Made by a program: the position numbers and the translations under genes | Notes under the pieces: generated by a model | What the model saw: only the letters and a program-made list of their open reading frames with translations | What the model was told of the DNA's origin: nothing | The model's database searches: none | In this document: positions 1-45,942 of the stretch, in pieces | How the letters are laid out: each line of letters starts with the position of its first letter | Position numbering within the stretch: position 1 is the stretch's first letter | From: an uncultured Ruminococcus sp. | GTDB lineage: Bacteria > Bacillota > Clostridia > Oscillospirales > CAG-272 | Direction: 5' to 3' | NCBI GenBank assembly: GCA_902783755.1 | Contig: CACZSC010000149.1 | Span: 1-45,942 of the forward strand | Length of the DNA stretch: 45,942 nucleotides

Positions 1-1310
1 AGATCTTTCAGATATTCCTCCAGGCACATGCCTGATTCGTGTATCTTGTAAGCGTGGTACCGTCCCACGAACCTGTAATGCCACGGCTCAAACTGTATTC
101 CCGTTATGTCCTCTTTCCCTTCCGGATATCTCAGTATAAAGCCGAATTTCCATGCGTTCTGGTCGAGCCATCTGTATTCATCCGTATCCGCGAATTCGAC
201 CGTCAGGGTCCCCGCGTTGTCCATGTCGACAGCAAGCCCCGTCTGGTGCTCGCTGTACCCCGGCCTGGCCGAATAGCGGGAGACCAGCGCTTCAGCAGCA
301 GCCCTTGTCAGAGAGGGACTGGCCGCCATCTCTTTCTGTACATATGACTCAAACAGGTTTGACTGGTACGTATAGTCTCTGTACCCGCTGTCCACCATCA
401 TTCCGAAATATCCCGCGCTCCTGAGCTCTGTAAACAGTGCCTCGAGAGACATCATGGCATATTCCCTGAGCTGCACCGTCCCGCTCATGTTTCCGTATGT
501 CACCGTTGCAAGATCGGCTGGTGCGCTTCCGTCGTTTATACGGTTTTCCGAGTTCACTAGGACAAGGAATGCGTCCCGCATGTCTCCCTGCGGGTTCATG
601 TACATCTCATACATGGACAGATCATCCGGAAACCACACGTCAGGGACGTCTATGGTGCCGATGTCAACCTTGAGATCCGATGTATCCACTCCGGTCTTGT
701 CGGCCTGCTCCATCGGATCCGTCCGGGAAAGTCTGAACGAGACCGGAAGGTATACAGTGGTATCTTTCGTGGAAAGCTGCTCGTCCGCGATCCTCGCGAC
801 CCTGAGCACAGCCCTGTTTTTGTCATATGATACGGACAGCCCGCTCATATAGTCCCTTATGAAATCGATCGCGACCCACACCTCGTCTCCTTCAAGGAGA
901 TTCGGTATCTCCAGCTTGATCTCCTGCCCGTTTACGATCACCCGCTTGCCATCGGTCAGGAACACGATGTACTCCTCGTCCCCCTGCCCCTCTGAGGTCT
1001 TCGCGGGCTCCCCGCGGATGATGAATTTCATCTCCGAGGCGTTCCCGCTCTCAGCCATGCCCAGGTATTCGGACAGGTCATTGAAACAGAAGTAGGCCCC
1101 GTCAATGGTGACATGTCCCTCCGCCTTCTGTTTGCGCACCTCTTTGCCCCCGTAGTAGTATGTGATGTCTCCGGAAGTCTTCGGAGCGTCTGGGGTCGAG
1201 CAGAAAGCAATGAAGATCACCGTGGCTGCGATCGCTGCGAGAATAAGGAAAATAATCAAAAACACGAGCAATCTTCCGCCTGTGACCCTGAGATTCTCGC
1301 GCCTTTTCAT
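1..1310 (-). CDS. VanY-type D-alanyl-D-alanine carboxypeptidase (peptidase M15B), N-terminally membrane anchored. The C-terminus runs off the left edge.
   Basis: This gene is absent from the ORF track because it has no stop in the window. Hand translation of the minus strand from the ATG at 1310-1308 gives MKRRENLRVTGGRLLVFLIIFLILAAIAATVIF (TM anchor). Further on it gives SEHQTGLAVD (nt 225-254) and EPWHYR (nt ~73-90), the zinc-ligand motifs of VanY/M15B. The frame stays open to nt 3. An in-frame TTG near 1436 is an alternative start. Confidence 0.8.
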   Translation of the reverse strand, partial: MKRRENLRVTGGRLLVFLIIFLILAAIAATVIFIAFCSTPDAPKTSGDITYYYGGKEVRKQKAEGHVTIDGAYFCFNDLSEYLGMAESGNASEMKFIIRGEPAKTSEGQGDEEYIVFLTDGKRVIVNGQEIKLEIPNLLEGDEVWVAIDFIRDYMSGLSVSYDKNRAVLRVARIADEQLSTKDTTVYLPVSFRLSRTDPMEQADKTGVDTSDLKVDIGTIDVPDVWFPDDLSMYEMYMNPQGDMRDAFLVLVNSENRINDGSAPADLATVTYGNMSGTVQLREYAMMSLEALFTELRSAGYFGMMVDSGYRDYTYQSNLFESYVQKEMAASPSLTRAAAEALVSRYSARPGYSEHQTGLAVDMDNAGTLTVEFADTDEYRWLDQNAWKFGFILRYPEGKEDITGIQFEPWHYRFVGRYHAYKIHESGMCLEEYLKD

Positions 1311-1440
1311 CTTTTTCTGTTCTTTTTTTCTCAGGGCGGCCTTTTCTTCGGCTGCCTGTCTCTGCCGCTGGTACTCCCCGTTTGACGGGGAATACCTCTG
1401 GCTGTTTCTCCTGTTCTGATCGTTCTGCTGTTTCAAGGCA

Positions 1441-1998
1441 TTACTCCTTTGTTTCTATGACAACGAAGAACGGGCTGTCCGGAGAGTTAAGCATCTTGAT
1501 CTCCGCGATCCCGTATTCAAATCTGGAAAGAGTGCTGAAATATGCTTCCAGCTCCTTCCCCTCTTCAGCGCCTTCCGGATGGCCGGGGTAGACCGCAACC
1601 AGCAGTACCGCGTCCCTGTCGAGCATCGTCAGGGCTTTTTTCACAGCGGGAAGCGTGGTTGCTCTTTTTGTCGTGAGCGTCTTTCTCCCGGCTCCGGGCA
1701 GGTATCCGAGATTGAACATCCCCGCTTTGATCTTTTCTTTCACGTATTCGTCGGCCAGATCGTGGGATGCCTTTATCAGTTTCCAGTTTCCGGGGCATCC
1801 GGACTGTTTCAGGTTCCTCTCCGTGGAAACAAGGGCGTCTTCCTGTATGTCGAAGGCGTATACCCTTCCGGTCTCCCCCACCGTCTTGCTGAGGAACACC
1901 GTGTCATGCCCGTTTCCCATGGTAAAATCCACGGCACAGTCTCCCTCGCCCAGGTGGTCCAGTATGAACTTTTTCTGAAGCGACAGCAGATCCAGCAT
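1441..1998 (-). CDS. mnmM: YtqB/MnmM-family SAM-dependent methyltransferase (tRNA mnm5s2U34 methyltransferase type)
   Basis: This 185-aa ORF carries DFTMGNGHDTVFL, VYAFDIQ, FNLGYLPG and VYPGHPEG blocks that I recognise from Bacillus subtilis YtqB. Its ATG overlaps the iorB stop by 1 nt (TGATG). Confidence 0.75.
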   Translation of the reverse strand: MLDLLSLQKKFILDHLGEGDCAVDFTMGNGHDTVFLSKTVGETGRVYAFDIQEDALVSTERNLKQSGCPGNWKLIKASHDLADEYVKEKIKAGMFNLGYLPGAGRKTLTTKRATTLPAVKKALTMLDRDAVLLVAVYPGHPEGAEEGKELEAYFSTLSRFEYGIAEIKMLNSPDSPFFVVIETKE

Positions 1999-2591
1999 CA
2001 GTCTGCCTCTGCCAGAGCGACTCCCGCGTCATACGCGGCAAGATTGACGTCAAGCGCCTTCTGAGGGACACATGACGCCACCGCGGCTCTCAGGGTCCCG
2101 TTATCTATGCCCAGTGCTTTCTGAGCGAGCCCTATCAGAGCCACATTCGACGTCTTGGGATTGCCGACCTTCCTTGCTATGGACTCGGTATCGTAGGCTC
2201 TGATATCCACCCCGAGTCCCTTTATATTCTCCACTATGTTTTCAGGATACTCGGCAGCTCCCGTGATGACAGGCATGGGATTGATCTGCTGCAGGGACGT
2301 GATTATGACTCCGTCCGGTTTCAGGTTGGGCAGCCATCTTGCGGCCTCGAGCAGTTCGAATGATATGATGACGTCGCAGTCTCCCCTGCATATCACGGGA
2401 GAGTATACTTCTTCACCGTATCTGACATAGGTCACGACTGATCCGCCTCTCTGGGACATTCCGTGCACTTCCGATACTTTCACGTCGTATCCCTTGTCCA
2501 TTGCCGCTTTCCCGAGTATCTTCGACGCCAGCAGCGATCCCTGACCGCCAACGCCCACTATCATTATGTTCATATTACTCATATTGAGCAC
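1998..2591 (-). CDS. iorB: Indolepyruvate ferredoxin oxidoreductase, beta subunit
   Basis: This 197-aa ORF starts MNIMIVGVGGQGSLLASKILG and continues VHGMSQRGGSV, which is typical of the gamma-like domain of 2-oxoacid:ferredoxin oxidoreductases. It lies directly downstream of iorA. Confidence 0.85.
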   Translation of the reverse strand: MLNMSNMNIMIVGVGGQGSLLASKILGKAAMDKGYDVKVSEVHGMSQRGGSVVTYVRYGEEVYSPVICRGDCDVIISFELLEAARWLPNLKPDGVIITSLQQINPMPVITGAAEYPENIVENIKGLGVDIRAYDTESIARKVGNPKTSNVALIGLAQKALGIDNGTLRAAVASCVPQKALDVNLAAYDAGVALAEAD

Positions 2592-2601
2592 CCCCCTGAG
2601 C

Positions 2602-4332
2602 CTATCCTATCGCCGAAATACGGCACATCTGTTCGCACAGACCGCACCCCACGCATATGGATGCGTCGATCCTGGCCTTTTTATCCACCATTGAAATGCA
2701 CGGGCAGCCGATCTTCATGCAGCTTCTGCACCCGACGCATTTTCCGGTATCCACCTTGAGCGCGGGCTTCCTTACGGCTGTCTTAAGCAGGGCGCAGGGC
2801 CTTCTGCATATGATGACTGACGGGCACTCCGCCTTCACCTCTTCTTTGACAATGTCCTCCAGCGCCTTCAGATCCTGAGGATCCACCGCGCGAATATGCT
2901 CTCTCGGGACGCCGAGGGATGCGCATATGTCCTCGAGACAGAGGTTTGGCGCCGGATCCCCCATCAGGGTCTTTCCCGTAAGAGGGTTGTCCTGATGGCC
3001 CGTCATGCCCGTTATGCTGTTGTCAAGAATAAGGGTCGTGGTATTTCCTCCGTTGTACACAACATTGACGAGGCCGGTGAGTCCGCTGTGCATGAAGGTG
3101 GAATCACCTATCACCGATACCCATTTGTCCTCTTCTCCCCTGACCTTGCAGGCTCCGTGGAGCGATGATATGGAAGCGCCCATACAGTAGACCGTATCTA
3201 TGGCTGACAGAGGCGCCACCGCTCCCAGCGTATAGCAGCCTATGTCGCCGGACACATTGAGCTTCAGCTTTGCCAGAGTATAGAACACGCCCCTGTGGGG
3301 ACATCCCGGGCAGAGCACCGGAGGCCTCGGCGGTATGGGATCCGCCAGTTCGCAATGTGGTCTCTCATCGCCCAGCAGCCTCTCCCTGAGAAGCTCCTCG
3401 GAATACTCCCCGCACATGGGAAGGACTCCGTCCTGCTTTCCTATAACATTGATCCCGAGGGATCTGCAGTGCTCCTCTATGACAGGATCCAGTTCCTCTA
3501 CCACGATTATCATCTCGTGCTTTGAGGCAAAATCGAGTATAAGCTTTCTCGGCAGCGGATTCAGCATCCCCAGTTTCAGATAAGATGCCGTCTTCCCGTA
3601 CGCCTCTTTCGAATAGTTCCAGCAGTTACCTGCCGTTATGATCCCCAGCGCCGTTCCGTTTTCCTCCACCGTGTTGAACGGGCAGTCTTCCGCGTACTCG
3701 GCAAGAGCCGCCAGATGAGCTTCCACGTCGTAATGTCTGCGCTTGGCGTTCGCGGGCATCATGACATGCTTCGCAGCGTCCTTCACGTATGGTTTTACGG
3801 GGATCTCCTCCCTTTCGCCAAGCTCCACCGCAGACCTGCTGTGGCTGACACGGGTGGTAAGCCTGAAGATCACCGGAGTATCAAATCTCTCCGACAGCTC
3901 ATACGCTGCCTTAGCATAGTCCCTGCATTCCCGGGAATTCGCCGGTTCCAGCATCGGAAGCTTTGCGGCTCTGGCATAATGCCTGCTGTCCTGTTCGTTC
4001 TGGGACGAGTGCATCCCGGGGTCGTCCGCCACTCCTATGACCATACCGGCCGAAATGCCGGTATATGCCGTCACAAACAGGGGGTCTGCAGCCACGTTCA
4101 GGCCCACATGCTTCATCCCGCAGAAGGATCTTCCCCCTCCCACGGCCGCGCCCAGAGCAGCTTCAAGCGCAACCTTTTCGTTCGGTGCCCATTCGCTGTA
4201 TACTCCGTCATACAGGGCCGTGTTCTCTGTGATCTCGGTACTGGGAGTCCCGGGATAACTTGACACAAACCTGACGCCCGCCTCGTAAAGGCCTCTGGCC
4301 GCCGCTTCGTTTCCCAACATCAGTTTTCTCAT
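2602..4332 (-). CDS. iorA: Indolepyruvate ferredoxin oxidoreductase, alpha subunit (TPP-binding, two C-terminal 4Fe-4S motifs)
   Basis: This 576-aa ORF has the N-terminal MLGNEAAARGLYEAGV..SSYPGTPSTEI block, the TPP motif GDSTFMHSG..NSITGMTGHQ, and C-terminal CVGCRSCMKIGCPC and CVGCGLCEQMC clusters. Confidence 0.9.
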   Translation of the reverse strand: MRKLMLGNEAAARGLYEAGVRFVSSYPGTPSTEITENTALYDGVYSEWAPNEKVALEAALGAAVGGGRSFCGMKHVGLNVAADPLFVTAYTGISAGMVIGVADDPGMHSSQNEQDSRHYARAAKLPMLEPANSRECRDYAKAAYELSERFDTPVIFRLTTRVSHSRSAVELGEREEIPVKPYVKDAAKHVMMPANAKRRHYDVEAHLAALAEYAEDCPFNTVEENGTALGIITAGNCWNYSKEAYGKTASYLKLGMLNPLPRKLILDFASKHEMIIVVEELDPVIEEHCRSLGINVIGKQDGVLPMCGEYSEELLRERLLGDERPHCELADPIPPRPPVLCPGCPHRGVFYTLAKLKLNVSGDIGCYTLGAVAPLSAIDTVYCMGASISSLHGACKVRGEEDKWVSVIGDSTFMHSGLTGLVNVVYNGGNTTTLILDNSITGMTGHQDNPLTGKTLMGDPAPNLCLEDICASLGVPREHIRAVDPQDLKALEDIVKEEVKAECPSVIICRRPCALLKTAVRKPALKVDTGKCVGCRSCMKIGCPCISMVDKKARIDASICVGCGLCEQMCRISAIG

Positions 4333-4533
4333 TGTTCACCCTTGATAAATATGAATTTTCGTCCGGCTTCACTTGTCTGACTTCTGTCTGAATTATACTA
4401 CAATCCCGCACTCTCCGTCAATGACAGCCAGTCGGTACGGGGCGGTCAAAATCCACTAACTTGTGTCGGATTTCAGCTCCGGTTTCCTACAGTTTCCCGA
4501 TACCCTGAAAGACGGAAAAATCCCCGTGTAAAC

Positions 4534-4562
4534 TTGTCACCCGAGGCAAAGCATGATATAAT
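4534..4562 (+). promoter_or_regulatory. Sigma-A type promoter for the glycoside-hydrolase-like gene
   Basis: TTGTCA (4534-4539), a 17-nt spacer, then TATAAT (4557-4562) preceded by TG at 4554-4555 (extended -10). The ORF-track TTG start at 4534 coincides with the -35 box. Confidence 0.55.
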
Positions 4563-4599
4563 CCTGGGTGAGCAGTTTATATATCATTGCGGGGAGATT

Positions 4600-7536
4600 A
4601 TGAGCAGAATAATAGAGGAGATCCGCTCCTCGGCAGACGAGTTCTCCAGCCTTCCGTTCTGGAGCTGGAACGACCGGCTTGAGCCCGGTGAGCTGAGAAG
4701 GCAGATACGCGACATGAAGCGTCTCAACATGGGAGGATTTTTCATGCACGCGAGAGGCGGGCTCATCACCGAATACATGTCCGATGAATGGTTCGAATGC
4801 ATAAACGCCTGCATAGACGAGGCTGAAAAACTCGGGATGCAGGCCTGGGCGTATGATGAAAACGGCTGGCCCAGCGGGTTCGGAGGCGGTGCTCTCCTGA
4901 AGGATGAAAAGAATTTCGCCACGGCTCTGGAATACAGGTACGGAGGTTTTCCCGCCGTCAGTGACGGGAGCATAGTCTCGGTATATGAGAAAAGGGACGA
5001 CGGCTCATTCGCCAGGATCACCAGGGACAACGGGCGGGACGACTGCCTTATCCTGTACACGAGAAAAGACGACAGCTACGTCGACACGCTCAACCCTGAG
5101 ATCGCGGATCTCTTCATAGAAGCGATATACGAAAAATACCGGGAGAGACTGCCGGAAAACGTTTTCGGCAAAGGCAGGCCCATGCCCGGATTCTTTACGG
5201 ACGAGCCCCAGTACTACAGATGGGGCAACCCCTATTCGGACACTCTTCCCGAGGTGTTTGAAAAGACTTACGGTTATCCGATATTTGACGGCCTTCCTGC
5301 CATTTTCTTCGACTTTGACGGCGCGGACAAGTTCAGATATGACTACTACTATCTGATCCACAGGCTGTTCATAAACGGCTTCATCAAAAAGATATATGAC
5401 TGGTGCGAAAAGAACGGAGTCTGTCTGACAGGCCATGCCGTGGAAGAGACCACACTCAACTCCCAGATGATGTGCGCCGGCAGCGTGATGCCGTTCTATG
5501 AATACGAGACGATCCCCGGCATAGATTATCTGGGCAGACAGATCCTGGACGACCTGTCCTTCAAGCAGCTCGGATCCGCGTGCGCCCAGCTTGGCAAGAA
5601 AAAGAGGATCTCGGAGATGTTCGCATGCTGCGGATGGGACGTGAGCCCCACACAGCTCAAGCGCGTTGCTGAGGCTCAGTACGCTTCCGGCATCAACATG
5701 ATGTGCCAGCACCTGTATCCGTATTCGGAAAGAGGGCAGAGAAAGACAGACTATCCCCTTCACTATTCCGAGCACAACCCGTGGCACGATCATATGGCTG
5801 ATTTCAACGCATATTTCAGGAATCTCGGGGCCATACTGTCAAGAGGCGAGGAATACGCTCCCATACTGGTCATACACCCGATACACGGGGCGTTCTGCAA
5901 ATACAGGAAAAACACCGATTCCCTTGATGAGATCGAAAAGCACCTGTTCAGCCTTTCGAGGTTTCTCGGAGAAAATCAGATACCATACCATTACGGCGAC
6001 GAATGGATGATGCAGCGTATGGCCGAGGTCAGAAACGGCCGGATCCGGGTCGGGCTCTGCGAATATGAAGCTGTAATCGTCCCGTTCACATACTCGCTGG
6101 ACAGGAGCACCGCCGACCTTCTGCGCCGGTTTTCCGAAGAGGGCGGAAAGATATTCCTGTACCGGGGCATCCCGCAGTATATCGACGGAAAGGACGCCGG
6201 CGGTGACCTTGATTTTCTGAGATCAAACATCAGCGAATCGGATCTTCTGGGAATGAGAGACGCGGTCATATCCTGCAACGGCCGGAACATTAAGGCGATC
6301 CGCAAGATGACACGCCTCTCAGACGGTGAAAGGATAGTGTTCATCACCAATACGGGAACTGAGGAATACCCCCGCGTCAGCATCCGCCTTCCCGTGGGGA
6401 ACTGGTCCGAGATCTCGGTGCCAGACCTGTATGAAAAGCCGGTACACACCGAGCCCGGGGAAAAAGGTTTCTCGACAGCAGTTCTTTCGTTTGAAGAAGG
6501 CGAATCACATGTCCTTGTATGTTCTGACACGGACAAAGCCGCCGGCGAGGCGGAACTGCCGCCGGTATATGACAGTTTCATACCCGTCCCCGACAGGATC
6601 AAGCTCGTCTCCTCATCGGAAAACATCCTCACCCTGGATATGCCCGGGTATTCATTTGACGGGGAAAACTACGAAGAGCCCCTGTATATCATGGGAATCC
6701 GCGATATGCTCCTGCGCATGAGACACGAAGGCAGGGTCTGGATCAAGTATGATTTCCGGGCGGAATATGTGCCGCGGGACCTCAGGTTCGTCACCGAACC
6801 CGTGTACAGAAGGATCACGGTGAACGGACACGAGCTTTCAGACAGCTGCGGATGGTGGTTCGACCGCTCTTTCAGATGCTTCAATATCGCCGGTCTGGTC
6901 CGTCCGGGGATCAACCGGATAGTGATCGAGATCGACCATCACCAGAGCGACTATGTCTATCATGTGCTGTATGACGGAGTGTCGGAAGCGCTCAGAAACT
7001 GCATAGTCTTCGACTGTGAGATCGAGTCGTCGTATCTCATCGGTAGTTTCGGACTGAGACCCGATTCTCCCTTCACCTCCGGCAGCAGGGGGACCCTGCT
7101 CTGCGACGGAAACTTCACCATCACGGAAAAGCCGCATGAGATCTCCTCGGAGAACATCGTCGTCTCGGGATATCCGTTCTTCGGAGGCTCCGTCACGACC
7201 GGGTTCACATACACTTACAGGCCCGGGATGCCCACAGTCCTGAATCTGGACGGCCATCATGCCGTGGCTGAGGTTTCCGTTAACGGGAACAAGGCAGGCA
7301 CTCTTCTGTGGACAAAAAAACTCGATGTCGGCAGATATCTCCGGGAAAGCGAAAACGAGATCGATATCACAATAATAAACTCCATGAGAAACACGCTGGG
7401 CCCGCACCATTACATCGAAGACGAGCTGGAACTTGTCGGAAGACAGATGTGGACCTTCGAAAACGAATGGAACGGCAGAGAATGCAAAGTCTACAAAAAG
7501 CGGTATTCGTTCGTTCCCTTCGGGATCAAAAAATAA
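4600..7536 (+). CDS. Large cytoplasmic glycoside-hydrolase-like protein (tentatively GH106-like / jelly-roll glycosylhydrolase family)
   Basis: The ORF spans 4534-7536. I trimmed the start to the ATG at 4600, which follows a GGGGAG RBS (4591-4596). The N-terminal block SSLPFWSWNDRLEPGEL..MGGFFMHARGGL..EYMSDEWF..AWAYDENGWPSGFGGG is one I associate with uncharacterised glycosyl hydrolases of Clostridia. No signal peptide is present. The family assignment is not verified. Confidence 0.6.
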   Translation: MSRIIEEIRSSADEFSSLPFWSWNDRLEPGELRRQIRDMKRLNMGGFFMHARGGLITEYMSDEWFECINACIDEAEKLGMQAWAYDENGWPSGFGGGALLKDEKNFATALEYRYGGFPAVSDGSIVSVYEKRDDGSFARITRDNGRDDCLILYTRKDDSYVDTLNPEIADLFIEAIYEKYRERLPENVFGKGRPMPGFFTDEPQYYRWGNPYSDTLPEVFEKTYGYPIFDGLPAIFFDFDGADKFRYDYYYLIHRLFINGFIKKIYDWCEKNGVCLTGHAVEETTLNSQMMCAGSVMPFYEYETIPGIDYLGRQILDDLSFKQLGSACAQLGKKKRISEMFACCGWDVSPTQLKRVAEAQYASGINMMCQHLYPYSERGQRKTDYPLHYSEHNPWHDHMADFNAYFRNLGAILSRGEEYAPILVIHPIHGAFCKYRKNTDSLDEIEKHLFSLSRFLGENQIPYHYGDEWMMQRMAEVRNGRIRVGLCEYEAVIVPFTYSLDRSTADLLRRFSEEGGKIFLYRGIPQYIDGKDAGGDLDFLRSNISESDLLGMRDAVISCNGRNIKAIRKMTRLSDGERIVFITNTGTEEYPRVSIRLPVGNWSEISVPDLYEKPVHTEPGEKGFSTAVLSFEEGESHVLVCSDTDKAAGEAELPPVYDSFIPVPDRIKLVSSSENILTLDMPGYSFDGENYEEPLYIMGIRDMLLRMRHEGRVWIKYDFRAEYVPRDLRFVTEPVYRRITVNGHELSDSCGWWFDRSFRCFNIAGLVRPGINRIVIEIDHHQSDYVYHVLYDGVSEALRNCIVFDCEIESSYLIGSFGLRPDSPFTSGSRGTLLCDGNFTITEKPHEISSENIVVSGYPFFGGSVTTGFTYTYRPGMPTVLNLDGHHAVAEVSVNGNKAGTLLWTKKLDVGRYLRESENEIDITIINSMRNTLGPHHYIEDELELVGRQMWTFENEWNGRECKVYKKRYSFVPFGIKK

Positions 7537-7563
7537 CTCCTTTACGGAAAGAGGACTTACAAT

Positions 7564-8097
7564 ATGAGAAAGAATCTTGTCAAAGCAGTATCATTGCTGC
7601 TGCTGGCAGTGCTGGCCATGAGCTCCGCCCTTGCCTGCAGTCAGGACCAGTACCTCCCAAGGAACATGAAGGCTGCCTATACCGATGCAGACGCGTTCCG
7701 CTTCTACATCCCGGAAAAATGGAATCTGGATGAAGGGCAGGATTCCGTCAGCGCCTACTACTCCAACTCCGATCCGTCCTCCGTTTCTGTCCTTGCGTGG
7801 GAACTGACTCACACAGATGACACCGTAGACACCTGGTGGGAAACAAACGAACAGGACCTGAAGATGGTATTTTCCGATTACGAGCTGATCTCGCAGGAGA
7901 ACACCACAGTCGACGGCAAGTATGCAAAAAAGTATATTTACACCGCGACCCTCGGGCAGACAAAATTCAAATTCATGCAGGTGGCGTTCGTCAGCTCGGC
8001 CGTTGTCTATCTTTTCACCTACACATCAAAGGAAGCCACCTTTGATTCGCATCTCGACGATGTGAACATGATGCTGGAACACTGGGTACTTAAATAA
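7564..8097 (+). CDS. Hypothetical lipoprotein
   Basis: This 177-aa ORF has a signal peptide MRKNLVKAVSLLLLAVLAMSSALAC with a lipobox (ALAC). An RBS-like AAGAGGA lies upstream. I recognise no domain. Confidence 0.6.
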   Translation: MRKNLVKAVSLLLLAVLAMSSALACSQDQYLPRNMKAAYTDADAFRFYIPEKWNLDEGQDSVSAYYSNSDPSSVSVLAWELTHTDDTVDTWWETNEQDLKMVFSDYELISQENTTVDGKYAKKYIYTATLGQTKFKFMQVAFVSSAVVYLFTYTSKEATFDSHLDDVNMMLEHWVLK

Positions 8098-8098
8098 G

Positions 8099-9283
8099 AT
8101 GCACTATCTGGATAATTCAGCGACGACAGCCCCTTCCGAAAGAGCGAAAGAAGCTTATGTTAGGGCTCTTGATATCTGGGGCAACCCATCGTCCACATAC
8201 TCTATCGGCAGAGATGCCCACGCCTTGCTTGAGTCTTCCAGACAGTCTGTCCTGAAAGCCCTGGGCGCAAAACGGAACGGCGGAGACCTGTTGATATTCA
8301 CTTCAAGCGGAACCGAGGCGAACAATCTGGCTGTAACAGGGTGCGCTCTTTCAAAAACCAGGCGCCCTTCCACTTCCGGACAGCTGGGCACTGTCATAAT
8401 CGGCCTCGGGGAACATCCTTCTGTGGAAAACCCTGCGATGCAGCTGCAGAAGCGGGGCTTTTCCGTTGTCGGCGTACCGACCGTTTCCGGGGTGCTTGAT
8501 CTAGATTTTCTGGAGAGGATCCTTATAAACACAGATTCCCCGGTCATACTGGCCGCGTTCATGCTTGTCAACAACGAGACCGGTGCGCTTTATGACGTCC
8601 GTTCAGCATCTTCACTGGTCAAACGGTATTTCCCAGATGCGAACATTCACTGTGACGCGGTACAGGGATTCATGAAGACAAGGTTCACGCCTTCCTCCAT
8701 AGGAGCCGACACCGTGACTGTAAGCGCCCACAAGATACACGCCCCGAGAGGCGCGGGAGCGCTTTACGTCTCAAAAGAGATCGTCACAAGGAAAAATCTC
8801 GTCCCGGTCATTTTCGGCGGCGGACAGGAATCCGGGTTCCGCAGCGGAACAGAGAATCTCTGCGCCACAAGCGCCTTTGCCGAAGCAGCGGAAGAAAGCC
8901 TCTCGAACTTTGCCAGGAACTCGGAAAAGGTCTCCGAACTGAGACGGCTGCTTGACGACAGACTCGGAACAGTCTGCCCGGAGATACGCTTCAACAGACC
9001 GTCGGGAGATTCCATTGACGGTATCTGCAGCATCATCGTCCCGGGGATCAGAAGCGAGACCATGCTCAATTTCCTCTCCGCAAAGGAGATATTCGTATCG
9101 GCAGGCTCCGCCTGCTCAGCCAGATCCAGGAAGAAAAGTGCGGCCCTCGAAGCCTTCGGCACCTCATCTGATGATGCCGATTCCACCCTGAGGGTCAGCC
9201 TTTCACACACAAATACGGAAGATGACATCGAAGTACTGGTATCCGCCCTCAGGCAGGGGCTCGACCAGCTGGCAAAGAAATAG
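8099..9283 (+). CDS. Cysteine desulfurase family protein (class V aminotransferase, NifS/IscS-like)
   Basis: This 394-aa ORF carries YLDNSATT, FTSSGTEANN, the PLP-lysine block SAHKIHAPRGAGALY, and SAGSACS containing the catalytic Cys. Confidence 0.85.
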   Translation: MHYLDNSATTAPSERAKEAYVRALDIWGNPSSTYSIGRDAHALLESSRQSVLKALGAKRNGGDLLIFTSSGTEANNLAVTGCALSKTRRPSTSGQLGTVIIGLGEHPSVENPAMQLQKRGFSVVGVPTVSGVLDLDFLERILINTDSPVILAAFMLVNNETGALYDVRSASSLVKRYFPDANIHCDAVQGFMKTRFTPSSIGADTVTVSAHKIHAPRGAGALYVSKEIVTRKNLVPVIFGGGQESGFRSGTENLCATSAFAEAAEESLSNFARNSEKVSELRRLLDDRLGTVCPEIRFNRPSGDSIDGICSIIVPGIRSETMLNFLSAKEIFVSAGSACSARSRKKSAALEAFGTSSDDADSTLRVSLSHTNTEDDIEVLVSALRQGLDQLAKK

Positions 9284-9288
9284 GGACA

Positions 9289-9957
9289 ATGCTGTTCAGA
9301 GATTATATATGGGATTTCGACGGAACGCTGGTTGACACATATCCGCACGAGTTCGCGATCCTGTGGGATGTAATGAAAAGACATCATATCGATTCGCTCA
9401 ACGACCCCGAACTCGTATACCGGCAGATGCGCGTCGCATTCCTCTTCATCCACAGGATGCCGGGCATGACCGAAGAGATTTTTGAAGAGTTCAGCGAGAT
9501 ACGAAAAAGTCCGGCAGGGCGGGCGCATGATCCGCAGATAGTCTCCTTCCCGGATTCCGCGACTGTCCTCGGCGCCATCATAGAGAAAGGCGGCAGAAAT
9601 TTCCTCTGTACCCACCGGGACGGGGATACTCTTTCCTGGTTCCTCGGCAAAAACGGCCTCGACAGGTATTTCACCGACATACTTGACGCTGACGAGGATT
9701 TTCCGATGAAACCAAACCCGGAAGGACTCACTGCTCTCTGCCTTCGCAACTCCATCGACCCTTCAGAAGCGATAATGATAGGCGACAGGATAATAGACGG
9801 GCTGACCGGACTGAACGCCGGCATGTCTGCGGCTCTCGTCAACTATCCGGCATTCCTCCCTGACGGACGTTCTCCCGCGGAAGACGCGGCCGCCGGAGGC
9901 GTGAAATATATCGCAAACAGTCTTACCGAACTGGCGCGGCTGTTAGAAATTTTGTGA
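9289..9957 (+). CDS. HAD-superfamily hydrolase (phosphatase)
   Basis: This 222-aa ORF has HAD motif I IWDFDGTLVDT and motif IV MIGDRIIDGLTG. Confidence 0.8.
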   Translation: MLFRDYIWDFDGTLVDTYPHEFAILWDVMKRHHIDSLNDPELVYRQMRVAFLFIHRMPGMTEEIFEEFSEIRKSPAGRAHDPQIVSFPDSATVLGAIIEKGGRNFLCTHRDGDTLSWFLGKNGLDRYFTDILDADEDFPMKPNPEGLTALCLRNSIDPSEAIMIGDRIIDGLTGLNAGMSAALVNYPAFLPDGRSPAEDAAAGGVKYIANSLTELARLLEIL

Positions 9958-10027
9958 TTTTGGGCTATATTGACAACCCGACGCGGCTATACGAGATTTA
10001 ATTGTGCAGTTTCACCGTTTTTCGTCC

Positions 10028-10056
10028 TTGCAAACAGCGCATGAAAATGTTATACT
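10028..10056 (+). promoter_or_regulatory. Sigma-A promoter of the rimP-nusA-infB operon
   Basis: TTGCAA (10028-10033), a 17-nt spacer, then TATACT (10051-10056) with TG at 10048-10049 (extended -10). Confidence 0.6.
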
Positions 10057-10078
10057 TGCTACAGTTAAGATATCATCC

Positions 10079-10115
10079 GGAGAGTGGACATTTGCTGGTC
10101 CACTCTCTTGTTTTG
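10079..10115 (+). promoter_or_regulatory. Leader hairpin plus interrupted U-tract (terminator-like attenuator) just upstream of the rimP RBS
   Basis: GAGAGTGGAC (10080-10089) is a perfect inverted repeat of GTCCACTCTC (10098-10107), with an 8-nt loop. TTGTTTTG (10108-10115) follows. The rimP RBS GAGAGG is at 10115-10120. Confidence 0.55.
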
Positions 10116-10126
10116 AGAGGTGTTTC

Positions 10127-10597
10127 ATGAAACAGCACAAATCCGTTGCCGACACCGTATGGGATCTCGCAGAACCCGTGGCGGAATCCCTGGGTTATTC
10201 CCTCTGGGATGTCGAATACGTGAAGGAAGGATCAGACATGATACTCCGTATCACTATCGACACCGACCGGAAGGAGGGCATCACGATTAACGACTGCGAA
10301 GCCATGCACCGGGCCATGGATCCGGTCCTGGACGAAGCGGATCCGATAGAGGGCGCATATATGCTGGCCGTCTCCTCTCCGGGAGTCGAGCGGGTACTCA
10401 CCCGTCCGGATCATTTCTCCAGAATGAGCGGCAGTAACGTAGTGCTGAAGTTCTACTCGGCAGTGGACGGATCAAAAACCCTCCGTGCCAGGCTGATTGG
10501 TCTTGATGACGGCTCGGTCGTCGTCAGTGACGGTGAAACAGAACGCAGGTTTCCTCTCAAGTCTGTCGCCAAATGCGAGACCGTTTTCGACTGGTGA
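10127..10597 (+). CDS. rimP: Ribosome maturation factor RimP
   Basis: The ORF spans 10004-10597. I trimmed the start to the ATG at 10127, which lies downstream of the promoter and RBS. The protein reads MKQHKSVADTVWDLAEPVAESLGYSLWDVEY..ILRITID..LAVSSPGVERVL and sits in the conserved position before nusA. Confidence 0.9.
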   Translation: MKQHKSVADTVWDLAEPVAESLGYSLWDVEYVKEGSDMILRITIDTDRKEGITINDCEAMHRAMDPVLDEADPIEGAYMLAVSSPGVERVLTRPDHFSRMSGSNVVLKFYSAVDGSKTLRARLIGLDDGSVVVSDGETERRFPLKSVAKCETVFDW

Positions 10598-10651
10598 TCG
10601 ATTCTTCAGATATCATATATTTTCGAAAGTACACTGAAAGGGATAAATATC

Positions 10652-11686
10652 ATGAACGCACAGCTTTTTGAAGCACTGCAGCTGCTCGAAAAAACAAAAG
10701 GGATCCCCGTTGACTACATGATCGGAAAGATAGAGGCCGCTCTGGTCTCAGCATATAAAAAGCAGTTCGGGAACACCAACGTCAGGATCGACATCAATAA
10801 AACAAAAAAGGACATGAAAGTATACAGGCGCCGTAATGTCGTTGAGGAAGTCACAGATCCCGATACCGAGATCTCTCTTGAAGACGCGCGCAAACTCAGC
10901 AAACGCTACGATATAGGTTCTGTCGTCGAAAACGAGATCAAGCTCAAGGACTTCGGAAGGATCTCTGCCCAGACCGCAAAACAGGTCATAATCCAGGGTA
11001 TACGCGAAGCCGAAAAGGACAACCTGATCCGCGAATATGAAAAGAAGCGCGAGGAAGTCATCTCCGCGCTGGTGAGCCGCCGCGATGACAACACGGGAGA
11101 CGTGTGGGTCGACACCGGCACATCCGAAGTCATCCTCCCCAGGTCCGAACAGATCCCGGGAGAAGAGCTTTATGTAGGAGACAGGGTCCGCGTTTTCGTC
11201 ACAGAAGTAACGAAAAGCACCGACAACACCCCGGTCATAACGATCTCAAGGGTTGCCCCCGCCATGATCAAGCGCATGTTTGAACAGGACATCCCCGAAA
11301 TAGCGGACGGCCTCGTGATAGTAAAGAACGTATCAAGGGAACCCGGCTCCAGAACGAAGATCTCCGTCTACTCGAGAGATGAAGACGTGGACGCGGTCGG
11401 CGCGTGCATCGGCAACAGGGGAACCAGGATCAGCGCCATCGTGGATGAGCTCCGCGGAGAAAAGATCGACATAATCCAGTACTCAGAGCATCCCGAAGAA
11501 TACATTGCCGCCGCCCTCTCCCCCGCATCCGTGCTGAATGTGGAATTTGACGGAGAAAGGTCATCCACCGTTATGGTAGCAAGCGACCAGCTTTCTCTCG
11601 CCATCGGGAAAGAAGGCCAGAACGTCAGGCTCGCGGCAAAACTCACCGGTTTCAAAATAGATATCAAAGGCACCAAGGAAGCTTAA
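10652..11686 (+). CDS. nusA: Transcription termination/antitermination factor NusA (short, Gram-positive form)
   Basis: This 344-aa ORF carries an S1 domain (GDRVRVFVTEV), KH domains (VGACIGNRGTRI; AIGKEGQNVRLAAKLTG) and the N-terminal block LEKTKGIP. Confidence 0.95.
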   Translation: MNAQLFEALQLLEKTKGIPVDYMIGKIEAALVSAYKKQFGNTNVRIDINKTKKDMKVYRRRNVVEEVTDPDTEISLEDARKLSKRYDIGSVVENEIKLKDFGRISAQTAKQVIIQGIREAEKDNLIREYEKKREEVISALVSRRDDNTGDVWVDTGTSEVILPRSEQIPGEELYVGDRVRVFVTEVTKSTDNTPVITISRVAPAMIKRMFEQDIPEIADGLVIVKNVSREPGSRTKISVYSRDEDVDAVGACIGNRGTRISAIVDELRGEKIDIIQYSEHPEEYIAAALSPASVLNVEFDGERSSTVMVASDQLSLAIGKEGQNVRLAAKLTGFKIDIKGTKEA

Positions 11687-11720
11687 CCGACGCATCAAAT
11701 CATAAAACGAGAGGGTTTGC

Positions 11721-12038
11721 ATGGCAAACAAACAGAAGAAAACTCAGGAAAAAACAAAGAAGATCCCCGAAAGACGATGCGTAGGCTGTCAGGGAACTTT
11801 CCCAAAAAAGGATCTTCTCCGCGTCCTGCGTTCGCCGGAAGGTGAGTTGTCCATAGATTTCACCGGAAAGAAAAACGGACGCGGCGCTTACCTGTGCAAG
11901 AAACTCGACTGTTTCAGGAAAGCGCGCAAGTCCGGCGCGATAAAAAGGTCGCTGGACTGCGAGATCTCGGAAGAACTGTATGACGATCTTGAGCATGAGA
12001 TCAAATACTGCGAGACTCTCGAGTCAGAACAAATCTGA
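11721..12038 (+). CDS. rnpM: YlxR/RnpM family (DUF448) RNA-binding protein
   Basis: This 105-aa ORF has the motif RRCVGCQGTFPKKDLLRV..GRGAYLC and the conserved position between nusA and infB. Confidence 0.85.
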   Translation: MANKQKKTQEKTKKIPERRCVGCQGTFPKKDLLRVLRSPEGELSIDFTGKKNGRGAYLCKKLDCFRKARKSGAIKRSLDCEISEELYDDLEHEIKYCETLESEQI

Positions 12039-12053
12039 AAGTGTGCGGTTTTC

Positions 12054-12383
12054 ATGGACACTGAAGGAAAAACCAGACTTGAACGGAACATCGGTCTCTG
12101 CATGGCAGCAGGCGGCGTGACTGTCGGATTTGACCTGATTCTGAAGGAAGTCAGATCCAAAAACGCAAAGTTCGTCCTGCTCGCCAGTGATGCCTCTCAA
12201 AGGACGAAAAAACAGATCACAGATAAATGCAGTTTCTACGGGATCAGATGTTTCCTGCCCGACCTTGCTTCTGGAGATGTTTCAAAGGCAGTCGGCAAAC
12301 ACTGCAGTTGCGTCGCAGCCGCCTTCACAGGCAAGGGGCCCTGGCAGACTGTAATGGACGCGCTCGAAAACCAAGAAAAATGA
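12054..12383 (+). CDS. ylxQ: L7Ae/L30e-family RNA-binding protein (YlxQ-like)
   Basis: This 109-aa ORF has the pattern LCMAAGGVTVG..AKFVLLASDAS..T and lies in conserved synteny before infB. Confidence 0.8.
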   Translation: MDTEGKTRLERNIGLCMAAGGVTVGFDLILKEVRSKNAKFVLLASDASQRTKKQITDKCSFYGIRCFLPDLASGDVSKAVGKHCSCVAAAFTGKGPWQTVMDALENQEK

Positions 12384-12421
12384 AGGTATTCTCTCGCTAC
12401 ACTAGAAAGGATGAATCATAG

Positions 12422-15124
12422 ATGGCAGTAAAAACGAACCCTATGTTCAAGATCAGCCAAATAGCAAAGGATCTGGGTCTCAAGGCCAAGGATGTGACTA
12501 CGAGACTGGATTCTGTCGGCATCCCCGGAAAAGGCTCTTCCGGAACTCTGGAAAATGAAGAGTTCAGTCTGTTCTTCACCGATCTGCTGGGGTCGGCGAT
12601 AATCAAGGACATAAACGGGTATATCAACGGCACAACGAAGATAATCATGCCCGAAACGCCCGCTCAGGCCGCTGAAAGGGAAAGAAAAGAAGCCGAAGCC
12701 AGAGCTCAGAAGGAAAAGGAAGAAAAAGCTAAAGCCGAAGCCGAAGCAAAGGCAAAAGCTGAAGCTGAAGCAAAAGCAAAAGCCGAAGCCGAAGCCAGGG
12801 CAAAGAAAGAAGCCGCTGCAAAGGCAGCAAAAGAAGCAGAAGCCAAGGCAAGAGCCGAGATCGCGGCAAGGATCAGAGCTGAAGCAGAGGAAAGGCTCAG
12901 AAATCCTTCCCTTAACAACCAGCAGCCTGCAAAGCCCCAGAACCAGAGCCAGCAAGGCGGCAACCGTCAGCCGTACGGCAGCCGTCCCCAGGGTCAGGGA
13001 TACCAGCAGAATCAGGGCCGTCCCGGTCAGAATCAGCAGAAATCATCCTTCAGCAAACAGCAGCAGAGAACGAATATAAGCGACAGGGCTCCCATCAAAC
13101 CTCAGCCAAAGCCGGTTATAGAACAGGGAGTCGAAAGGAAAAGGACCGGCGGCGTCAGAGTCATCGACACCCGCACATCTTCGGTCGACCTTTCCAAATA
13201 CGATGAAAAACTCGACACCTACAGCAACGAGATCGATGACAGCCGTTCCAACAAGCAGAAGCTCAAGAAAAAGAACGACAAGCCCGATGCCCGTCAGGGA
13301 GGGAAGAAACCCGACAAAGAACGTCTTGCAATGGATAAACTCCGCAAGGCGAACCTTGAAAAAGCAAAGAAAGCTCCCCTTAAAGTATCCATTCCGGACT
13401 CTATTACCGTCGGGGAACTCGCGCAGCGCCTGAAGATCACAGCGGCAGACTGTATGAAGAGACTTATGCTCATGGGCGTCATGGCGGGAGTAAACCAGGA
13501 AGTCGATTATGACACCGCTTATCTCGTGGCTGACGAACTTGGAGCCATCGTAACAAAAGAAGTCAAAGTCACGATCGAAGAGCAGCTCTTCAGCGAGGAA
13601 CCGGAAACCGAGGATAACCTCGAGATCCGCGCTCCCGTCGTATGCGTAATGGGGCACGTTGACCATGGTAAGACGTCCATTCTGGACGCGATCCGTCACA
13701 CGAACGTGACATCCGGCGAAGCAGGCGGAATCACACAGCACATCGGCGCGTACAGAGTTTCCGTCAACGGGCGCGAGGTAACGTTCCTTGACACCCCCGG
13801 ACATGAAGCTTTCACCGCGATGCGCGCAAGAGGCGCTATGGCAACAGACATAGCCATTCTGGTCGTGGCAGGCGATGACGGGATCATGCCTCAGACTGTT
13901 GAAGCGATCAACCACGCAAAGGCCGCCGGAGTCGAAATAATCGTTGCGATAAACAAAATGGACAAGCCTCATGCCAATGCGGAACAGGTCAAGACGGAAC
14001 TAACGAAATATGACCTTGTTCCCGAGGAATGGGGCGGAGATATCATGTGTGTCCCCGTATCCGCACTCACGGGCATGGGACTGAACGATCTGCTCGAGGA
14101 TATCCTCCTCATAGCTGACGTCAAAGAATACAAGGCTAACCCGCACAAGAGAGCCAAGGGCGTCGTAATAGAGGCCAGACTCGACAAGGGCCGCGGCCCC
14201 GTCGCAACAGTACTGGTCCAGGACGGAACCCTGAAAGCGGGAGACATAGTCATCGCAGGAACTTCCGTAGGCCGCGTACGTGCCATGACGGATGACAAAG
14301 GCAAGACTCTGAAGACAGCTGGTCCTTCCGTACCTGTGGAGATCACAGGTCTTTCCGAAGTCCCCACGGCAGGTGATGAGTTCAATGCGGTCGCAGACGA
14401 AAGAATGGCCCGTGAGCTCACTGAGCAGCGCCGGGCAAAAGCAAAGGAAGATCTGTTCAAACAGAACTCAAAAGTCAATCTGGACGATTTCTTCTCTGCT
14501 ATGGCTGCCGGCGTGAAAGAACTCAACATCATCGTCAAAGCCGATGTCGGAGGATCTGCCGAAGCCGTCAAATCCTCGCTTGAAAAGCTTTCCAACGATG
14601 AGGTTAAAGTCCGCGTGATACACTCTGCAGTAGGCGGGATCACCGAATCAGACGTAATGCTGGCTGCTTCATCTTCGGCAATAATCGTGGGCTTCAATGT
14701 CAGACCCGACAAGACCGCTCTCGACTCGGCGGAAAGACAGGGCGTCGACATCAGGACTTACCGCATAATCTACGAATGCATCGAAGAAGTAAAGGCTGCC
14801 ATGAAAGGTCTGCTTGCTCCTACATACAAGGAAAACCTTCTCGGTCATGCGGAAGTCCGTCAGGCTATCAAAGTGCCTGGCGTCGGTGTCATCGCCGGAT
14901 CATACATACAGGACGGCAAAGTCACCAGGCAGTCACTTATCCGCATAGTGCGTGACGGCATCGTCATCATGGAGGACAAGATCTCCTCGCTAAGAAGATT
15001 CAAGGACGATGTGCGCGAGGTTGCAACCGGCTATGAGTGCGGTATCGGACTCGAAAAATGCACCGACATCCAGGTCGGAGACATACTCGAAGCGTATATC
15101 ATGGAAGAAGTTGCAAGAGCGTAA
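12422..15124 (+). CDS. infB: Translation initiation factor IF-2
   Basis: This 900-aa ORF has a G domain with [24 protein letters not shown] and NKMD, plus conserved C-terminal domains. The N-terminal region is low-complexity and rich in A, E, K and Q. Confidence 0.95.
12734..12805 (+). repeat. Three copies of a 24-nt in-frame tandem repeat inside infB, encoding (AEAEAKAK)-type units
   Basis: The units are gccgaagccgaagcaaaggcaaaa (12734-12757), gctgaagctgaagcaaaagcaaaa (12758-12781) and gccgaagccgaagccagggcaaag (12782-12805). Confidence 0.8.
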
Positions 15125-15144
15125 CACAAACAGAAACAATACAG

Positions 15145-15190
15145 AGACCCCCCGGTTTCCGTGAAGGATTCCGGGGGTCTTCTTCCTATT
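15145..15190. terminator. Bidirectional intrinsic terminator between infB and the convergent M24 peptidase gene
   Basis: AGACCCCCCGG (15145-15155) pairs with CCGGGGGTCT (15171-15180). Pyrimidine/T-rich tracts lie on both sides. The element sits between the two convergent stop codons. Confidence 0.6.
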
Positions 15191-15216
15191 TATATACTTT
15201 AGATACAGTTTCAGAG

Positions 15217-16386
15217 CTAGAACTGGAGTTCGACTATCTCGCCGATCTGCGGGCTAAGGCGTTCGCACCCGGTCTCCGTGACGGCTATCGGCTTTTCCCA
15301 GCGCAGTCCGAAATCACTGCCCATGGCGAACGTGTCTATCTGGAACGTCATGTTTTTCTGCAGCACGTAGTCTGAATTTGTCTCCATCCACGGCGCTTCG
15401 ACCTCGATAAGCCCGAGACCGTGGCACGGTCCGTAAAGGTACGCTTTCCCGTATCCCCTGTCCTCGAACATCTTCTTGAAGTCCTTCGCGATGTCCATGG
15501 CGACTCTGCCGGCGCGAACCTGACCTTCTGTCCACATATGAGCTTCAAGACAGAACTCCACCAGATCCCTCTTCTCTCCGGTCAGTTTTCCCACGGATAT
15601 CGGCATCCCTATGCTGGGGGAGTATCCGCAGACCTTTGCCGAAAGATTAAGCTGGACGATATCGCCCATCTGGATCTCCCTGTAAGAGGATCTCGATATC
15701 GCGTGTTTCGTGCTCTTCTGGCTGAAACAGTACATCGGCAGCCCTTCGTATTCTGCGCCGTGCTCGTAAATAGTCTTCTGGGCTATGCCCACCAGCTGAA
15801 GCTCGGTCATCCCGGGCCTTATCGCTCTGATCACTTCCTGCGTGGCAACGTGGGTGATATGAGCAGCTTCTCTTAGGCAAGCTATCTCGTTGTCCGATTT
15901 GACGGAACGAAGGTCTACCATTATCTGATCCGCCCTGACGATCTCCGCCTCCGGAAACGCATTCCTTATTCCTTCCATCACAACCACGTTCGTGTCGAGC
16001 CATGCGGCGACCCCTATGCGGAGCTTACTTCCGGTCACGCCTATAGCCCTGAACACTTCGTTGAACGTGTTGAACCGGATCTCAGGGTATGCCGGATTCG
16101 CACTTTCCCGGTATTCGTGAAGAATAAAGATCTTTTCAATAACTCCGAAATCGGCTGCAAAAATCTGGCTTTCAGGCCCGACCATCAGCGCGCACTCTCC
16201 GTTCGCCGCGATTGCGACTCCGCAGCGCTCAAATAGTGGCCAGAAATTCGAAAAATATCTGGTGTTCGCGTAATCCGCTTCACTGCCGTTGACGATCAGC
16301 GCGTCCAGCCCCCATTCTCTGACTTTTGCCGCTGCATTCGCCACTCTCATGGCATATTCCTCGCGCGGAATCTGTATTCTTGCCAT
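15217..16386 (-). CDS. M24-family metallopeptidase (Xaa-Pro dipeptidase/aminopeptidase P-like)
   Basis: This 389-aa ORF has a creatinase-like N-terminal domain (LDALIVNGSEADYANTRYFS) and a pita-bread C-terminal domain with GDIVQLNL, YGPCHGLGLIEVEAP and TFQIDT. Confidence 0.8.
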   Translation of the reverse strand: MARIQIPREEYAMRVANAAAKVREWGLDALIVNGSEADYANTRYFSNFWPLFERCGVAIAANGECALMVGPESQIFAADFGVIEKIFILHEYRESANPAYPEIRFNTFNEVFRAIGVTGSKLRIGVAAWLDTNVVVMEGIRNAFPEAEIVRADQIMVDLRSVKSDNEIACLREAAHITHVATQEVIRAIRPGMTELQLVGIAQKTIYEHGAEYEGLPMYCFSQKSTKHAISRSSYREIQMGDIVQLNLSAKVCGYSPSIGMPISVGKLTGEKRDLVEFCLEAHMWTEGQVRAGRVAMDIAKDFKKMFEDRGYGKAYLYGPCHGLGLIEVEAPWMETNSDYVLQKNMTFQIDTFAMGSDFGLRWEKPIAVTETGCERLSPQIGEIVELQF

Positions 16387-16583
16387 AGCTTTCTTCCTTC
16401 CCCTGCACAGACAGGATATATATTTTCACAGCTTCTCTTCTGCTGCCCGTATTATATCACATGTGCTTCGGTTTGTTCCATACATGTTCCAGAAATCCCC
16501 GTTCTGTGTTGTAACAATTTTACAAATGAACGGTTTCATGCACCCGCCTGTTAGTGCTTGCATACGAAAATCCCGCCGTTGTA

Positions 16584-16612
16584 TTGACAGCAAAACCTCC
16601 TGATGATATAAT
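16584..16612 (+). promoter_or_regulatory. Consensus sigma-A promoter preceding the Trp T-box leader
   Basis: TTGACA (16584-16589), a 17-nt spacer, then TATAAT (16607-16612) with TG at 16604-16605. Confidence 0.7.
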
Positions 16613-16619
16613 CCGTCCA

Positions 16620-16885
16620 AACCAGTGAGGAAGAGTAAGTAGCCTCCGGAATATCACCAAAGCGAGCTGTCGGCGGTGTGAGGACAGTGTGATCTACGGA
16701 TGTGAATGGGCTTCTGAGGGCGATCAGAAAGGCTTTGCCGAGTATGTGAGACGGGAGTGGTTTCCCGTAATCAAAGACCGGCGTATGTTAGTACGCACAG
16801 AGCGGACGTTTCAGACGTCAAGCCGGGTGGCACCGCAGGATTCACTTCCTGTCCCAGCATTTAGCGGGGACAGGATTTTTGTTTT
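16620..16885 (+). promoter_or_regulatory. T-box riboswitch leader, predicted specifier UGG (Trp), ending in an intrinsic terminator
   Basis: The Stem I base is AGUGAGGAAGAGUA. The distal stem is CUGUC/GACAG with loop GGCGGUGUGAG. The 3' side of the specifier loop, GAA-UGG-G-CUUCUGAG, aligns with B. subtilis glyQS GAA-GGC-A-CUUCGAG (UGG at 16707-16709). The T-box motif GCCGGGUGGCACCGCAGG is at 16822-16839. The terminator pairs TCCTGTCCC (16847-16855) with GGGACAGGA (16867-16875) and is followed by TTTTTGTTTT. Confidence 0.85.
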
Positions 16886-16935
16886 GTCCCCGAATCCGCC
16901 AAACCCAAAATCATATTTTATGAGAGGTAAACAAA

Positions 16936-17973
16936 ATGAAAAGGATCATCGCACTCGTACTTGTCGCTGTAATGGCACTCTTTGTTGCAGCCTGCAACAC
17001 ATCTTCCCCGTCCGAAGGAACAAAAACCTACTCTGTAGGTATCTGTAACTTCGTCGACGATGCATCTCTTAACCAGATCATTGAGAACATTGAAACAAGA
17101 CTTAAGGAAATCGAAACCGAGAAAGGCGTGAAGGTCGATGTCAAGGTCGACAACTGCAACATGGACGCAGCTGTACTCAACCAGATAATCACAGACTTCT
17201 CTGTCAGCGGCGTTGACCTTATGGTCGGTGTCGCGACTCCGGTAGCGATGGCAATGCAGTCAGCCACCGAAGACAGCAGGATCCCCGTGGTGTTCGCCGC
17301 TGTATCGGACCCTCTTTCGGCAGGACTGGTGGACAGCCTTGAAAAGCCCGGACACAACCTGACAGGGACTTCTGACTTCCTTGACACCAACGCAGTCATG
17401 AACCTCATCCTTGCACTGAATCCGGAGATCAAATCAATCGGCCTTCTTTACAACGTGGGCGAGGACAGTTCCGCCACACCGATTGCCGCCGCAAAGGCCT
17501 TCCTTGATGCCAAAGGGATCAAGTACTACGAAAGGACCGGAACGACAGTTGACGAGATCATGCTGGCGGCCCAGGCTCTCGTGGCCGACGGGGTCGAGGC
17601 AGTGTTCACTCCCACAGACAACACCGTCATGAAATCAGAGCTTGCGATTTATGAAACGTTTGCAAACGCAAAGATACCTCACTATACCGGCGCGGACAGC
17701 TTCGCTCTGAACGGAGCGTTCCTCGGGTACGGCGTCGACTATGCGAACCTCGGTGTCGAGACAGCGAACATGATAGCTGAAATCCTGATCGACGGGAAAT
17801 CCCCCGATTCACTCGCAGTCAAGACATTTGACAACGGAACCGCCACAGTCAACACCGAGATCTGCGAAGCTCTTGGCCTGAAATTCGATGATGTGGCCTC
17901 AATATTTGCTCCTTTCTGCACGAAAGTCCAGCCTATAACCACTGCTGAGAATTTCGGAGACCTGAACCAGTAA
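16936..17973 (+). CDS. ABC transporter substrate-binding lipoprotein (ABC_sub_bind/COG2984 type; TrpX-like candidate tryptophan binder)
   Basis: This 345-aa ORF has a signal peptide with lipobox VAAC and the pattern ICNFVDDASLN..VGVATP..FAAVSDP. It is the first gene downstream of the Trp T-box. Confidence 0.8.
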   Translation: MKRIIALVLVAVMALFVAACNTSSPSEGTKTYSVGICNFVDDASLNQIIENIETRLKEIETEKGVKVDVKVDNCNMDAAVLNQIITDFSVSGVDLMVGVATPVAMAMQSATEDSRIPVVFAAVSDPLSAGLVDSLEKPGHNLTGTSDFLDTNAVMNLILALNPEIKSIGLLYNVGEDSSATPIAAAKAFLDAKGIKYYERTGTTVDEIMLAAQALVADGVEAVFTPTDNTVMKSELAIYETFANAKIPHYTGADSFALNGAFLGYGVDYANLGVETANMIAEILIDGKSPDSLAVKTFDNGTATVNTEICEALGLKFDDVASIFAPFCTKVQPITTAENFGDLNQ

Positions 17974-18000
17974 TCACAAATTTTCCGGGGAGGATCAGAA

Positions 18001-18972
18001 ATGCCTCTTTCACCTATCCTAGGTATTGTCCAGACAGCTGCGGAACTGGGGCTCATAAGCTCCATAACGGTCCTTGCGCTGTTTCTGAGTTATTCCATGC
18101 TTAATATATGTGACCTTTCCACTGACGGCTGCTTCGCATTGGGCGCAGCCGTCGGTGCCGTGGTCGCCATAGCTTCAGGAAATCCGTTCCTGTCCATACT
18201 TGCCGCGATGGCTGCCGGGATCCTGTCCGGATTCGTCACAGCCTTCCTCCAGACCAGAATGGGCATAAACAGTCTGCTTTCAGGCATTATCGTGAATACA
18301 GGCTTGTATTCTATAATAATGCTGATCATGGGCGGGCGCCCAACGCTGAACTTGAACAGCACCGACACCTATTTCACGTTGTTCAAAAAGCTCCTGGAAA
18401 ACACACCTTTCGCTGGCCTGTATAAAACTCTCGGCGCCCTTGTCGCCGTTGCCCTTGTGATCGTTTTCCTGTCTCTGTTCCTCAGAACAAAACTGGGACT
18501 CGCGATCCGCGCCACCGGAAACAATCCCGCCATGGTCAGATCCAGTTCCATCAACCCCGCTTTCACCACCACGGTCGGACTGTGCATATCAGGATCGCTG
18601 ACTGCTCTTTCCGGATGTCTACTGGCACAGAGCCAGAAATCCGTGAGTGCGGACATAGGATCCGGACGAGTGACCATCGCCCTGGCCTCTCTTCTTATCG
18701 GAGGGATCTTCATAAGTGCCAGAAGAAAGATCCCGTTCCGTGCCGTCGGAGCCGTTCTGGGAGCCATCATTTTCCAGCTGGTATACGCCATTGCGCTTAG
18801 ATTCAACATGCCGGCATACATGCTTAAACTGGTATCCGCGGTCATCGTAATCATTGCGATTGCAACACCATACCTCAACTCAAAGAGGCCTGACCTCATG
18901 AGACGGTTCAGGGCCCGCAGGACAGCGTCCAAAGAAGATGTGTCAGGCAGCGGAGGTGAAGAAAATGCTTAG
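18001..18972 (+). CDS. ABC transporter permease (COG4120 type; TrpY-like)
   Basis: This 323-aa protein is polytopic and hydrophobic. It lies between the binding-protein and ATPase genes. Confidence 0.8.
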   Translation: MPLSPILGIVQTAAELGLISSITVLALFLSYSMLNICDLSTDGCFALGAAVGAVVAIASGNPFLSILAAMAAGILSGFVTAFLQTRMGINSLLSGIIVNTGLYSIIMLIMGGRPTLNLNSTDTYFTLFKKLLENTPFAGLYKTLGALVAVALVIVFLSLFLRTKLGLAIRATGNNPAMVRSSSINPAFTTTVGLCISGSLTALSGCLLAQSQKSVSADIGSGRVTIALASLLIGGIFISARRKIPFRAVGAVLGAIIFQLVYAIALRFNMPAYMLKLVSAVIVIIAIATPYLNSKRPDLMRRFRARRTASKEDVSGSGGEENA

Positions 18973-19750
18973 GATCACCAACATTTCAAAAACCTTCAAC
19001 CCCGGCACCGTCAATGCAAAGACCGCCCTGTCTCATGTGTCCCTTCACCTTGAAAAAGGGGATTTCGTCTCCATAATCGGCGCAAACGGCGCCGGGAAGA
19101 GCACCCTTTTCGGCGCGATTGCAGGAAGCTTTTTCACCGACGAGGGATCCATATTTCTGGATGGTGAAGACATAACCCTTGAACCTGATCATAAAAGGGC
19201 AAAGGTCATGGGAAGACTTTTCCAGGATCCCCAGCTCGGCACCGCGCCCTCCATGAGCATCACTGAGAACCTGGCTCTCGCCTCCGGGAGAGGAGGATGG
19301 ATGTCACGGGTAACAAAAAAGGATATCCAGGATTTCCGGGAAAGGCTCTCCATGCTGAACATGGGGCTGGAAGACAACATGAATCTGCCGGTCGGTCTCC
19401 TGTCAGGCGGCCAGCGTCAGGCAGTCACCCTGCTGATGGCGACTTTCACGACGCCGAAGCTTCTTCTCCTCGACGAGCATACCGCTGCCCTCGACCCCGC
19501 AACGGCCGAGAAGGTGCTGGAAATTACCGAAAGAATAGTAAGGGAAAACAGCATCACCTGTCTTATGGTCACTCACAACATGCAGACCGCTCTGGACCTG
19601 GGCAACAGGACCATAATGATGGACGCGGGAAGGATAATCTATGAGACACAGGGCGAGGAACGGAAACACATGAACGTTTCAGATCTTCTGGTCCTGTTCC
19701 ACAAAAACTCAGGCAAGGAACTGGATACAGACCGTATCCTGCTTTCCTGA
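18965..19750 (+). CDS. ABC transporter ATP-binding protein (COG1101 type; TrpZ-like)
   Basis: The ORF spans 18938-19750. I trimmed the start to the ATG at 18965, which follows the RBS GGAGGTG and overlaps the permease stop by 8 nt. Motifs are Walker A GANGAGKST, signature LSGGQRQ and Walker B LLLLDEHTAALD. Confidence 0.85.
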   Translation: MLRITNISKTFNPGTVNAKTALSHVSLHLEKGDFVSIIGANGAGKSTLFGAIAGSFFTDEGSIFLDGEDITLEPDHKRAKVMGRLFQDPQLGTAPSMSITENLALASGRGGWMSRVTKKDIQDFRERLSMLNMGLEDNMNLPVGLLSGGQRQAVTLLMATFTTPKLLLLDEHTAALDPATAEKVLEITERIVRENSITCLMVTHNMQTALDLGNRTIMMDAGRIIYETQGEERKHMNVSDLLVLFHKNSGKELDTDRILLS

Positions 19751-19764
19751 TCACAGATAGGCGC

Positions 19765-19799
19765 AAAAAAACTGCACACATGGTGCAGTTTTTTGTTTT
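19765..19799. terminator. Bidirectional intrinsic terminator shared by the Trp ABC operon and the convergent sugar locus
   Basis: The sequence is AAAAAAA-ACTGCAC (19771-19777), a 5-nt loop, then GTGCAGT (19783-19789)-TTTTTGTTTT. An A-tract lies upstream and a T-tract downstream. Confidence 0.8.
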
Positions 19800-19805
19800 G
19801 GGTGA

Positions 19806-20828
19806 TCAGTCTGCTGTAAGGCCGGATCTTTCGATACCCTGTACGATATATCTCTGGCCGAAGAGGTAGAGAATTATAAGCGGTGTTATGATCAGCATAC
19901 CGCAGGCGTTCTTGATCGCCGCAGTGTAAAGCGCTGAGCCCGCATAGTTCGTATCCAGTGATCTCGGCACCTTGATGATGTCGGGCAAGAGCGTCGGACC
20001 CGTGATCGAGTAGAACATGTCTGTATAGAAGTTATCTGTCCACTGCCAGCAGAAGGCGAACATGAACACGGTAATGAGCATCGTTCCGGACAGAGGCAGG
20101 ATGATCTTGAAGAACGTCTTGAATATGCCTGAACCGTCAAGGTAGGCGGACTCCTCAAGTTCGTCGGGAATTCCCCTGAAGAACTGCCTCAGCATGAAGA
20201 TGTACAGACCGTTCTTATACGCCAGACCTGTCAGCGACAGGATGTACAGCGGCCAGTTGGTATTCAGCATGTTTATGGGGCTGCCCGTTATCAATTGTAT
20301 TATTCCGAACACGTCAAAGTACTTGAACTTCGTCGCTATGGACAGTGACAGTGTCGCGTGCGGCACGACCATCGTGAATATCACGAGCAGGAACAGTATC
20401 TTGTTGCCCTTGAATTTGAATTTTGCGAACCCGTATGCGATGAAGCAGCACACGAACGTCTGCATCACCGCGCACAGGAAGGACAAGATGAAGGTGTTCC
20501 CCAGTGCCACAAAGTAATTGTTGTCGGTAATAATCGCCTTATATGTCGACAATGTCGGATGCTTCGGAATCAGCCTTACCGTCACGTCCACAAGGTCTTC
20601 TCTCGTCATGAACGAGGACGAGATCTTGGAGAAGAACGGGAACAGGATTATGTACGATATTCCGAGCAGGAGCAGGAATCTGAACAGGTACCAAACCACT
20701 TTTTTAAGTGTGTAGAGGTTCAGGAACTTCGCTTTGAGTCTCTGCAGCAGGGGAGTCCTCTCGAACTCGACCTTGATTCTGTTTTTACTCTCGCGTTTGA
20801 CTTTCGTTTCAGTCTGTGCGTTGTTCAT
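19806..20828 (-). CDS. Carbohydrate ABC transporter permease (MalG/CUT1-like), second permease pair
   Basis: This 340-aa ORF has the EAA-loop ESAYLDGSGIFKTFFKIILP and a Lys-rich N-terminal cytoplasmic extension. Confidence 0.8.
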   Translation of the reverse strand: MNNAQTETKVKRESKNRIKVEFERTPLLQRLKAKFLNLYTLKKVVWYLFRFLLLLGISYIILFPFFSKISSSFMTREDLVDVTVRLIPKHPTLSTYKAIITDNNYFVALGNTFILSFLCAVMQTFVCCFIAYGFAKFKFKGNKILFLLVIFTMVVPHATLSLSIATKFKYFDVFGIIQLITGSPINMLNTNWPLYILSLTGLAYKNGLYIFMLRQFFRGIPDELEESAYLDGSGIFKTFFKIILPLSGTMLITVFMFAFCWQWTDNFYTDMFYSITGPTLLPDIIKVPRSLDTNYAGSALYTAAIKNACGMLIITPLIILYLFGQRYIVQGIERSGLTAD

Positions 20829-20847
20829 TTTTCTCTGCCTCCCTTCC

Positions 20848-21852
20848 CTAGTCTTTTCTCTGATAGAAGACGAACGCGCTGAGCAGCCCGGCCACTATCG
20901 CTATTATGAGTATTACTATCAGGAAGTACATCCAGTACATTGCTGAGGCAAGCACGTCACCTCCGGACCTTTCCGTCACCCCCGCTATATACGACATCAC
21001 TCGGTTATCTCCGGATGTGAAGGAGTCGATTATCGTATATATGGTGTTGACCAGGATCATCGGGCTCACCATCGGAAGAGTGATCTTCCAGAATGTTTCC
21101 CACCCTGAGGCACCGTCGATCGAACATGATTCGTAGATCGCAGGTGAGATGGACTGCAGTCCCGAGAGGAATATGAGCATCTGCACACCGCATCTGTTGA
21201 CTATGTTGAATATGTTGTTGACAAGGCTCACAACATATTCAACGATCTCATTTCCGATCATCATGTTGGAGAACAGCTGCTTTATGTCTATAGCAGATAC
21301 TATCTCCGCGGCTGTGGATGCTTGCCCCGAGCCGTCGTCGATACCCGTTGAGCTGTCCATGTATGATGACAGGATATTGCTGGAATCGATGTCCGCGATA
21401 AGTCCCGTGGTAAGAATGACCGGGATGAAGAATATCGCTCTGAATGCTGCGCGCCCGGCGATCTTCTGGTTGAGGATGATCGCAACGAACAGCGAGAAGA
21501 TGACGATGGAAGGAATGTCGAGGACCAGCTGCCTTATACCGGACACAAGAGTCGTTACGAACGACGCGTCTACGAACAGCGCGTTCCTGTAATTCTGGAA
21601 TCCGACGAAATTGAGCTGGTATCCTCCTCCGATGACCAGCCTCATTTCATTGAAACTGAATCTGACGGAGTCAAATATAATAGGAAGATAGATGAGAATG
21701 AAGCCCACGACGAACGGCATGACGAACAGCCATCCTGCTCTTGCTTTCTTTGCTTCCAGCGATTTTCCGCTTCTTCTCTTCTTTTTAGGAGCGTCAATAA
21801 CGAGTTTCTGTTTCTTGGCGCCTTTCTTTCCTGCGTCAATGTTCAAGTTCAT
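20848..21852 (-). CDS. Sugar ABC transporter permease (MalF/CUT1-like), second permease pair
   Basis: This 334-aa ORF has the EAA-loop YESCSIDGASGWETFWKITLP and a Lys-rich N-terminal tail. The RBS AAGGAGGG lies upstream. Confidence 0.8.
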   Translation of the reverse strand: MNLNIDAGKKGAKKQKLVIDAPKKKRRSGKSLEAKKARAGWLFVMPFVVGFILIYLPIIFDSVRFSFNEMRLVIGGGYQLNFVGFQNYRNALFVDASFVTTLVSGIRQLVLDIPSIVIFSLFVAIILNQKIAGRAAFRAIFFIPVILTTGLIADIDSSNILSSYMDSSTGIDDGSGQASTAAEIVSAIDIKQLFSNMMIGNEIVEYVVSLVNNIFNIVNRCGVQMLIFLSGLQSISPAIYESCSIDGASGWETFWKITLPMVSPMILVNTIYTIIDSFTSGDNRVMSYIAGVTERSGGDVLASAMYWMYFLIVILIIAIVAGLLSAFVFYQRKD

Positions 21853-21868
21853 AATTGGCCCTCCTTTC

Positions 21869-24800
21869 CTAATCTATTCTGACAAATCCGAGTGAAGGAA
21901 CCGTGTACGAAGCTCCTTCATACTCGACAAATACATCGAACGAGTTGTAGTTCAGTATGAATGATACATCTCCTTCATACTTTACCGCCACGACTGAGCC
22001 TCTCTGTGTGGCATACAATTCGTTGATCTCGCCTTCTTTTACTATCCCGAAGTCTTCAAGATCCGGTTTCTGGTTCCTGAGTTCCTCTATCTGATCCGGG
22101 ATATTGGATGTGAACGTCGAGGGATCCCAGACGCCACCGGCTTCCTGGACCGCGATCCTCGCCTTTCTTCTTTCGGTCCTCAGGTTTTCCTCAAGTCTCG
22201 TTATCCTTGATTCTATGTCCGCATAGAACGCTTTCTCAGCTTCGTCCCTTGCTGCCGCGACCTCATCTTCATCAGGAATTCTTTCAGCCTCGAGGAATTC
22301 ATGACCGATTATGTATGAAGTCTGAAGATCTTTTGTCGCCTCGTTCAGTACATCATAGTACTCGTGGATGTCGTCTTTCCAGATGCCGTAGTCGACCGAG
22401 TAGAATTTGCTGAGCGTGTTGTCCTCCTTTAGGACACTGGTGTTCTGATATGAGAGAAGGAAGTAGATCGTAGCTCCGTTCTCGATCGCATTCAGGATAC
22501 CTTCATTGATATCGCCCTGCATGTTGATCGCTTCCCCGGCAAATACCTTCGAAGCGTGATATACGAGACCGGTAAACGGGATCGACTCACTTGCCTTGGT
22601 GTATTTTGAAGATGTAAGGGAAGTATTGAGGATCACGTCTGCATACTTGATCGTAAAGGCGTTGCCGCCGTCGATCATGATGCTCAGACCGTCCTCCTTC
22701 ATTCTTTCAAGCAGATCTGAAGTGAATCCCTTGCTGTCTTCGCGGTGGTAGGGGTCGTCCTCGTCGAAGTCGGAACTCAGGTCCGTGCCGAGGGATGCGA
22801 CCGATATGGCCTTATTGCCGTACTCTGCATATTTCTGTCCGAATGAATCATACAAATACCCGTAGACCGACGGAGAGATAGCAACCTTGAACGTCTGAGT
22901 GAACGTCTGCAGAGCTGCGTTATACTCTCTCTTTGTCGTATATCTGTCATCGATGGTACGGATCGCATGACTCTTCATGGTAAATCCGTCGAACAGTGAA
23001 TCTTTCTGGGCGTATGCAAAGTCGAAATCGGGATACAGTGTGATGTCGTTGTCTTCGGCATACTGTACCAGGTCGCGGAACCCGTCCGCTCCGCCGACAA
23101 CGTCTGACCATGAAAGATTATACGGAACGTTGGAATCAAGCCCTCCGTTCGCATAACCGGTCATCTTGAATCCCAGATTTGTGATGCCCTGGGACTTCAG
23201 ATCAAGATACATCGTCTTTATATCTTCGAAGCTTGTAAGGGCCAGATCTTTTTCAACAGGGAATGAAAGCACCCTGTCCGTCGTCTTCGTGCTTCCGAAG
23301 GTTTCGATGAACAGCGGGATGTCATCCTTCACGTCGGTCATCTTGACCAGGTCTCCCTTTGCCGTCAGATAATCCCTGTAAGCCTTGGCCATCCCGACCC
23401 AGTCGGCACTGTAGTAGTCTTCTACGCCGTTCTCTTCCGCCAGATTCTCATCGGCCAGGAAGATATACTGGATCCTGTAGGACTCTGTATACTTTCTCTT
23501 TGAAGTGACCGTCCATGTTGCGTTTCCGCTGACTGAGATCGAATCCGCCAGATTGTACTGGTCAGATGGTCTCGGAGTGAAGCTTGGGTAAACCGTGTTG
23601 TACGGATGCACAGCTCCTCCGCATGTAGCCATCAGCGTTGCCAGCGAGTCACCTTCCGTGATTATCGCCAGGAATCCGTCCGTATGGGGCGCTATTTCCG
23701 GATGCTCGGCCTGCGGATCGGCGAAGTCTCCCACGTTTGTTACGACACCGTAGACGGGGGTCCGCATGACCTCTGAATGCTGGCCGGTTATCTCATGGTA
23801 TGCATAGTCGGGTCCGTACAGCTGTCCGGCTATGTTGATACTCTGGTTTATGAAATCTTCAAACCGTATGATGGCGCCCGATCCGTCGGGGATCATGGTG
23901 TAACCGGTGAACATGTTTGAACCTGCACCGAAATACGGGAGCATCGTCACGGTCTTGAACTGATACACACTCTCGTCGAACTGAAGGCCGTTCGCGGGAA
24001 GTCTTGCTTCAAGTCCGCTTTCGTTCAGCGTGTACTCTATAGCCATCCTGAATCTCGGCGGAGCGGCGTCAGAACCCACATAGCCTGTAAGTTCGTGGTC
24101 ATATTCAAGTTCTTCGTATGTGTATTCCGGACAGTACCTCTTAACGATATCCTCCGCTTCTCTCAGCTCACGGGCGACGATCGTGTCCGAGCAGACGTAG
24201 ACCGCCATCTGCTGAGTGATCGGGAATGCCGCCTGCATGAGCGCGACCATTTTTTCCGTCAGCGTCGGGTCGTTGGAGTCTTTGTAATCGTAGTATGACA
24301 GAAGCTTGTTTTTGTCCCAGTCGCTTGTTATCTTGCTGAGGATCAGTGTCTCGAAACGTGACTTTTCAATGACCCTCGGCACCAGCCTTGTGACTGCCTC
24401 TTCACCTATTGTATATTCGACCCGGATACCGTTCTTGATCGGTTTCATCACGATCTGGTTCCTGAGAGCCGCCTCGACGTAGCTGTTCATCGTTTTTTCC
24501 ACGCCGTTGTCGAGATATGTGATTATGAGCTGGGACAGAAGCTGCTGCTTTGTCTTTGTCGCCATGAAGTAGTCGGTGTACGCGATGTCATACGGGTTTG
24601 AGAAATAAGTCTGGCCAGTGGACTTGACCCTTACCGCGATCTCACCGGTGAACTCTTCATACCAGAGTTCATACCCGTACGCTTCCCTGACAAGAACCAT
24701 GTCTGAAAGCTTGTCGTCCGCATTTTCGTAATAGCGGGTCATGTAGTTTATGAGCGGGTTCCCGTCTTCATCGACCTTTTCCGCGTAATCAGCCGAAACG

Positions 24801-24877
24801 CTGAACGAAAGGCCTGAGAACAGTCCGCACAACATAACCAGAGTCAGGAATGCTGATAAAATCTTTTTGAATTTCAT
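21869..24877 (-). CDS. Large secreted protein of unknown function (DUF5696-like by recollection); candidate polysaccharide-active enzyme
   Basis: The ORF spans 21869-24922. I trimmed the start to the ATG at 24877, which follows the RBS GGAGGATGAAG. The signal peptide is MKFKKILSAFLTLVMLCGLFSGLSFSVSA. The mature protein is ~970 aa and I could recognise no catalytic family motif. Confidence 0.6.
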   Translation of the reverse strand: MKFKKILSAFLTLVMLCGLFSGLSFSVSADYAEKVDEDGNPLINYMTRYYENADDKLSDMVLVREAYGYELWYEEFTGEIAVRVKSTGQTYFSNPYDIAYTDYFMATKTKQQLLSQLIITYLDNGVEKTMNSYVEAALRNQIVMKPIKNGIRVEYTIGEEAVTRLVPRVIEKSRFETLILSKITSDWDKNKLLSYYDYKDSNDPTLTEKMVALMQAAFPITQQMAVYVCSDTIVARELREAEDIVKRYCPEYTYEELEYDHELTGYVGSDAAPPRFRMAIEYTLNESGLEARLPANGLQFDESVYQFKTVTMLPYFGAGSNMFTGYTMIPDGSGAIIRFEDFINQSINIAGQLYGPDYAYHEITGQHSEVMRTPVYGVVTNVGDFADPQAEHPEIAPHTDGFLAIITEGDSLATLMATCGGAVHPYNTVYPSFTPRPSDQYNLADSISVSGNATWTVTSKRKYTESYRIQYIFLADENLAEENGVEDYYSADWVGMAKAYRDYLTAKGDLVKMTDVKDDIPLFIETFGSTKTTDRVLSFPVEKDLALTSFEDIKTMYLDLKSQGITNLGFKMTGYANGGLDSNVPYNLSWSDVVGGADGFRDLVQYAEDNDITLYPDFDFAYAQKDSLFDGFTMKSHAIRTIDDRYTTKREYNAALQTFTQTFKVAISPSVYGYLYDSFGQKYAEYGNKAISVASLGTDLSSDFDEDDPYHREDSKGFTSDLLERMKEDGLSIMIDGGNAFTIKYADVILNTSLTSSKYTKASESIPFTGLVYHASKVFAGEAINMQGDINEGILNAIENGATIYFLLSYQNTSVLKEDNTLSKFYSVDYGIWKDDIHEYYDVLNEATKDLQTSYIIGHEFLEAERIPDEDEVAAARDEAEKAFYADIESRITRLEENLRTERRKARIAVQEAGGVWDPSTFTSNIPDQIEELRNQKPDLEDFGIVKEGEINELYATQRGSVVAVKYEGDVSFILNYNSFDVFVEYEGASYTVPSLGFVRID

Positions 24878-24896
24878 ATCTTCATCCTCCCCTCTG

Positions 24897-27035
24897 CTAC
24901 ATCCTGTAGGAAATCTCGTCAATGATGTTGGTGACGAAACTTACCATCTTGCCGACCAAGCTTGAGAAGAGCAGGCCCATGAACATCAGGAACGCCATGC
25001 CCACTATCGTCGCGATGCATGTGAGTATGTTCTTTCCGATCGTGTAGTTGTGAGTCGTCATAGTCGCTATGAACACGAGCAGTCCGACCCAGATGAACGC
25101 GATCGTGACGAGCAGTGAGATTATCCCGCCCTCCTCAGCGGTGAGGAAGTTGGATGCTATCGTAGACGGAAGCATCAGAAGCGGGAGAGGCGTCAGGCAG
25201 TAGCATGTCGCAACGAAGATGTCCTTCATGCTGCCTTCGCCTTCAAACAGCGTCGTGAGACACCAGTTTGCGACCACCCACAGGAGCAGCGGCACCACGA
25301 CAGCGGTGATGGCTCCAAGCAGGTTGAACGTTGCATTGGGCCTCGGGTTGAAAATATATCCCATTCCGATCGTGTAGTAGAAATACACCATGACCGTGAT
25401 GAGAAGGATTATGAACGCGCTCCGCACCGAGCCTCTCTTTTCATGTTTCAGATCCCAGAATCCGTCAAACGGATGGAATATCACATGGAAAGCATAGAGC
25501 AGTTCCTCTTTCAGGCTCTTTCTTCCGACTTTCAGCGCGGTCCTCTTGTTTACCTTTCCTGCGAAACCGAAGAATTTCGCGATGAGGAAACATGCGACCA
25601 CGATCACTATGGGAATTATCCAGAAGAATTTGTCAGCCCACGATTTCCTTATCTCCTTGTAGGCTGCGGAATAACTCTCGGTCTCCTTGGCTGCCTTGAA
25701 GTACTCCATCGATTCTTCGTATTTTCCCTGACGGAGAAGCGATTTACCTATATTTATATATGCCTCGTCGAAGTTGTTGTTTCTCTTCAGGATCTCGTTC
25801 CAGTCGTCGATGGTAACATCGTACATACGTTCGTTGTTGTGCTGCAGGGCGCTGATGAGAAGGTCGGCGTACTCCGTCCTCCTGAACACCACGATGTTTT
25901 TGTTCGTTTTGTCAAGGAGAAGGATGTTAGACCCCTGATATGCGATCGCCCTCACGCTGTCGATATTGCCCATCTGGGAACCGTTCTTGTCGCCGAATGC
26001 GAACAGAAGGCTTCCGTTGGAATCGTAGGTAAATACTTTCGATCTCTTTTCATCTATGATCGACCAGGTTCCCTCGGGCCCCATGGCCACGTCCACGACC
26101 TTGGAGGTGCCCGTGATCGTATCTTCTTCCACCGTCATCGCGTTCGGCACTTCCGTCATTATCTCTCCGGAAGGGGGGAAGAAGCCGTTTCTGGCCATGA
26201 CGTCTATACCCGAAGCATTAAGCTTCTTGACCGGCGCGTGGTCTCCGGATGTGTCTCCGGCCGCCACCGAGATCTCTATGGATGAAGTGGTAACATATAT
26301 GAAGTTCTGGTCGTCTATGGTGATGTTGTTGAACTCCGTGGGAACGTAGTCCTGCATCATCTCCCGCTGCTCCTTTGTCTGGAACCTTCTCCAGAGGAGC
26401 TCGAGGGGCGATACCTCGACTTTTGCCGCTCCGATGAACCCGAAGAACTCGCCTTCCATGTTGATGACTATAACGCCCTGATATGTCGTGGATGAAACCA
26501 CGAACAGACGTCCGTAATCGTCGGCGACGCAGGCGATCGGTTTGTAGATGTCGCCCTCTTCAAAGTAGCTGGACACCGGCTGGGGAATGATCTTCACGAA
26601 ATTGCAGTCAAGGTCGAAAAGCACGATCCTGTTGTTGTCAGTGTCGCAGATGTAGATGTTGTATTCGTCCACGAAGACCCCGGACGGGTTCCTGAACGAA
26701 TCGGGTACTCCCTGCTCGTTGACAAACCCGGATATTTCATGCTGTATCTTAAAGTATTTGTCCAGCACAAGGACCTTCCCGAGGGAAGCGTCTGCTATAT
26801 AGACCTTTTCGTCAGGCCCGACGAACAGGTCTCTCATATCCGAACCGAGTTCGTACGGCACTCCCATGTACGCCGCATCGACTATCATGTCGGGCACGTA
26901 CGCGTCGGGCGAGGAAAGGACCTGGCCCTGCGACGAATATGTGTACGTCGCGTAGGGAACGTTTGCGAACGCCACCGTCGGCAGGATCAAGAGGAACATC
27001 AGGGTAAGGGCTATTGCCGAAATCAATTTCTTCAT
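24897..27035 (-). CDS. Signal peptide + NHL-type beta-propeller repeats + TPR-like linker + C-terminal Yip1-like polytopic membrane domain
   Basis: This 712-aa ORF has the signal MKKLISAIALTLMFLLILPTVAFA. Repeated propeller blades read YIADASLGKVLVLD, IYICDTDNNRIVLFD, LFVVSSTTYQGVIVIN, SKVFTYDSNGSLLFAFG and ILLLDKTNKNIVVFR. A TM helix FFWIIPIVIVVACFLIAKFF follows, then five more hydrophobic helices that resemble Yip1. Confidence 0.65.
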   Translation of the reverse strand: MKKLISAIALTLMFLLILPTVAFANVPYATYTYSSQGQVLSSPDAYVPDMIVDAAYMGVPYELGSDMRDLFVGPDEKVYIADASLGKVLVLDKYFKIQHEISGFVNEQGVPDSFRNPSGVFVDEYNIYICDTDNNRIVLFDLDCNFVKIIPQPVSSYFEEGDIYKPIACVADDYGRLFVVSSTTYQGVIVINMEGEFFGFIGAAKVEVSPLELLWRRFQTKEQREMMQDYVPTEFNNITIDDQNFIYVTTSSIEISVAAGDTSGDHAPVKKLNASGIDVMARNGFFPPSGEIMTEVPNAMTVEEDTITGTSKVVDVAMGPEGTWSIIDEKRSKVFTYDSNGSLLFAFGDKNGSQMGNIDSVRAIAYQGSNILLLDKTNKNIVVFRRTEYADLLISALQHNNERMYDVTIDDWNEILKRNNNFDEAYINIGKSLLRQGKYEESMEYFKAAKETESYSAAYKEIRKSWADKFFWIIPIVIVVACFLIAKFFGFAGKVNKRTALKVGRKSLKEELLYAFHVIFHPFDGFWDLKHEKRGSVRSAFIILLITVMVYFYYTIGMGYIFNPRPNATFNLLGAITAVVVPLLLWVVANWCLTTLFEGEGSMKDIFVATCYCLTPLPLLMLPSTIASNFLTAEEGGIISLLVTIAFIWVGLLVFIATMTTHNYTIGKNILTCIATIVGMAFLMFMGLLFSSLVGKMVSFVTNIIDEISYRM

Positions 27036-27049
27036 AACTGCCTCCCCCC

Positions 27050-27928
27050 TTAGTCTTTCATACCGCTCGAACCCATGGTCTCGATGATATTCGACTGCGA
27101 GATCACGAATACGGCTATAGGCACTACCATCATGACTACGGTCGCTGCCGCCGACGCTCCGGTTCTCGTGATGCCGGCCGCAGTGATCTGTCCGATCGCG
27201 TAGTTAAGAGTCTTCAGCTGTTCCGAATAGATATATTCCGAAGAGCCCATCTGCCATAGGCCCTGGAACGAGAAGATTATCAGCGTCAGCCAGGCCGGCT
27301 TGACCATCGGCATGGCTATCGACCAGAAGGTCCGGAATTCCGAAGCACCGTCCAGTCTGGCTGATTCAAGGATCGCAGTGGACACGTTCGACTCCATGAA
27401 CTGCTTCATAAGGTACAGTCCCAGGGTCGAACACCACGCAGGCACGATGACGGCCAGATACGTATCTATCCATCCGAGCCATGTCAGGATGATGAATTTC
27501 ACTATGCTTCCGACAGTCGCGGAGAACATGAGAGATTTCTGGATGATCCAGAAGCACTGCTTTCCGCCCGGGAAGTCGATCTTTGCAAGAGCGTATGCAC
27601 AGATGGAAGAGAGCACCAGGTTTCCGAACGTGCCTCCCACTGATATGAGCACCGTGTTGAAGATGTATCTCGAGAACGGTACCCACGAGTCGCTCATGAG
27701 GTTAAAGAGGTTTGCGAAGTTGTCCAGCGTTGGGTGCTCAACATAGAACCTCGGAGGGAAGTAGAACAGTTCATTCAGCGGTTTCAGAGACTGAATCACC
27801 GTATAGTACATGGGAATGAACATGAACAGTCCGAGTATCGCGAGCACGATTGTAATTCCGACGTCGCCTCCCGCTGAACGGTTGAGGACGACCTGATGTC
27901 GTCTGGTTCTTAGTCTCTTCATGCTCAC
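27050..27928 (-). CDS. Carbohydrate ABC transporter permease (MalG/CUT1-like), first permease pair
   Basis: This 292-aa ORF has the EAA-loop LESARLDGASEFRTFWSIAMP. It overlaps the upstream permease by 4 nt (ATGA). Confidence 0.85.
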   Translation of the reverse strand: MSMKRLRTRRHQVVLNRSAGGDVGITIVLAILGLFMFIPMYYTVIQSLKPLNELFYFPPRFYVEHPTLDNFANLFNLMSDSWVPFSRYIFNTVLISVGGTFGNLVLSSICAYALAKIDFPGGKQCFWIIQKSLMFSATVGSIVKFIILTWLGWIDTYLAVIVPAWCSTLGLYLMKQFMESNVSTAILESARLDGASEFRTFWSIAMPMVKPAWLTLIIFSFQGLWQMGSSEYIYSEQLKTLNYAIGQITAAGITRTGASAAATVVMMVVPIAVFVISQSNIIETMGSSGMKD

Positions 27929-28869
27929 TCACCCAACTTCGAAATCAATTTGGTGACCAGCAGGTTGGCACCTATCATTATCAAGAACATCAGGAACGTT
28001 ATCGCAGAAGCATACCCGACTTCCCATCGGTTGCCCTGATATTCGCTTAAATGGTGAGACAATGTATAACCGACGTAATCCGTCGGAGGGTTGCCCGCCA
28101 GAGCGGAAACGATTCCGCCGAATCCGAAGGATCCGGTGATCGACATGATCGCGCCGAACATCAGCTGCGGCTTCATAGAGGGCAAGGTGATGTACCAAAG
28201 CTCCTGCCACCTGTTGCGCACCCCGTCGATGGAACCCGCCTCAAACAGGCTCTTGTCGATTCCCTGAAGACCCGCTATGAACGCCAAGAACGACGTTCCC
28301 AGTGATGTCCACAGGGCGACCATGATACACAGGGGCATGATGTACTTCGTATTCTGGAACCATAGTATCGGTGTGTCTATAAGCCCCAGCTTCAGCAGAA
28401 GACCGTTGACATATCCGTATGAGTCGCTGGAGAACATCGTAGCCCAGATCAGGTAGACGTTTCCGGAAATGGACGGTGCATAGAATATCAGCGTCGCCAC
28501 GGAACGGATCCTCGGGGAAAGCTCGTTGAGGAACCATGCCACCGCGAATGAAATTATGTACGATGCCGGCCCGACTATCACGGCGAATATCATCGTGTTC
28601 TTCAGAGCCGTCAGGAAAAGGTCATCGTCAAGGAACAGGGTTATGTAGTTATCCATGAAGATGAACTTCGGCGGCTCCAGCATGTTGAATGAAGTGAAGC
28701 TCAGCAAGAGAGAGAGGAAGACCGGGACTATTGTGAATAGGAAGAACAGGATCATAAAGGGGGCAACCATGAAGTATGCCATCTTGTTCCTTCTTACCAG
28801 GAACCATGTCCACTGCGCCTTCGTCATCTCACGGCGGGTCTTCACCTTTTTTTCCGTATTCTTAGACAT
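27925..28869 (-). CDS. Sugar ABC transporter permease (MalF/CUT1-like), first permease pair
   Basis: This 314-aa ORF has the EAA-loop FEAGSIDGVRNRWQELWYITLP. Confidence 0.85.
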   Translation of the reverse strand: MSKNTEKKVKTRREMTKAQWTWFLVRRNKMAYFMVAPFMILFFLFTIVPVFLSLLLSFTSFNMLEPPKFIFMDNYITLFLDDDLFLTALKNTMIFAVIVGPASYIISFAVAWFLNELSPRIRSVATLIFYAPSISGNVYLIWATMFSSDSYGYVNGLLLKLGLIDTPILWFQNTKYIMPLCIMVALWTSLGTSFLAFIAGLQGIDKSLFEAGSIDGVRNRWQELWYITLPSMKPQLMFGAIMSITGSFGFGGIVSALAGNPPTDYVGYTLSHHLSEYQGNRWEVGYASAITFLMFLIMIGANLLVTKLISKLGE

Positions 28870-28898
28870 GTTATTTCTCCTTCATCTAGACGCGCGCC

Positions 28899-31800
28899 TT
28901 ATTTGTATTTGAGGTACGATTCAAATGCATCAGCCGCATCTGAAAGATACTTTGCTATCTGATCTGCCGAACTGTTGCCGATGGTCGTGAGCTCTTCGGC
29001 TGCTGCCCTTAGCTCCTCGATGCTCTGGCTCTTGATGGCGGCTTTTGCTTTCGCCACCGCAGGGTTCGTCGCCGTATCCGCCTCCAGCAGCTCTATCGCT
29101 TCCTCGGCCTGACCAAGCCTCTTGGACGCGAGAGTCTGTCCGACCTCCAGAGTCTCCAGATCGAACTCCGTTCTCTTTCTGGTGATCTCTTTGTTTATCG
29201 CGTTGATGTGACCCAGCAGGGACTGTACGGGATCGGCGTGGTTGTTGTATGCGTTCGCAAATGCGAATCCTGTGTAACGGTCTATGATATACGTTCCGGG
29301 GTACTGCGGTATCGCCGTCGTGTGGTCTTTCTGTTTCATCAGCTGTGAGTATTCTCTGGATGTCCAGGGGAGCTCTTCGAGCGCCTCTATATTGGCCGTC
29401 GCATTCTTTGCGGCGTCACCGAGGATCGCGACCAGCTCGTTTGAATAGTCGACCTGGAACTTCGTGTCTGTATACCAGCACATGAATTTCCATGCGGATT
29501 CGATGTCGTCCGCCCCAGACATCATGACCAGTGCGCTGGAGGAAGTGACCGAAGTATTGTCAATGGTCCCGTCTTCCCTTTCCACACCGGGTATCGGGCC
29601 GAACTCCCAGAGCCCGGCAAGCTCCGTCGCGAAGATTATGATGTTGTTGTAGGTGGTGTATCCCCCTATGAACAGCGGCATCTCGCCAGACCTGAACCTG
29701 TTGACCGCGTTGTATGATACCGGCAGCGAGTACTGCGTGAACATGTTGCACAGCGTCTCGAACGACTCCAGCGCAAGGTTGGAGTCCAGGTTGATCCTCA
29801 TTCCGTCATCCGCCCACAGGTCTCCTCCCATCTGGTACAGGAAGAGCTTGTAGCTGTTCGGGATCCCTATCTCCATGTTGTTGAACTGGAGCACCGGGAT
29901 CATGGCGAGGAGATCGTCCCAGGTCTTGGGAACGTCGTATCCCAGGTCGGCTATTATGTCTGTCCTGTAGAACAGCATGTCCCAGTCCTGGGTGTCCGGC
30001 AGACCGTATGTCTTGCCGTACAGCGTCATCGGGATGATGGCCGCCGGAGTGAACCTTTCGGTTATCTCATGGAAGTTCGAGAATATCTCCCTGAGTTCCG
30101 CGTTCTTGCTTTTAACCTCATCGGTATCCTCAGGCTGATCTTCATACGCTTCCGGATTCACGGCGTATACCGCGGAACGGATCGCGTACTGGATGGGATC
30201 GACGCCCGTGCCGGGCAGAGCGACTTCCGGGCCTATGCCCGCAAGCACCGACGGCAGCAGCGTGCCTCCCGCCACAAGTTTCAGGGATGCATCTATGTTG
30301 TACTGGGGACCGAAATCGTTGTCTATCAGGGTCCTCATGATCTGGGCCTGATCACGGCCTGTGGTGACCCAGACTTCTATTTCCTTCTCGGCATTCTCCC
30401 TGCTCTTTGTCTCATCGGAGGCACCGAGCGAGTTGTAGTCGTTGAAGAATGTCGCAAAGAACTGCTTGATCTCATACCAGAGGGACTGGAAGAAGTTCGC
30501 CTCGGCCTTAGGCTTCTCAGCCGATGCCGGCTGTATGTTGATCCAGTCTATTTCAAGAGGCTGTTTCTTGACGTTGTTGATCCATTCGCTGAGAGTACCG
30601 ACCTTGTTCTTCAGGTCGTTTATGTTCTTTGCTATCTGCTCCTCGTCCGTTCCCATCTTTAAGAGAAGCCTCTGGATCTCATCGATCGTCGCGGAGTTCT
30701 CGGACTTGATGTTCGCCATGTTCTCGACATAGCTCGTGACATCCCGCAGCACCTGTCCCTGGATCACGAAATCCCGGACCACGTCCGGAAGGACTCGTCC
30801 GAATCCGTAGTCTCTGTATTCGTCGGGATTGGCGCCCGTCAGCTTGATGACCTGCAGATAGTCATTGTTGAGCGAATTGAGCACCTTCGAGACCGTACCG
30901 ACCACGTTTCCCATTTCCCCGAGAGTCACCTCGAGTCTGATGGTATGCTTTCCCGGCTCCAGCCAGAACTGGAATGTATCGGCACCGTCGTTGGCCGCTT
31001 CAACCTGCCAGTTGTTGTTGTAATTGAACTTGAGGTAGTTCGCCTCCTCGAACGGAACTACGCCGTCCACGTAGAGCCTTCTCGAGGTGTACATGCCCGT
31101 CAGCTCGTTCTGGCGGAACCTGAACACTATCTCGTACATGCCCGCAGTGGTGACATCGAATTCGTATTCCACCCACTGACCGGGTGTCACCCACTTTTCT
31201 CCGCCTATGGAGTTGAGCCTTATCTTCGCAGGGTCCTGCGGCTCCGACATGGCGGACTTCCTGTCGTACACGGGGTAGATTGTATAGTCCGAAACCTTGG
31301 ACGGCGTCTCGGCATTGATATGTATGATCTCGTCCGTCACGGCTTCGGCTTTCCCGCTTGAATAACTTGCATAGGAGGTCTTGTCCTTGTAGGGATATAT
31401 CCTCAGCCCTCCGATGACCGATTCCTCTCTGACCGAACCGAGGCCGATGGTGTTCTCCCCGGCTTTGAGGTAGATCTGGAACGGATTCGGGTAATAGCCG
31501 TTCGGGTCATTCACGGTGTATGTCGCCCATTCGTAGACCACCGACGACACCGGACGGAGCTCGTTCCCCTGGGAGTCGGTCTCGAACCTGCCGTTGTCCG
31601 CGTACTGGTTGACCCAGGTCTTTTTCATTATGAGGTCGCGGACTTCGGCGAACGGAACTGCCCCGTTGATATACAGAGTCTTTTCCACCGAGTTCGTTTT
31701 TGATGTGACCGGGCAATAATCGATATCGATCGCGTACATTCCCTCTTCCGGCACCGTCACCTTCCAGGTCACTATACCGTCATCGGCGATCCGCAGCGAC

Positions 31801-32108
31801 GTTCCCTCCCGGCCGTTGAAATCCCTTTCGACCTTAACTTCGACAGTGGTCAGCTGCTTGTCGTACTTGGCTGCGGGGATGTAGATGTCCTCCGTACCCT
31901 TTCCGACCCCGCCGTACATCTCGGTGTACTCGTTGTACGACTTCGTCTTGAGCGCATCCGTTACCTCCTGCAGCGTGTTCCTTTGACTGTCCTGGGCATT
32001 ATCCCCGGACGAATCAGAGTCCGCTGCGACAATAAGCGGAAGCGACGTCAGGCATATGATTGCCGCCAGGCCGAGGCTGAGCAATCTTTTACCAACGGGT
32101 TTTCTCAT
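28899..32108 (-). CDS. Giant (1069-aa) extracellular solute-binding protein. It has an N-terminal duplicated beta-sandwich (CBM-like) region, a family-1 SBP core and a C-terminal helical tail.
   Basis: The signal/anchor is MRKPVGKRLLSLGLAAIICLTSLPLIVAA. Two related modules are present: IVTWKVTVPEEGMYAIDIDY..LYINGAVPFAEV and WVEYEFDVTTAGMYEIVFRF..LYVDGVVPFEEA. The SBP-like core reads IEVWVTTGRDQAQ..LPDTQDWDMLFYRTD. The RBS AGGAGGAAGACA lies upstream. Confidence 0.7.
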   Translation of the reverse strand: MRKPVGKRLLSLGLAAIICLTSLPLIVAADSDSSGDNAQDSQRNTLQEVTDALKTKSYNEYTEMYGGVGKGTEDIYIPAAKYDKQLTTVEVKVERDFNGREGTSLRIADDGIVTWKVTVPEEGMYAIDIDYCPVTSKTNSVEKTLYINGAVPFAEVRDLIMKKTWVNQYADNGRFETDSQGNELRPVSSVVYEWATYTVNDPNGYYPNPFQIYLKAGENTIGLGSVREESVIGGLRIYPYKDKTSYASYSSGKAEAVTDEIIHINAETPSKVSDYTIYPVYDRKSAMSEPQDPAKIRLNSIGGEKWVTPGQWVEYEFDVTTAGMYEIVFRFRQNELTGMYTSRRLYVDGVVPFEEANYLKFNYNNNWQVEAANDGADTFQFWLEPGKHTIRLEVTLGEMGNVVGTVSKVLNSLNNDYLQVIKLTGANPDEYRDYGFGRVLPDVVRDFVIQGQVLRDVTSYVENMANIKSENSATIDEIQRLLLKMGTDEEQIAKNINDLKNKVGTLSEWINNVKKQPLEIDWINIQPASAEKPKAEANFFQSLWYEIKQFFATFFNDYNSLGASDETKSRENAEKEIEVWVTTGRDQAQIMRTLIDNDFGPQYNIDASLKLVAGGTLLPSVLAGIGPEVALPGTGVDPIQYAIRSAVYAVNPEAYEDQPEDTDEVKSKNAELREIFSNFHEITERFTPAAIIPMTLYGKTYGLPDTQDWDMLFYRTDIIADLGYDVPKTWDDLLAMIPVLQFNNMEIGIPNSYKLFLYQMGGDLWADDGMRINLDSNLALESFETLCNMFTQYSLPVSYNAVNRFRSGEMPLFIGGYTTYNNIIIFATELAGLWEFGPIPGVEREDGTIDNTSVTSSSALVMMSGADDIESAWKFMCWYTDTKFQVDYSNELVAILGDAAKNATANIEALEELPWTSREYSQLMKQKDHTTAIPQYPGTYIIDRYTGFAFANAYNNHADPVQSLLGHINAINKEITRKRTEFDLETLEVGQTLASKRLGQAEEAIELLEADTATNPAVAKAKAAIKSQSIEELRAAAEELTTIGNSSADQIAKYLSDAADAFESYLKYK

Positions 32109-32276
32109 GTTGTCTTCCTCCTGGTATGAAAAGGCTCTCTTTTTGCGGAAAGCCCGAAAAACTACTTCATCAGGCGCGTTTTCCCGTCCTTCCGAAGGAC
32201 CGAAAACTGCAGCTTCGGGGCCCGTTTTCAGGGCATCTGTTATGCAAAAACTATTTTTTACGCCATCATATAGTCT

Positions 32277-32305
32277 ATGATATCACACTACCCCCGCAAT
32301 GTCAA
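32277..32305 (-). promoter_or_regulatory. Candidate sigma-A promoter of the sugar locus
   Basis: On the minus strand: TTGACA (32305-32300), a 17-nt spacer, then TATCAT (32282-32277) preceded by TG. This leaves a leader of ~160 nt before the ATG at 32108. Confidence 0.5.
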
Positions 32306-32784
32306 TAAAATCAAGGGATTTCAAGGGGTTGCGAAGGCATGAAAACCGTCCGTTTCATCGCTGTTTCCGCGCTTGTTTTTGTCAGTTTTGCACACAACTT
32401 TTCAGATATCCGGAAATGATGCAAAAAACGCTCTTTTAACCCCGGATCCGTCGTTATCTTTGGGTAAATATACATTACCCCGGCCTGTCTTATCTTGGGC
32501 AGCTGTATACGATATGTCGGACCTCCCTCCCTGTGCGGCGAGCGGGTAATAATAAATTACCTTTTCCCAAGGAGCAGGAAAAGCCTTCTTTTGTCTTTTT
32601 GCACACCCGCCGGGGGCGATTTTTGTATAAAACCAACAAATTTTAGCTTATTTTTTCTATACGTATACAAAGTGCACAAATACGCTGTCGGGACAGTTTC
32701 GCCCTGCCGGCTCCCCGGCGTCCCGCCTTTGGCGTATCCCGCACTTTACGGGTGACATCCCGGCGCGGCTCCGTTAATTATCCG

Positions 32785-32813
32785 TTGACAAAGTTATTTT
32801 TTAAATATATAAT
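32785..32813 (+). promoter_or_regulatory. Consensus sigma-A promoter of the glucokinase gene
   Basis: TTGACA (32785-32790), a 17-nt spacer, then TATAAT (32808-32813). Confidence 0.65.
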
Positions 32814-32853
32814 CTGTACGTGAAATTCCGGACGGAAGAAAGGACGCAGACAT

Positions 32854-33816
32854 ATGTATTACATAGGTGTTGACCTCGGCGGGACAAACATAGCCGTAGG
32901 CATCGTTGACGAAGAGTTCAAGATCGTTAAGAAAGGAAGCGTTCCCACAAAACCCGAACGCGGCGTCGACCCGATCATCGAGGATATGGCAGGCCTTTCA
33001 TACAGGCTCATGGAAGACACGGGGATCACACTGGATGACATCGCGTGGGTAGGCGTTGCGGCCCCGGGAACAGCGAACCGGGACACAGGCATCCTCGAGT
33101 ACGCCAACAACATCCCCTTCCTTAAATACCCGCTCGCGGAAAGGATGTCTTCCCTGATGGGCGGAAAGCCCGTGTATATAGAAAATGACGCCAACGCCGC
33201 GGCAAAGGCGGAAGCCATCGTAGGCGCAGGAGCCGGATACCCGTACTTCGTGATGATCACCCTCGGCACAGGTCTGGGCGGAGGCATCATACTCAACGGA
33301 CAGGTCTATTCAGGCTTCAATTTTGCGGGAGCCGAGCTGGGCCACATGGTCATAGAAGAGGGCGGCAGACCCTGTACCTGCGGAAGGCGCGGCTGCTGGG
33401 AAGCATACAGCTCCGCCACCGGTCTTTCAAAGATCACTGTTGACCACATCGTCAGGGCACGCAAGAAAGGCATACCGACAGTTATGGAGGACATGATCGG
33501 AGGAGATCTGTCCAGAGTTTCTGCCAGGACCGCATTCAATGCCATGAAGAGCGGCGACAAAGTCGGCAGGGAGGCCGTCGACGAATACATCAAATACCTG
33601 GCGTCGGGCCTCGTGAACATCATCAACATCTTCCAGCCCAACGTCCTGGCCATAGGCGGCGGGGTGTGCAACGAGGGCGACTACCTGCTGAAGCCCCTGT
33701 TCGAGAGAATCTGGAAAGAGACATACACGAAGGAGGGCACTCCCAGGACGAAAGTCGTGATAGCCAAGCTCGGAAACGACGCCGGCATCATCGGCGCGGC
33801 AGTCCTCGGACTGTAA
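32854..33816 (+). CDS. glcK: ROK-family glucokinase
   Basis: This 320-aa ORF begins directly with the ATP-binding motif MYYIGVDLGGTNIAVGIV, so it has no N-terminal HTH and is a kinase rather than a ROK repressor. It also has the ROK zinc motif GHMVIEEGGRPCTCGRRGCWEAY. Confidence 0.85.
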   Translation: MYYIGVDLGGTNIAVGIVDEEFKIVKKGSVPTKPERGVDPIIEDMAGLSYRLMEDTGITLDDIAWVGVAAPGTANRDTGILEYANNIPFLKYPLAERMSSLMGGKPVYIENDANAAAKAEAIVGAGAGYPYFVMITLGTGLGGGIILNGQVYSGFNFAGAELGHMVIEEGGRPCTCGRRGCWEAYSSATGLSKITVDHIVRARKKGIPTVMEDMIGGDLSRVSARTAFNAMKSGDKVGREAVDEYIKYLASGLVNIINIFQPNVLAIGGGVCNEGDYLLKPLFERIWKETYTKEGTPRTKVVIAKLGNDAGIIGAAVLGL

Positions 33817-33833
33817 GACCGTCGTTTCACCAG

Positions 33834-33866
33834 AAAACCGCAGCAAATACTGCGGTTTTGTTTTTT
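33834..33866 (+). terminator. Intrinsic terminator after the glucokinase gene
   Basis: AACCGCAG (33836-33843) pairs with CTGCGGTT (33850-33857) across a 6-nt loop. TTGTTTTTT follows. Confidence 0.8.
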
Positions 33867-33936
33867 CCGCCAATCCCGTTCAGTCGCGGACCCGGTATTT
33901 TGTTTATTGTGTAAATCGTTTTTCTCCGTTACCGTA

Positions 33937-33965
33937 TTGAACATTGAAATGGATGGTGATAGAAT
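33937..33965 (+). promoter_or_regulatory. Sigma-A promoter of the paaK-ACT unit
   Basis: TTGAAC (33937-33942), a 17-nt spacer, then TAGAAT (33960-33965) with TG at 33957-33958. Confidence 0.55.
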
Positions 33966-34022
33966 ATACGGAAATCAGCTGATATCCATCCCCGGCCCGG
34001 ATTCGGGCCACAGGAGGCACAC

Positions 34023-35327
34023 ATGGAGCTTTACTACCAGAAAGAAATCGAGACGGCTTCCCCGGAGCAGATAAGGGAGTGGCAGAACGAACGGTTCCTC
34101 AACACGCTCGGGCACGTCTGGGAAAACAACAAGTACTACAAGAAGAAGATGCTCGAGAAGGGGGTCATCCCGGAGGACATCCACTCCATCGATGACATGT
34201 GGAAACTGCCCTATCTGACGAAAGACGATCTTAGGGAAGCATATCCCTACGGTCTCATGTCAGCCCCCCTTTCCGATTGCGTAAGGATCCAGTCCACCAG
34301 CGGGACCACCGGAAAGCGGGTCGTGGCGTTCTACACCAAAGAGGATATCGATCTCTGGGAGGACTGCTGTGCACGCGCCATAGTAGCCGCAGGCGGAACG
34401 AAAGAGGACGTGGTCCAGGTCTGCTACGGCTACGGCCTGTTCACCGGAGGAAACGGCCTTCACGGAGGATCACACAAAGTGGGCTGTCTTACTCTCCCCA
34501 TGTCATCCGGAAACACCGAGCGCCAGCTTCAGTTCATGGTCGACCTGGAGTCCACCATCCTCTGCTGTACTCCGTCATACGCGGCCTATCTGGCCGAATC
34601 CATCCATGAAAAGGGGATCAGGAACGACATAAAGCTCAAGGCCGGCATATTCGGCGCTGAAGCATGGACCGAGGAGATGCGGAAAGACATCGAATCAAGG
34701 CTCGGCATAAAGGCTTATGACATATACGGGCTTACCGAGCTTTCCGGCCCAGGCGTCGCATTCGAATGCTGCGAGCAGACCGGAATGCACATCAACGAGG
34801 ATCACTTTATAGTGGAGACCATAGACCCCGAGACCGGCAAGGTGCTTCCCGAAGGCGAAAAGGGCGAGCTTGTCTTCACCAGCATCACGAAGAGAGCCTT
34901 CCCTCTCCTCAGATACAGGACGAAGGACATCGCTGTCCTGAAGAGGGAGAAATGCTCCTGCGGCAGGACGTTCGTCAAGATGTCGAAGCCCATGGGAAGA
35001 AGCGACGACATGCTCATCATCAAGGGCGTCAACGTGTTCCCGTCACAGATCGAGACGGTCCTCCTGAACCAGGGGCTCACATCCAACTATCAGATAGTCG
35101 TCGACCGCGTGGGCACCACCGATTCCATCGAGATCAATGTTGAGATGACCCCCGAACTGTTCAGCGATACCATCAACACCATCGAGATAAGGGAGAGACA
35201 GATCACCGAGGCCATGAAATCCATGCTCGGGATATATGCGAAAGTATCGATAGTGGAACCCAAATCCATCATAAGAAGTGAAGGAAAAGCTGTCAGGGTG
35301 ATTGACAAAAGGAAGTTATACGGGTAA
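34023..35327 (+). CDS. paaK: Phenylacetate--CoA ligase family protein (PaaK-like adenylate-forming enzyme)
   Basis: This 434-aa ORF carries SPEQIREWQNERF, LPYLTKDDLREAYPYG, the AMP motif IQSTSGTTGKRVV, YGLTE, and C-terminal IIKGVNVFPSQIE. Confidence 0.85.
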   Translation: MELYYQKEIETASPEQIREWQNERFLNTLGHVWENNKYYKKKMLEKGVIPEDIHSIDDMWKLPYLTKDDLREAYPYGLMSAPLSDCVRIQSTSGTTGKRVVAFYTKEDIDLWEDCCARAIVAAGGTKEDVVQVCYGYGLFTGGNGLHGGSHKVGCLTLPMSSGNTERQLQFMVDLESTILCCTPSYAAYLAESIHEKGIRNDIKLKAGIFGAEAWTEEMRKDIESRLGIKAYDIYGLTELSGPGVAFECCEQTGMHINEDHFIVETIDPETGKVLPEGEKGELVFTSITKRAFPLLRYRTKDIAVLKREKCSCGRTFVKMSKPMGRSDDMLIIKGVNVFPSQIETVLLNQGLTSNYQIVVDRVGTTDSIEINVEMTPELFSDTINTIEIRERQITEAMKSMLGIYAKVSIVEPKSIIRSEGKAVRVIDKRKLYG

Positions 35328-35369
35328 TATATATATTGATGAAAAGAAGTTGTTGAGGAGGATTTAGTC

Positions 35370-35804
35370 ATGTCCGTCAGGCAGTTGTCTGTTTTTGCCG
35401 AAAACAAACAGGGGTCCCTCTACGAGACCACCGCGATCCTTTCCGACGCGGGAATAAACATAAGAGCTTTCAGCGTTGCTGACACAAACAGATACGGCGT
35501 TGTCCGGATGATAGTCGATGATCCGAGAGCCGCCGCCTTCGCCCTTTCCAGCGAAGGAAAGATAGTGAGCGTCACTGAAGTCGTCGGTGTCCAGATATCC
35601 GATTCCCAGGGCGGCCTTGCAAAACTCCTGGGCATCGTCTCCGGCGCGGGCATAAACGTCGAGTATCTGTACGCGTTCGTATCCTCCGTCCCGAACTGCG
35701 CAAACGTCGTGCTTCGTGTCTCTGACAATGAAGCCACTGAAAAAATCCTGAAGGACGCAGGTTATTCCCTGCTGACGGATGAGATAGCGAGAACCAAGAT
35801 ATAG
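35370..35804 (+). CDS. ACT domain-containing protein (tandem ACT, the usual partner of anaerobic paaK-like genes)
   Basis: This 144-aa ORF has two ACT-like halves, LSVFAENKQGSLYETTAILSDAGINIRAFSV and VGVQISDSQGGLAKLLGIVSGAGINVEYLYAF. The RBS GAGGAGGA lies upstream. Confidence 0.8.
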   Translation: MSVRQLSVFAENKQGSLYETTAILSDAGINIRAFSVADTNRYGVVRMIVDDPRAAAFALSSEGKIVSVTEVVGVQISDSQGGLAKLLGIVSGAGINVEYLYAFVSSVPNCANVVLRVSDNEATEKILKDAGYSLLTDEIARTKI

Positions 35805-35812
35805 AACAAAGG

Positions 35813-35837
35813 GCACAGCGTCACGCTGTGCTTTTTC
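35813..35837 (+). terminator. Intrinsic terminator after the ACT gene
   Basis: GCACAGCG (35813-35820) pairs with CGCTGTGC (35824-35831) across a 3-nt loop, followed by TTTTT. Confidence 0.75.
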
Positions 35838-35850
35838 GTTGCACATACGG

Positions 35851-35879
35851 TTGAACAAGCATGCCGGATGTGCTATACT
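35851..35879 (+). promoter_or_regulatory. Sigma-A promoter of the zinc-ribbon membrane protein gene
   Basis: TTGAAC (35851-35856), a 17-nt spacer, then TATACT (35874-35879) with TG at 35871-35872. The ORF-track start at 35839 lies upstream of this promoter. Confidence 0.55.
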
Positions 35880-35928
35880 TTCTGTAACGGAAATTGCCTC
35901 AAAATATATAGAAACAGGAGATTTTGTC

Positions 35929-36864
35929 ATGGAAGAAAAAAGATGCCCCAGATGCGGAGCAGTTATTCCGGAAGACGCAAAACACTGTCCCGAATGCGGT
36001 GTGAACCTTCAGGAAGCTCTGGCCGCTGCCGCCGAATCGGTAGCCGAAGCGGCGGCTGTTGCCGAGACCGCAGCGGAAAATGCGGTCGAAACAGCTGCTG
36101 AAAACACAGTAGACGCAGCCGAATCCGTAGCTGAATCAGCAGAAGCGACCGTGTCGGAAGCTGTTGAGGAAGTCAAAACCGACATCGCGGAGGCTGTTGC
36201 TGAAGCTCCTGCGCCGGCATTTATTCCCGAAGAACCGCAGCCGGCAGTCGACCAGCAGCCCTTCGTTGCGCCGCAGCCGGCTGAGCCCCCCGTCGAAAGA
36301 CCGGTCGGGCAGGCATACACCGCTCCGGTTGCTCCCGTTGCCCCCGCTGCACCTCAGGAGGATCCGAATCTCGCCAAGGAGCGGGAAAAGGAACTCAAGA
36401 GGCTCGAAAAGGAAAGAGAAGCCGCGGAGAAAGAGCAGCGCAGACTCGAAAAGGAAAGAGAAGCTGCAGAGAAAGAAGCCAGAAAGGAACAGGCCCGTCA
36501 GGAAGCTGAAGCGAAAGCAAGAGCTAAGGAGGAACGGAAAGAACGTCTCGCCAACCGCGCTCCTCTCACCGAGGATGACGTGTGGCGCACTCCATATCAG
36601 CCGATCTCTCCGTGGGGCTGGATCGGATACTGGATCCTGCTTGCCATCCCGGTCGTCGGTTTTGTGCTCAGCATAATCTGGGCTTGCGGAGGCACCAAGA
36701 AAAAGACCCTTCAGAACTACTGCATCGCACTGTGGATAGTCATCCTCGTGTGTGCGATCCTTCTGATCGCGGCATTCGTGGCCATCTGGATCGTCACCGG
36801 AAACCCGATAGAATGGTTCCAGAAGACACTCAACGAAATCGGAAACGCCATCTCTTCGATCTGA
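35929..36864 (+). CDS. Zinc-ribbon domain membrane protein with a long low-complexity (Ala/Glu, Pro, charged coiled) linker and two C-terminal TM helices
   Basis: The start is the ATG at 35929, after an AGGAG RBS. The N-terminus MEEKRCPRCGAVIPEDAKHCPECG is a CxxC..CxxC zinc ribbon. The charged repeat reads LEKEREAAEKE. The C-terminal TM helices are WIGYWILLAIPVVGFVLSIIWA and YCIALWIVILVCAILLIAAFVAIWIV. Confidence 0.7.
   Translation: MEEKRCPRCGAVIPEDAKHCPECGVNLQEALAAAAESVAEAAAVAETAAENAVETAAENTVDAAESVAESAEATVSEAVEEVKTDIAEAVAEAPAPAFIPEEPQPAVDQQPFVAPQPAEPPVERPVGQAYTAPVAPVAPAAPQEDPNLAKEREKELKRLEKEREAAEKEQRRLEKEREAAEKEARKEQARQEAEAKARAKEERKERLANRAPLTEDDVWRTPYQPISPWGWIGYWILLAIPVVGFVLSIIWACGGTKKKTLQNYCIALWIVILVCAILLIAAFVAIWIVTGNPIEWFQKTLNEIGNAISSI
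36403..36486 (+). repeat. Two copies of a 42-nt in-frame tandem repeat (LEKEREAAEKExxR/K)
   Basis: ctcgaaaaggaaagagaagccgcggagaaagagcagcgcaga (36403-36444) is followed by ctcgaaaaggaaagagaagctgcagagaaagaagccagaaag (36445-36486). Confidence 0.8.
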
Positions 36865-36885
36865 TCTTTTCACACAGAAAGATAT

Positions 36886-36920
36886 GAGCTCAGGCATCAA
36901 ATTCAGCCTGAGCTCTTTTT
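36886..36920. terminator. Intrinsic terminator between the convergent zinc-ribbon and ligase-fusion genes
   Basis: GAGCTCAGGC (36886-36895) pairs with GCCTGAGCTC (36906-36915) across a 10-nt loop, followed by TTTTT. Confidence 0.8.
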
Positions 36921-39470
36921 CTATGCTGTGACTATCCCTGCCGCTTCCCTGAATTCGGGAAGCTTTTTCGCGTCGTCTCTCATCTTGTACTTGAGGATCT
37001 TGCCTGCTGCGTTCATCGGGAAACTGTCTACGAACACGACGTATTTCGGGGTTTTATGCTTGGCCATGTGTTCCCTAACATAATCCTTGATCTCGTCGGC
37101 CGTGCAGTCCTCGCCCGGTTTTTTAATGACGCAGGCCATTATCTCCTCTCCGTATGCCTTGTCCGGCACTCCTATAACCTGGACGTCCTGCACTTTCGGA
37201 TAAGTATAGATGAAGTCCTCTATCTCCTTCGGATATATGTTTTCTCCGCCCCGGATTATCATGTCCTTGATCCTCCCGGTAATCTTGTAGTTGCCGTCGG
37301 GAAGCCTTCTCGCAAGGTCTCCGGTATGGAGCCAGCCCTCCTTGTCTATAGCAACGGAAGTCGCCTCGGGCATCTTGTAGTATCCCTTCATTATGTTGTA
37401 TCCGCGAGCCACAAACTCGCCGTCCACGTTGTCCGGACAGTCCTCTCCAGTCTCGGGGTTGACTATCTTGCATTCCACTCCGAAGATGGCGGAACCGACG
37501 GTATTCACGCGGGTCTCTATGGAATCCGTGGTCTTTGACATCGTCGTGGCCGGAGACGCCTCGGTCTGGCCGTAGGTGATGCATATTTCCGACATATGCA
37601 TCTTTTCTATCACCTCTTCCATCACTTTGATGGGACATGGAGAACCGGCCATGATGCCCGTACGCATATGTGAAAAGTCAGTATCCTTGAATTTCTCATG
37701 GCCCAGCATGGCTATAAACATGGTAGGCACTCCGTGGAAGGCGGTGATCTTCTCCCTGTCGATGCACTCCAGCCCCAGTCTGGGCGAGAACGCCGGGATG
37801 GGCGACATGGTAACGCCGTGCGTCATCGATGCGGTCATCGCCAGCACCATGCCGAAGCAGTGGAACATCGGGACCTGGATCATCATTCTGTCCGCTGTAG
37901 ACAGATCCATGCAGTCACCTATGGCCTTGCCGTTGTTCACGACATTGTAGTGAGAGAGCATGACTCCCTTCGGGAATCCCGTCGTGCCGCTGGTATATTG
38001 CATGTTGCACACGTCATGCTTGTTGATCATCGCCGCTCTTCTGTACACCGCATCCATCGGAGTCCTCTGGGCCGCTTCTATCGCGTCCGCCCAGGTCAGA
38101 CATCCCTTGTGCTTGGATTCCACGGTTATGATGTTCCTCAAAAACGGAAGTCTTCTGCAGTGCAGCGGCTTCACCACTCCGTTTTCATCCTCGTTGTCCT
38201 TCAGCTCGGGAACTATCTCGTTCATGATCTTGACGTAATCTGAATCCTTGTATCCGTCCGTCATCACGAGGGTGTGGGTATCCGACTGTCTGAGCAGATA
38301 GTCCGCTTCGTGGACCTTGTATGCCGTGTTAACGGTCACCAGCACAGCGCCGATCCTTACTGTCGCCCAGAAAGTGATGAACCACTGGGGAACGTTGGTA
38401 GCCCAGATTGCGACATGGTCGCCCTGCTTCACGCCCAGTGAGATCAGCGAGCGTGCGAACAGATCCACGTCATCCCGGAATTCGCTCCATGTCCGCGTAT
38501 AGTCGCATGTCGTATACCGGAAGGCGTACCTTTCGGGGAACTCCTCCACCATGCGGTCCAGTACCTGCGGCATCGTCAGGTCTATGAGCTGTTCCTTCGG
38601 CCAGACGTAGTATCCCGCCCCTCTGTTGTCCGGGATCAGTCTGGCATTGCTCTCTGACACACCCAGATACAGGGACATGAAATGCGCGTAGTGTGGGAAC
38701 ACCACGCCCGGGTCTGAAAGATCAGGCGCGTACTGCTTCATCCACTCCAGCGATACGTATCCCTCGTAATTAAGAGACAGGAGCGCCTTCATATAGTCCG
38801 CCATCGGCGGCAGGTCTCCTTCTCCGACCAGCTTGTATATGAGCTTCCCGTCCTCCACTACGGAGTCCTTTATATGTATGTGCTTGATGTATGCTCCGAG
38901 ATTGTTTATGGTCGTCTGGGGCATCTCCCCGTTGAAGCGGAAAGGATGGTTGAAATCCCACAGGGCGGCCACATTGTCGCTCCCGACTCTTGCCAGGACG
39001 TCGGCAAGGCGGGCCGTATCGGAATAAACGCCGTTCGTCTCGAGAAGCAGGATCACTCCCGCCTGCTCGGCTATGGGAGCCAGTTCCTTCATCTGCTCCA
39101 CGACGAAATCGTCGTCGACCTGCATCTCAGGCTCAGCCGACGGTTCCCCGAGCACCCTGACGTAGGGCACGCCGAAAAAGCTGGCAAGCTCTATGTACCT
39201 GCAGATCTCCTTTCTGTTCTCTTCCCTCTTCTCCCTGTAACCCAGTGAGCACCCGGTGGAGAAGCAGCTGATCTCCAGCTTCTGCCTTTTCAGCTGATCC
39301 CTGGTCGCTTCGATGTTCTCGGGTTTGAAAGGCGAATTGTGCAGTTTGAAAATATCCTCTCCCGAGAGCCCCCTGATCTCGACCCCCTGGAATCCGAAGT
39401 CCTTGGCCATGGAGCATATGTCTATCCATGAAAAATCAGGACATCCCAATGTGGAAAATGAAATCTTCAT
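36921..39470 (-). CDS. Fusion protein: N-terminal xylose-isomerase-like TIM barrel (sugar-phosphate isomerase/epimerase fold) + C-terminal AMP-binding acyl-CoA synthetase
   Basis: This 849-aa ORF starts MKISFSTLGCPDFSW..GFQGVEIRG..VRVLG..LLLETNG..HIHIKD..YVSLEW (AP_endonuc_2/TIM-barrel pattern, ~aa 1-275). The adenylate-forming domain follows, with YTSGTTGFPKGVMLSH, YGQTE, GWLHTGDLA, GRIKDMIIRGGENIYP and GKILK. The RBS GGAGGG lies upstream. Confidence 0.8.
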   Translation of the reverse strand: MKISFSTLGCPDFSWIDICSMAKDFGFQGVEIRGLSGEDIFKLHNSPFKPENIEATRDQLKRQKLEISCFSTGCSLGYREKREENRKEICRYIELASFFGVPYVRVLGEPSAEPEMQVDDDFVVEQMKELAPIAEQAGVILLLETNGVYSDTARLADVLARVGSDNVAALWDFNHPFRFNGEMPQTTINNLGAYIKHIHIKDSVVEDGKLIYKLVGEGDLPPMADYMKALLSLNYEGYVSLEWMKQYAPDLSDPGVVFPHYAHFMSLYLGVSESNARLIPDNRGAGYYVWPKEQLIDLTMPQVLDRMVEEFPERYAFRYTTCDYTRTWSEFRDDVDLFARSLISLGVKQGDHVAIWATNVPQWFITFWATVRIGAVLVTVNTAYKVHEADYLLRQSDTHTLVMTDGYKDSDYVKIMNEIVPELKDNEDENGVVKPLHCRRLPFLRNIITVESKHKGCLTWADAIEAAQRTPMDAVYRRAAMINKHDVCNMQYTSGTTGFPKGVMLSHYNVVNNGKAIGDCMDLSTADRMMIQVPMFHCFGMVLAMTASMTHGVTMSPIPAFSPRLGLECIDREKITAFHGVPTMFIAMLGHEKFKDTDFSHMRTGIMAGSPCPIKVMEEVIEKMHMSEICITYGQTEASPATTMSKTTDSIETRVNTVGSAIFGVECKIVNPETGEDCPDNVDGEFVARGYNIMKGYYKMPEATSVAIDKEGWLHTGDLARRLPDGNYKITGRIKDMIIRGGENIYPKEIEDFIYTYPKVQDVQVIGVPDKAYGEEIMACVIKKPGEDCTADEIKDYVREHMAKHKTPKYVVFVDSFPMNAAGKILKYKMRDDAKKLPEFREAAGIVTA

Positions 39471-39482
39471 AAATCCCTCCGG

Positions 39483-39755
39483 AAAAACAAAAACACCGCT
39501 CGTCCCCTGTCCAAAGAGACGCGGTGCAAACCTCGTGGTACCACTCTTTTTCGATACTGATGTATCCTTTTCTCAGGCACGTTCCATGCCCTTCCGATAT
39601 AACGGTCGGTCCCGTCTGCATCTACTTTGCCTCCGGCATTTCGGACAGCCGCTGTGGAGTGAGTTATATACCGTTCGGATATTGCCTTTCACCTGCCGGC
39701 AACTCTCTGTGCATCTTCTCGGCTTTTATCTCCGTCATCGCGTTTTCCGCTATGC
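39483..39755 (-). promoter_or_regulatory. T-box riboswitch leader (minus strand) with terminator; candidate specifier CUC (Leu)
   Basis: On the minus strand the T-box motif is AGAGUGGUACCACGAGG (plus 39531-39546). The terminator pairs CACCGCGUC with GACGAGCGGUG (plus 39494-39526) and is followed by UUUUUGUUUUU. Stem I has GAUGA, AGAGA and a distal stem UUGCC/GGCAA with loop GGCAGGUGAAA. The 3' side of the specifier loop reads UAA-CUC-A-CUCC (CUC = plus 39661-39663). Confidence 0.75.
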
Positions 39756-39759
39756 GGAG

Positions 39760-39788
39760 ATTCTATCATGAATGTTTTGCCGTGTCAA
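39760..39788 (-). promoter_or_regulatory. Sigma-A promoter driving the minus-strand T-box leader
   Basis: On the minus strand: TTGACA (39788-39783), a 17-nt spacer, then TAGAAT (39765-39760) preceded by TG. Confidence 0.65.
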
Positions 39789-39884
39789 GTCAAACCGCAA
39801 AATTTCAGTTTTTCAGTTTTTCCGGTTTTATCCCCTGCTTCCGGGAACAGTTCACCAGATAAACATTTTTCGATATACAAAAGA

Positions 39885-39913
39885 TTGACACAAAAATTTT
39901 CAGATGATATAAT
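39885..39913 (+). promoter_or_regulatory. Consensus sigma-A promoter of the TerB/ATPase/helicase cassette
   Basis: TTGACA (39885-39890), a 17-nt spacer, then TATAAT (39908-39913) with TG at 39905-39906. Confidence 0.65.
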
Positions 39914-39951
39914 TATCTTTCAAGGTATTTTACGAAAAGGAGGCAATTGCC

Positions 39952-41826
39952 GTGGGAAACAGCGACGGATCCGCCCGCTCTCTTTCAGATATACTGACAG
40001 AACTTGAGAGCAGACTCAGTACGTGTACGCCCGAGGAAAAGCAGAAAGTTCTCGCGTCGATCACAAAAATCGCCGTGTCCCTAAATTCTGCCCGGACACA
40101 GCCCGTCCCCGAAGTCAGACCCGATATCCGGGATGACGGTTTCTGGCAGTTTGACCCGCCAAGGGAAAAGAAATACCGCAGACCGGATTTTGACACCCCG
40201 CCGGGTTCATATGACGTGAGCATCTCCGGATCACATGACCCTTCCCGCGCGCAGCAGCCCGAGCCAATACCCGCAAAAGGGACGCTCCCCGACGGAAACG
40301 TCCGGAAGCCGCTGTCAGATCACCAGACGATACCGTCCGATGCAGCGGATTCCGTCGTCAGAAAATACGGGTTTTCGCACGAAGGCCTGCTTTCCTACGT
40401 CACTGTAAGATCGAGAACGACAGACAATCTCTACAGTCACTTCTCCCGTGACGTAGCCCTGAGCCACCGTTCCGCTCCCGAATCTGAATTCCGCAGTCTC
40501 GCGCCAGTACCGTTCCAGTCATACGTGCCTCAGTTCTCGCACATGAGCAGCCAGCAGATCGAGTATTACAGAGCGTGGCGGGAAGAAGTCAGGAACGGAT
40601 CCTACCCCTCCTGCGACCTTTCATACATCATACTTTACATATACGAGATCATAAACCTGCCGGACATAATCCCTCCTCAGAAAGGCGTGAAGATCCTTTC
40701 TTCGCTGTGGATCGCCTACCGCGGAGCATACCCGAGGATCGACGGTTTTCTGGGAGAGTGGATGGCGGATTACTGCCTGATCCACGAAACCCCGCTGCCG
40801 AAGGCTCTTCTGCCGTATATCCCGCGGATCGTCCCCAAATCACAGTTCAAGGAATTCTACCTCCACCCCCTTCTCATCCTGGCCAGAAGCGAAGAAAAGA
40901 ACAATGTGTCCCTTTTCGGAAGGGCGGTCATGGAGACCCTTTCAGACTATGATTACACACAATCGAAATGCTACCTGCCCAACAGGGATTTTTACGATGC
41001 GGAATTGCCCTATCTTCTGGGCAAATTCATAACAAGAGCCGTCTCGGGCTCCATCCCTCCGCTCAGCCTTGACAGGGTTTATTCCCTGACGAGAGAAAGC
41101 TACAGCGGAGCCATAGTCTCCCCCGGCATAAAAATGCGGATCGATCTGAGTTTTCTTTCATTTTCCAGAAAAGCTGAATCACGCCAGGTGATCACTGCGG
41201 CTGTCAAGGAATGCGAAAACCGCATCAGATGTGTTCTCGGAATCAAATCCAAGCTGAAGACCGACCCGCTGCCTGCAGAGATCCAGTACAGTCTGACTGC
41301 GGCGCTGAATTCCGTTTATCCGCTGACTGCCCGCACCCAGAACCAGGAGCCCGACTACATGGAATACTATGAGCCTGAATCAACGGGATACGACTATGAT
41401 TCCGCCGCCGAGCTCGAGTATTCGTCCTGGACGAACACCGAACGCCTCACCGGCGAGGACCTGATCTCCCCGTCGCCGGAGGAATCTGCGGATGAAGATC
41501 TCCCTGTCGGGGCCATTGTATCGGCAGAGCCTGCCGCGGACACGGAGAGCAGCATGAGCGCCTCCGATTCCCCTGACGGCCGTATCACGGAGACCCGGGA
41601 TCAGGACATGACTGTAAAAGGCGCGGTACGCGCTGCGCTTGACGGCAGTTTCGCCCTGTTCTGCCGTGAAAACAGGCTGAACGAAGGAAATACGGCTGAC
41701 CTGGTAAACAGCCTGTTTCTTGACATACTCGGAGACGTGATCATAGAACCGGACGCCTCCGGAACATCATACAATCTTGTCGAAGATTACAGAAAGGATA
41801 TTGAAGAGTGGCTACTAACGTTCTGA
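39952..41826 (+). CDS. sngA: TerB-N / TerB-C domain protein (Shango SngA-like)
   Basis: This 624-aa ORF has a GTG start 8 nt after the RBS AAGGAGG. The central block QFSHMSSQQIEYYRAWREEVRNGSYPSCDLSYIILYIYEIINL matches the TerB-N signature as I remember it. The acidic linker is low-complexity. The C-terminal block ADLVNSLFLDILGDVIIEPD..YNLVEDYRKDIEEWL resembles TerB-C. Confidence 0.7.
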   Translation: MGNSDGSARSLSDILTELESRLSTCTPEEKQKVLASITKIAVSLNSARTQPVPEVRPDIRDDGFWQFDPPREKKYRRPDFDTPPGSYDVSISGSHDPSRAQQPEPIPAKGTLPDGNVRKPLSDHQTIPSDAADSVVRKYGFSHEGLLSYVTVRSRTTDNLYSHFSRDVALSHRSAPESEFRSLAPVPFQSYVPQFSHMSSQQIEYYRAWREEVRNGSYPSCDLSYIILYIYEIINLPDIIPPQKGVKILSSLWIAYRGAYPRIDGFLGEWMADYCLIHETPLPKALLPYIPRIVPKSQFKEFYLHPLLILARSEEKNNVSLFGRAVMETLSDYDYTQSKCYLPNRDFYDAELPYLLGKFITRAVSGSIPPLSLDRVYSLTRESYSGAIVSPGIKMRIDLSFLSFSRKAESRQVITAAVKECENRIRCVLGIKSKLKTDPLPAEIQYSLTAALNSVYPLTARTQNQEPDYMEYYEPESTGYDYDSAAELEYSSWTNTERLTGEDLISPSPEESADEDLPVGAIVSAEPAADTESSMSASDSPDGRITETRDQDMTVKGAVRAALDGSFALFCRENRLNEGNTADLVNSLFLDILGDVIIEPDASGTSYNLVEDYRKDIEEWLLTF

Positions 41827-43199
41827 ACCGGATACCCAAAAGGATCATGGGAACTCTGCTCTCATCCCTTTCCGGCGGAGTCGTCCCCAGGATGGGGGCT
41901 CCGTACATAGCTATCGGAAGAAAAGAAGAAATACAGGCGCTGGCCGACACTTTGGACCGGGTTGCCGAAGGAGAAGGAAGCACAAAATTCATCATCGGCA
42001 GGTACGGTTCCGGCAAAAGTTTCCTGATCCAGCTGGCCAGAGGATACGCGCTCGACAGAGGTTTCGTCACCGCGGACTGCGACCTTTCCCCCGAAAGGAA
42101 GCTGGCAGGCAGCGGGTTGTCCGGCCTGGCCACTTTCCGTGAGCTTATGAAAAATCTTGCGTGCAAGACTTCCCCCGACGGAGGAGCCCTGCCGGTCATC
42201 ATAGGCAAATGGTTCACTGGCATCGCCTCGGAACTGGAGGACGCAGGGTTTGACAGAAACCGTCAGGAATACTCCGACGAGTTCGCCAGAAGGATCTCGT
42301 CAAGCCTCCGGACGCTCGAATCGGATATAGGCGGTTTTGACTTTGCCGCGGTGATGAAGCAGTATTATACCGCATGGACCGAGGGCGATGACTCCAGACA
42401 GTCCGCGTGCCTGAAATGGCTGCGGGGAGAATATTCCACCCGTACCGAAGCCCGCCAGGGGCTTGACATCCGGTCCATCACGATCATCACAGACGACAAC
42501 TGGTATGATTATCTGAAGCTCTTCACTTCGTTCTTCAGACTGGTCGGATACAGCGGCTTCTGTCTCTACATAGACGAGTGCGTCAACCTGTACAAGATAC
42601 CGAACCGGATCTCCAGGGAGAACAACTACGAAAAGATCCTCTCAATGTTCAACGACACCATGCAGGGCAGAGCCCCGGGGCTGATGATCGTTTTCGGAGG
42701 CACCCCTCAGTTTCTCGAGGACACAAGGCGGGGACTGTACAGCTACGAGGCTCTCAGGAGCAGGCTGGCCGACGGAAGGTTCGGCGGCAGTGAATACCGT
42801 TCCCTCATGCAGCCGGTCATAAGGCTGAAACGCCTGTCCGACGCGGAGATGCTGGCGCTGATCATCAGGCTCACCTCCATCCACGGGGAATACCACGGCT
42901 GGACACCGAGGATCACGGAAGACGACATGAGCGACTTTCTGGCCACGTCTCTGAAGCGTGAGGGCGCAGAGACCATGATAACCCCCCGTGAAATAATACG
43001 CGACTACGTGACTCTTCTGGATCTGCTTTTCACCAATCCGAAGGCCACATATGCAGAGATCAAGAAAACGGCAGTCTCCGGGCCGCCGATCATTTCTTCC
43101 GAAAACGAAAATGACATTCCTGCAGGTCCGGTACCGCCGATACAGGCCACGGGCTCCCCGCAGTCCAGGCAGGTCACGCTGGACGATATAAAGTTCTGA
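41808..43199 (+). CDS. sngB: DUF2791-type (BREX BrxC/BrxD-related) P-loop ATPase (Shango SngB-like)
   Basis: This 463-aa ORF carries IAIGRKEE, Walker A FIIGRYGSGKSF (GGC at 41997) and Walker B-like GFCLYIDECVNL. The GTG start at 41808 overlaps sngA by 19 nt. The ATG at 41847 is an alternative, and neither has a strong RBS. Confidence 0.7.
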   Translation: MATNVLNRIPKRIMGTLLSSLSGGVVPRMGAPYIAIGRKEEIQALADTLDRVAEGEGSTKFIIGRYGSGKSFLIQLARGYALDRGFVTADCDLSPERKLAGSGLSGLATFRELMKNLACKTSPDGGALPVIIGKWFTGIASELEDAGFDRNRQEYSDEFARRISSSLRTLESDIGGFDFAAVMKQYYTAWTEGDDSRQSACLKWLRGEYSTRTEARQGLDIRSITIITDDNWYDYLKLFTSFFRLVGYSGFCLYIDECVNLYKIPNRISRENNYEKILSMFNDTMQGRAPGLMIVFGGTPQFLEDTRRGLYSYEALRSRLADGRFGGSEYRSLMQPVIRLKRLSDAEMLALIIRLTSIHGEYHGWTPRITEDDMSDFLATSLKREGAETMITPREIIRDYVTLLDLLFTNPKATYAEIKKTAVSGPPIISSENENDIPAGPVPPIQATGSPQSRQVTLDDIKF

Positions 43200-43219
43200 A
43201 TTAATCGAAAGGAACCGAC

Positions 43220-45448
43220 ATGTCTGTTTTTGAACTGTATTCACCATTCATCAGGGAATACATATATTCCCACGGCTGGGAAGCTCTCGGTCCCGTGCAG
43301 GTTGCCGCCGCACAGGAGATATTCTGCGGAAACAACAACCTTCTCCTTCACTCCCGGACCGCGTCCGGAAAGACCGAAGCTGCGTTTTTCCCCATCCTTT
43401 CCGAATTCTATGAAGACATGCCCACTACCTTCGGCGCCCTGTACATAGCGCCTCTCAAGTCCCTCATCAACGACCAATTCCTGAGGATAACCCAGGTCTG
43501 CGAAGACGCCGGAATCCCGGTGTTCCATTGGCACGGGGATGTTGCCCAGTCTCACAAGACGAAGGCTCTCGAGCATCCTTCGGGGATCCTGCAGATAACT
43601 CCGGAATCCCTCGAATCCATGCTCATGAACCGCTCTTCCGACCTGATACGGCTGTTCGGGGATCTGAGATATATAGTCATAGATGAGATCCACACCCTCA
43701 CCGGTACCGACCGGGGCAACCAGATCCTCTGCCTGCTTTCAAGGCTTCAGAGAAAGACCGGTGTATATCCCAGAAGGATCGGACTGTCCGCCACAGTGGG
43801 GGATGTCAAAAAAGCCGCAGGGTGGCTAGAGGCCGGGAGCGGCAGGGCCACGACCGTACCAGAAGTTCCGAAGACGGAGCTGCACTGGCGTCTCGGCATG
43901 GAACATTTCTACATAATGAGCAAGGATGTGGCTGCTCTTCCCTCCACGGAGATCGGGCAGTCGGATACCATGCACATGGATCTCGGCTATGAATATATCT
44001 ACGATTCCGCCGTGGGCAAGAAAGCCATCGTGTTCTCAAATTCGAGGGAAGAGACCGAATACGTCTGCGCCACGCTCCGTGAGATCGCAAGATACAGGGG
44101 AGAGCCGGATATATTCCTTATCCACCATGGGTTCCTTTCAGCGAGCATCAGGGAAGAAGCTGAGATGAAAATGAAAGACGACTCCATTCCCGCAGTCACC
44201 TGCGCTACGGTCACCATGGAACTCGGCATAGATATCGGAAGGCTTGAACGGATAATCCAGCAGGGCTCTCCGAATTCTGTGTCCTCATTCCTGCAGAGAC
44301 TCGGCAGAAGCGGAAGAAGAGGGGATCCGCCGGAAATGCTGATGGTGTTCAGGGAAGAAAATCCCCTGCCCAACGCACCTCTCCCGGAACTGATCCCCTG
44401 GGAGCTGCTCAAGGCTATTGCCATAGTGCAACTCTATATCGAAGAGCGCTTTATCGAACCTCCGGTGACAAAGAAGTGCCCCTTCTCACTCATGTTCCAT
44501 CAGACTCTTTCGATCATTGCTTCAAGCGGCGCTCTGTCCCCTGCCGCTCTTGCAGATATAGTCCTGAACCTTCCTCCGTTCGCCCTTGTGGACCGGGAGG
44601 ACTACAAGCTCCTTCTCGTGACGATGATAAATCACGACTGGCTGGAGCTCACAGAGAACGGTGAGCTCATAATAGGGCTGAGGGGCGAAAAACTCATAAA
44701 CTCGTTCAAATTCTATGCAGTTTTCAAGGATACGGAAGACTTTACCGTAAGATGTGAATCCGGCGAGATCGGCGTTATAACCACGCCCCCGCCTGTGGGA
44801 GACAGATTTGCTCTGGCCGGCCGGGTATGGCAGGTAGAGGAGCTCGATATCCCCCGCCACCTCATATACGTCAAACCGGTCGACGGAAAGATGGAAGTGA
44901 GCTGGCCGGGCGATTACGGCGAGGTCCACACCAGGATACTCGAACGCATGAAGCAGGTGCTCTGCGAAGACACTGAATATCCCTATCTCCACAAGCAGGC
45001 TCTCGAAAGGCTGCGCACGGCCCGCGCCGTTGCCCGCAACACCGGCATCTGCGACAAGCCCATCCTCCACCTCGGCGGATATACCTGGGCTCTCTTCCCC
45101 TGGCTCGGGACCCGCAGCTTCCGGACGCTCAGGAGATACGTCTCCAGATATGCAGGCAAATACAAACTGTCCGGAATGGAATATGAAGGCTGCTACTACA
45201 TGACCTTCAAGCTGGAGGGCGGGAGCGGCGTGAACATGCTCAGAGAGCTGTCGGACGGCATAATACGGAACGGAATAGACCTTTCCGCGCTGATCGGCCC
45301 TGCAGAAACGCCAGTATTTGAGAAATTCGACGAATTCCTTCCATCGGAACTTCTGAGGAAGGCATACATGGAAGACAAGCTGAGATCAGACGAGCTCGAC
45401 ATAAGAGCTCACGATTTTCTAAGAGAATTGGGTGAAAAAAATGCCTGA
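43220..45448 (+). CDS. sngC: Lhr-like DEAD/DEAH-box (SF2) helicase with a long C-terminal extension (Shango SngC-like)
   Basis: This 742-aa ORF has motif [13 protein letters not shown], Ia [25 protein letters not shown] and [11 protein letters not shown], followed by ~350 aa of C-terminal region. Confidence 0.8.
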
Positions 45449-45942
45449 CAAGATTTCACTCCGCGGCGTGCGGATGAACAATTTGAAGAATATCTCGGTG
45501 GATATACCGAGGGACAAGCTGGTGGTCTTCACCGGCCTTTCCGGTTCCGGAAAATCCTCCCTGGCCTTTGACACCATCTACGCGGAAGGCCACAGAAGGT
45601 TCGTGGAGTCTCTGTCTTCATATGCCAGAATGTTCATAGGACAGCTGGACAAGCCGGATCTCGACTCTGTAGTCGGGCTGTCTCCGGCTATATCAATAGA
45701 CCAGAAGACGACCTCCAAGAACCCACGCTCGACCGTCGGGACCGTGACCGAGATATACGATTATCTCCGCCTTCTCTACTCACGCCTGGGAACTCCTCAC
45801 TGCCCGGTGTGCGGAAGAGAGATCAAGCAGTCTTCGACAGACGTGATCGTTGACAGCATCATGGAACTGCCTGAGGGCACAAGATTCATGATCCTTTCCC
45901 CGGTCGTAAGGGCAAAAAAGGGCCGTCAGGAAAAGGTGCTGG
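45441..45942 (+). CDS. uvrA: Excinuclease ABC subunit A (N-terminal fragment; continues past the right edge)
   Basis: This gene is absent from the ORF track because it has no stop in the window. Translation from the ATG at 45441 gives [89 protein letters not shown], which is unmistakably UvrA. Confidence 0.95.

Follow-up and report, generated by a model that had tools for sequence, protein, structure and literature searches.

Seven tightly packed ORFs occupy the minus strand from 19806 to 32108 of the 45.9-kb window, the whole stretch of DNA that was analysed. In the direction of transcription, the order of this cassette is SBP-P1-P2-YIP-DUF5696-P3-P4, in which SBP denotes a solute-binding protein, P1 to P4 are permeases and YIP is an NHL-TPR-Yip1 membrane protein. 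The genes and the surrounding features are as follows:

19766..19794, no strand assigned: bidirectional intrinsic terminator (12-bp stem, A-run on one side, T-run on the other)
19806..20828, minus: P4, second-pair permease of MalG/SugB type, 340 aa (BPD_transp_1, E 7e-11)
20848..21852, minus: P3, second-pair permease of MalF/SugA/AlgM1 type, 334 aa (Pfam BPD_transp_1)
21869..24877, minus: secreted 1002-aa DUF5696 protein, candidate retaining alpha-glycosidase of the GH129/GH101 superfamily (Pfam DUF5696, E 6e-139)
24897..27035, minus: YIP, 712-aa membrane protein (Pfam Yip1 57 bits, TPR, NHL)
27050..27928, minus: P2, first-pair permease of MalG/UgpE type, 292 aa (Pfam and NCBIfam)
27925..28869, minus: P1, first-pair permease of MalF/UgpA type, 314 aa (BPD_transp_1, 2e-14)
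28899..32108, minus: giant 1069-aa SBP (PDB sequence match Lin1841, 3e-9)
32109..32276, minus: 5´ leader of ~170 nt, ending in the RBS AGGAGGAAG
32277..32305, minus: sigma-70-type operon promoter (TTGACA, 17-nt spacer with TG, TATCAT)
32463..32479, no strand assigned: operator-like palindrome 2 (GGTAATGTATATTTACC, GTAA-N7-TTAC)
32545..32561, no strand assigned: operator-like palindrome 1 (GGTAATTTATTATTACC)
32622..32680, minus: conserved upstream block (TTTGTGCA..TGTATA.GT.TAGAAAAAA..TTTGT(G/T); eight aligned loci)
32854..33816, plus: ROK-family sugar kinase, divergent, glucokinase-like (Pfam ROK 5e-64)

The intergenic distances from the P4 end to the SBP end are 19, 16, 19, 14, -4 (overlap) and 29 nt. 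The original prediction of seven co-directional genes with gaps of 29 nt or less, or overlaps, was reproduced with every ORF at the same coordinates. It had also named one promoter upstream and one terminator downstream, and both were recovered. The promoter (32305-32277) matches 11/12 consensus positions and carries an extended -10 TG; among eight aligned loci, the -35 TTGAC is invariant, the -10 region is largely kept, and the RBS and leader hairpins are partly conserved. No Rfam family was matched by the leader. The terminator closes the operon with its 12-bp stem and likewise terminates the convergent ABC ATPase gene, whose end is at 19750. Inside the operon, promoter-like matches (16 versus 12.1 +/- 3.2 expected by chance) and terminator-like matches (10 versus 10.5) are at chance level. 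The tight spacing, the single strong and conserved promoter, the single terminator and the synteny in 60/60 loci are therefore consistent with the single operon that had been proposed.

The suggested check of gene-neighbourhood conservation around DUF5696 revealed a fixed arrangement. Gene order and orientation are the same in all 60 related loci that hold the seven genes, in which DUF5696 identity ranges from 40 to 89%, and the identical order persists down to 40–43% identity. When only loci with a flank long enough to judge each neighbour are counted, DUF5696 is accompanied by YIP in 71/71, by P1 and P2 in 66/66, by SBP in 63/63 and by P3 and P4 in 52/52. The seven genes are inherited together as a block. 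No conserved gene follows P4 in the related loci, and the cassette is therefore complete as seven genes. The related loci all derive from uncultured gut or rumen Clostridia; at least one MAG (RGIG4734) bears three paralogous DUF5696 genes (L024, L065 and L082), and GH123, GH43/32 and GH42 genes occasionally adjoin these loci. The chromosomal context of the cassette is housekeeping, with rimP-nusA-infB upstream.

The four BPD_transp_1 permeases form the two MalF/MalG-type pairs that had been predicted; the N-termini of P3 and P4 are Lys/Arg-rich. P1 (EAA motif EAGSIDGVRN...ITLP) overlaps P2 (ESARLDGASE...IAMP) by 4 nt, and no cassette gene is better conserved than P2 (mean 76%). P3 (ESCSIDGASG...ITLP) has a Lys-rich N-terminus and a ~90-aa loop between TM3 and TM4, and matches AlgM1 (2e-10) and SugA among PDB sequences. 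P4 (EESAYLDGSG...ILP; mean identity 69% over 60 loci) matches SugB (1.7e-17) and MalG (3e-9), and its N-terminus is predicted to be cytoplasmic. Judged from the identity between pairs (P1/P3 26%, P2/P4 23%), P1/P2 and P3/P4 are anciently diverged. EAA loops, which are needed for docking of the ABC ATPase, are present in all four permeases. As stated earlier, Pfam and NCBIfam searches of the locus interior found no ATPase, transcription factor or recognised GH/PL domain. The 45.9-kb window likewise holds no ATPase of a type that fits these importers; its sole ABC ATPase (18938-19750) belongs to the convergent BMP-type system. The lack of an ATPase gene in the locus stands as an observation but not as an oddity, since Firmicute CUT1 importers commonly share an MsmX/MsmK-type ATPase and such absence is ordinary. 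An ATPase encoded elsewhere (MsmX/MsmK/MsiK) is the norm in Firmicutes and Actinobacteria, and the cassette ATPase is expected to act in trans.

The single, oversized SBP was also confirmed, with CBM-like and helical modules fused to a MalE-type domain. It comprises an SPI-type signal peptide, two CBM6/35-like beta-sandwiches (75-238 and 262-395), a four-helix spacer (399-514), the MalE-type domain (575-980) and a C-terminal helical bundle (993-1068). The SBP_bac_1-like domain detected by Pfam and PDB sequence searches covers only residues ~570-980 of the 1069. The AF2 model (pLDDT 79) retrieves oligosaccharide SBPs with Foldseek (E ~1e-15, TMt 0.70-0.79). The CBM_35 match is weak in the window SBP, and CBM_35, CBM_6 and SBP_bac_1/8 are matched in relatives. 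Scanning of the SBP and the DUF5696 protein for anchors identified no lipobox, LPXTG motif or C-terminal TM helix. The cassette shares with the CUT1 importers MalEFGK2, LpqY-SugABC and AlgQ-AlgM1M2SS the MalF/MalG-type TMDs with EAA loops and a MalE-type binding domain, and its best permease PDB sequence matches are SugA/SugB, AlgM1/M2 and MalG. Compared with these systems, its SBP is 2.5 times the normal size, includes CBM-like as well as helical modules and lacks a lipid anchor, and two heterodimeric translocators are paired with a single SBP in one operon. We know of no documented case of one SBP serving two translocators.

The DUF5696 gene has an ATG start that yields an SPI-type signal peptide ending SVSA|DY; an alternative TTG at 24922 is also open. 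Its product is predicted to consist of an N-terminal beta-sandwich, a (beta/alpha)8 barrel, a long helix (870-912) and, at the C-terminus, a conserved beta module. A beta-sandwich followed by such a barrel is the architecture of the retaining alpha-glycosidases of GH129, GH101 and GH31. The helical region that precedes the highly conserved C-terminal module is variable, which gives proteins of 724 to 2545 aa in total length. The protein had been described as being of unknown function, and the proposed AlphaFold and Foldseek check revealed a recognisable fold. The AF2 model (pLDDT 75, pTM 0.73; loop 699-714 of low confidence) best matches the GH129-like 5opq (E 2.6e-26; TMt 0.66), with GH129 NagBb (5wzn) at E 1.7e-19, GH101 at ~1e-12 and GH31/GH36 at ~1e-11. 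The 50 best matches, some of which are crystallised fusion or scaffold constructs, are all GH catalytic domains (GH129, GH129-like, GH101, GH31 and GH36). A NagBb fragment scores 37.6 bits on the Pfam DUF5696 model (cutoff 25.6), and NagBb is the sole match of the family profile among PDB sequences (E 0.11). Conversely, a pairwise search of the 1002-aa protein against PDB chains and a barrel-only profile search found nothing, and neither profile search nor conservation identified equivalents of the catalytic Asp435/Glu478 from the GH129 comparison. Residues D699, D736 and D789, the first catalytic candidates at the canonical beta4/beta5 positions, were rejected as not conserved family-wide. 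Among 150 representatives, E281, D331, D357, D439, E525, D617/D619, D703, R712, H774 and E799 are near-universal. Such conservation of carboxylates, His and Arg (93–100% in 150 clusters, identity >=39%) is typical of an active site.

The closest structural relatives are the alpha-N-acetylgalactosaminidase NagBb (GH129, 5WZN) and the GH129-like 3,6-anhydro-D-galactosidase ZGAL_3152/DagB (5OPQ), which are the best Foldseek matches (TMt ~0.66) but share only 11–12% identity in structural alignments and no pairwise sequence match. The window protein also differs from them in being secreted, in its 1002-aa length (relatives reach 2545 aa), and in its extra helical region and conserved C-terminal module. 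ZGAL_3152 lies in a carrageenan PUL (PMC5698469), a context unrelated to the ABC permeases and Yip1 protein found here. Its N-terminal domain contributes one essential Asp (PMC5698469), which parallels the strongly conserved N-domain motifs of DUF5696, and the authors of that study argued that, at 16% identity to NagBb, a protein should be placed in a separate family (PMC5698469). The earlier proposal of a new extracellular glycan-degrading family is thus retained in part: its signal peptide and modelled GH129/GH101/GH31-like fold make the DUF5696 protein a credible candidate for an extracellular glycosidase. The family is not wholly new, because Pfam DUF5696 captures NagBb and the best structural matches are GH129 or GH129-like. 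It is a deep, divergent, uncharacterised branch of the GH129/GH101 alpha-glycosidase superfamily.

YIP begins with a signal peptide, followed by an extracellular NHL beta-propeller (~30-400), a TPR region (~400-465), one TM helix, a cytoplasmic segment (~500-550) and a Yip1 domain with five predicted TM helices. PDB sequences match its NHL propeller (2.8e-11) and CTPR (7.7e-16), and residues 501-550 of the cytoplasmic segment are its most conserved part. No other cassette protein has both a membrane domain and large extracellular modules for protein interaction. Since neither secreted protein has a recognised anchor, the most plausible role for YIP is that of a scaffold or assembly factor in the membrane, which would keep the enzyme and the SBP at the transporters. 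In Bacillus YknWXYZ, a Yip1-domain membrane protein is likewise encoded with an ABC transporter, and YknW modulates, and is needed for, assembly of the YknXYZ complex (PMC4887032). However, YknYZ belongs to the MacB-type exporters and has a membrane-fusion protein, whereas the cassette transporters are type I importers, and YknW has neither the NHL propeller nor the TPR ectodomain of YIP.

Palindromes 1 and 2 are the only GTAA-N7-TTAC sites in the window. At least one site lies in the upstream 1 kb in ~44/60 loci, with a pair spaced ~104 or ~83 bp in ~37/60; the density is 1.43/kb upstream and 0.017/kb elsewhere. In most loci, the TTTGTGCA box is located ~80–130 nt upstream of palindrome 1. 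The locus contains no regulator gene, as had been noted, but this is offset by the conserved twin putative operators, which therefore imply control in trans. The ROK kinase has no HTH domain and scores 239 bits on TIGR00744 (cutoff 260). It adjoins the cassette in only 22/60 loci, a frequent but not obligatory neighbour that may be a bystander.

We favour, with moderate confidence, a self-contained, co-transcribed operon for glycan harvesting in uncultured Clostridia of the gut or rumen (Oscillospirales-like). The DUF5696 enzyme would trim or depolymerise an alpha-linked glycan at the cell surface, and the CBM-bearing SBP would capture the polymer and oligosaccharide products and feed P1/P2. 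P3/P4, encoded directly behind the enzyme gene, would import a second product, which may arrive via the giant SBP, an SBP encoded elsewhere or the enzyme directly. A common MsmX/MsmK-type ATPase encoded elsewhere would power both importers, YIP would retain the enzyme and SBP at the transporters, the twin in-phase operators upstream of the promoter would mediate control in trans, and the glucokinase-like ROK enzyme, where present, would phosphorylate the released hexose. Against this reading, the cassette lacks a cytoplasmic glycosidase, which is unusual for an oligosaccharide importer; in addition, the catalytic residues of the enzyme did not emerge from the searches, the window has no ATPase of a fitting type, and a single SBP for two translocators lacks a documented precedent.

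The DUF5696 protein could instead replace a binding protein, docking on P3/P4 and passing its hydrolysis product into the translocator; YIP would hold the enzyme, YIP-DUF5696-P3-P4 would be a distinct machine, and the SBP would serve P1/P2 only. The SBP-permease-permease layout does occur twice, the second time with DUF5696 where the SBP would stand, and P3/P4 never appear without DUF5696 and YIP in these loci (52/52 and 71/71). The conserved C-terminal module beside a variable helical region, the enlarged extracellular loop of P3 and the lack of an anchor motif in DUF5696 are also in its favour. We nevertheless regard this combination as unlikely: ABC importers are not known to function in the absence of a binding-protein fold, the AF2 model and Foldseek reveal no SBP-like domain in DUF5696, the P3 extracellular loop is less conserved than its TM segments, and an orphan SBP elsewhere or the common giant SBP accounts for the layout more conservatively. 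It is similarly doubtful that DUF5696 is not a hydrolase but acts as a transglycosylase, or that it has retained a GH-like fold as a glycan-binding or surface-structure protein without catalysis, in an operon that mainly imports oligosaccharides produced by other members of the community. Transglycosylases and lyases are known among GH31- and GH13-like folds, and the non-conserved first-assigned residues, the 11–12% identity to GH129 and the low-confidence loop 699-714 would suit this possibility. The active-site-like conservation, the exclusively GH catalytic domains among the 50 best matches and the N-domain parallel with ZGAL_3152 (PMC5698469) argue against it.

It appears very improbable that the cassette, instead of foraging for nutrients, turns over or remodels a glycopolymer of the cell's own envelope (capsule, EPS or wall polysaccharide). 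The locus has no cytoplasmic GH or substrate-specific regulator, its surroundings are housekeeping, and the unanchored enzyme and SBP could associate with the wall. However, MalFG-type TMDs and a MalE-type SBP denote importers, CBM-bearing SBPs and glucokinase-like ROK neighbours suit catabolism, the three paralogues in RGIG4734 resemble PUL-like systems, and other GH genes occasionally lie nearby. Chance juxtaposition or separate transcription, with two unrelated ABC systems flanking unrelated genes, could be argued from the 23–26% identity of the permease pairs and the weak internal promoter-like matches. It is effectively refuted by the synteny, and the gaps of 29 nt or less and the chance-level internal signals also contradict it.

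The glycan-harvesting operon that we favour resembles the gpPULs (Sheridan et al., 2016; PMC5320581), in which a gut Firmicute likewise encodes a secreted candidate glycan enzyme alongside an ABC importer for carbohydrates and CBMs serve glycan capture. Compared with gpPULs, the cassette lacks the defining regulator gene and is apparently controlled in trans through putative operators, has two permease pairs per single SBP, carries its CBMs on the SBP and not on the enzyme, adds the NHL-TPR-Yip1 membrane protein and has no cytoplasmic GH. The papers that could be searched mention neither DUF5696 nor PF18952, nor any sugar ABC importer with a Yip1 protein as its partner, which agrees with the original view that this gene combination is not a described system. 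The cassette is a variant of the Gram-positive ABC-based glycan utilisation loci, and is probably a glycan-harvesting machine of previously undescribed design.

The cassette consists of seven co-directional genes on the minus strand, whose order of transcription, SBP-P1-P2-YIP-DUF5696-P3-P4, was identified by Pfam, NCBIfam and PDB sequence searches. The genes and their flanking signals are listed below.

Elements of the cassette in order of transcription
32305-32277, minus strand: candidate promoter, 11/12 consensus match with an extended -10 TG (consensus scan)
28899-32108, minus strand: SBP, solute-binding protein
27925-28869, minus strand: P1, MalF-type permease
27050-27928, minus strand: P2, MalG-type permease
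24897-27035, minus strand: YIP, NHL-TPR-Yip1 membrane protein
21869-24877, minus strand: DUF5696 protein
20848-21852, minus strand: P3, MalF-type permease
19806-20828, minus strand: P4, MalG-type permease
19766-19794: bidirectional terminator, 12-bp stem

The ORF listing reproduces every gene coordinate of the original prediction; from P4 towards SBP, the first four spacings are 19, 16, 19 and 14 nt, the fifth is an overlap of 4 nt and the last a gap of 29 nt. The predicted lone upstream promoter and lone downstream terminator were both found, and promoter-like and terminator-like matches inside the cassette are not above the frequency in shuffled sequence (consensus scan). As had been claimed, Pfam and NCBIfam searches inside the locus revealed neither an ATPase nor a regulator, nor any recognised GH/PL domain. 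The proposal of two permease pairs with one SBP also holds: all four permeases match BPD_transp_1 and carry the EAA---G---------I-LP motif, and a MalE-type domain is present in one protein. A co-transcribed glycan-harvesting system is the best-supported interpretation of the cassette.

One genome per species was scanned with a degenerate pattern, which yielded up to 214 places encoding DUF5696 relatives; the best 80 were inspected. All of these 80 loci belong to uncultured Clostridia, Oscillospiraceae or Eubacteriales MAGs from the gut of goat, sheep, buffalo, deer, rabbit, mouse and human, rumen/ruminant and rodent sources included, and the nearest among them is the goat-rumen MAG RGIG3705 (89% identity). 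When the eight proteins of the window were compared with the 80 loci by tblastn, the identical gene order on one strand was observed in 60/60 loci holding all seven genes. Where the flank suffices, the DUF5696 gene is accompanied by YIP in 71/71 cases, by P1 and P2 in 66/66, by SBP in 63/63 and by P3 and P4 in 52/52, and this synteny persists at DUF5696 identities as low as 40-43%. Three independent look-ups in a protein-indexed collection agree with it. The first co-directional gene 3' of P4 varies (GH123, GH43/32, DUF6259, LRR, NrdD, amidase and others), so a conserved eighth gene was rejected and the unit comprises seven genes. In some relatives a glycosidase lies directly 3' of P4, namely GH123_cat in loci L001 (15181-16836) and L007 and a GH43/GH32-like gene in L004 (15358-16494), which might hint at lineage-specific substrates. 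ROK, a divergently encoded sugar kinase (32854-33816 in the window, plus strand) that is glucokinase-like and lacks an HTH, adjoins the cassette on its upstream side in 22/60 loci.

The mean identities to the window proteins are 76% for P2, 72% for P1, 70% for P3, 69% for P4, 62% for YIP, 55% for the DUF5696 protein and 53% for SBP. Change is thus fastest in the extracellular, ligand-facing parts, as would be expected for paralogues and orthologues that follow different glycans. The MAG RGIG4734 (Bacillota) contains three distinct DUF5696 contigs (L024, L065 and L082) with 53-57% identity to the window protein, which suggests several paralogous, PUL-like cassettes per genome. The deposition of locus L008 (JAGARL010000319.1) names an archaeon, 'Methanocorpusculum sp.', as its source. 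The locus has a whole bacterial cassette whose layout and per-gene identities to the window nearly match those of the Oscillospiraceae locus L009, and mis-binning of this contig is almost certain.

The 1002-aa DUF5696 protein matches Pfam DUF5696 (PF18952) with 464.7 bits against a gathering cutoff of 25.6 (E 6e-139, HMM positions 2-577 of 612) and begins with an SPI-type signal peptide. An AlphaFold2 model built from 44 homologues (pLDDT 75, pTM 0.73) comprises an N-terminal β-rich region, a (β/α)8 barrel (~520-860), a 43-residue helix and a small C-terminal β module. The model therefore contains the layout of the GH129 fold, which consists of an N-terminal β-sandwich, a (β/α)8 barrel and a C-terminal β domain. 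A structure-based search of the PDB with Foldseek ranked the 'GH129-like' 3,6-anhydro-D-galactosidase ZGAL_3152 (5opq; E 2.6e-26, TMt 0.66) first, followed by the GH129 α-N-acetylgalactosaminidase NagBb (5wzn; E 1.7e-19), GH101 endo-α-GalNAc-ases (E ~1e-12) and GH31 and GH36 α-glycosidases (E ~1e-11). The GH129 and GH129-like matches have TMt values of 0.65-0.67, with 11-12% identity in the structural alignment. The published layout of ZGAL_3152 (β-sandwich, TIM barrel and Ig-like domain, with essential residues D202, D486 and E517) agrees with the model of the window protein, and its authors considered that 16% identity to NagBb warrants a separate family (PMC5698469).

Similarity to NagBb at the sequence level is below significance, and the link is formed only by the Pfam HMM and the fold. 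A phmmer search of the DUF5696 protein against all PDB chains gave no match at E <= 1, and the sole PDB match of the family profile is a weak one to NagBb (E 0.11) in barrel strands 1-3. A sub-profile of the barrel (residues 600-868) gave spurious PDB matches only, such as interferon-gamma. Conversely, a 133-aa stretch of NagBb exceeds the 25.6 cutoff of Pfam DUF5696 with 37.6 bits, which indicates that this 'DUF' already holds the founding GH129 enzyme and that the 'unknown function' label masks a tie to a characterised CAZy family. The same piece of 5WZN also weakly matches GH101 and DUF6259. NagBb-like metagenomic fragments bear precomputed PF18952 and PF12905 (GH101) labels, and a search with the NagBb fragment for full-length GH129 sequences returned short metagenomic fragments only. 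Within the GH129/GH101 superfamily, the window protein forms a secreted branch that has diverged very far. The earlier idea of a new extracellular enzyme family consequently survives in part: the branch is uncharacterised, but the Foldseek matches and the PF18952 score of NagBb place it among GH129/GH101 superfamily kin. No paper mentioning DUF5696 or PF18952 was present in the literature searched.

When 1.84 billion cluster representatives (clusters at 50% identity) were searched exhaustively with HMMER, DUF5696 relatives were detected in 4101 clusters at E <= 1e-3 and in 1591 at E <= 1e-30. The best 150 of these 4101, all with at least 39% identity and hence without the distant DUF5696 subfamilies, range from 724 to 2545 aa (median 1250). 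In GH129, the catalytic reference is a nucleophilic Asp (D435 of NagBb, equivalent to D486 of ZGAL_3152) plus an acid/base residue. Over the 150 representatives, E281, D331, D357, D439, E525, D617/D619 (Asp or Glu), D703, R712, N739, H774, N785 and E799 are 93-100% conserved, a pattern that would fit an active site formed by the N-domain and the barrel. D699, D736 and D789, picked as catalytic candidates from predicted strand ends, were rejected; they are conserved in just 79, 82 and 98 of 151 aligned sequences (the 150 representatives and the window protein).

The length variation is located between the barrel and the conserved C-terminal module (~50 aa). In the longest forms, this position is occupied by an Ala/Leu/Glu/Asp-rich insert of at least 900 residues (~900 in L081), which is presumably helical; a variable stalk and a domain of helical repeats are possible identities. 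No Pfam match was found in the extra region of 24 long forms (1.8-2.5 kaa). Orthologues range from ~1000 to 2545 aa, with long forms in loci L081 (1275-7076) and L083 (10001-15775) and, among others, in the homologous proteins P0313, P0294 and P0338. No conserved lipobox, LPXTG motif or C-terminal TM helix was detected in either the DUF5696 protein or SBP.

The 1069-aa SBP has a family-1 sugar-binding domain at residues ~570-980. Its AlphaFold2 model (pLDDT 79) consists of a signal peptide, two β-sandwiches (75-238 and 262-395), a four-helix spacer, the MalE-type domain and a variable helical tail. The β-sandwiches of the window protein and its relatives weakly match CBM_35 and CBM_6. The MalE-type domain (575-980) resembles oligosaccharide SBPs (Foldseek E ~1e-15, TMt 0.70-0.79), and its top structural neighbours bind cycloisomaltooligosaccharides, sophoro-oligosaccharides and maltodextrins. 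The permeases of the two pairs are distinct, with 26% identity between P1 and P3 and 23% between P2 and P4. P3 and P4 have Lys/Arg-rich N-termini and, by their PDB sequence matches, resemble SugA/AlgM1 and SugB/AlgM2/MalG, respectively. No MsmX/MalK-type nucleotide-binding subunit is encoded in the locus or the window; the sole ABC_tran gene of the window (18938-19750, 270 aa) is part of a convergent ABC_sub_bind/BPD_transp_2 BMP-type uptake system. It is established that the ATPase of Firmicute CUT1 importers is commonly encoded in trans, and by this knowledge a trans ATPase would energise both translocators.

YIP (712 aa) comprises a signal peptide, an NHL propeller, a TPR region and a five-TM Yip1 membrane domain with predicted TM helices (PF04893, residues 516-685; 57.1 bits against a cutoff of 28.6). 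Its ectodomain thus contains two classic protein-interaction modules, and conservation along the protein peaks in the cytoplasmic juxtamembrane segment 501-550. A precedent is YknW, a Yip1 protein that modulates how the YknXYZ ABC complex is assembled (PMC4887032). Taken together with the interaction domains and the anchorless enzyme and SBP, this precedent suggests that YIP may be a membrane scaffold or assembly factor. In the literature searched, no Yip1 protein was described in a sugar ABC system.

Nearly all loci have a long intergenic region (~750-1400 nt) 5' of the SBP gene. An alignment of eight loci revealed conserved blocks: a block containing TTTGTGCA, two palindromes, a TTGACA/TATAAT promoter, a hairpin leader and an RBS. 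The twin 17-bp palindromes, GGTAA-N7-TTACC, together with one or more TTTGTGCA boxes, occupy 32463-32680 in the window and, in loci L001-L080, are located 320-850 nt upstream of the SBP gene. Within the first kilobase upstream of this gene, GTAA-N7-TTAC has a density of 1.43/kb versus 0.017/kb elsewhere in the loci, an 84-fold enrichment; ~44/60 loci have at least one upstream site and ~37/60 have a pair, and the window has only two matches (32560 and 32478). The members of a pair are ~104 or ~83 bp apart, equal to ten or eight helical turns, which resembles the arrangement expected when a regulator, encoded elsewhere, binds cooperatively or with looping. Judged from this pattern, the palindromes are probably operators for a trans-acting regulator and answer the point raised by the missing transcription factor. 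The half-sites of cre are separated by N4. A cre (CcpA) identity was rejected, as the spacing of GTAA-N7-TTAC is three bases longer. No HTH or regulator domain was detected in 19806-33816, ROK beginning straight with its ATPase fold, and Rfam identified no known RNA element in the long upstream region or the whole window.

Several other genes of the window were annotated. At 39952-45448 (plus strand), three genes match PADLOC SngA (E 6e-31), SngB (1e-156) and SngC (1e-236) and, by these matches, encode a predicted Shango-type anti-phage defence with a TerB_N protein, a BrxC/D-like ATPase and a DEAD helicase. An 849-aa fusion of unusual architecture (36921-39470, minus strand) joins a xylose-isomerase-like TIM barrel (AP_endonuc_2) to a full acyl-CoA ligase (AMP-binding and C-terminal domains), near a PaaK-like phenylacetate-CoA ligase gene (34023-35327). 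A 1000-aa protein with a weak GH106 (α-L-rhamnosidase) match is encoded at 4534-7536 (plus strand), 12 kb away from the cassette, among housekeeping genes (rimP-nusA-infB); other loci show no synteny between this gene and the cassette.

The folds, motifs, secretion signals, absence of anchors and strict co-inheritance of the cassette are shown by the analysis. In the mechanism proposed here, the secreted GH129-like enzyme would act on an α-linked glycan, the CBM-bearing SBP would capture the polymer and its products, the two CUT1 importers would be energised by a common MsmX-type ATPase, and the Yip1/NHL/TPR protein would serve as a membrane scaffold or assembly factor. Hydrolytic activity and α specificity are expected from the superfamily of the DUF5696 protein. 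A non-hydrolytic role for this protein, whose conserved acidic residues are described above, is considered improbable. The glucokinase-like neighbour and the structural neighbours of SBP give weak hints of products of the hexose or α-glucan type, and the kinship with GH129 and GH101 would equally allow a host O-glycan substrate. Recycling of envelope glycan as the role of the cassette is a very unlikely alternative. That the seven genes were juxtaposed by chance deserves next to no credence and is effectively refuted by the synteny.

The cassette has one SBP versus two TMD pairs, and the DUF5696 gene occupies the SBP slot before P3/P4; an importer fed in this way by the enzyme is an unlikely arrangement. 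A more elaborate proposal is that the NHL-TPR-Yip1 scaffold tethers the anchorless GH129-like enzyme and the anchorless CBM-SBP to two ABC translocators at the surface, with the enzyme directly loading the SBP-less second translocator, and it is considered unlikely. The strong form, in which enzyme, scaffold and importers are physically joined in one complex, is no more than a possibility. If the surface complex were real, depolymerisation and import would be physically coupled in a Gram-positive analogue of the Bacteroidetes Sus 'utilisome', and the Yip1 domain would have its first bacterial function in nutrient uptake.

The co-transcribed glycan-harvesting system works like a Gram-positive PUL. 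A gpPUL is defined as a locus encoding at least one enzyme that degrades polysaccharides, a system for carbohydrate transport and a regulator of transcription (PMC5320581). The cassette shares the transport system, and its GH-fold protein is a candidate for the enzyme; it has no regulator gene and thus falls outside this published definition. Compared with the four-component YknWXYZ exporter, the MacB-type permease/ATPase and the membrane-fusion protein are absent, and the likeness goes no further than a Yip1 protein partnering an ABC system. The gene combination had been put forward as undescribed, and it differs in four ways from every described ABC sugar system found: its single CBM-SBP is oversized and anchorless, it has two translocators, the NHL-TPR-Yip1 partner is obligatory, and its GH129-superfamily enzyme belongs to an uncharacterised branch.

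DUF5696 is a very large family in which no close relative of the window protein has been characterised. The tie to GH129 and GH101 provides a concrete, testable hypothesis, a retaining α-glycosidase, and the invariant cassette defines the partners for reconstitution: the CBM-fused SBP, the two importers and the Yip1/NHL protein. Success would give a new GH family or subfamily together with its substrate, would explain how anchorless surface proteins stay on these Gram-positives, and would give bacterial Yip1 proteins a first functional role in import. It would also allow carbon flow to be annotated better in abundant but uncultured lineages that produce butyrate or degrade fibre.

Follow-up and report, generated by a model that had tools for sequence, protein, structure and literature searches.

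Labelling work since the 1960s has made known a route from isovalerate to leucine, and cellulolytic species need branched-chain volatile fatty acids. That rumen bacteria synthesize leucine by carboxylating isovalerate is established (Allison 1962 and 1966, cited in PMC7356843). In the literature searched we found no gene assigned to the isovalerate activation step, nor any report on an enzyme in which a TIM barrel is fused to an acyl-CoA ligase. A survey of T-box targets listed 62% tRNA ligases, 18% biosynthesis genes, 12% transporters and 8% other genes (PMC2494555). No acyl-CoA ligase was found as a target in two T-box and RNA-regulon surveys, supplements included.

Here we describe a T-box leader that precedes a gene for such a fusion protein in a 45,942-nt stretch of DNA from an uncultured Ruminococcus sp. 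(contig CACZSC010000149.1), which was analysed as a whole and is referred to as the window. A first-pass annotation had called the gene a non-canonical T-box target, which agrees with the target classes and the missing acyl-CoA ligases in the surveys. The best explanation for the locus as a whole, in which we place about even confidence, is that a leucine-specific T-box controls a single-gene fusion that would activate isovalerate for leucine synthesis.

The T-box leader and its specifier

The fusion gene spans 36921-39470 (-) with its ATG at 39470 and encodes 849 amino acids. A sigma-70-type promoter is located at 39760-39788 (-) and consists of a -35 element TTGACA (39788-39783), a 17-nt spacer and a TG-extended -10 element TAGAAT (39765-39760). 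The near-consensus match at 11 of 12 positions upholds the minus-strand promoter proposed in the first-pass annotation. Five promoter-like sites were seen in the region against 1.0 expected, and the promoter is kept in a relative with 96% protein identity (L095). Two further elements were read from the sequence: a ribosome binding site, GGAGGG at 39475-39480 (-), which is not sequestered, and a hairpin 3' of the stop codon, GAGCUCAGGC...GCCUGAGCUC at 36886-36915. The latter is probably a bidirectional terminator common to the fusion gene and the next gene, which lies beyond the hairpin on the plus strand and is convergent with the fusion gene. With this hairpin after its stop codon and a convergent neighbor, the fusion gene is monocistronic.

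A whole-window Rfam scan at the gathering threshold returned no T-box because the leader scores 78 bits and thus stays under the curated RF00230 gathering score of 93 bits. The alignment to the covariance model, which the first-pass annotation had proposed in order to fix the specifier position, gave a match at 39747-39512 (-) that runs the full length of the model (positions 1-219 of 219; E 2.7e-17 at 78 bits) and comprises stem I, stem II, IIA/B, stem III and the antiterminator. Stem I (39648-39745 (-)) contains the 5' half of the K-turn (GAUGA), the AG bay (AGAGA), the distal loop (GGUGAAA) and the specifier loop, and was matched by the stem I HMM of the family with an nhmmer E-value of 2.9e-12. 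The segments ACAGAGAG and GGCAGGUGAAAGGC align with the model sequences AGAGA and GgUUGGUGaaA, so that both the AG bay and the distal loop are present; we take these to be the platform for the tRNA elbow.

The T-box sequence AGAGUGGUACCACGAGG (39531-39547 (-)) pairs as in the RF00230 model, with the UGGU bulge (39543-39540) inside the antiterminator helix. This helix (AGAG / bulge / ACGAG ... CGCGU / CUCU) extends over 39515-39547 (-) according to the structure line of the covariance model. An intrinsic terminator follows at 39483-39527 (-), with its stem at 39527-39493 and a U-run at 39492-39483. Its predicted folding energy is -18.4 kcal/mol (z -3.26), and none of 200 shuffled sequences was as stable. 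The 5' arm of the terminator contains the 3' strand of the antiterminator (39523-39515), which makes the two structures mutually exclusive. The terminator had been placed 13 nt before the ATG; its presence is confirmed, but the U-run ends 12 nt upstream of the start codon.

The specifier codon had been tentatively read as CUC (Leu). In the covariance-model alignment CUC-A indeed occupies the specifier positions of the window leader, with the codon at 39661-39663 (-) and the conserved purine, A, at 39660, followed by the 3' strand of the stem, CUCC. In the alignment of 45 leaders the same column contains CUC in 41 and CUG in 4, both of which are leucine codons, and for the 8 orthologous leaders that score above gathering the covariance model likewise places CUC or CUG at these positions. 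In no other frame do the 45 leaders agree on one amino acid: codons for Thr, Ala, Ser and Pro are mixed at -1, and those for Ser and Trp at +1. We consider the leucine call settled since the comparative data give leucine codons only (45/45). The UGGU bulge is invariant among leaders with a T-box motif.

The leader is thus almost certainly a tRNA-Leu-specific transcriptional T-box riboswitch of the standard class I. In the proposed mechanism the CUC specifier would pair with the GAG anticodon of tRNA-Leu and the UGGU bulge at 39543-39540 with the ACCA 3' end of the tRNA, A being the discriminator. The subsequent steps follow from the established T-box mechanism. With charged tRNA-Leu the terminator at 39527-39483 would form and transcription would stop short of the ATG by 12 nt. 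Once uncharged, the tRNA would stabilize the antiterminator and allow read-through, and the enzyme would be made only in leucine shortage. A search for tRNA genes within the window found none.

Recurrence of the leader and the fusion gene

The phylogenetic survey of the fusion that the first-pass annotation called for was carried out with a species-level genome set, which contained 80 loci with a full-length fusion. The collection held 596 confirmed stretches encoding a relative, and clustering of the full-length fusion homologs at 90% identity gives more than 120 protein clusters. In 44 of the 80 species the fusion is preceded by a T-box motif and in 2 more by a decayed leader, while 34 lack any T-box; stem I is present upstream of the fusion in 45 loci. 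When RF00230 was applied to 14 orthologous leaders, 8 scored above gathering with 97-115 bits. Compensatory changes support 13 of 14 consensus pairs of stem I in the 45 leaders, and the 45-leader alignment A2 shows little or no variation in the AG bay and the distal loop. Furthermore, in the window and the 44 loci with a T-box motif, 45 leaders in all, a terminator hairpin (-15 to -29 kcal/mol) plus U-run begins 7-26 nt after the UGG.

In the protein tree of the fusion the T-box carriers are spread over nearly all clades; Pelotomaculum propionicicum is one of the carriers. The pairing of T-box leader and fusion gene is old and conserved in Clostridia. Its recurrence in about 45 other Clostridia, from rumen, gut and anaerobic digesters, ties the fusion enzyme to leucine supply. 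Through its leucine T-box a widespread enzyme family carries its own functional tag, and from the conservation of this tag across deep divergence a direct part in supplying leucine is predicted. Regulon surveys conducted at the Rfam gathering cut-off will under-count such leaders, since the T-box in the window was itself missed at that threshold.

The fusion enzyme and its proposed role

Domain searches bore out the single-gene fusion of a xylose-isomerase-like TIM barrel to an adenylate-forming domain, with matches to PF01261, PF00501 and PF13193. The TIM barrel is encoded at 38739-39407 (-) and corresponds to residues 22-244 (PF01261, 114.8 bits against a cut-off of 31.1). Residues E144, D172, H199 and E242 are invariant in alignment A1 and are presumably metal ligands. 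The AlphaFold2 model of the domain has a pLDDT of 91.3 and alternating strands and helices. Foldseek gave a probability of 1.0 to many members of the family, but only to generic fold neighbors (TM 0.70-0.77, 15-21% identity), all of which act on keto-sugars or cyclitols. The characterized subfamilies fructoselysine 3-epimerase, hydroxypyruvate isomerase, IolE, IolO, psicose epimerase and AsbF were rejected, the best equivalog scoring 43.5 bits against 305. The best PDB match by sequence was AsbF (3dx5, E 6e-7), of which His144, which we take to be its catalytic residue, aligns with Asn146 of the TIM domain. Stand-alone TIM homologs neither adjoin ligases nor occur under T-boxes. The TIM domain is probably catalytically active, and if so, new chemistry is possible.

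The ANL adenylate-forming ligase is encoded at 36999-38558 (-) and includes an AMP-binding domain (PF00501, residues 305-698, 303 bits) and an AMP-binding_C domain (PF13193, residues 749-824, 69 bits), both above the Pfam cut-offs. The core motifs A3, A5 and A8 and the A10 lysine are intact (YTSGTTGFPKG, YGQTE, GRIKDMIIRGGENIYP and PMNAAGK). The closest NCBIfam family was PRK12583 (677.5 bits; the next family scored 417). Membership was rejected, since the curated cut-off is 832. Databases annotate the fusion only as "AMP-binding protein" or "fatty-acyl-CoA synthase", and no substrate could be read from the ligase sequence. A stand-alone ligase homolog with 46% identity sits in an Atu/Liu-type cluster for methyl-branched acids, next to AtuA, a carboxyltransferase and an acyl-CoA dehydrogenase; the gene contexts of the nearest stand-alone ligases are heterogeneous.

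No conserved neighbors of the fusion gene were found across the loci, and the neighborhoods showed no link to 2-oxoacid:ferredoxin oxidoreductase, ilvE or leu genes. Fab or pls genes were not found near the fusion either. Occasional co-directional neighbors are a CitMHS carboxylate transporter (L025 and L047) and a 4HBT thioesterase (L048). An E2-type acyltransferase comes after both a distant paralog of the fusion and a stand-alone ligase, a hint that the acyl-CoA product of these two is handed to an acceptor.

By converting a carboxylic acid to a thioester, the fusion enzyme would raise or spare the leucine pool. We somewhat favor the view that it activates an acid and in this way supplies or spares leucine. 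The most likely ligase substrate is exogenous isovalerate, which would be converted to isovaleryl-CoA, followed by reductive carboxylation to 2-oxoisocaproate and transamination to leucine. Isovalerate activation is plausible: it fits the regulatory logic, since uncharged tRNA-Leu would induce expression, and the rumen, gut and digester habitats of the carriers fit this reading as well. We put forward isovalerate specifically, feeding reductive carboxylation, as a tentative assignment held with less than even confidence. The position of PRK12583 as the closest family, the 46% homolog in the Atu/Liu cluster and the CitMHS and 4HBT neighbors lie on the side of isovalerate. On the other side are the lack of oxidoreductase, ilvE and leu links, the heterogeneous contexts of the stand-alone ligases, the 34 orthologs without a T-box, and a ligase score under the PRK12583 cut-off in a sequence that discloses no substrate. 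Furthermore, the scheme needs no TIM step, yet the TIM domain is always fused and its E-D-H-E tetrad is kept. The fusion gene is a concrete candidate for the isovalerate-to-leucine physiology of rumen and gut anaerobes. On a bolder view, rumen and gut Clostridia would use the fusion as the leucine-regulated enzyme still missing at the entry to isovalerate carboxylation or, more radically, the TIM barrel and ligase would form a previously unknown two-step pathway supplying leucine; this is possible but rather doubtful.

The same leucine T-box logic fits equally well if the ligase instead produces acyl-CoA primers from exogenous short branched acids for branched-chain fatty acid or plasmalogen synthesis, so that in leucine shortage leucine is not broken down to isovaleryl-CoA. 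The enzyme would then be a functional analogue of MbcS of S. aureus, a dedicated ANL ligase through which 2-methylbutyrate and isobutyrate from outside the cell enter fatty acid synthesis (PMC10026030, PMC11167679). The fusion gene does stand alone, with no link to amino-acid genes. However, isovalerate is poorly handled by MbcS (PMC10026030), the TIM domain is again left without a role, and the neighborhoods are devoid of fab and pls genes. We regard such leucine sparing as unlikely.

Strict conservation of the fusion and of the intact E-D-H-E tetrad would be accounted for by a new two-step route, in which a metal-dependent isomerase, epimerase or dehydratase reaction of the TIM domain makes an acid from a keto or hydroxy precursor and the ligase activates it in a non-classical pathway related to leucine. 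A TIM subfamily without a characterized equivalog match (43 bits against 305), fold neighbors that are all keto-sugar or cyclitol enzymes, and the E2-type acyltransferases after the distant paralog and the stand-alone ligase are consistent with this, and the dehydratase AsbF with the ANL enzyme AsbC provides a precedent for a TIM-to-ANL sequence. We know of no candidate precursor with a leucine skeleton for such chemistry, which counts against the route, as do the stand-alone TIM homologs found away from ligases and T-boxes and the Asn146 at the position of AsbF His144. We consider it improbable.

A different concern is whether the riboswitch still functions in the window strain. At the base of stem I the 5' half of the K-turn is present, but the 3' strand is a non-canonical ACAGC (39651-39655 (-)) with CA instead of GA. 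This was already noticed in the first-pass annotation and is corroborated by both the model alignment and the 45-leader comparison, in which GAGC stands at this place in 42 of 45 sequences. In L095, the 96% identical relative, the strand is a canonical GGAGC; therefore, the change in the window is recent. The K-turn can be counted as typical rather than strictly defining of T-boxes, because some accepted T-boxes lack its GA motif. The sub-gathering score, at 78 bits the lowest seen, and the mutated K-turn imply that the window copy may regulate poorly. Moreover, two leaders (L038 and L078) keep stem I but lack the T-box bulge, and thus leader decay does occur among these loci. Decay of the riboswitch in the window strain, with impaired tRNA docking and a leader that mostly terminates or misresponds, is nevertheless quite unlikely: the specifier, AG bay, distal loop, T-box bulge, antiterminator, terminator and promoter are all intact, K-turn variants also occur in L030 and L035, and the gene itself is intact, with 100% identical copies on other contigs.

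Finally, we regard a general starvation response as very unlikely. In this reading the enzyme would be a common CoA ligase for fatty acids of medium or long chain, with a substrate unrelated to leucine, and this abundant amino acid would be a proxy signal. It agrees with the NCBIfam and source annotations as fatty-acid CoA ligase, with the roughly 8% of T-boxes that precede genes lacking an obvious amino-acid tie (PMC2494555) and with the 34 of 80 orthologs that manage without a T-box. A proxy, however, would be expected to drift to other amino acids, whereas the leucine specifier is retained in 45/45 leaders despite their deep divergence, even through a synonymous switch from CUC to CUG. Moreover, wherever the function of a regulated gene was known, it agreed with the specificity of its T-box (PMC2494555).

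Comparison with known systems

D-Psicose 3-epimerase, IolI, UlaE and further xylose-isomerase-like TIM enzymes have the same fold and the same spacing of the E-D-H-E ligands as the TIM domain of the fusion, but they act on sugars, carry no fused ligase and share only 15-21% identity with it. The 3-dehydroshikimate dehydratase AsbF, although the best PDB match, is only about 20% identical. The petrobactin pathway pairs this TIM-barrel enzyme with the ANL adenylating enzyme AsbC; unlike the two parts of the fusion these are separate proteins, they lead to a siderophore, and they have no link to leucine.

For the ligase domain PRK12583, which we take to be the ACSF2/YngI-like fatty-acid CoA ligase family, is by far the best match and includes ligases of Atu/Liu clusters; to our knowledge, none of its members is fused to a TIM barrel. 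The methylbutyryl-CoA synthetase MbcS of S. aureus, compared here by description only, is an ANL ligase that turns exogenous short branched acids into CoA thioesters (PMC10026030), a role like the one proposed for the fusion. In contrast to the fusion, it has a single domain and no reported T-box, prefers 2-methylbutyrate and isobutyrate, and feeds lipids.

The leucine T-boxes of leuS and ilv-leu in Bacillus and Clostridia (RF00230) differ from the window leader in their targets, since the gene controlled here is not a tRNA ligase, a biosynthetic operon or a transporter, and the window copy furthermore has a mutated K-turn and a sub-gathering Rfam score. The architecture is the same, with competition between antiterminator and terminator, and the CUC specifier with its purine and the UGGU bulge are common to both. 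The riboswitch is ordinary, and the enzyme that it regulates is the unusual part.

T-box leader and genes in the window

The promoter, leader, T-box, terminator and fusion gene listed in the first-pass annotation were all found on the minus strand of the window. A promoter scan identified a near-consensus promoter with a TG extension (TTGACA-17-TAGAAT, 39788-39760(-)), and the leader downstream of it is about 280 nt long. When the whole window was searched with Rfam at gathering thresholds no match was returned. The T-box was missed solely because the curated gathering score of RF00230 is 93 bits; in a local search of 39400-39900 using E-value thresholds instead, the complete model (1-219 of 219) matched at 39747-39512(-) with 78 bits and an E-value of 2.7e-17. 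The covariance-model alignment of the window leader showed the K-turn 5' half GAUGA, the specifier loop AUAA-CUC-A followed by the helix strand CUCC, the distal loop GGUGAAA, the AG bay AGAGA, stem II, stem IIA/B and stem III, as well as the T-box sequence AGAGUGGUACCACGAGG (39547-39531(-)) within the antiterminator.

A generic terminator scan of 39300-40000 did not detect the terminator due to an internal bulge in its hairpin. Direct folding revealed the hairpin at 39527-39493(-) with a stability of -18.4 kcal/mol (z = -3.26; 0 of 200 shuffled sequences as stable) and U5GU5 directly on its 3' side. Since the 3' strand of the antiterminator (39523-39515) lies inside the 5' arm of the terminator, the two structures are mutually exclusive. 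Between the end of the U-run and the ATG at 39470 there are 12 nt, not 13 nt as first counted, and the GGAGGG sequence in this gap is unsequestered, which indicates a transcriptional T-box.

The fusion ORF (39470-36921(-)) encodes 849 amino acids with a xylose-isomerase-like TIM barrel (PF01261, residues 22-244), PF00501 (residues 305-698) and PF13193 (residues 749-824). Just 3' of its stop codon there is a GC-rich hairpin, and the adjacent plus-strand gene for a zinc-ribbon membrane protein is convergent; the unit is therefore monocistronic.

Other genes in the window were also noted. Divergent from the T-box promoter, a perfect consensus promoter (TTGACA-17-TATAAT, 39885-39913(+)) drives genes for a TerB_N protein, a BrxC/BrxD-family ATPase and a DEAD/Helicase_C protein (39885-45448(+)), which probably form a phage-defence island; L095, a related locus from another genome, has the same neighbours. 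About 1 kb from the fusion gene and convergent with it are genes for a PaaK-like phenylacetate-CoA ligase (AMP-binding and AMP-binding_C_2, 34023-35327(+)) and an ACT-domain protein (35370-35804(+)), an arrangement that recurs in L095 but lacks conservation among species. At 2602-4332(-) lies a gene for the alpha subunit of an indolepyruvate-type 2-oxoacid:ferredoxin oxidoreductase (POR_N, TPP_enzyme_C and Fer4), with the likely beta subunit downstream at 1998-2591(-), so the organism has the class of enzyme by which acyl-CoAs are reductively carboxylated.

Orthologs and the leucine specifier

Full-length fusion proteins formed more than 120 clusters with 73-100% identity, and when a single genome of each species was scanned, 596 stretches were confirmed to encode a relative. 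Of these 596 loci the 80 best were used as the ortholog set; all 80 encode the full-length fusion (65-81% identity). They are mostly from Clostridia MAGs of rumen, gut and digester origin, and named taxa among them include Anaerobacterium chartisolvens, Pelotomaculum propionicicum and a Dehalobacter.

At 44 of the 80 loci a motif search found UGGUACC(A/G)CG no more than 480 nt upstream of the start, and a stem I HMM detected stem I at 45 loci and in the window. In a neighbour-joining tree of the fusion proteins, T-box carriers occur in almost every clade, a scattered pattern which suggests that the association is old and was lost repeatedly. Upstream spacers at the loci without a T-box were mostly short, and no other Rfam RNA element was found at E <= 0.01 upstream of six such orthologs that were scanned.

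The specifier had tentatively been read as CUC (Leu) in the first-pass annotation, to be fixed by alignment to the Rfam covariance model. This alignment was run and bore out the reading, with CUC at the codon positions and the conserved purine next to it. The same column in the stem I alignment (n = 45) contained CUC in 41 and CUG in 4 sequences, both Leu codons, while shifted frames gave mixtures of Thr, Ala, Ser or Pro (-1) and Ser or Trp (+1). The RF00230 gathering score was passed at 8 of 14 orthologous loci (97-115 bits), and there the model positions that read CUC in the window hold CUC or CUG. Compensatory changes occurred in 13 of the 14 stem I pairs predicted by RNAalifold, and each of the 45 leaders carrying the T-box motif had a hairpin (-15 to -29 kcal/mol) with a U-run, the structure starting 7-26 nt past the UGG. 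The discriminator A, the expected partner of the UGGU bulge, fits bacterial tRNA-Leu and does not discriminate among tRNAs. Because the covariance model, the CUC/CUG column of 45 leaders, the covariation and the terminators agree, the Leu assignment is nearly certain and about as secure as sequence analysis allows. The leader comparisons show that a Leu-specific transcriptional T-box precedes a single-gene unit and that this pairing is conserved across many Clostridia.

Some loci showed additional features. At L066:2768-3437 a small membrane ORF of about 100 aa lies between the Leu T-box and the fusion gene. Directly 3' of the fusion gene there is a cobalamin riboswitch at L021:6609-6798, and a TPP riboswitch occurs in the flank of the fusion locus at L011:8694-8801(-). 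The fusion appears as three ORFs (TIM, AMP-binding N-terminal and AMP-binding C-terminal) at L084:6001-8534 in a low-quality assembly, which looks like frameshift fragmentation, not a natural split. The homologous protein P0162 is a fusion fragmented by frameshift.

Domains and genomic context of the fusion enzyme

In the TIM domain residues E144, D172, H199 and E242 are invariant, and its structure was predicted with confidence (pLDDT 91). No curated subfamily was reached, the best match scoring 43 bits where the cut-off is 305, and Foldseek comparison of the predicted structure with the PDB gave only generic family neighbours (TM 0.70-0.77, 15-21% identity). The top PDB sequence match was AsbF (E 6e-7). 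A function as AsbF-like dehydroshikimate dehydratase was rejected since the similarity is weak and AsbF His144 aligns with Asn. The stand-alone TIM homologs P0236 and P0222 had no adjoining ligase and no T-box, and their context was uninformative.

The ligase domain possesses the full set of ANL core motifs. Its closest family is NCBIfam PRK12583 at 677 bits, with a family cut-off of 832 and a runner-up family at 417, and among solved structures its best relatives are the feruloyl-CoA and malonyl-CoA synthetases. When 1.84 billion representative proteins were searched exhaustively, the closest stand-alone ligases reached 52% identity; their source names revealed nothing informative on function. 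Their contexts were mixed, with one case each of an Atu/Liu cluster, an E2-type acyltransferase, a PaaK-like ligase, a ligase tandem and an archaeal-lipid-like setting. Atu/Liu-type pathways handle methyl-branched acids and isovalerate. At L087:1-11701 a stand-alone ligase of 46% identity is located in an Atu/Liu-like cluster with thiolase, SDR, acyl-CoA dehydrogenase, AtuA and carboxyltransferase genes. A distant fusion paralog and the closest stand-alone ligase are each directly followed by a gene for a stand-alone E2-type acyltransferase catalytic domain (PF00198, DHR motif, without lipoyl domain; L093:2690-3700 and L085:6847-7815). These two copies share 51% identity, and a T-box is absent at both loci.

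All-against-all ORF clustering revealed no conserved neighbour of the fusion common to more than 4 of the 80 loci, and the co-directional downstream genes were heterogeneous by Pfam annotation (n = 20 genes). A CitMHS-family anion/carboxylate transporter is encoded 81-168 nt 3' of the fusion on the same strand at two sister loci (L025:6612-7937 and L047:5022-6287), and a 4HBT thioesterase 20 nt downstream at L048:6551-6973. The Leu T-box may control these genes too, through a transcript shared with the fusion; as functional hints they are suggestive but anecdotal. Ile- or Val-specifier T-boxes on the distant fusion paralogs P0241 and P0249 would have favoured a branched-chain-acid family. Neither paralog has a T-box.

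Proposed role and comparison with known systems

By the established T-box mechanism, uncharged tRNA-Leu would stabilise the antiterminator and thereby switch on the fusion gene. The enzyme would then, with somewhat better than even probability, raise or spare leucine via activation of a carboxylic acid. The evidence on what it does is thin. Carboxylation of isovalerate to leucine needs the CoA thioester, and isovalerate is the most economical substrate candidate. In rumen bacteria this carboxylation is established (Allison et al. 1962, 1966, as cited in PMC7356843). By analogy with MbcS (PMC10026030) the fusion could instead supply lipid primers, which we consider unlikely. The main observation unexplained by the isovalerate scheme is the permanently fused TIM domain with intact metal ligands. 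A two-step route of a new kind could employ this domain and is equally doubtful.

Somewhat less probable is a partly disabled switch, a possibility that concerns the window strain only. Here the K-turn 3' strand reads ACAGC, versus GAGC in 42 of 45 relatives in the stem I alignment. L095, which shares the synteny of the window and 96% protein identity, has GGAGC in a leader that is otherwise 88% identical and keeps CUC-A; the window change is therefore recent and strain-specific. It partly accounts for the low bit score of the window, and this strain may regulate the gene less well because of it. Decay apparently occurs among fusion leaders: at L038:3578-4003 and L078:3119-3407 stem I with CUC, a stem IIA/B-like element and a terminator hairpin with U-run are present and the UGGUACC bulge is absent, as in decayed or variant T-boxes. 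A general starvation response is the least probable explanation, and quite improbable.

An acyl-CoA ligase was not found among the targets in two T-box and RNA-regulon surveys including their supplements, and the literature searched yielded neither a TIM::ligase fusion nor any T-box-controlled acyl-CoA ligase. No gene was found there assigned to the activation step of the classical pathway from isovalerate to leucine. The regulation offers a robust guilt-by-regulation lead to a widespread, unannotated enzyme family, and it also points to this classical pathway. The class of gene that is regulated appears to be unreported, and the window RNA taken alone is an ordinary T-box.

Follow-up and report, generated by a model that had tools for sequence, protein, structure and literature searches.

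The window (the whole 45,942-nt stretch of DNA that was analysed, a contig of an uncultured Ruminococcus sp.) carries three co-directional open reading frames behind one promoter, sngA, sngB and sngC in the canonical A-B-C order, followed by the beginning of a fourth gene:

39885..39913, forward strand: sigma-70-type promoter (TTGACA, a 17-nt spacer with an extended upstream TG, TATAAT)
39937..39943, forward strand: sngA ribosome-binding site AAGGAGG, 8 nt 5' of the GTG at 39952, as read from the sequence
39952..41826, forward strand: sngA, GTG start, 624 aa
41808..43199, forward strand: sngB, GTG start, 463 aa
43220..45448, forward strand: sngC, ATG start, 742 aa
45441..45942, forward strand: 5' part of uvrA, from its ATG at 45441 to the contig end, where the gene runs off; not a recognised Shango component

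The promoter scores 12/12 and is the sole perfect site within 39300-45942. The genes behind it are tightly packed: sngA and sngB overlap by 19 nt (41808-41826), and 20 nt (43200-43219) separate sngB from sngC, whose ATG has GAAAGGA 6 nt on its 5' side. The promoter, the coordinates, the overlap and the gap are all as the first-pass annotation had given them; its description of a co-directional three-gene cassette is right for the three genes but omitted the fourth co-directional gene, uvrA. Positions 39880-39938 are 86% identical to the syntenic locus L001, and the remaining intergenic sequence does not align. The GTG start of sngB is also GTG in L001 and is TTG in L002, and the internal Met14 is replaced by Leu in both, so the 19-nt overlap is real. 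At the other end of the triad, uvrA starts 8 nt inside sngC (stop codon TGA at 45446-45448; ATGCCTGA), and because its start overlaps the sngC stop codon, uvrA is probably co-transcribed with sngC, with the operon continuing into it.

SngA matches Pfam TerB_N (2.7e-16, 60.4 bits against a cut-off of 25) and the PADLOC SngA profile (5.6e-31, aa 182-621 against profile positions 99-527 of 528), which bears out the TerB-N hallmark initially read from its letters. It contains the motifs QQIEYYRAWREEVRNG (aa 201-216), DLSYIILYIYEIINL (aa 222-236) and LDILGDVIIEPD (aa 590-601), and its regions are arranged as follows:

aa 10-49: N-terminal helical hairpin
aa 50-130: disordered linker
aa ~130-460: helical core containing TerB_N
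aa 504-547: acidic disordered linker
aa ~550-624: TerB-C-like C-terminal domain

The TerB-C assignment, also proposed from the sequence, is supported only through homologues and not through the query's own Pfam score: TerB_C (PF15615) gives no match on this SngA even at E<=10, but is present in 23 of 49 SngA homologues at their extreme C-termini (in P0048 at aa 455-597, against profile positions 14-147 of 148), and N586, G594, D595 and Y613, which lie in the region aligned to those C-termini, are invariant across the family. No transmembrane segment is predicted in SngA (maximum Kyte-Doolittle value 1.29 over 19 residues), and its AlphaFold2 model (pLDDT 79) found no structural relatives in PDB or BFVD.

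SngB is, by its profile matches and motifs, a predicted BrxD-type ORC/Cdc6-like AAA+ ATPase. It matches Pfam BrxC_BrxD (PF10923, the DUF2791/BrxC-BrxD family) at 3.1e-144 and AAA_16 at 1.4e-10, and PADLOC assigns it to SngB (1.6e-46 and 157 bits for BrxD vs 1.4e-156 and 520 bits for SngB). Both nucleotide-binding motifs noticed at first reading are intact, the Walker A GRYGSGKS at aa 64-71 (K70) and the Walker B LYIDE at aa 253-257, and the placement in the DUF2791/BrxC-BrxD clade agrees with Pfam. A sequence search found no solved structural relative of SngB.

SngC matches the PADLOC SngC profile at 1e-236 (786 bits, aa 3-725) vs 7.6e-125 (416 bits) for BrxHI, and Pfam DEAD (8.4e-28) and Helicase_C (1.9e-14). 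SF2 motifs I, II, III and VI are intact, and all were found where they had been reported: TASGKT (aa 47-52), DEIH (aa 155-158), SAT (aa 190-192) and QRLGRSGRR (aa 359-367). Its AlphaFold2 model (pLDDT 73) has as best match the Lhr-core of M. smegmatis (5v9x_A, E 4e-23, TMq 0.65 over 827 alignment columns) and next MrfA (6znp), and sequence matches in PDB are YprA/MrfA (5e-29) and Lhr (3e-27). On this model SngC is a predicted SF2 DEAH helicase of Lhr-like type, comprising two RecA domains, one winged helix and, at the C-terminus, a beta-barrel/alpha-beta domain. The Lhr-type C-terminus that had been claimed for it is thus recovered by fold but not by Pfam, where DEAD_assoc has no match. We also considered SngC as an Lhr or ligase-associated DEXH equivalog and rejected this, as all NCBIfam scores lie under the curated cut-offs (TIGR04121, 204 bits vs 850; PRK13767, 176 vs 849; PRK09751, 93 vs 1496); the likeness is at the level of the fold only. 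No nuclease domain was detected in SngC.

Taken together, the locus is almost certainly a chromosomal Shango (SngABC) operon. The first-pass annotation had called it a Shango-type cassette, and PADLOC names the three genes SngA, SngB and SngC, far ahead of BrxD and BrxHI, with agreeing Pfam domains. Among the profile searches that it had proposed, TerB_N, BrxC_BrxD and the PADLOC Sng profiles matched, whereas TerB_C and DEAD_assoc did not match the query proteins. The three-gene pattern is not due to chance, since the profile matches range from 1e-16 to 1e-236 and the same order recurs in about 55 other genomes. Millman et al. 2022 described Shango in E. coli and Johnson et al. 2023 in P. aeruginosa PA14 cDHS1, and the literature agrees with the earlier statement that it is a named anti-phage triad, in which an ATPase and a DEAD/DEAH helicase accompany a TerB-like protein. 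Protection has been validated in E. coli and P. aeruginosa PA14 only, and its published strength is modest (10- to 100-fold). Searches found no structure or biochemistry of any Sng protein. The locus is thus a new copy of an already-described system, which a routine PADLOC or DefenseFinder run would label. For the full reading, a Clostridial chromosomal Shango operon with its own consensus promoter and probable read-through into uvrA, we estimate a probability of about 0.8.

A location in a defence island or mobile element is typical of Shango without defining it, and here the contig otherwise contains housekeeping genes only. Pfam searches of all 30 other ORFs and PADLOC searches of 10 neighbours found no integrase, mobile-element or defence gene in the 46-kb contig, so the description of the site as a housekeeping neighbourhood outside any defence island holds. 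Related loci occur in at least 80 species genomes of gut or rumen Clostridia, about 55 of 80 with the A-B-C order, and the nearest matches come from MAGs that carry the labels Clostridia, Oscillospiraceae or Ruminococcus. Across dozens of species the Clostridial triads sit in three different conserved housekeeping syntenies, and no mobile or defence genes were found in the flanks of the 80 related loci, nor any relatives in viral contigs. Some relatives have SngC alone, or SngB and SngC without SngA, which suggests that the helicase can be useful by itself. The A-B-C order is also found in eight plasmid loci (annotated triads in Bacillota, Actinomycetota and Pseudomonadota), and plasmid triads in other phyla adjoin relaxases, IS elements and Zorya.

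The triad has been under long-term purifying selection, with very different rates in its three genes. Relative to the syntenic L001, from which synonymous divergence has reached saturation, dN is 0.040 for SngC, 0.097 for SngB and 0.244 for SngA (about six times that of SngC), compared with 0.024-0.039 for the flanking genes, UvrA being at 0.039; this fits a constrained enzymatic core with a fast-evolving sensor. Within syntenic groups, the mean pairwise identity of SngC is 73-77% (PFK 65%, Hsp33 71%, IspE 48%, UvrA 78%) and correlates positively with that of the flanking genes (Spearman 0.37-0.86). SngC is therefore about as conserved as its housekeeping neighbours, or more so, which is atypical for defence genes.

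This conservation and the adjacent uvrA could be read differently, with the Clostridial triad as a domesticated, vertically inherited module for DNA repair or replication stress that is not primarily anti-phage and may act alongside nucleotide excision repair. Lhr and MrfA, the nearest solved relatives of SngC, are bacterial DNA-repair helicases; the housekeeping syntenies and the near-identical dN of SngC and UvrA point the same way, as does the position of uvrA directly downstream of the triad in the closest loci (L001-L005, L007-L014 and L024). A second, independent UvrA-family adjacency exists on the C. estertheticum plasmid pCF002-344, where an 848-aa UvrA paralogue without the UvrB-binding insert follows SngC at 18 nt. 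If this reading were true, Shango would not be purely anti-phage and would naturally act on DNA that is damaged or of aberrant structure, a logic that Hachiman has reportedly been shown to follow recently. We consider it unlikely, because uvrA adjoins the triad in the closest subclade only and not in ~65 other Clostridial Shango loci, Sng genes are missing from 80 uvrA loci of somewhat more distant relatives, no LexA/Cheo box was found at the operon promoter, and the plasmid paralogue's closest homologues occur by themselves in unrelated surroundings. Elsewhere the triad is clearly mobile and defence-associated, and the rapid evolution of SngA would rather be expected of an immune sensor.

The same adjacency could mean that a Shango variant includes a UvrA-family ABC ATPase as a genuine fourth member, for example a sensor of DNA lesions or structures that feeds the helicase, as the plasmid paralogue and the 8-nt overlap, kept in L001 and L002, would suggest. 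Yet the gaps between sngC and uvrA are 60-930 nt in L003-L013, and the protein in the window is a canonical class I UvrA: its N-terminus is canonical, with ABC_tran and the UvrB-interaction domain (UvrA_inter, 1.6e-07), it is 94% identical, over the part present, to the full-length L001 orthologue of 958 aa, and UvrA identity between neighbouring species is 84-94%. In seven other plasmid triads the fourth gene is unrelated, and homologues of the plasmid paralogue lack linkage to Shango, which makes a four-gene system improbable. Least probable, to the point of being nearly dismissible, is a remnant of type 2 BREX (Pgl) reduced to its BrxD-BrxHI dyad. These two genes do form a tightly linked dyad in that system, and SngB and SngC do match BrxD and BrxHI; the Sng profiles score far above them for both genes, however, NCBIfam BREX_BrxD reaches 156 bits on SngB against a cut-off of 350, the 30 other ORFs of the contig include no PglZ, PglX, BrxC (brxC/pglY) or PglW, and the dyad has a TerB_N gene in front of it, as Shango does.

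For the Shango operon that we favour, an anti-phage role in the source organism is likely. How it would act can be sketched by homology to the BrxD-BrxHI dyad, in which BrxD is proposed as helicase loader, and to Lhr; we put the scheme forward tentatively, as one that could well prove wrong. SngB, as an ORC/Cdc6-type AAA+ ATPase, would oligomerise and load or activate SngC. By analogy with Lhr and MrfA, SngC is probably a 3'-to-5' single-stranded-DNA translocase, and as such an Lhr-like translocase/helicase it may work on phage DNA ends or replication intermediates. The TerB-N/TerB-C protein SngA, by far the fastest-evolving of the three, would be a sensor or regulator through which a phage-derived or stress signal reaches the ATPase and the helicase. 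Profile searches of the Sng proteins and fold searches of SngA and SngC found no effector domain, and direct DNA cleavage is unlikely given that SngA, SngB and SngC contain no recognisable nuclease; defence might instead proceed by stalling or unwinding phage replication or recombination intermediates.

In uncultured gut and rumen Clostridia, Shango is widespread and is inherited stably outside defence islands, and island-based surveys would under-count it for that reason. The unequal rates (SngC housekeeping-like, SngB intermediate, SngA fast) suggest that specificity or sensing resides in SngA and make it a target for domain swaps. Repeated UvrA-family proximity and the Lhr-core fold suggest sensing of DNA damage or replication intermediates as a candidate trigger.

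Compared with Shango of E. coli and PA14, the operon has the same three families in the same order, the same tight co-directional packing and likewise no recognisable effector domain. It differs in SngA, whose ~180-aa N-terminal region (hairpin and disordered linker) leaves the first 98 positions of the PADLOC profile unaligned and whose TerB_C has diverged beyond what Pfam recognises, in its position at a conserved housekeeping site where other copies lie in a defence hotspot or on a plasmid, and in the translational coupling of uvrA downstream. With the BrxD-BrxHI pair of type 2 BREX it shares membership of SngB in PF10923, the tight linkage of ATPase and helicase, and the proposed logic of an AAA+ loader with an Lhr-like helicase, SngC clustering with BrxHI, DruE and DpdJ in a defence-specific SF2 clade; a TerB-N/TerB-C protein here replaces the BREX core of PglZ, PglX, BrxC and PglW. 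SngC has its SF2 DEAH core in common with Lhr/Lhr-core (M. smegmatis 5v9x and 7lhl) and MrfA/YprA (B. subtilis 6znp), as well as the winged helix and the C-terminal domain, and its model superposes on Lhr-core along the whole length, but sequence identity to these helicases is only 16-20%, an ATPase and a TerB protein are obligate partners of SngC, and MrfA's DUF1998 domain is absent from it. A TerB-related module, proposed to serve in sensing or membrane surveillance, is also employed in phage defence by Bunzi (BnzA) and Dionysus (DinB); they pair it with membrane proteins or pore-forming effectors, whereas the partners here are DNA-directed motors and all three proteins are predicted to be cytosolic.

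The sngA, sngB and sngC genes most likely form a single operon with uvrA, because the uvrA ATG overlaps the sngC stop codon and no convincing terminator was found between the two genes. The genes of the putative operon are:

39952-41826, + strand, sngA (gene 1), GTG start, 624 aa
41808-43199, + strand, sngB (gene 2), GTG start, 463 aa
43220-45448, + strand, sngC (gene 3), ATG start, 742 aa
45441-45942, + strand, canonical uvrA, 5' part; ATG at 45441 overlapping the sngC stop TGA at 45446-45448 (ATGCCTGA)

The ORF list agrees exactly with the first-pass annotation, which had described three co-directional genes with a 19-nt overlap between genes 1 and 2 and a 20-nt gap between genes 2 and 3. 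The promoter that it placed at 39885-39913 was recovered in a consensus scan with a score of 12/12 (TTGACA, a 17-nt spacer with an upstream TG, and TATAAT), and is the sole perfect match within 39300-45942. An AAGGAGG box lies 8 nt 5' of the sngA GTG at 39952, so gene 1 does have its long N-terminus. The sngB start is GTG in L001, a syntenic close relative of this locus, and TTG in L002, another related metagenomic locus, and the internal Met14 is replaced by Leu in both; the conserved start codon and the loss of Met14 thus support the overlapping sngB start. Each motif quoted earlier was found once, at its claimed position (K70 of gene 2 included), and the ATPase and helicase motifs are intact.

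Profile searches bore out the Shango reading of the three genes. Gene 1 matched Pfam TerB_N (2.7e-16) and PADLOC SngA (5.6e-31; aa 182-621 against profile positions 99-527 of 528), gene 2 matched Pfam BrxC_BrxD/PF10923 (3.1e-144) and PADLOC SngB (1.4e-156, with BrxD at only 1.6e-46), and gene 3 matched Pfam DEAD and Helicase_C and PADLOC SngC (1e-236, with BrxHI at 7.6e-125). NCBIfam has no Shango models, and its BrxD and Lhr-type equivalogs scored far below their cut-offs. The locus thus matches Shango as defined by its three genes. Millman et al. and Johnson et al. described the system as a TerB-like protein, an ATPase and a DEAD/DEAH helicase, and its anti-phage activity as modest; the prediction for the triad by Anantharaman et al. 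(2012) is cited here via these two papers. SngC falls into a defence-specific clade of SF2 helicases, together with BrxHI, DruE and DpdJ. The role of TerB modules was still described as unclear in 2025, and the literature searched held no paper on Shango mechanism or structure.

The TerB-C domain proposed at the C-terminus of gene 1 is supported only by transitive homology; SngA itself has no Pfam TerB_C match even at E ≤ 10. PF15615 (TerB_C) was found at the extreme C-terminus of 23 of 49 SngA homologues, and N586, G594, D595 and Y613 of SngA are invariant within the family in the C-terminal alignment. In the AlphaFold2 model of SngA (pLDDT 79), aa 10-49 form a helical hairpin, which a disordered linker (aa 50-130) joins to a well-predicted helical core (aa ~130-460); a second disordered linker, acidic in composition (aa 504-547), precedes a small C-terminal domain. 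Foldseek returned no significant structural neighbour of this model in PDB (best E 0.84) or BFVD (best E 0.076), and a profile search with the SngA alignment found no solved relative among PDB sequences. Within the otherwise disordered, fast-evolving N-terminal linker, F64 and W65 are near-invariant across 39 homologues (consensus DDFWDLG; aa 63-66, window 40138-40150), and this stretch looks like a short docking motif.

Similarly, the Lhr-type C-terminus suggested for gene 3 is upheld by fold but not by Pfam: no match to DEAD_assoc or to an Lhr C-terminal model appeared at E ≤ 10, and WH_Lhr had just E 0.11. The AlphaFold2 model of SngC (pLDDT 73) superposes over its full length on Lhr-core of M. 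smegmatis (5v9x; E 4e-23, TMq 0.65), followed by MrfA and then Hel308/Hjm, consistent with the sequence-level PDB matches. For SngB, phmmer found no solved relative among PDB sequences. No transmembrane helix is predicted in SngA, SngB or SngC, and none of them has a recognisable nuclease or toxin domain.

The neighbourhood was also correctly described as housekeeping and without defence genes. Pfam assigned the other 30 ORFs to ordinary genes, which include VanY, an rRNA methylase, 2-oxoacid:ferredoxin oxidoreductase, a glycoside hydrolase, the rimP-nusA-ylxR-L7Ae-infB operon, ABC transporters, DUF5696, a ROK kinase and PaaK-like ligases, and PADLOC on the ten nearest or largest neighbours of the triad returned generic P-loop noise only. 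Viral contigs gave no support for a prophage or viral origin, a weak negative as the scan patterns detect close relatives only. The 414 nt that precede the Shango promoter belong to a divergent gene with these elements:

39788-39760, - strand, promoter, 11/12 in the consensus scan
39512-39747, - strand, full-length T-box leader (RF00230, 78 bits, E 3e-17, under the Rfam gathering score of 93)
36921-39470, - strand, fusion of AP_endonuc_2 (xylose-isomerase-like TIM barrel) and AMP-binding domains, 849 aa, downstream of the leader

The leader carries the canonical AGAGA, GGUGAAAG, AGUA and UGGUACC elements and is the sole RNA element near the Shango operon; at gathering thresholds, Rfam had no match in the whole window. 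A fusion of this type is an unusual gene for tRNA-sensing control. The intergenic region 5' of sngA measures 414 nt here (39471-39884) versus ~1,060 nt in L001 (5686-6748), and the two align only on the side of the T-box and in the promoter stretch 39880-39938 (86% identity). SOS control of the Shango operon was considered and rejected: the SOS box CGAACNNNNGTTCG with up to 2 mismatches had 26 matches versus 27 expected by chance, none near 39800-39960, and the Shango promoter has no LexA/Cheo box.

We scanned one genome per GTDB species for SngC relatives and retained the best 80 of 108 stretches, all of which come from rumen or gut Clostridia MAGs (93-57% identity). The order SngA-SngB-SngC occurs in ~55 of these 80 loci, and most others are too short to judge. 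Closest among the GTDB representatives is 'Clostridia bacterium RGIG3705' (JAFTCY010000127), a MAG from goat rumen with 93% SngC identity and, from paaK to uvrA, the gene order of the window. Clustering of flanking ORFs revealed at least three conserved housekeeping settings, with gene names in groups II and III assigned by reading the sequences, without a profile search:

Group I: triad then uvrA; window and L001-L005, L007-L014, L024
Group II: ispE, triad, methyltransferase, hsp33, PPi-PFK, metK, recD2; ~17 species
Group III: triad then ilvA; 5 species

Neither integrases nor known defence genes appeared in the flanks of these groups. SngC occurs alone in L007, L018, L023 and L033, and with SngB but without SngA in L015 and L024. 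The SngC homologues of these six loci are intact (64-75% identity), and the L007 copy occupies the same uvrA-adjacent position, which suggests that the helicase can be retained by itself. Several relatives have an extra ORF between sngB and sngC, encoding a 442-aa protein that by eye, without a profile search, is glycoside hydrolase-like (L044:8637-9965, L068:8625-9953), a ~190-aa multi-pass membrane protein (L036:9301-9864, L039:9317-9910) or a ~210-aa protein without assigned function (L041:2178-2828, L079:8959-9582).

Between the window and L001, which derives from a goat-rumen MAG, pS is saturated (0.61-0.77), making dN/dS values unreliable, so we used only dN ratios. dN was 0.024 for both PaaK and the AP_endonuc_2/AMP-binding fusion, 0.039 for UvrA, 0.040 for SngC, 0.097 for SngB and 0.244 for SngA, whose divergence falls mostly in aa 1-120 and 485-553. 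Mean pairwise identity within syntenic groups was 73-77% for SngC, 67-72% for SngB and 39-49% for SngA, compared to 65% for the flanking PFK, 71% for Hsp33, 48% for IspE and 78% for UvrA, and Sng and flank identities correlate positively (SngC Spearman 0.37-0.86). These identities and correlations indicate long vertical co-divergence, with selective constraint that is strong on the motor pair and a fast-evolving SngA.

The gene overlap implies that uvrA, a core repair gene that here reaches the end of the complete 45,942-bp contig, would be co-transcribed with a defence operon, and it is possibly translationally coupled to sngC. L001 and L002 share this overlap; it is absent from more distant relatives (gaps of 60-930 nt in L003-L013), and uvrA adjacency is limited to the closest subclade and absent from other Clostridial Shango loci. 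One independent parallel exists on C. estertheticum plasmid pCF002-344, where a UvrA-family paralogue (L161:10578-13124, 848 aa) without the UvrB-binding insert, 33% identical to L001 UvrA, lies 18 nt downstream of SngC. The genes most similar to this paralogue (81-85% identity, several phyla) stand alone in unrelated contexts, and Sng genes accompany none of 80 metagenomic uvrA loci (65-82% identity); a dedicated Shango-associated UvrA clade was therefore rejected. Given the subclade-limited adjacency, the stand-alone paralogue homologues and the lack of a LexA/Cheo box at the Shango promoter, the link is probably positional, with a small chance that it is functional.

By homology with the BrxD-BrxHI dyad of type 2 BREX and with Lhr-core, a tentative scheme can be drawn in which SngB would oligomerise and load or activate SngC. 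SngC would be a 3'-to-5' translocase that works on the ends of phage DNA or on replication intermediates, and the fast-evolving TerB-N/TerB-C protein SngA could be the sensor or regulator. Since there is no nuclease among the three, defence would more probably come from unwinding or stalling than from cleavage. The chief alternative is a domesticated role in genome maintenance, for which the core-like conservation speaks, as do the loci that hold SngC alone or SngB and SngC without SngA; it is countered by the restriction of uvrA adjacency to one lineage and by triad contexts elsewhere, which are clearly mobile and defence-associated. A tblastn search with SngB against plasmids returned 697 records, 542 of them conjugative, and annotated plasmid triads from Clostridium, Paenibacillus, Bacillus, Aeromonas, Arthrobacter, Methylorubrum and Polymorphobacter adjoin a relaxase, IS elements, an integrase, ZorA or PD-(D/E)XK/UvrD pairs. 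These plasmid triads thus lie in the usual mobile or defence contexts, unlike the Clostridial housekeeping settings.

The observation thus holds, its interpretation as Shango is supported, and the locus is a further member of an already-known system, a label obtainable by routine tools. What remains new is the core-genome behaviour in gut Clostridia and the probable coupling to uvrA.
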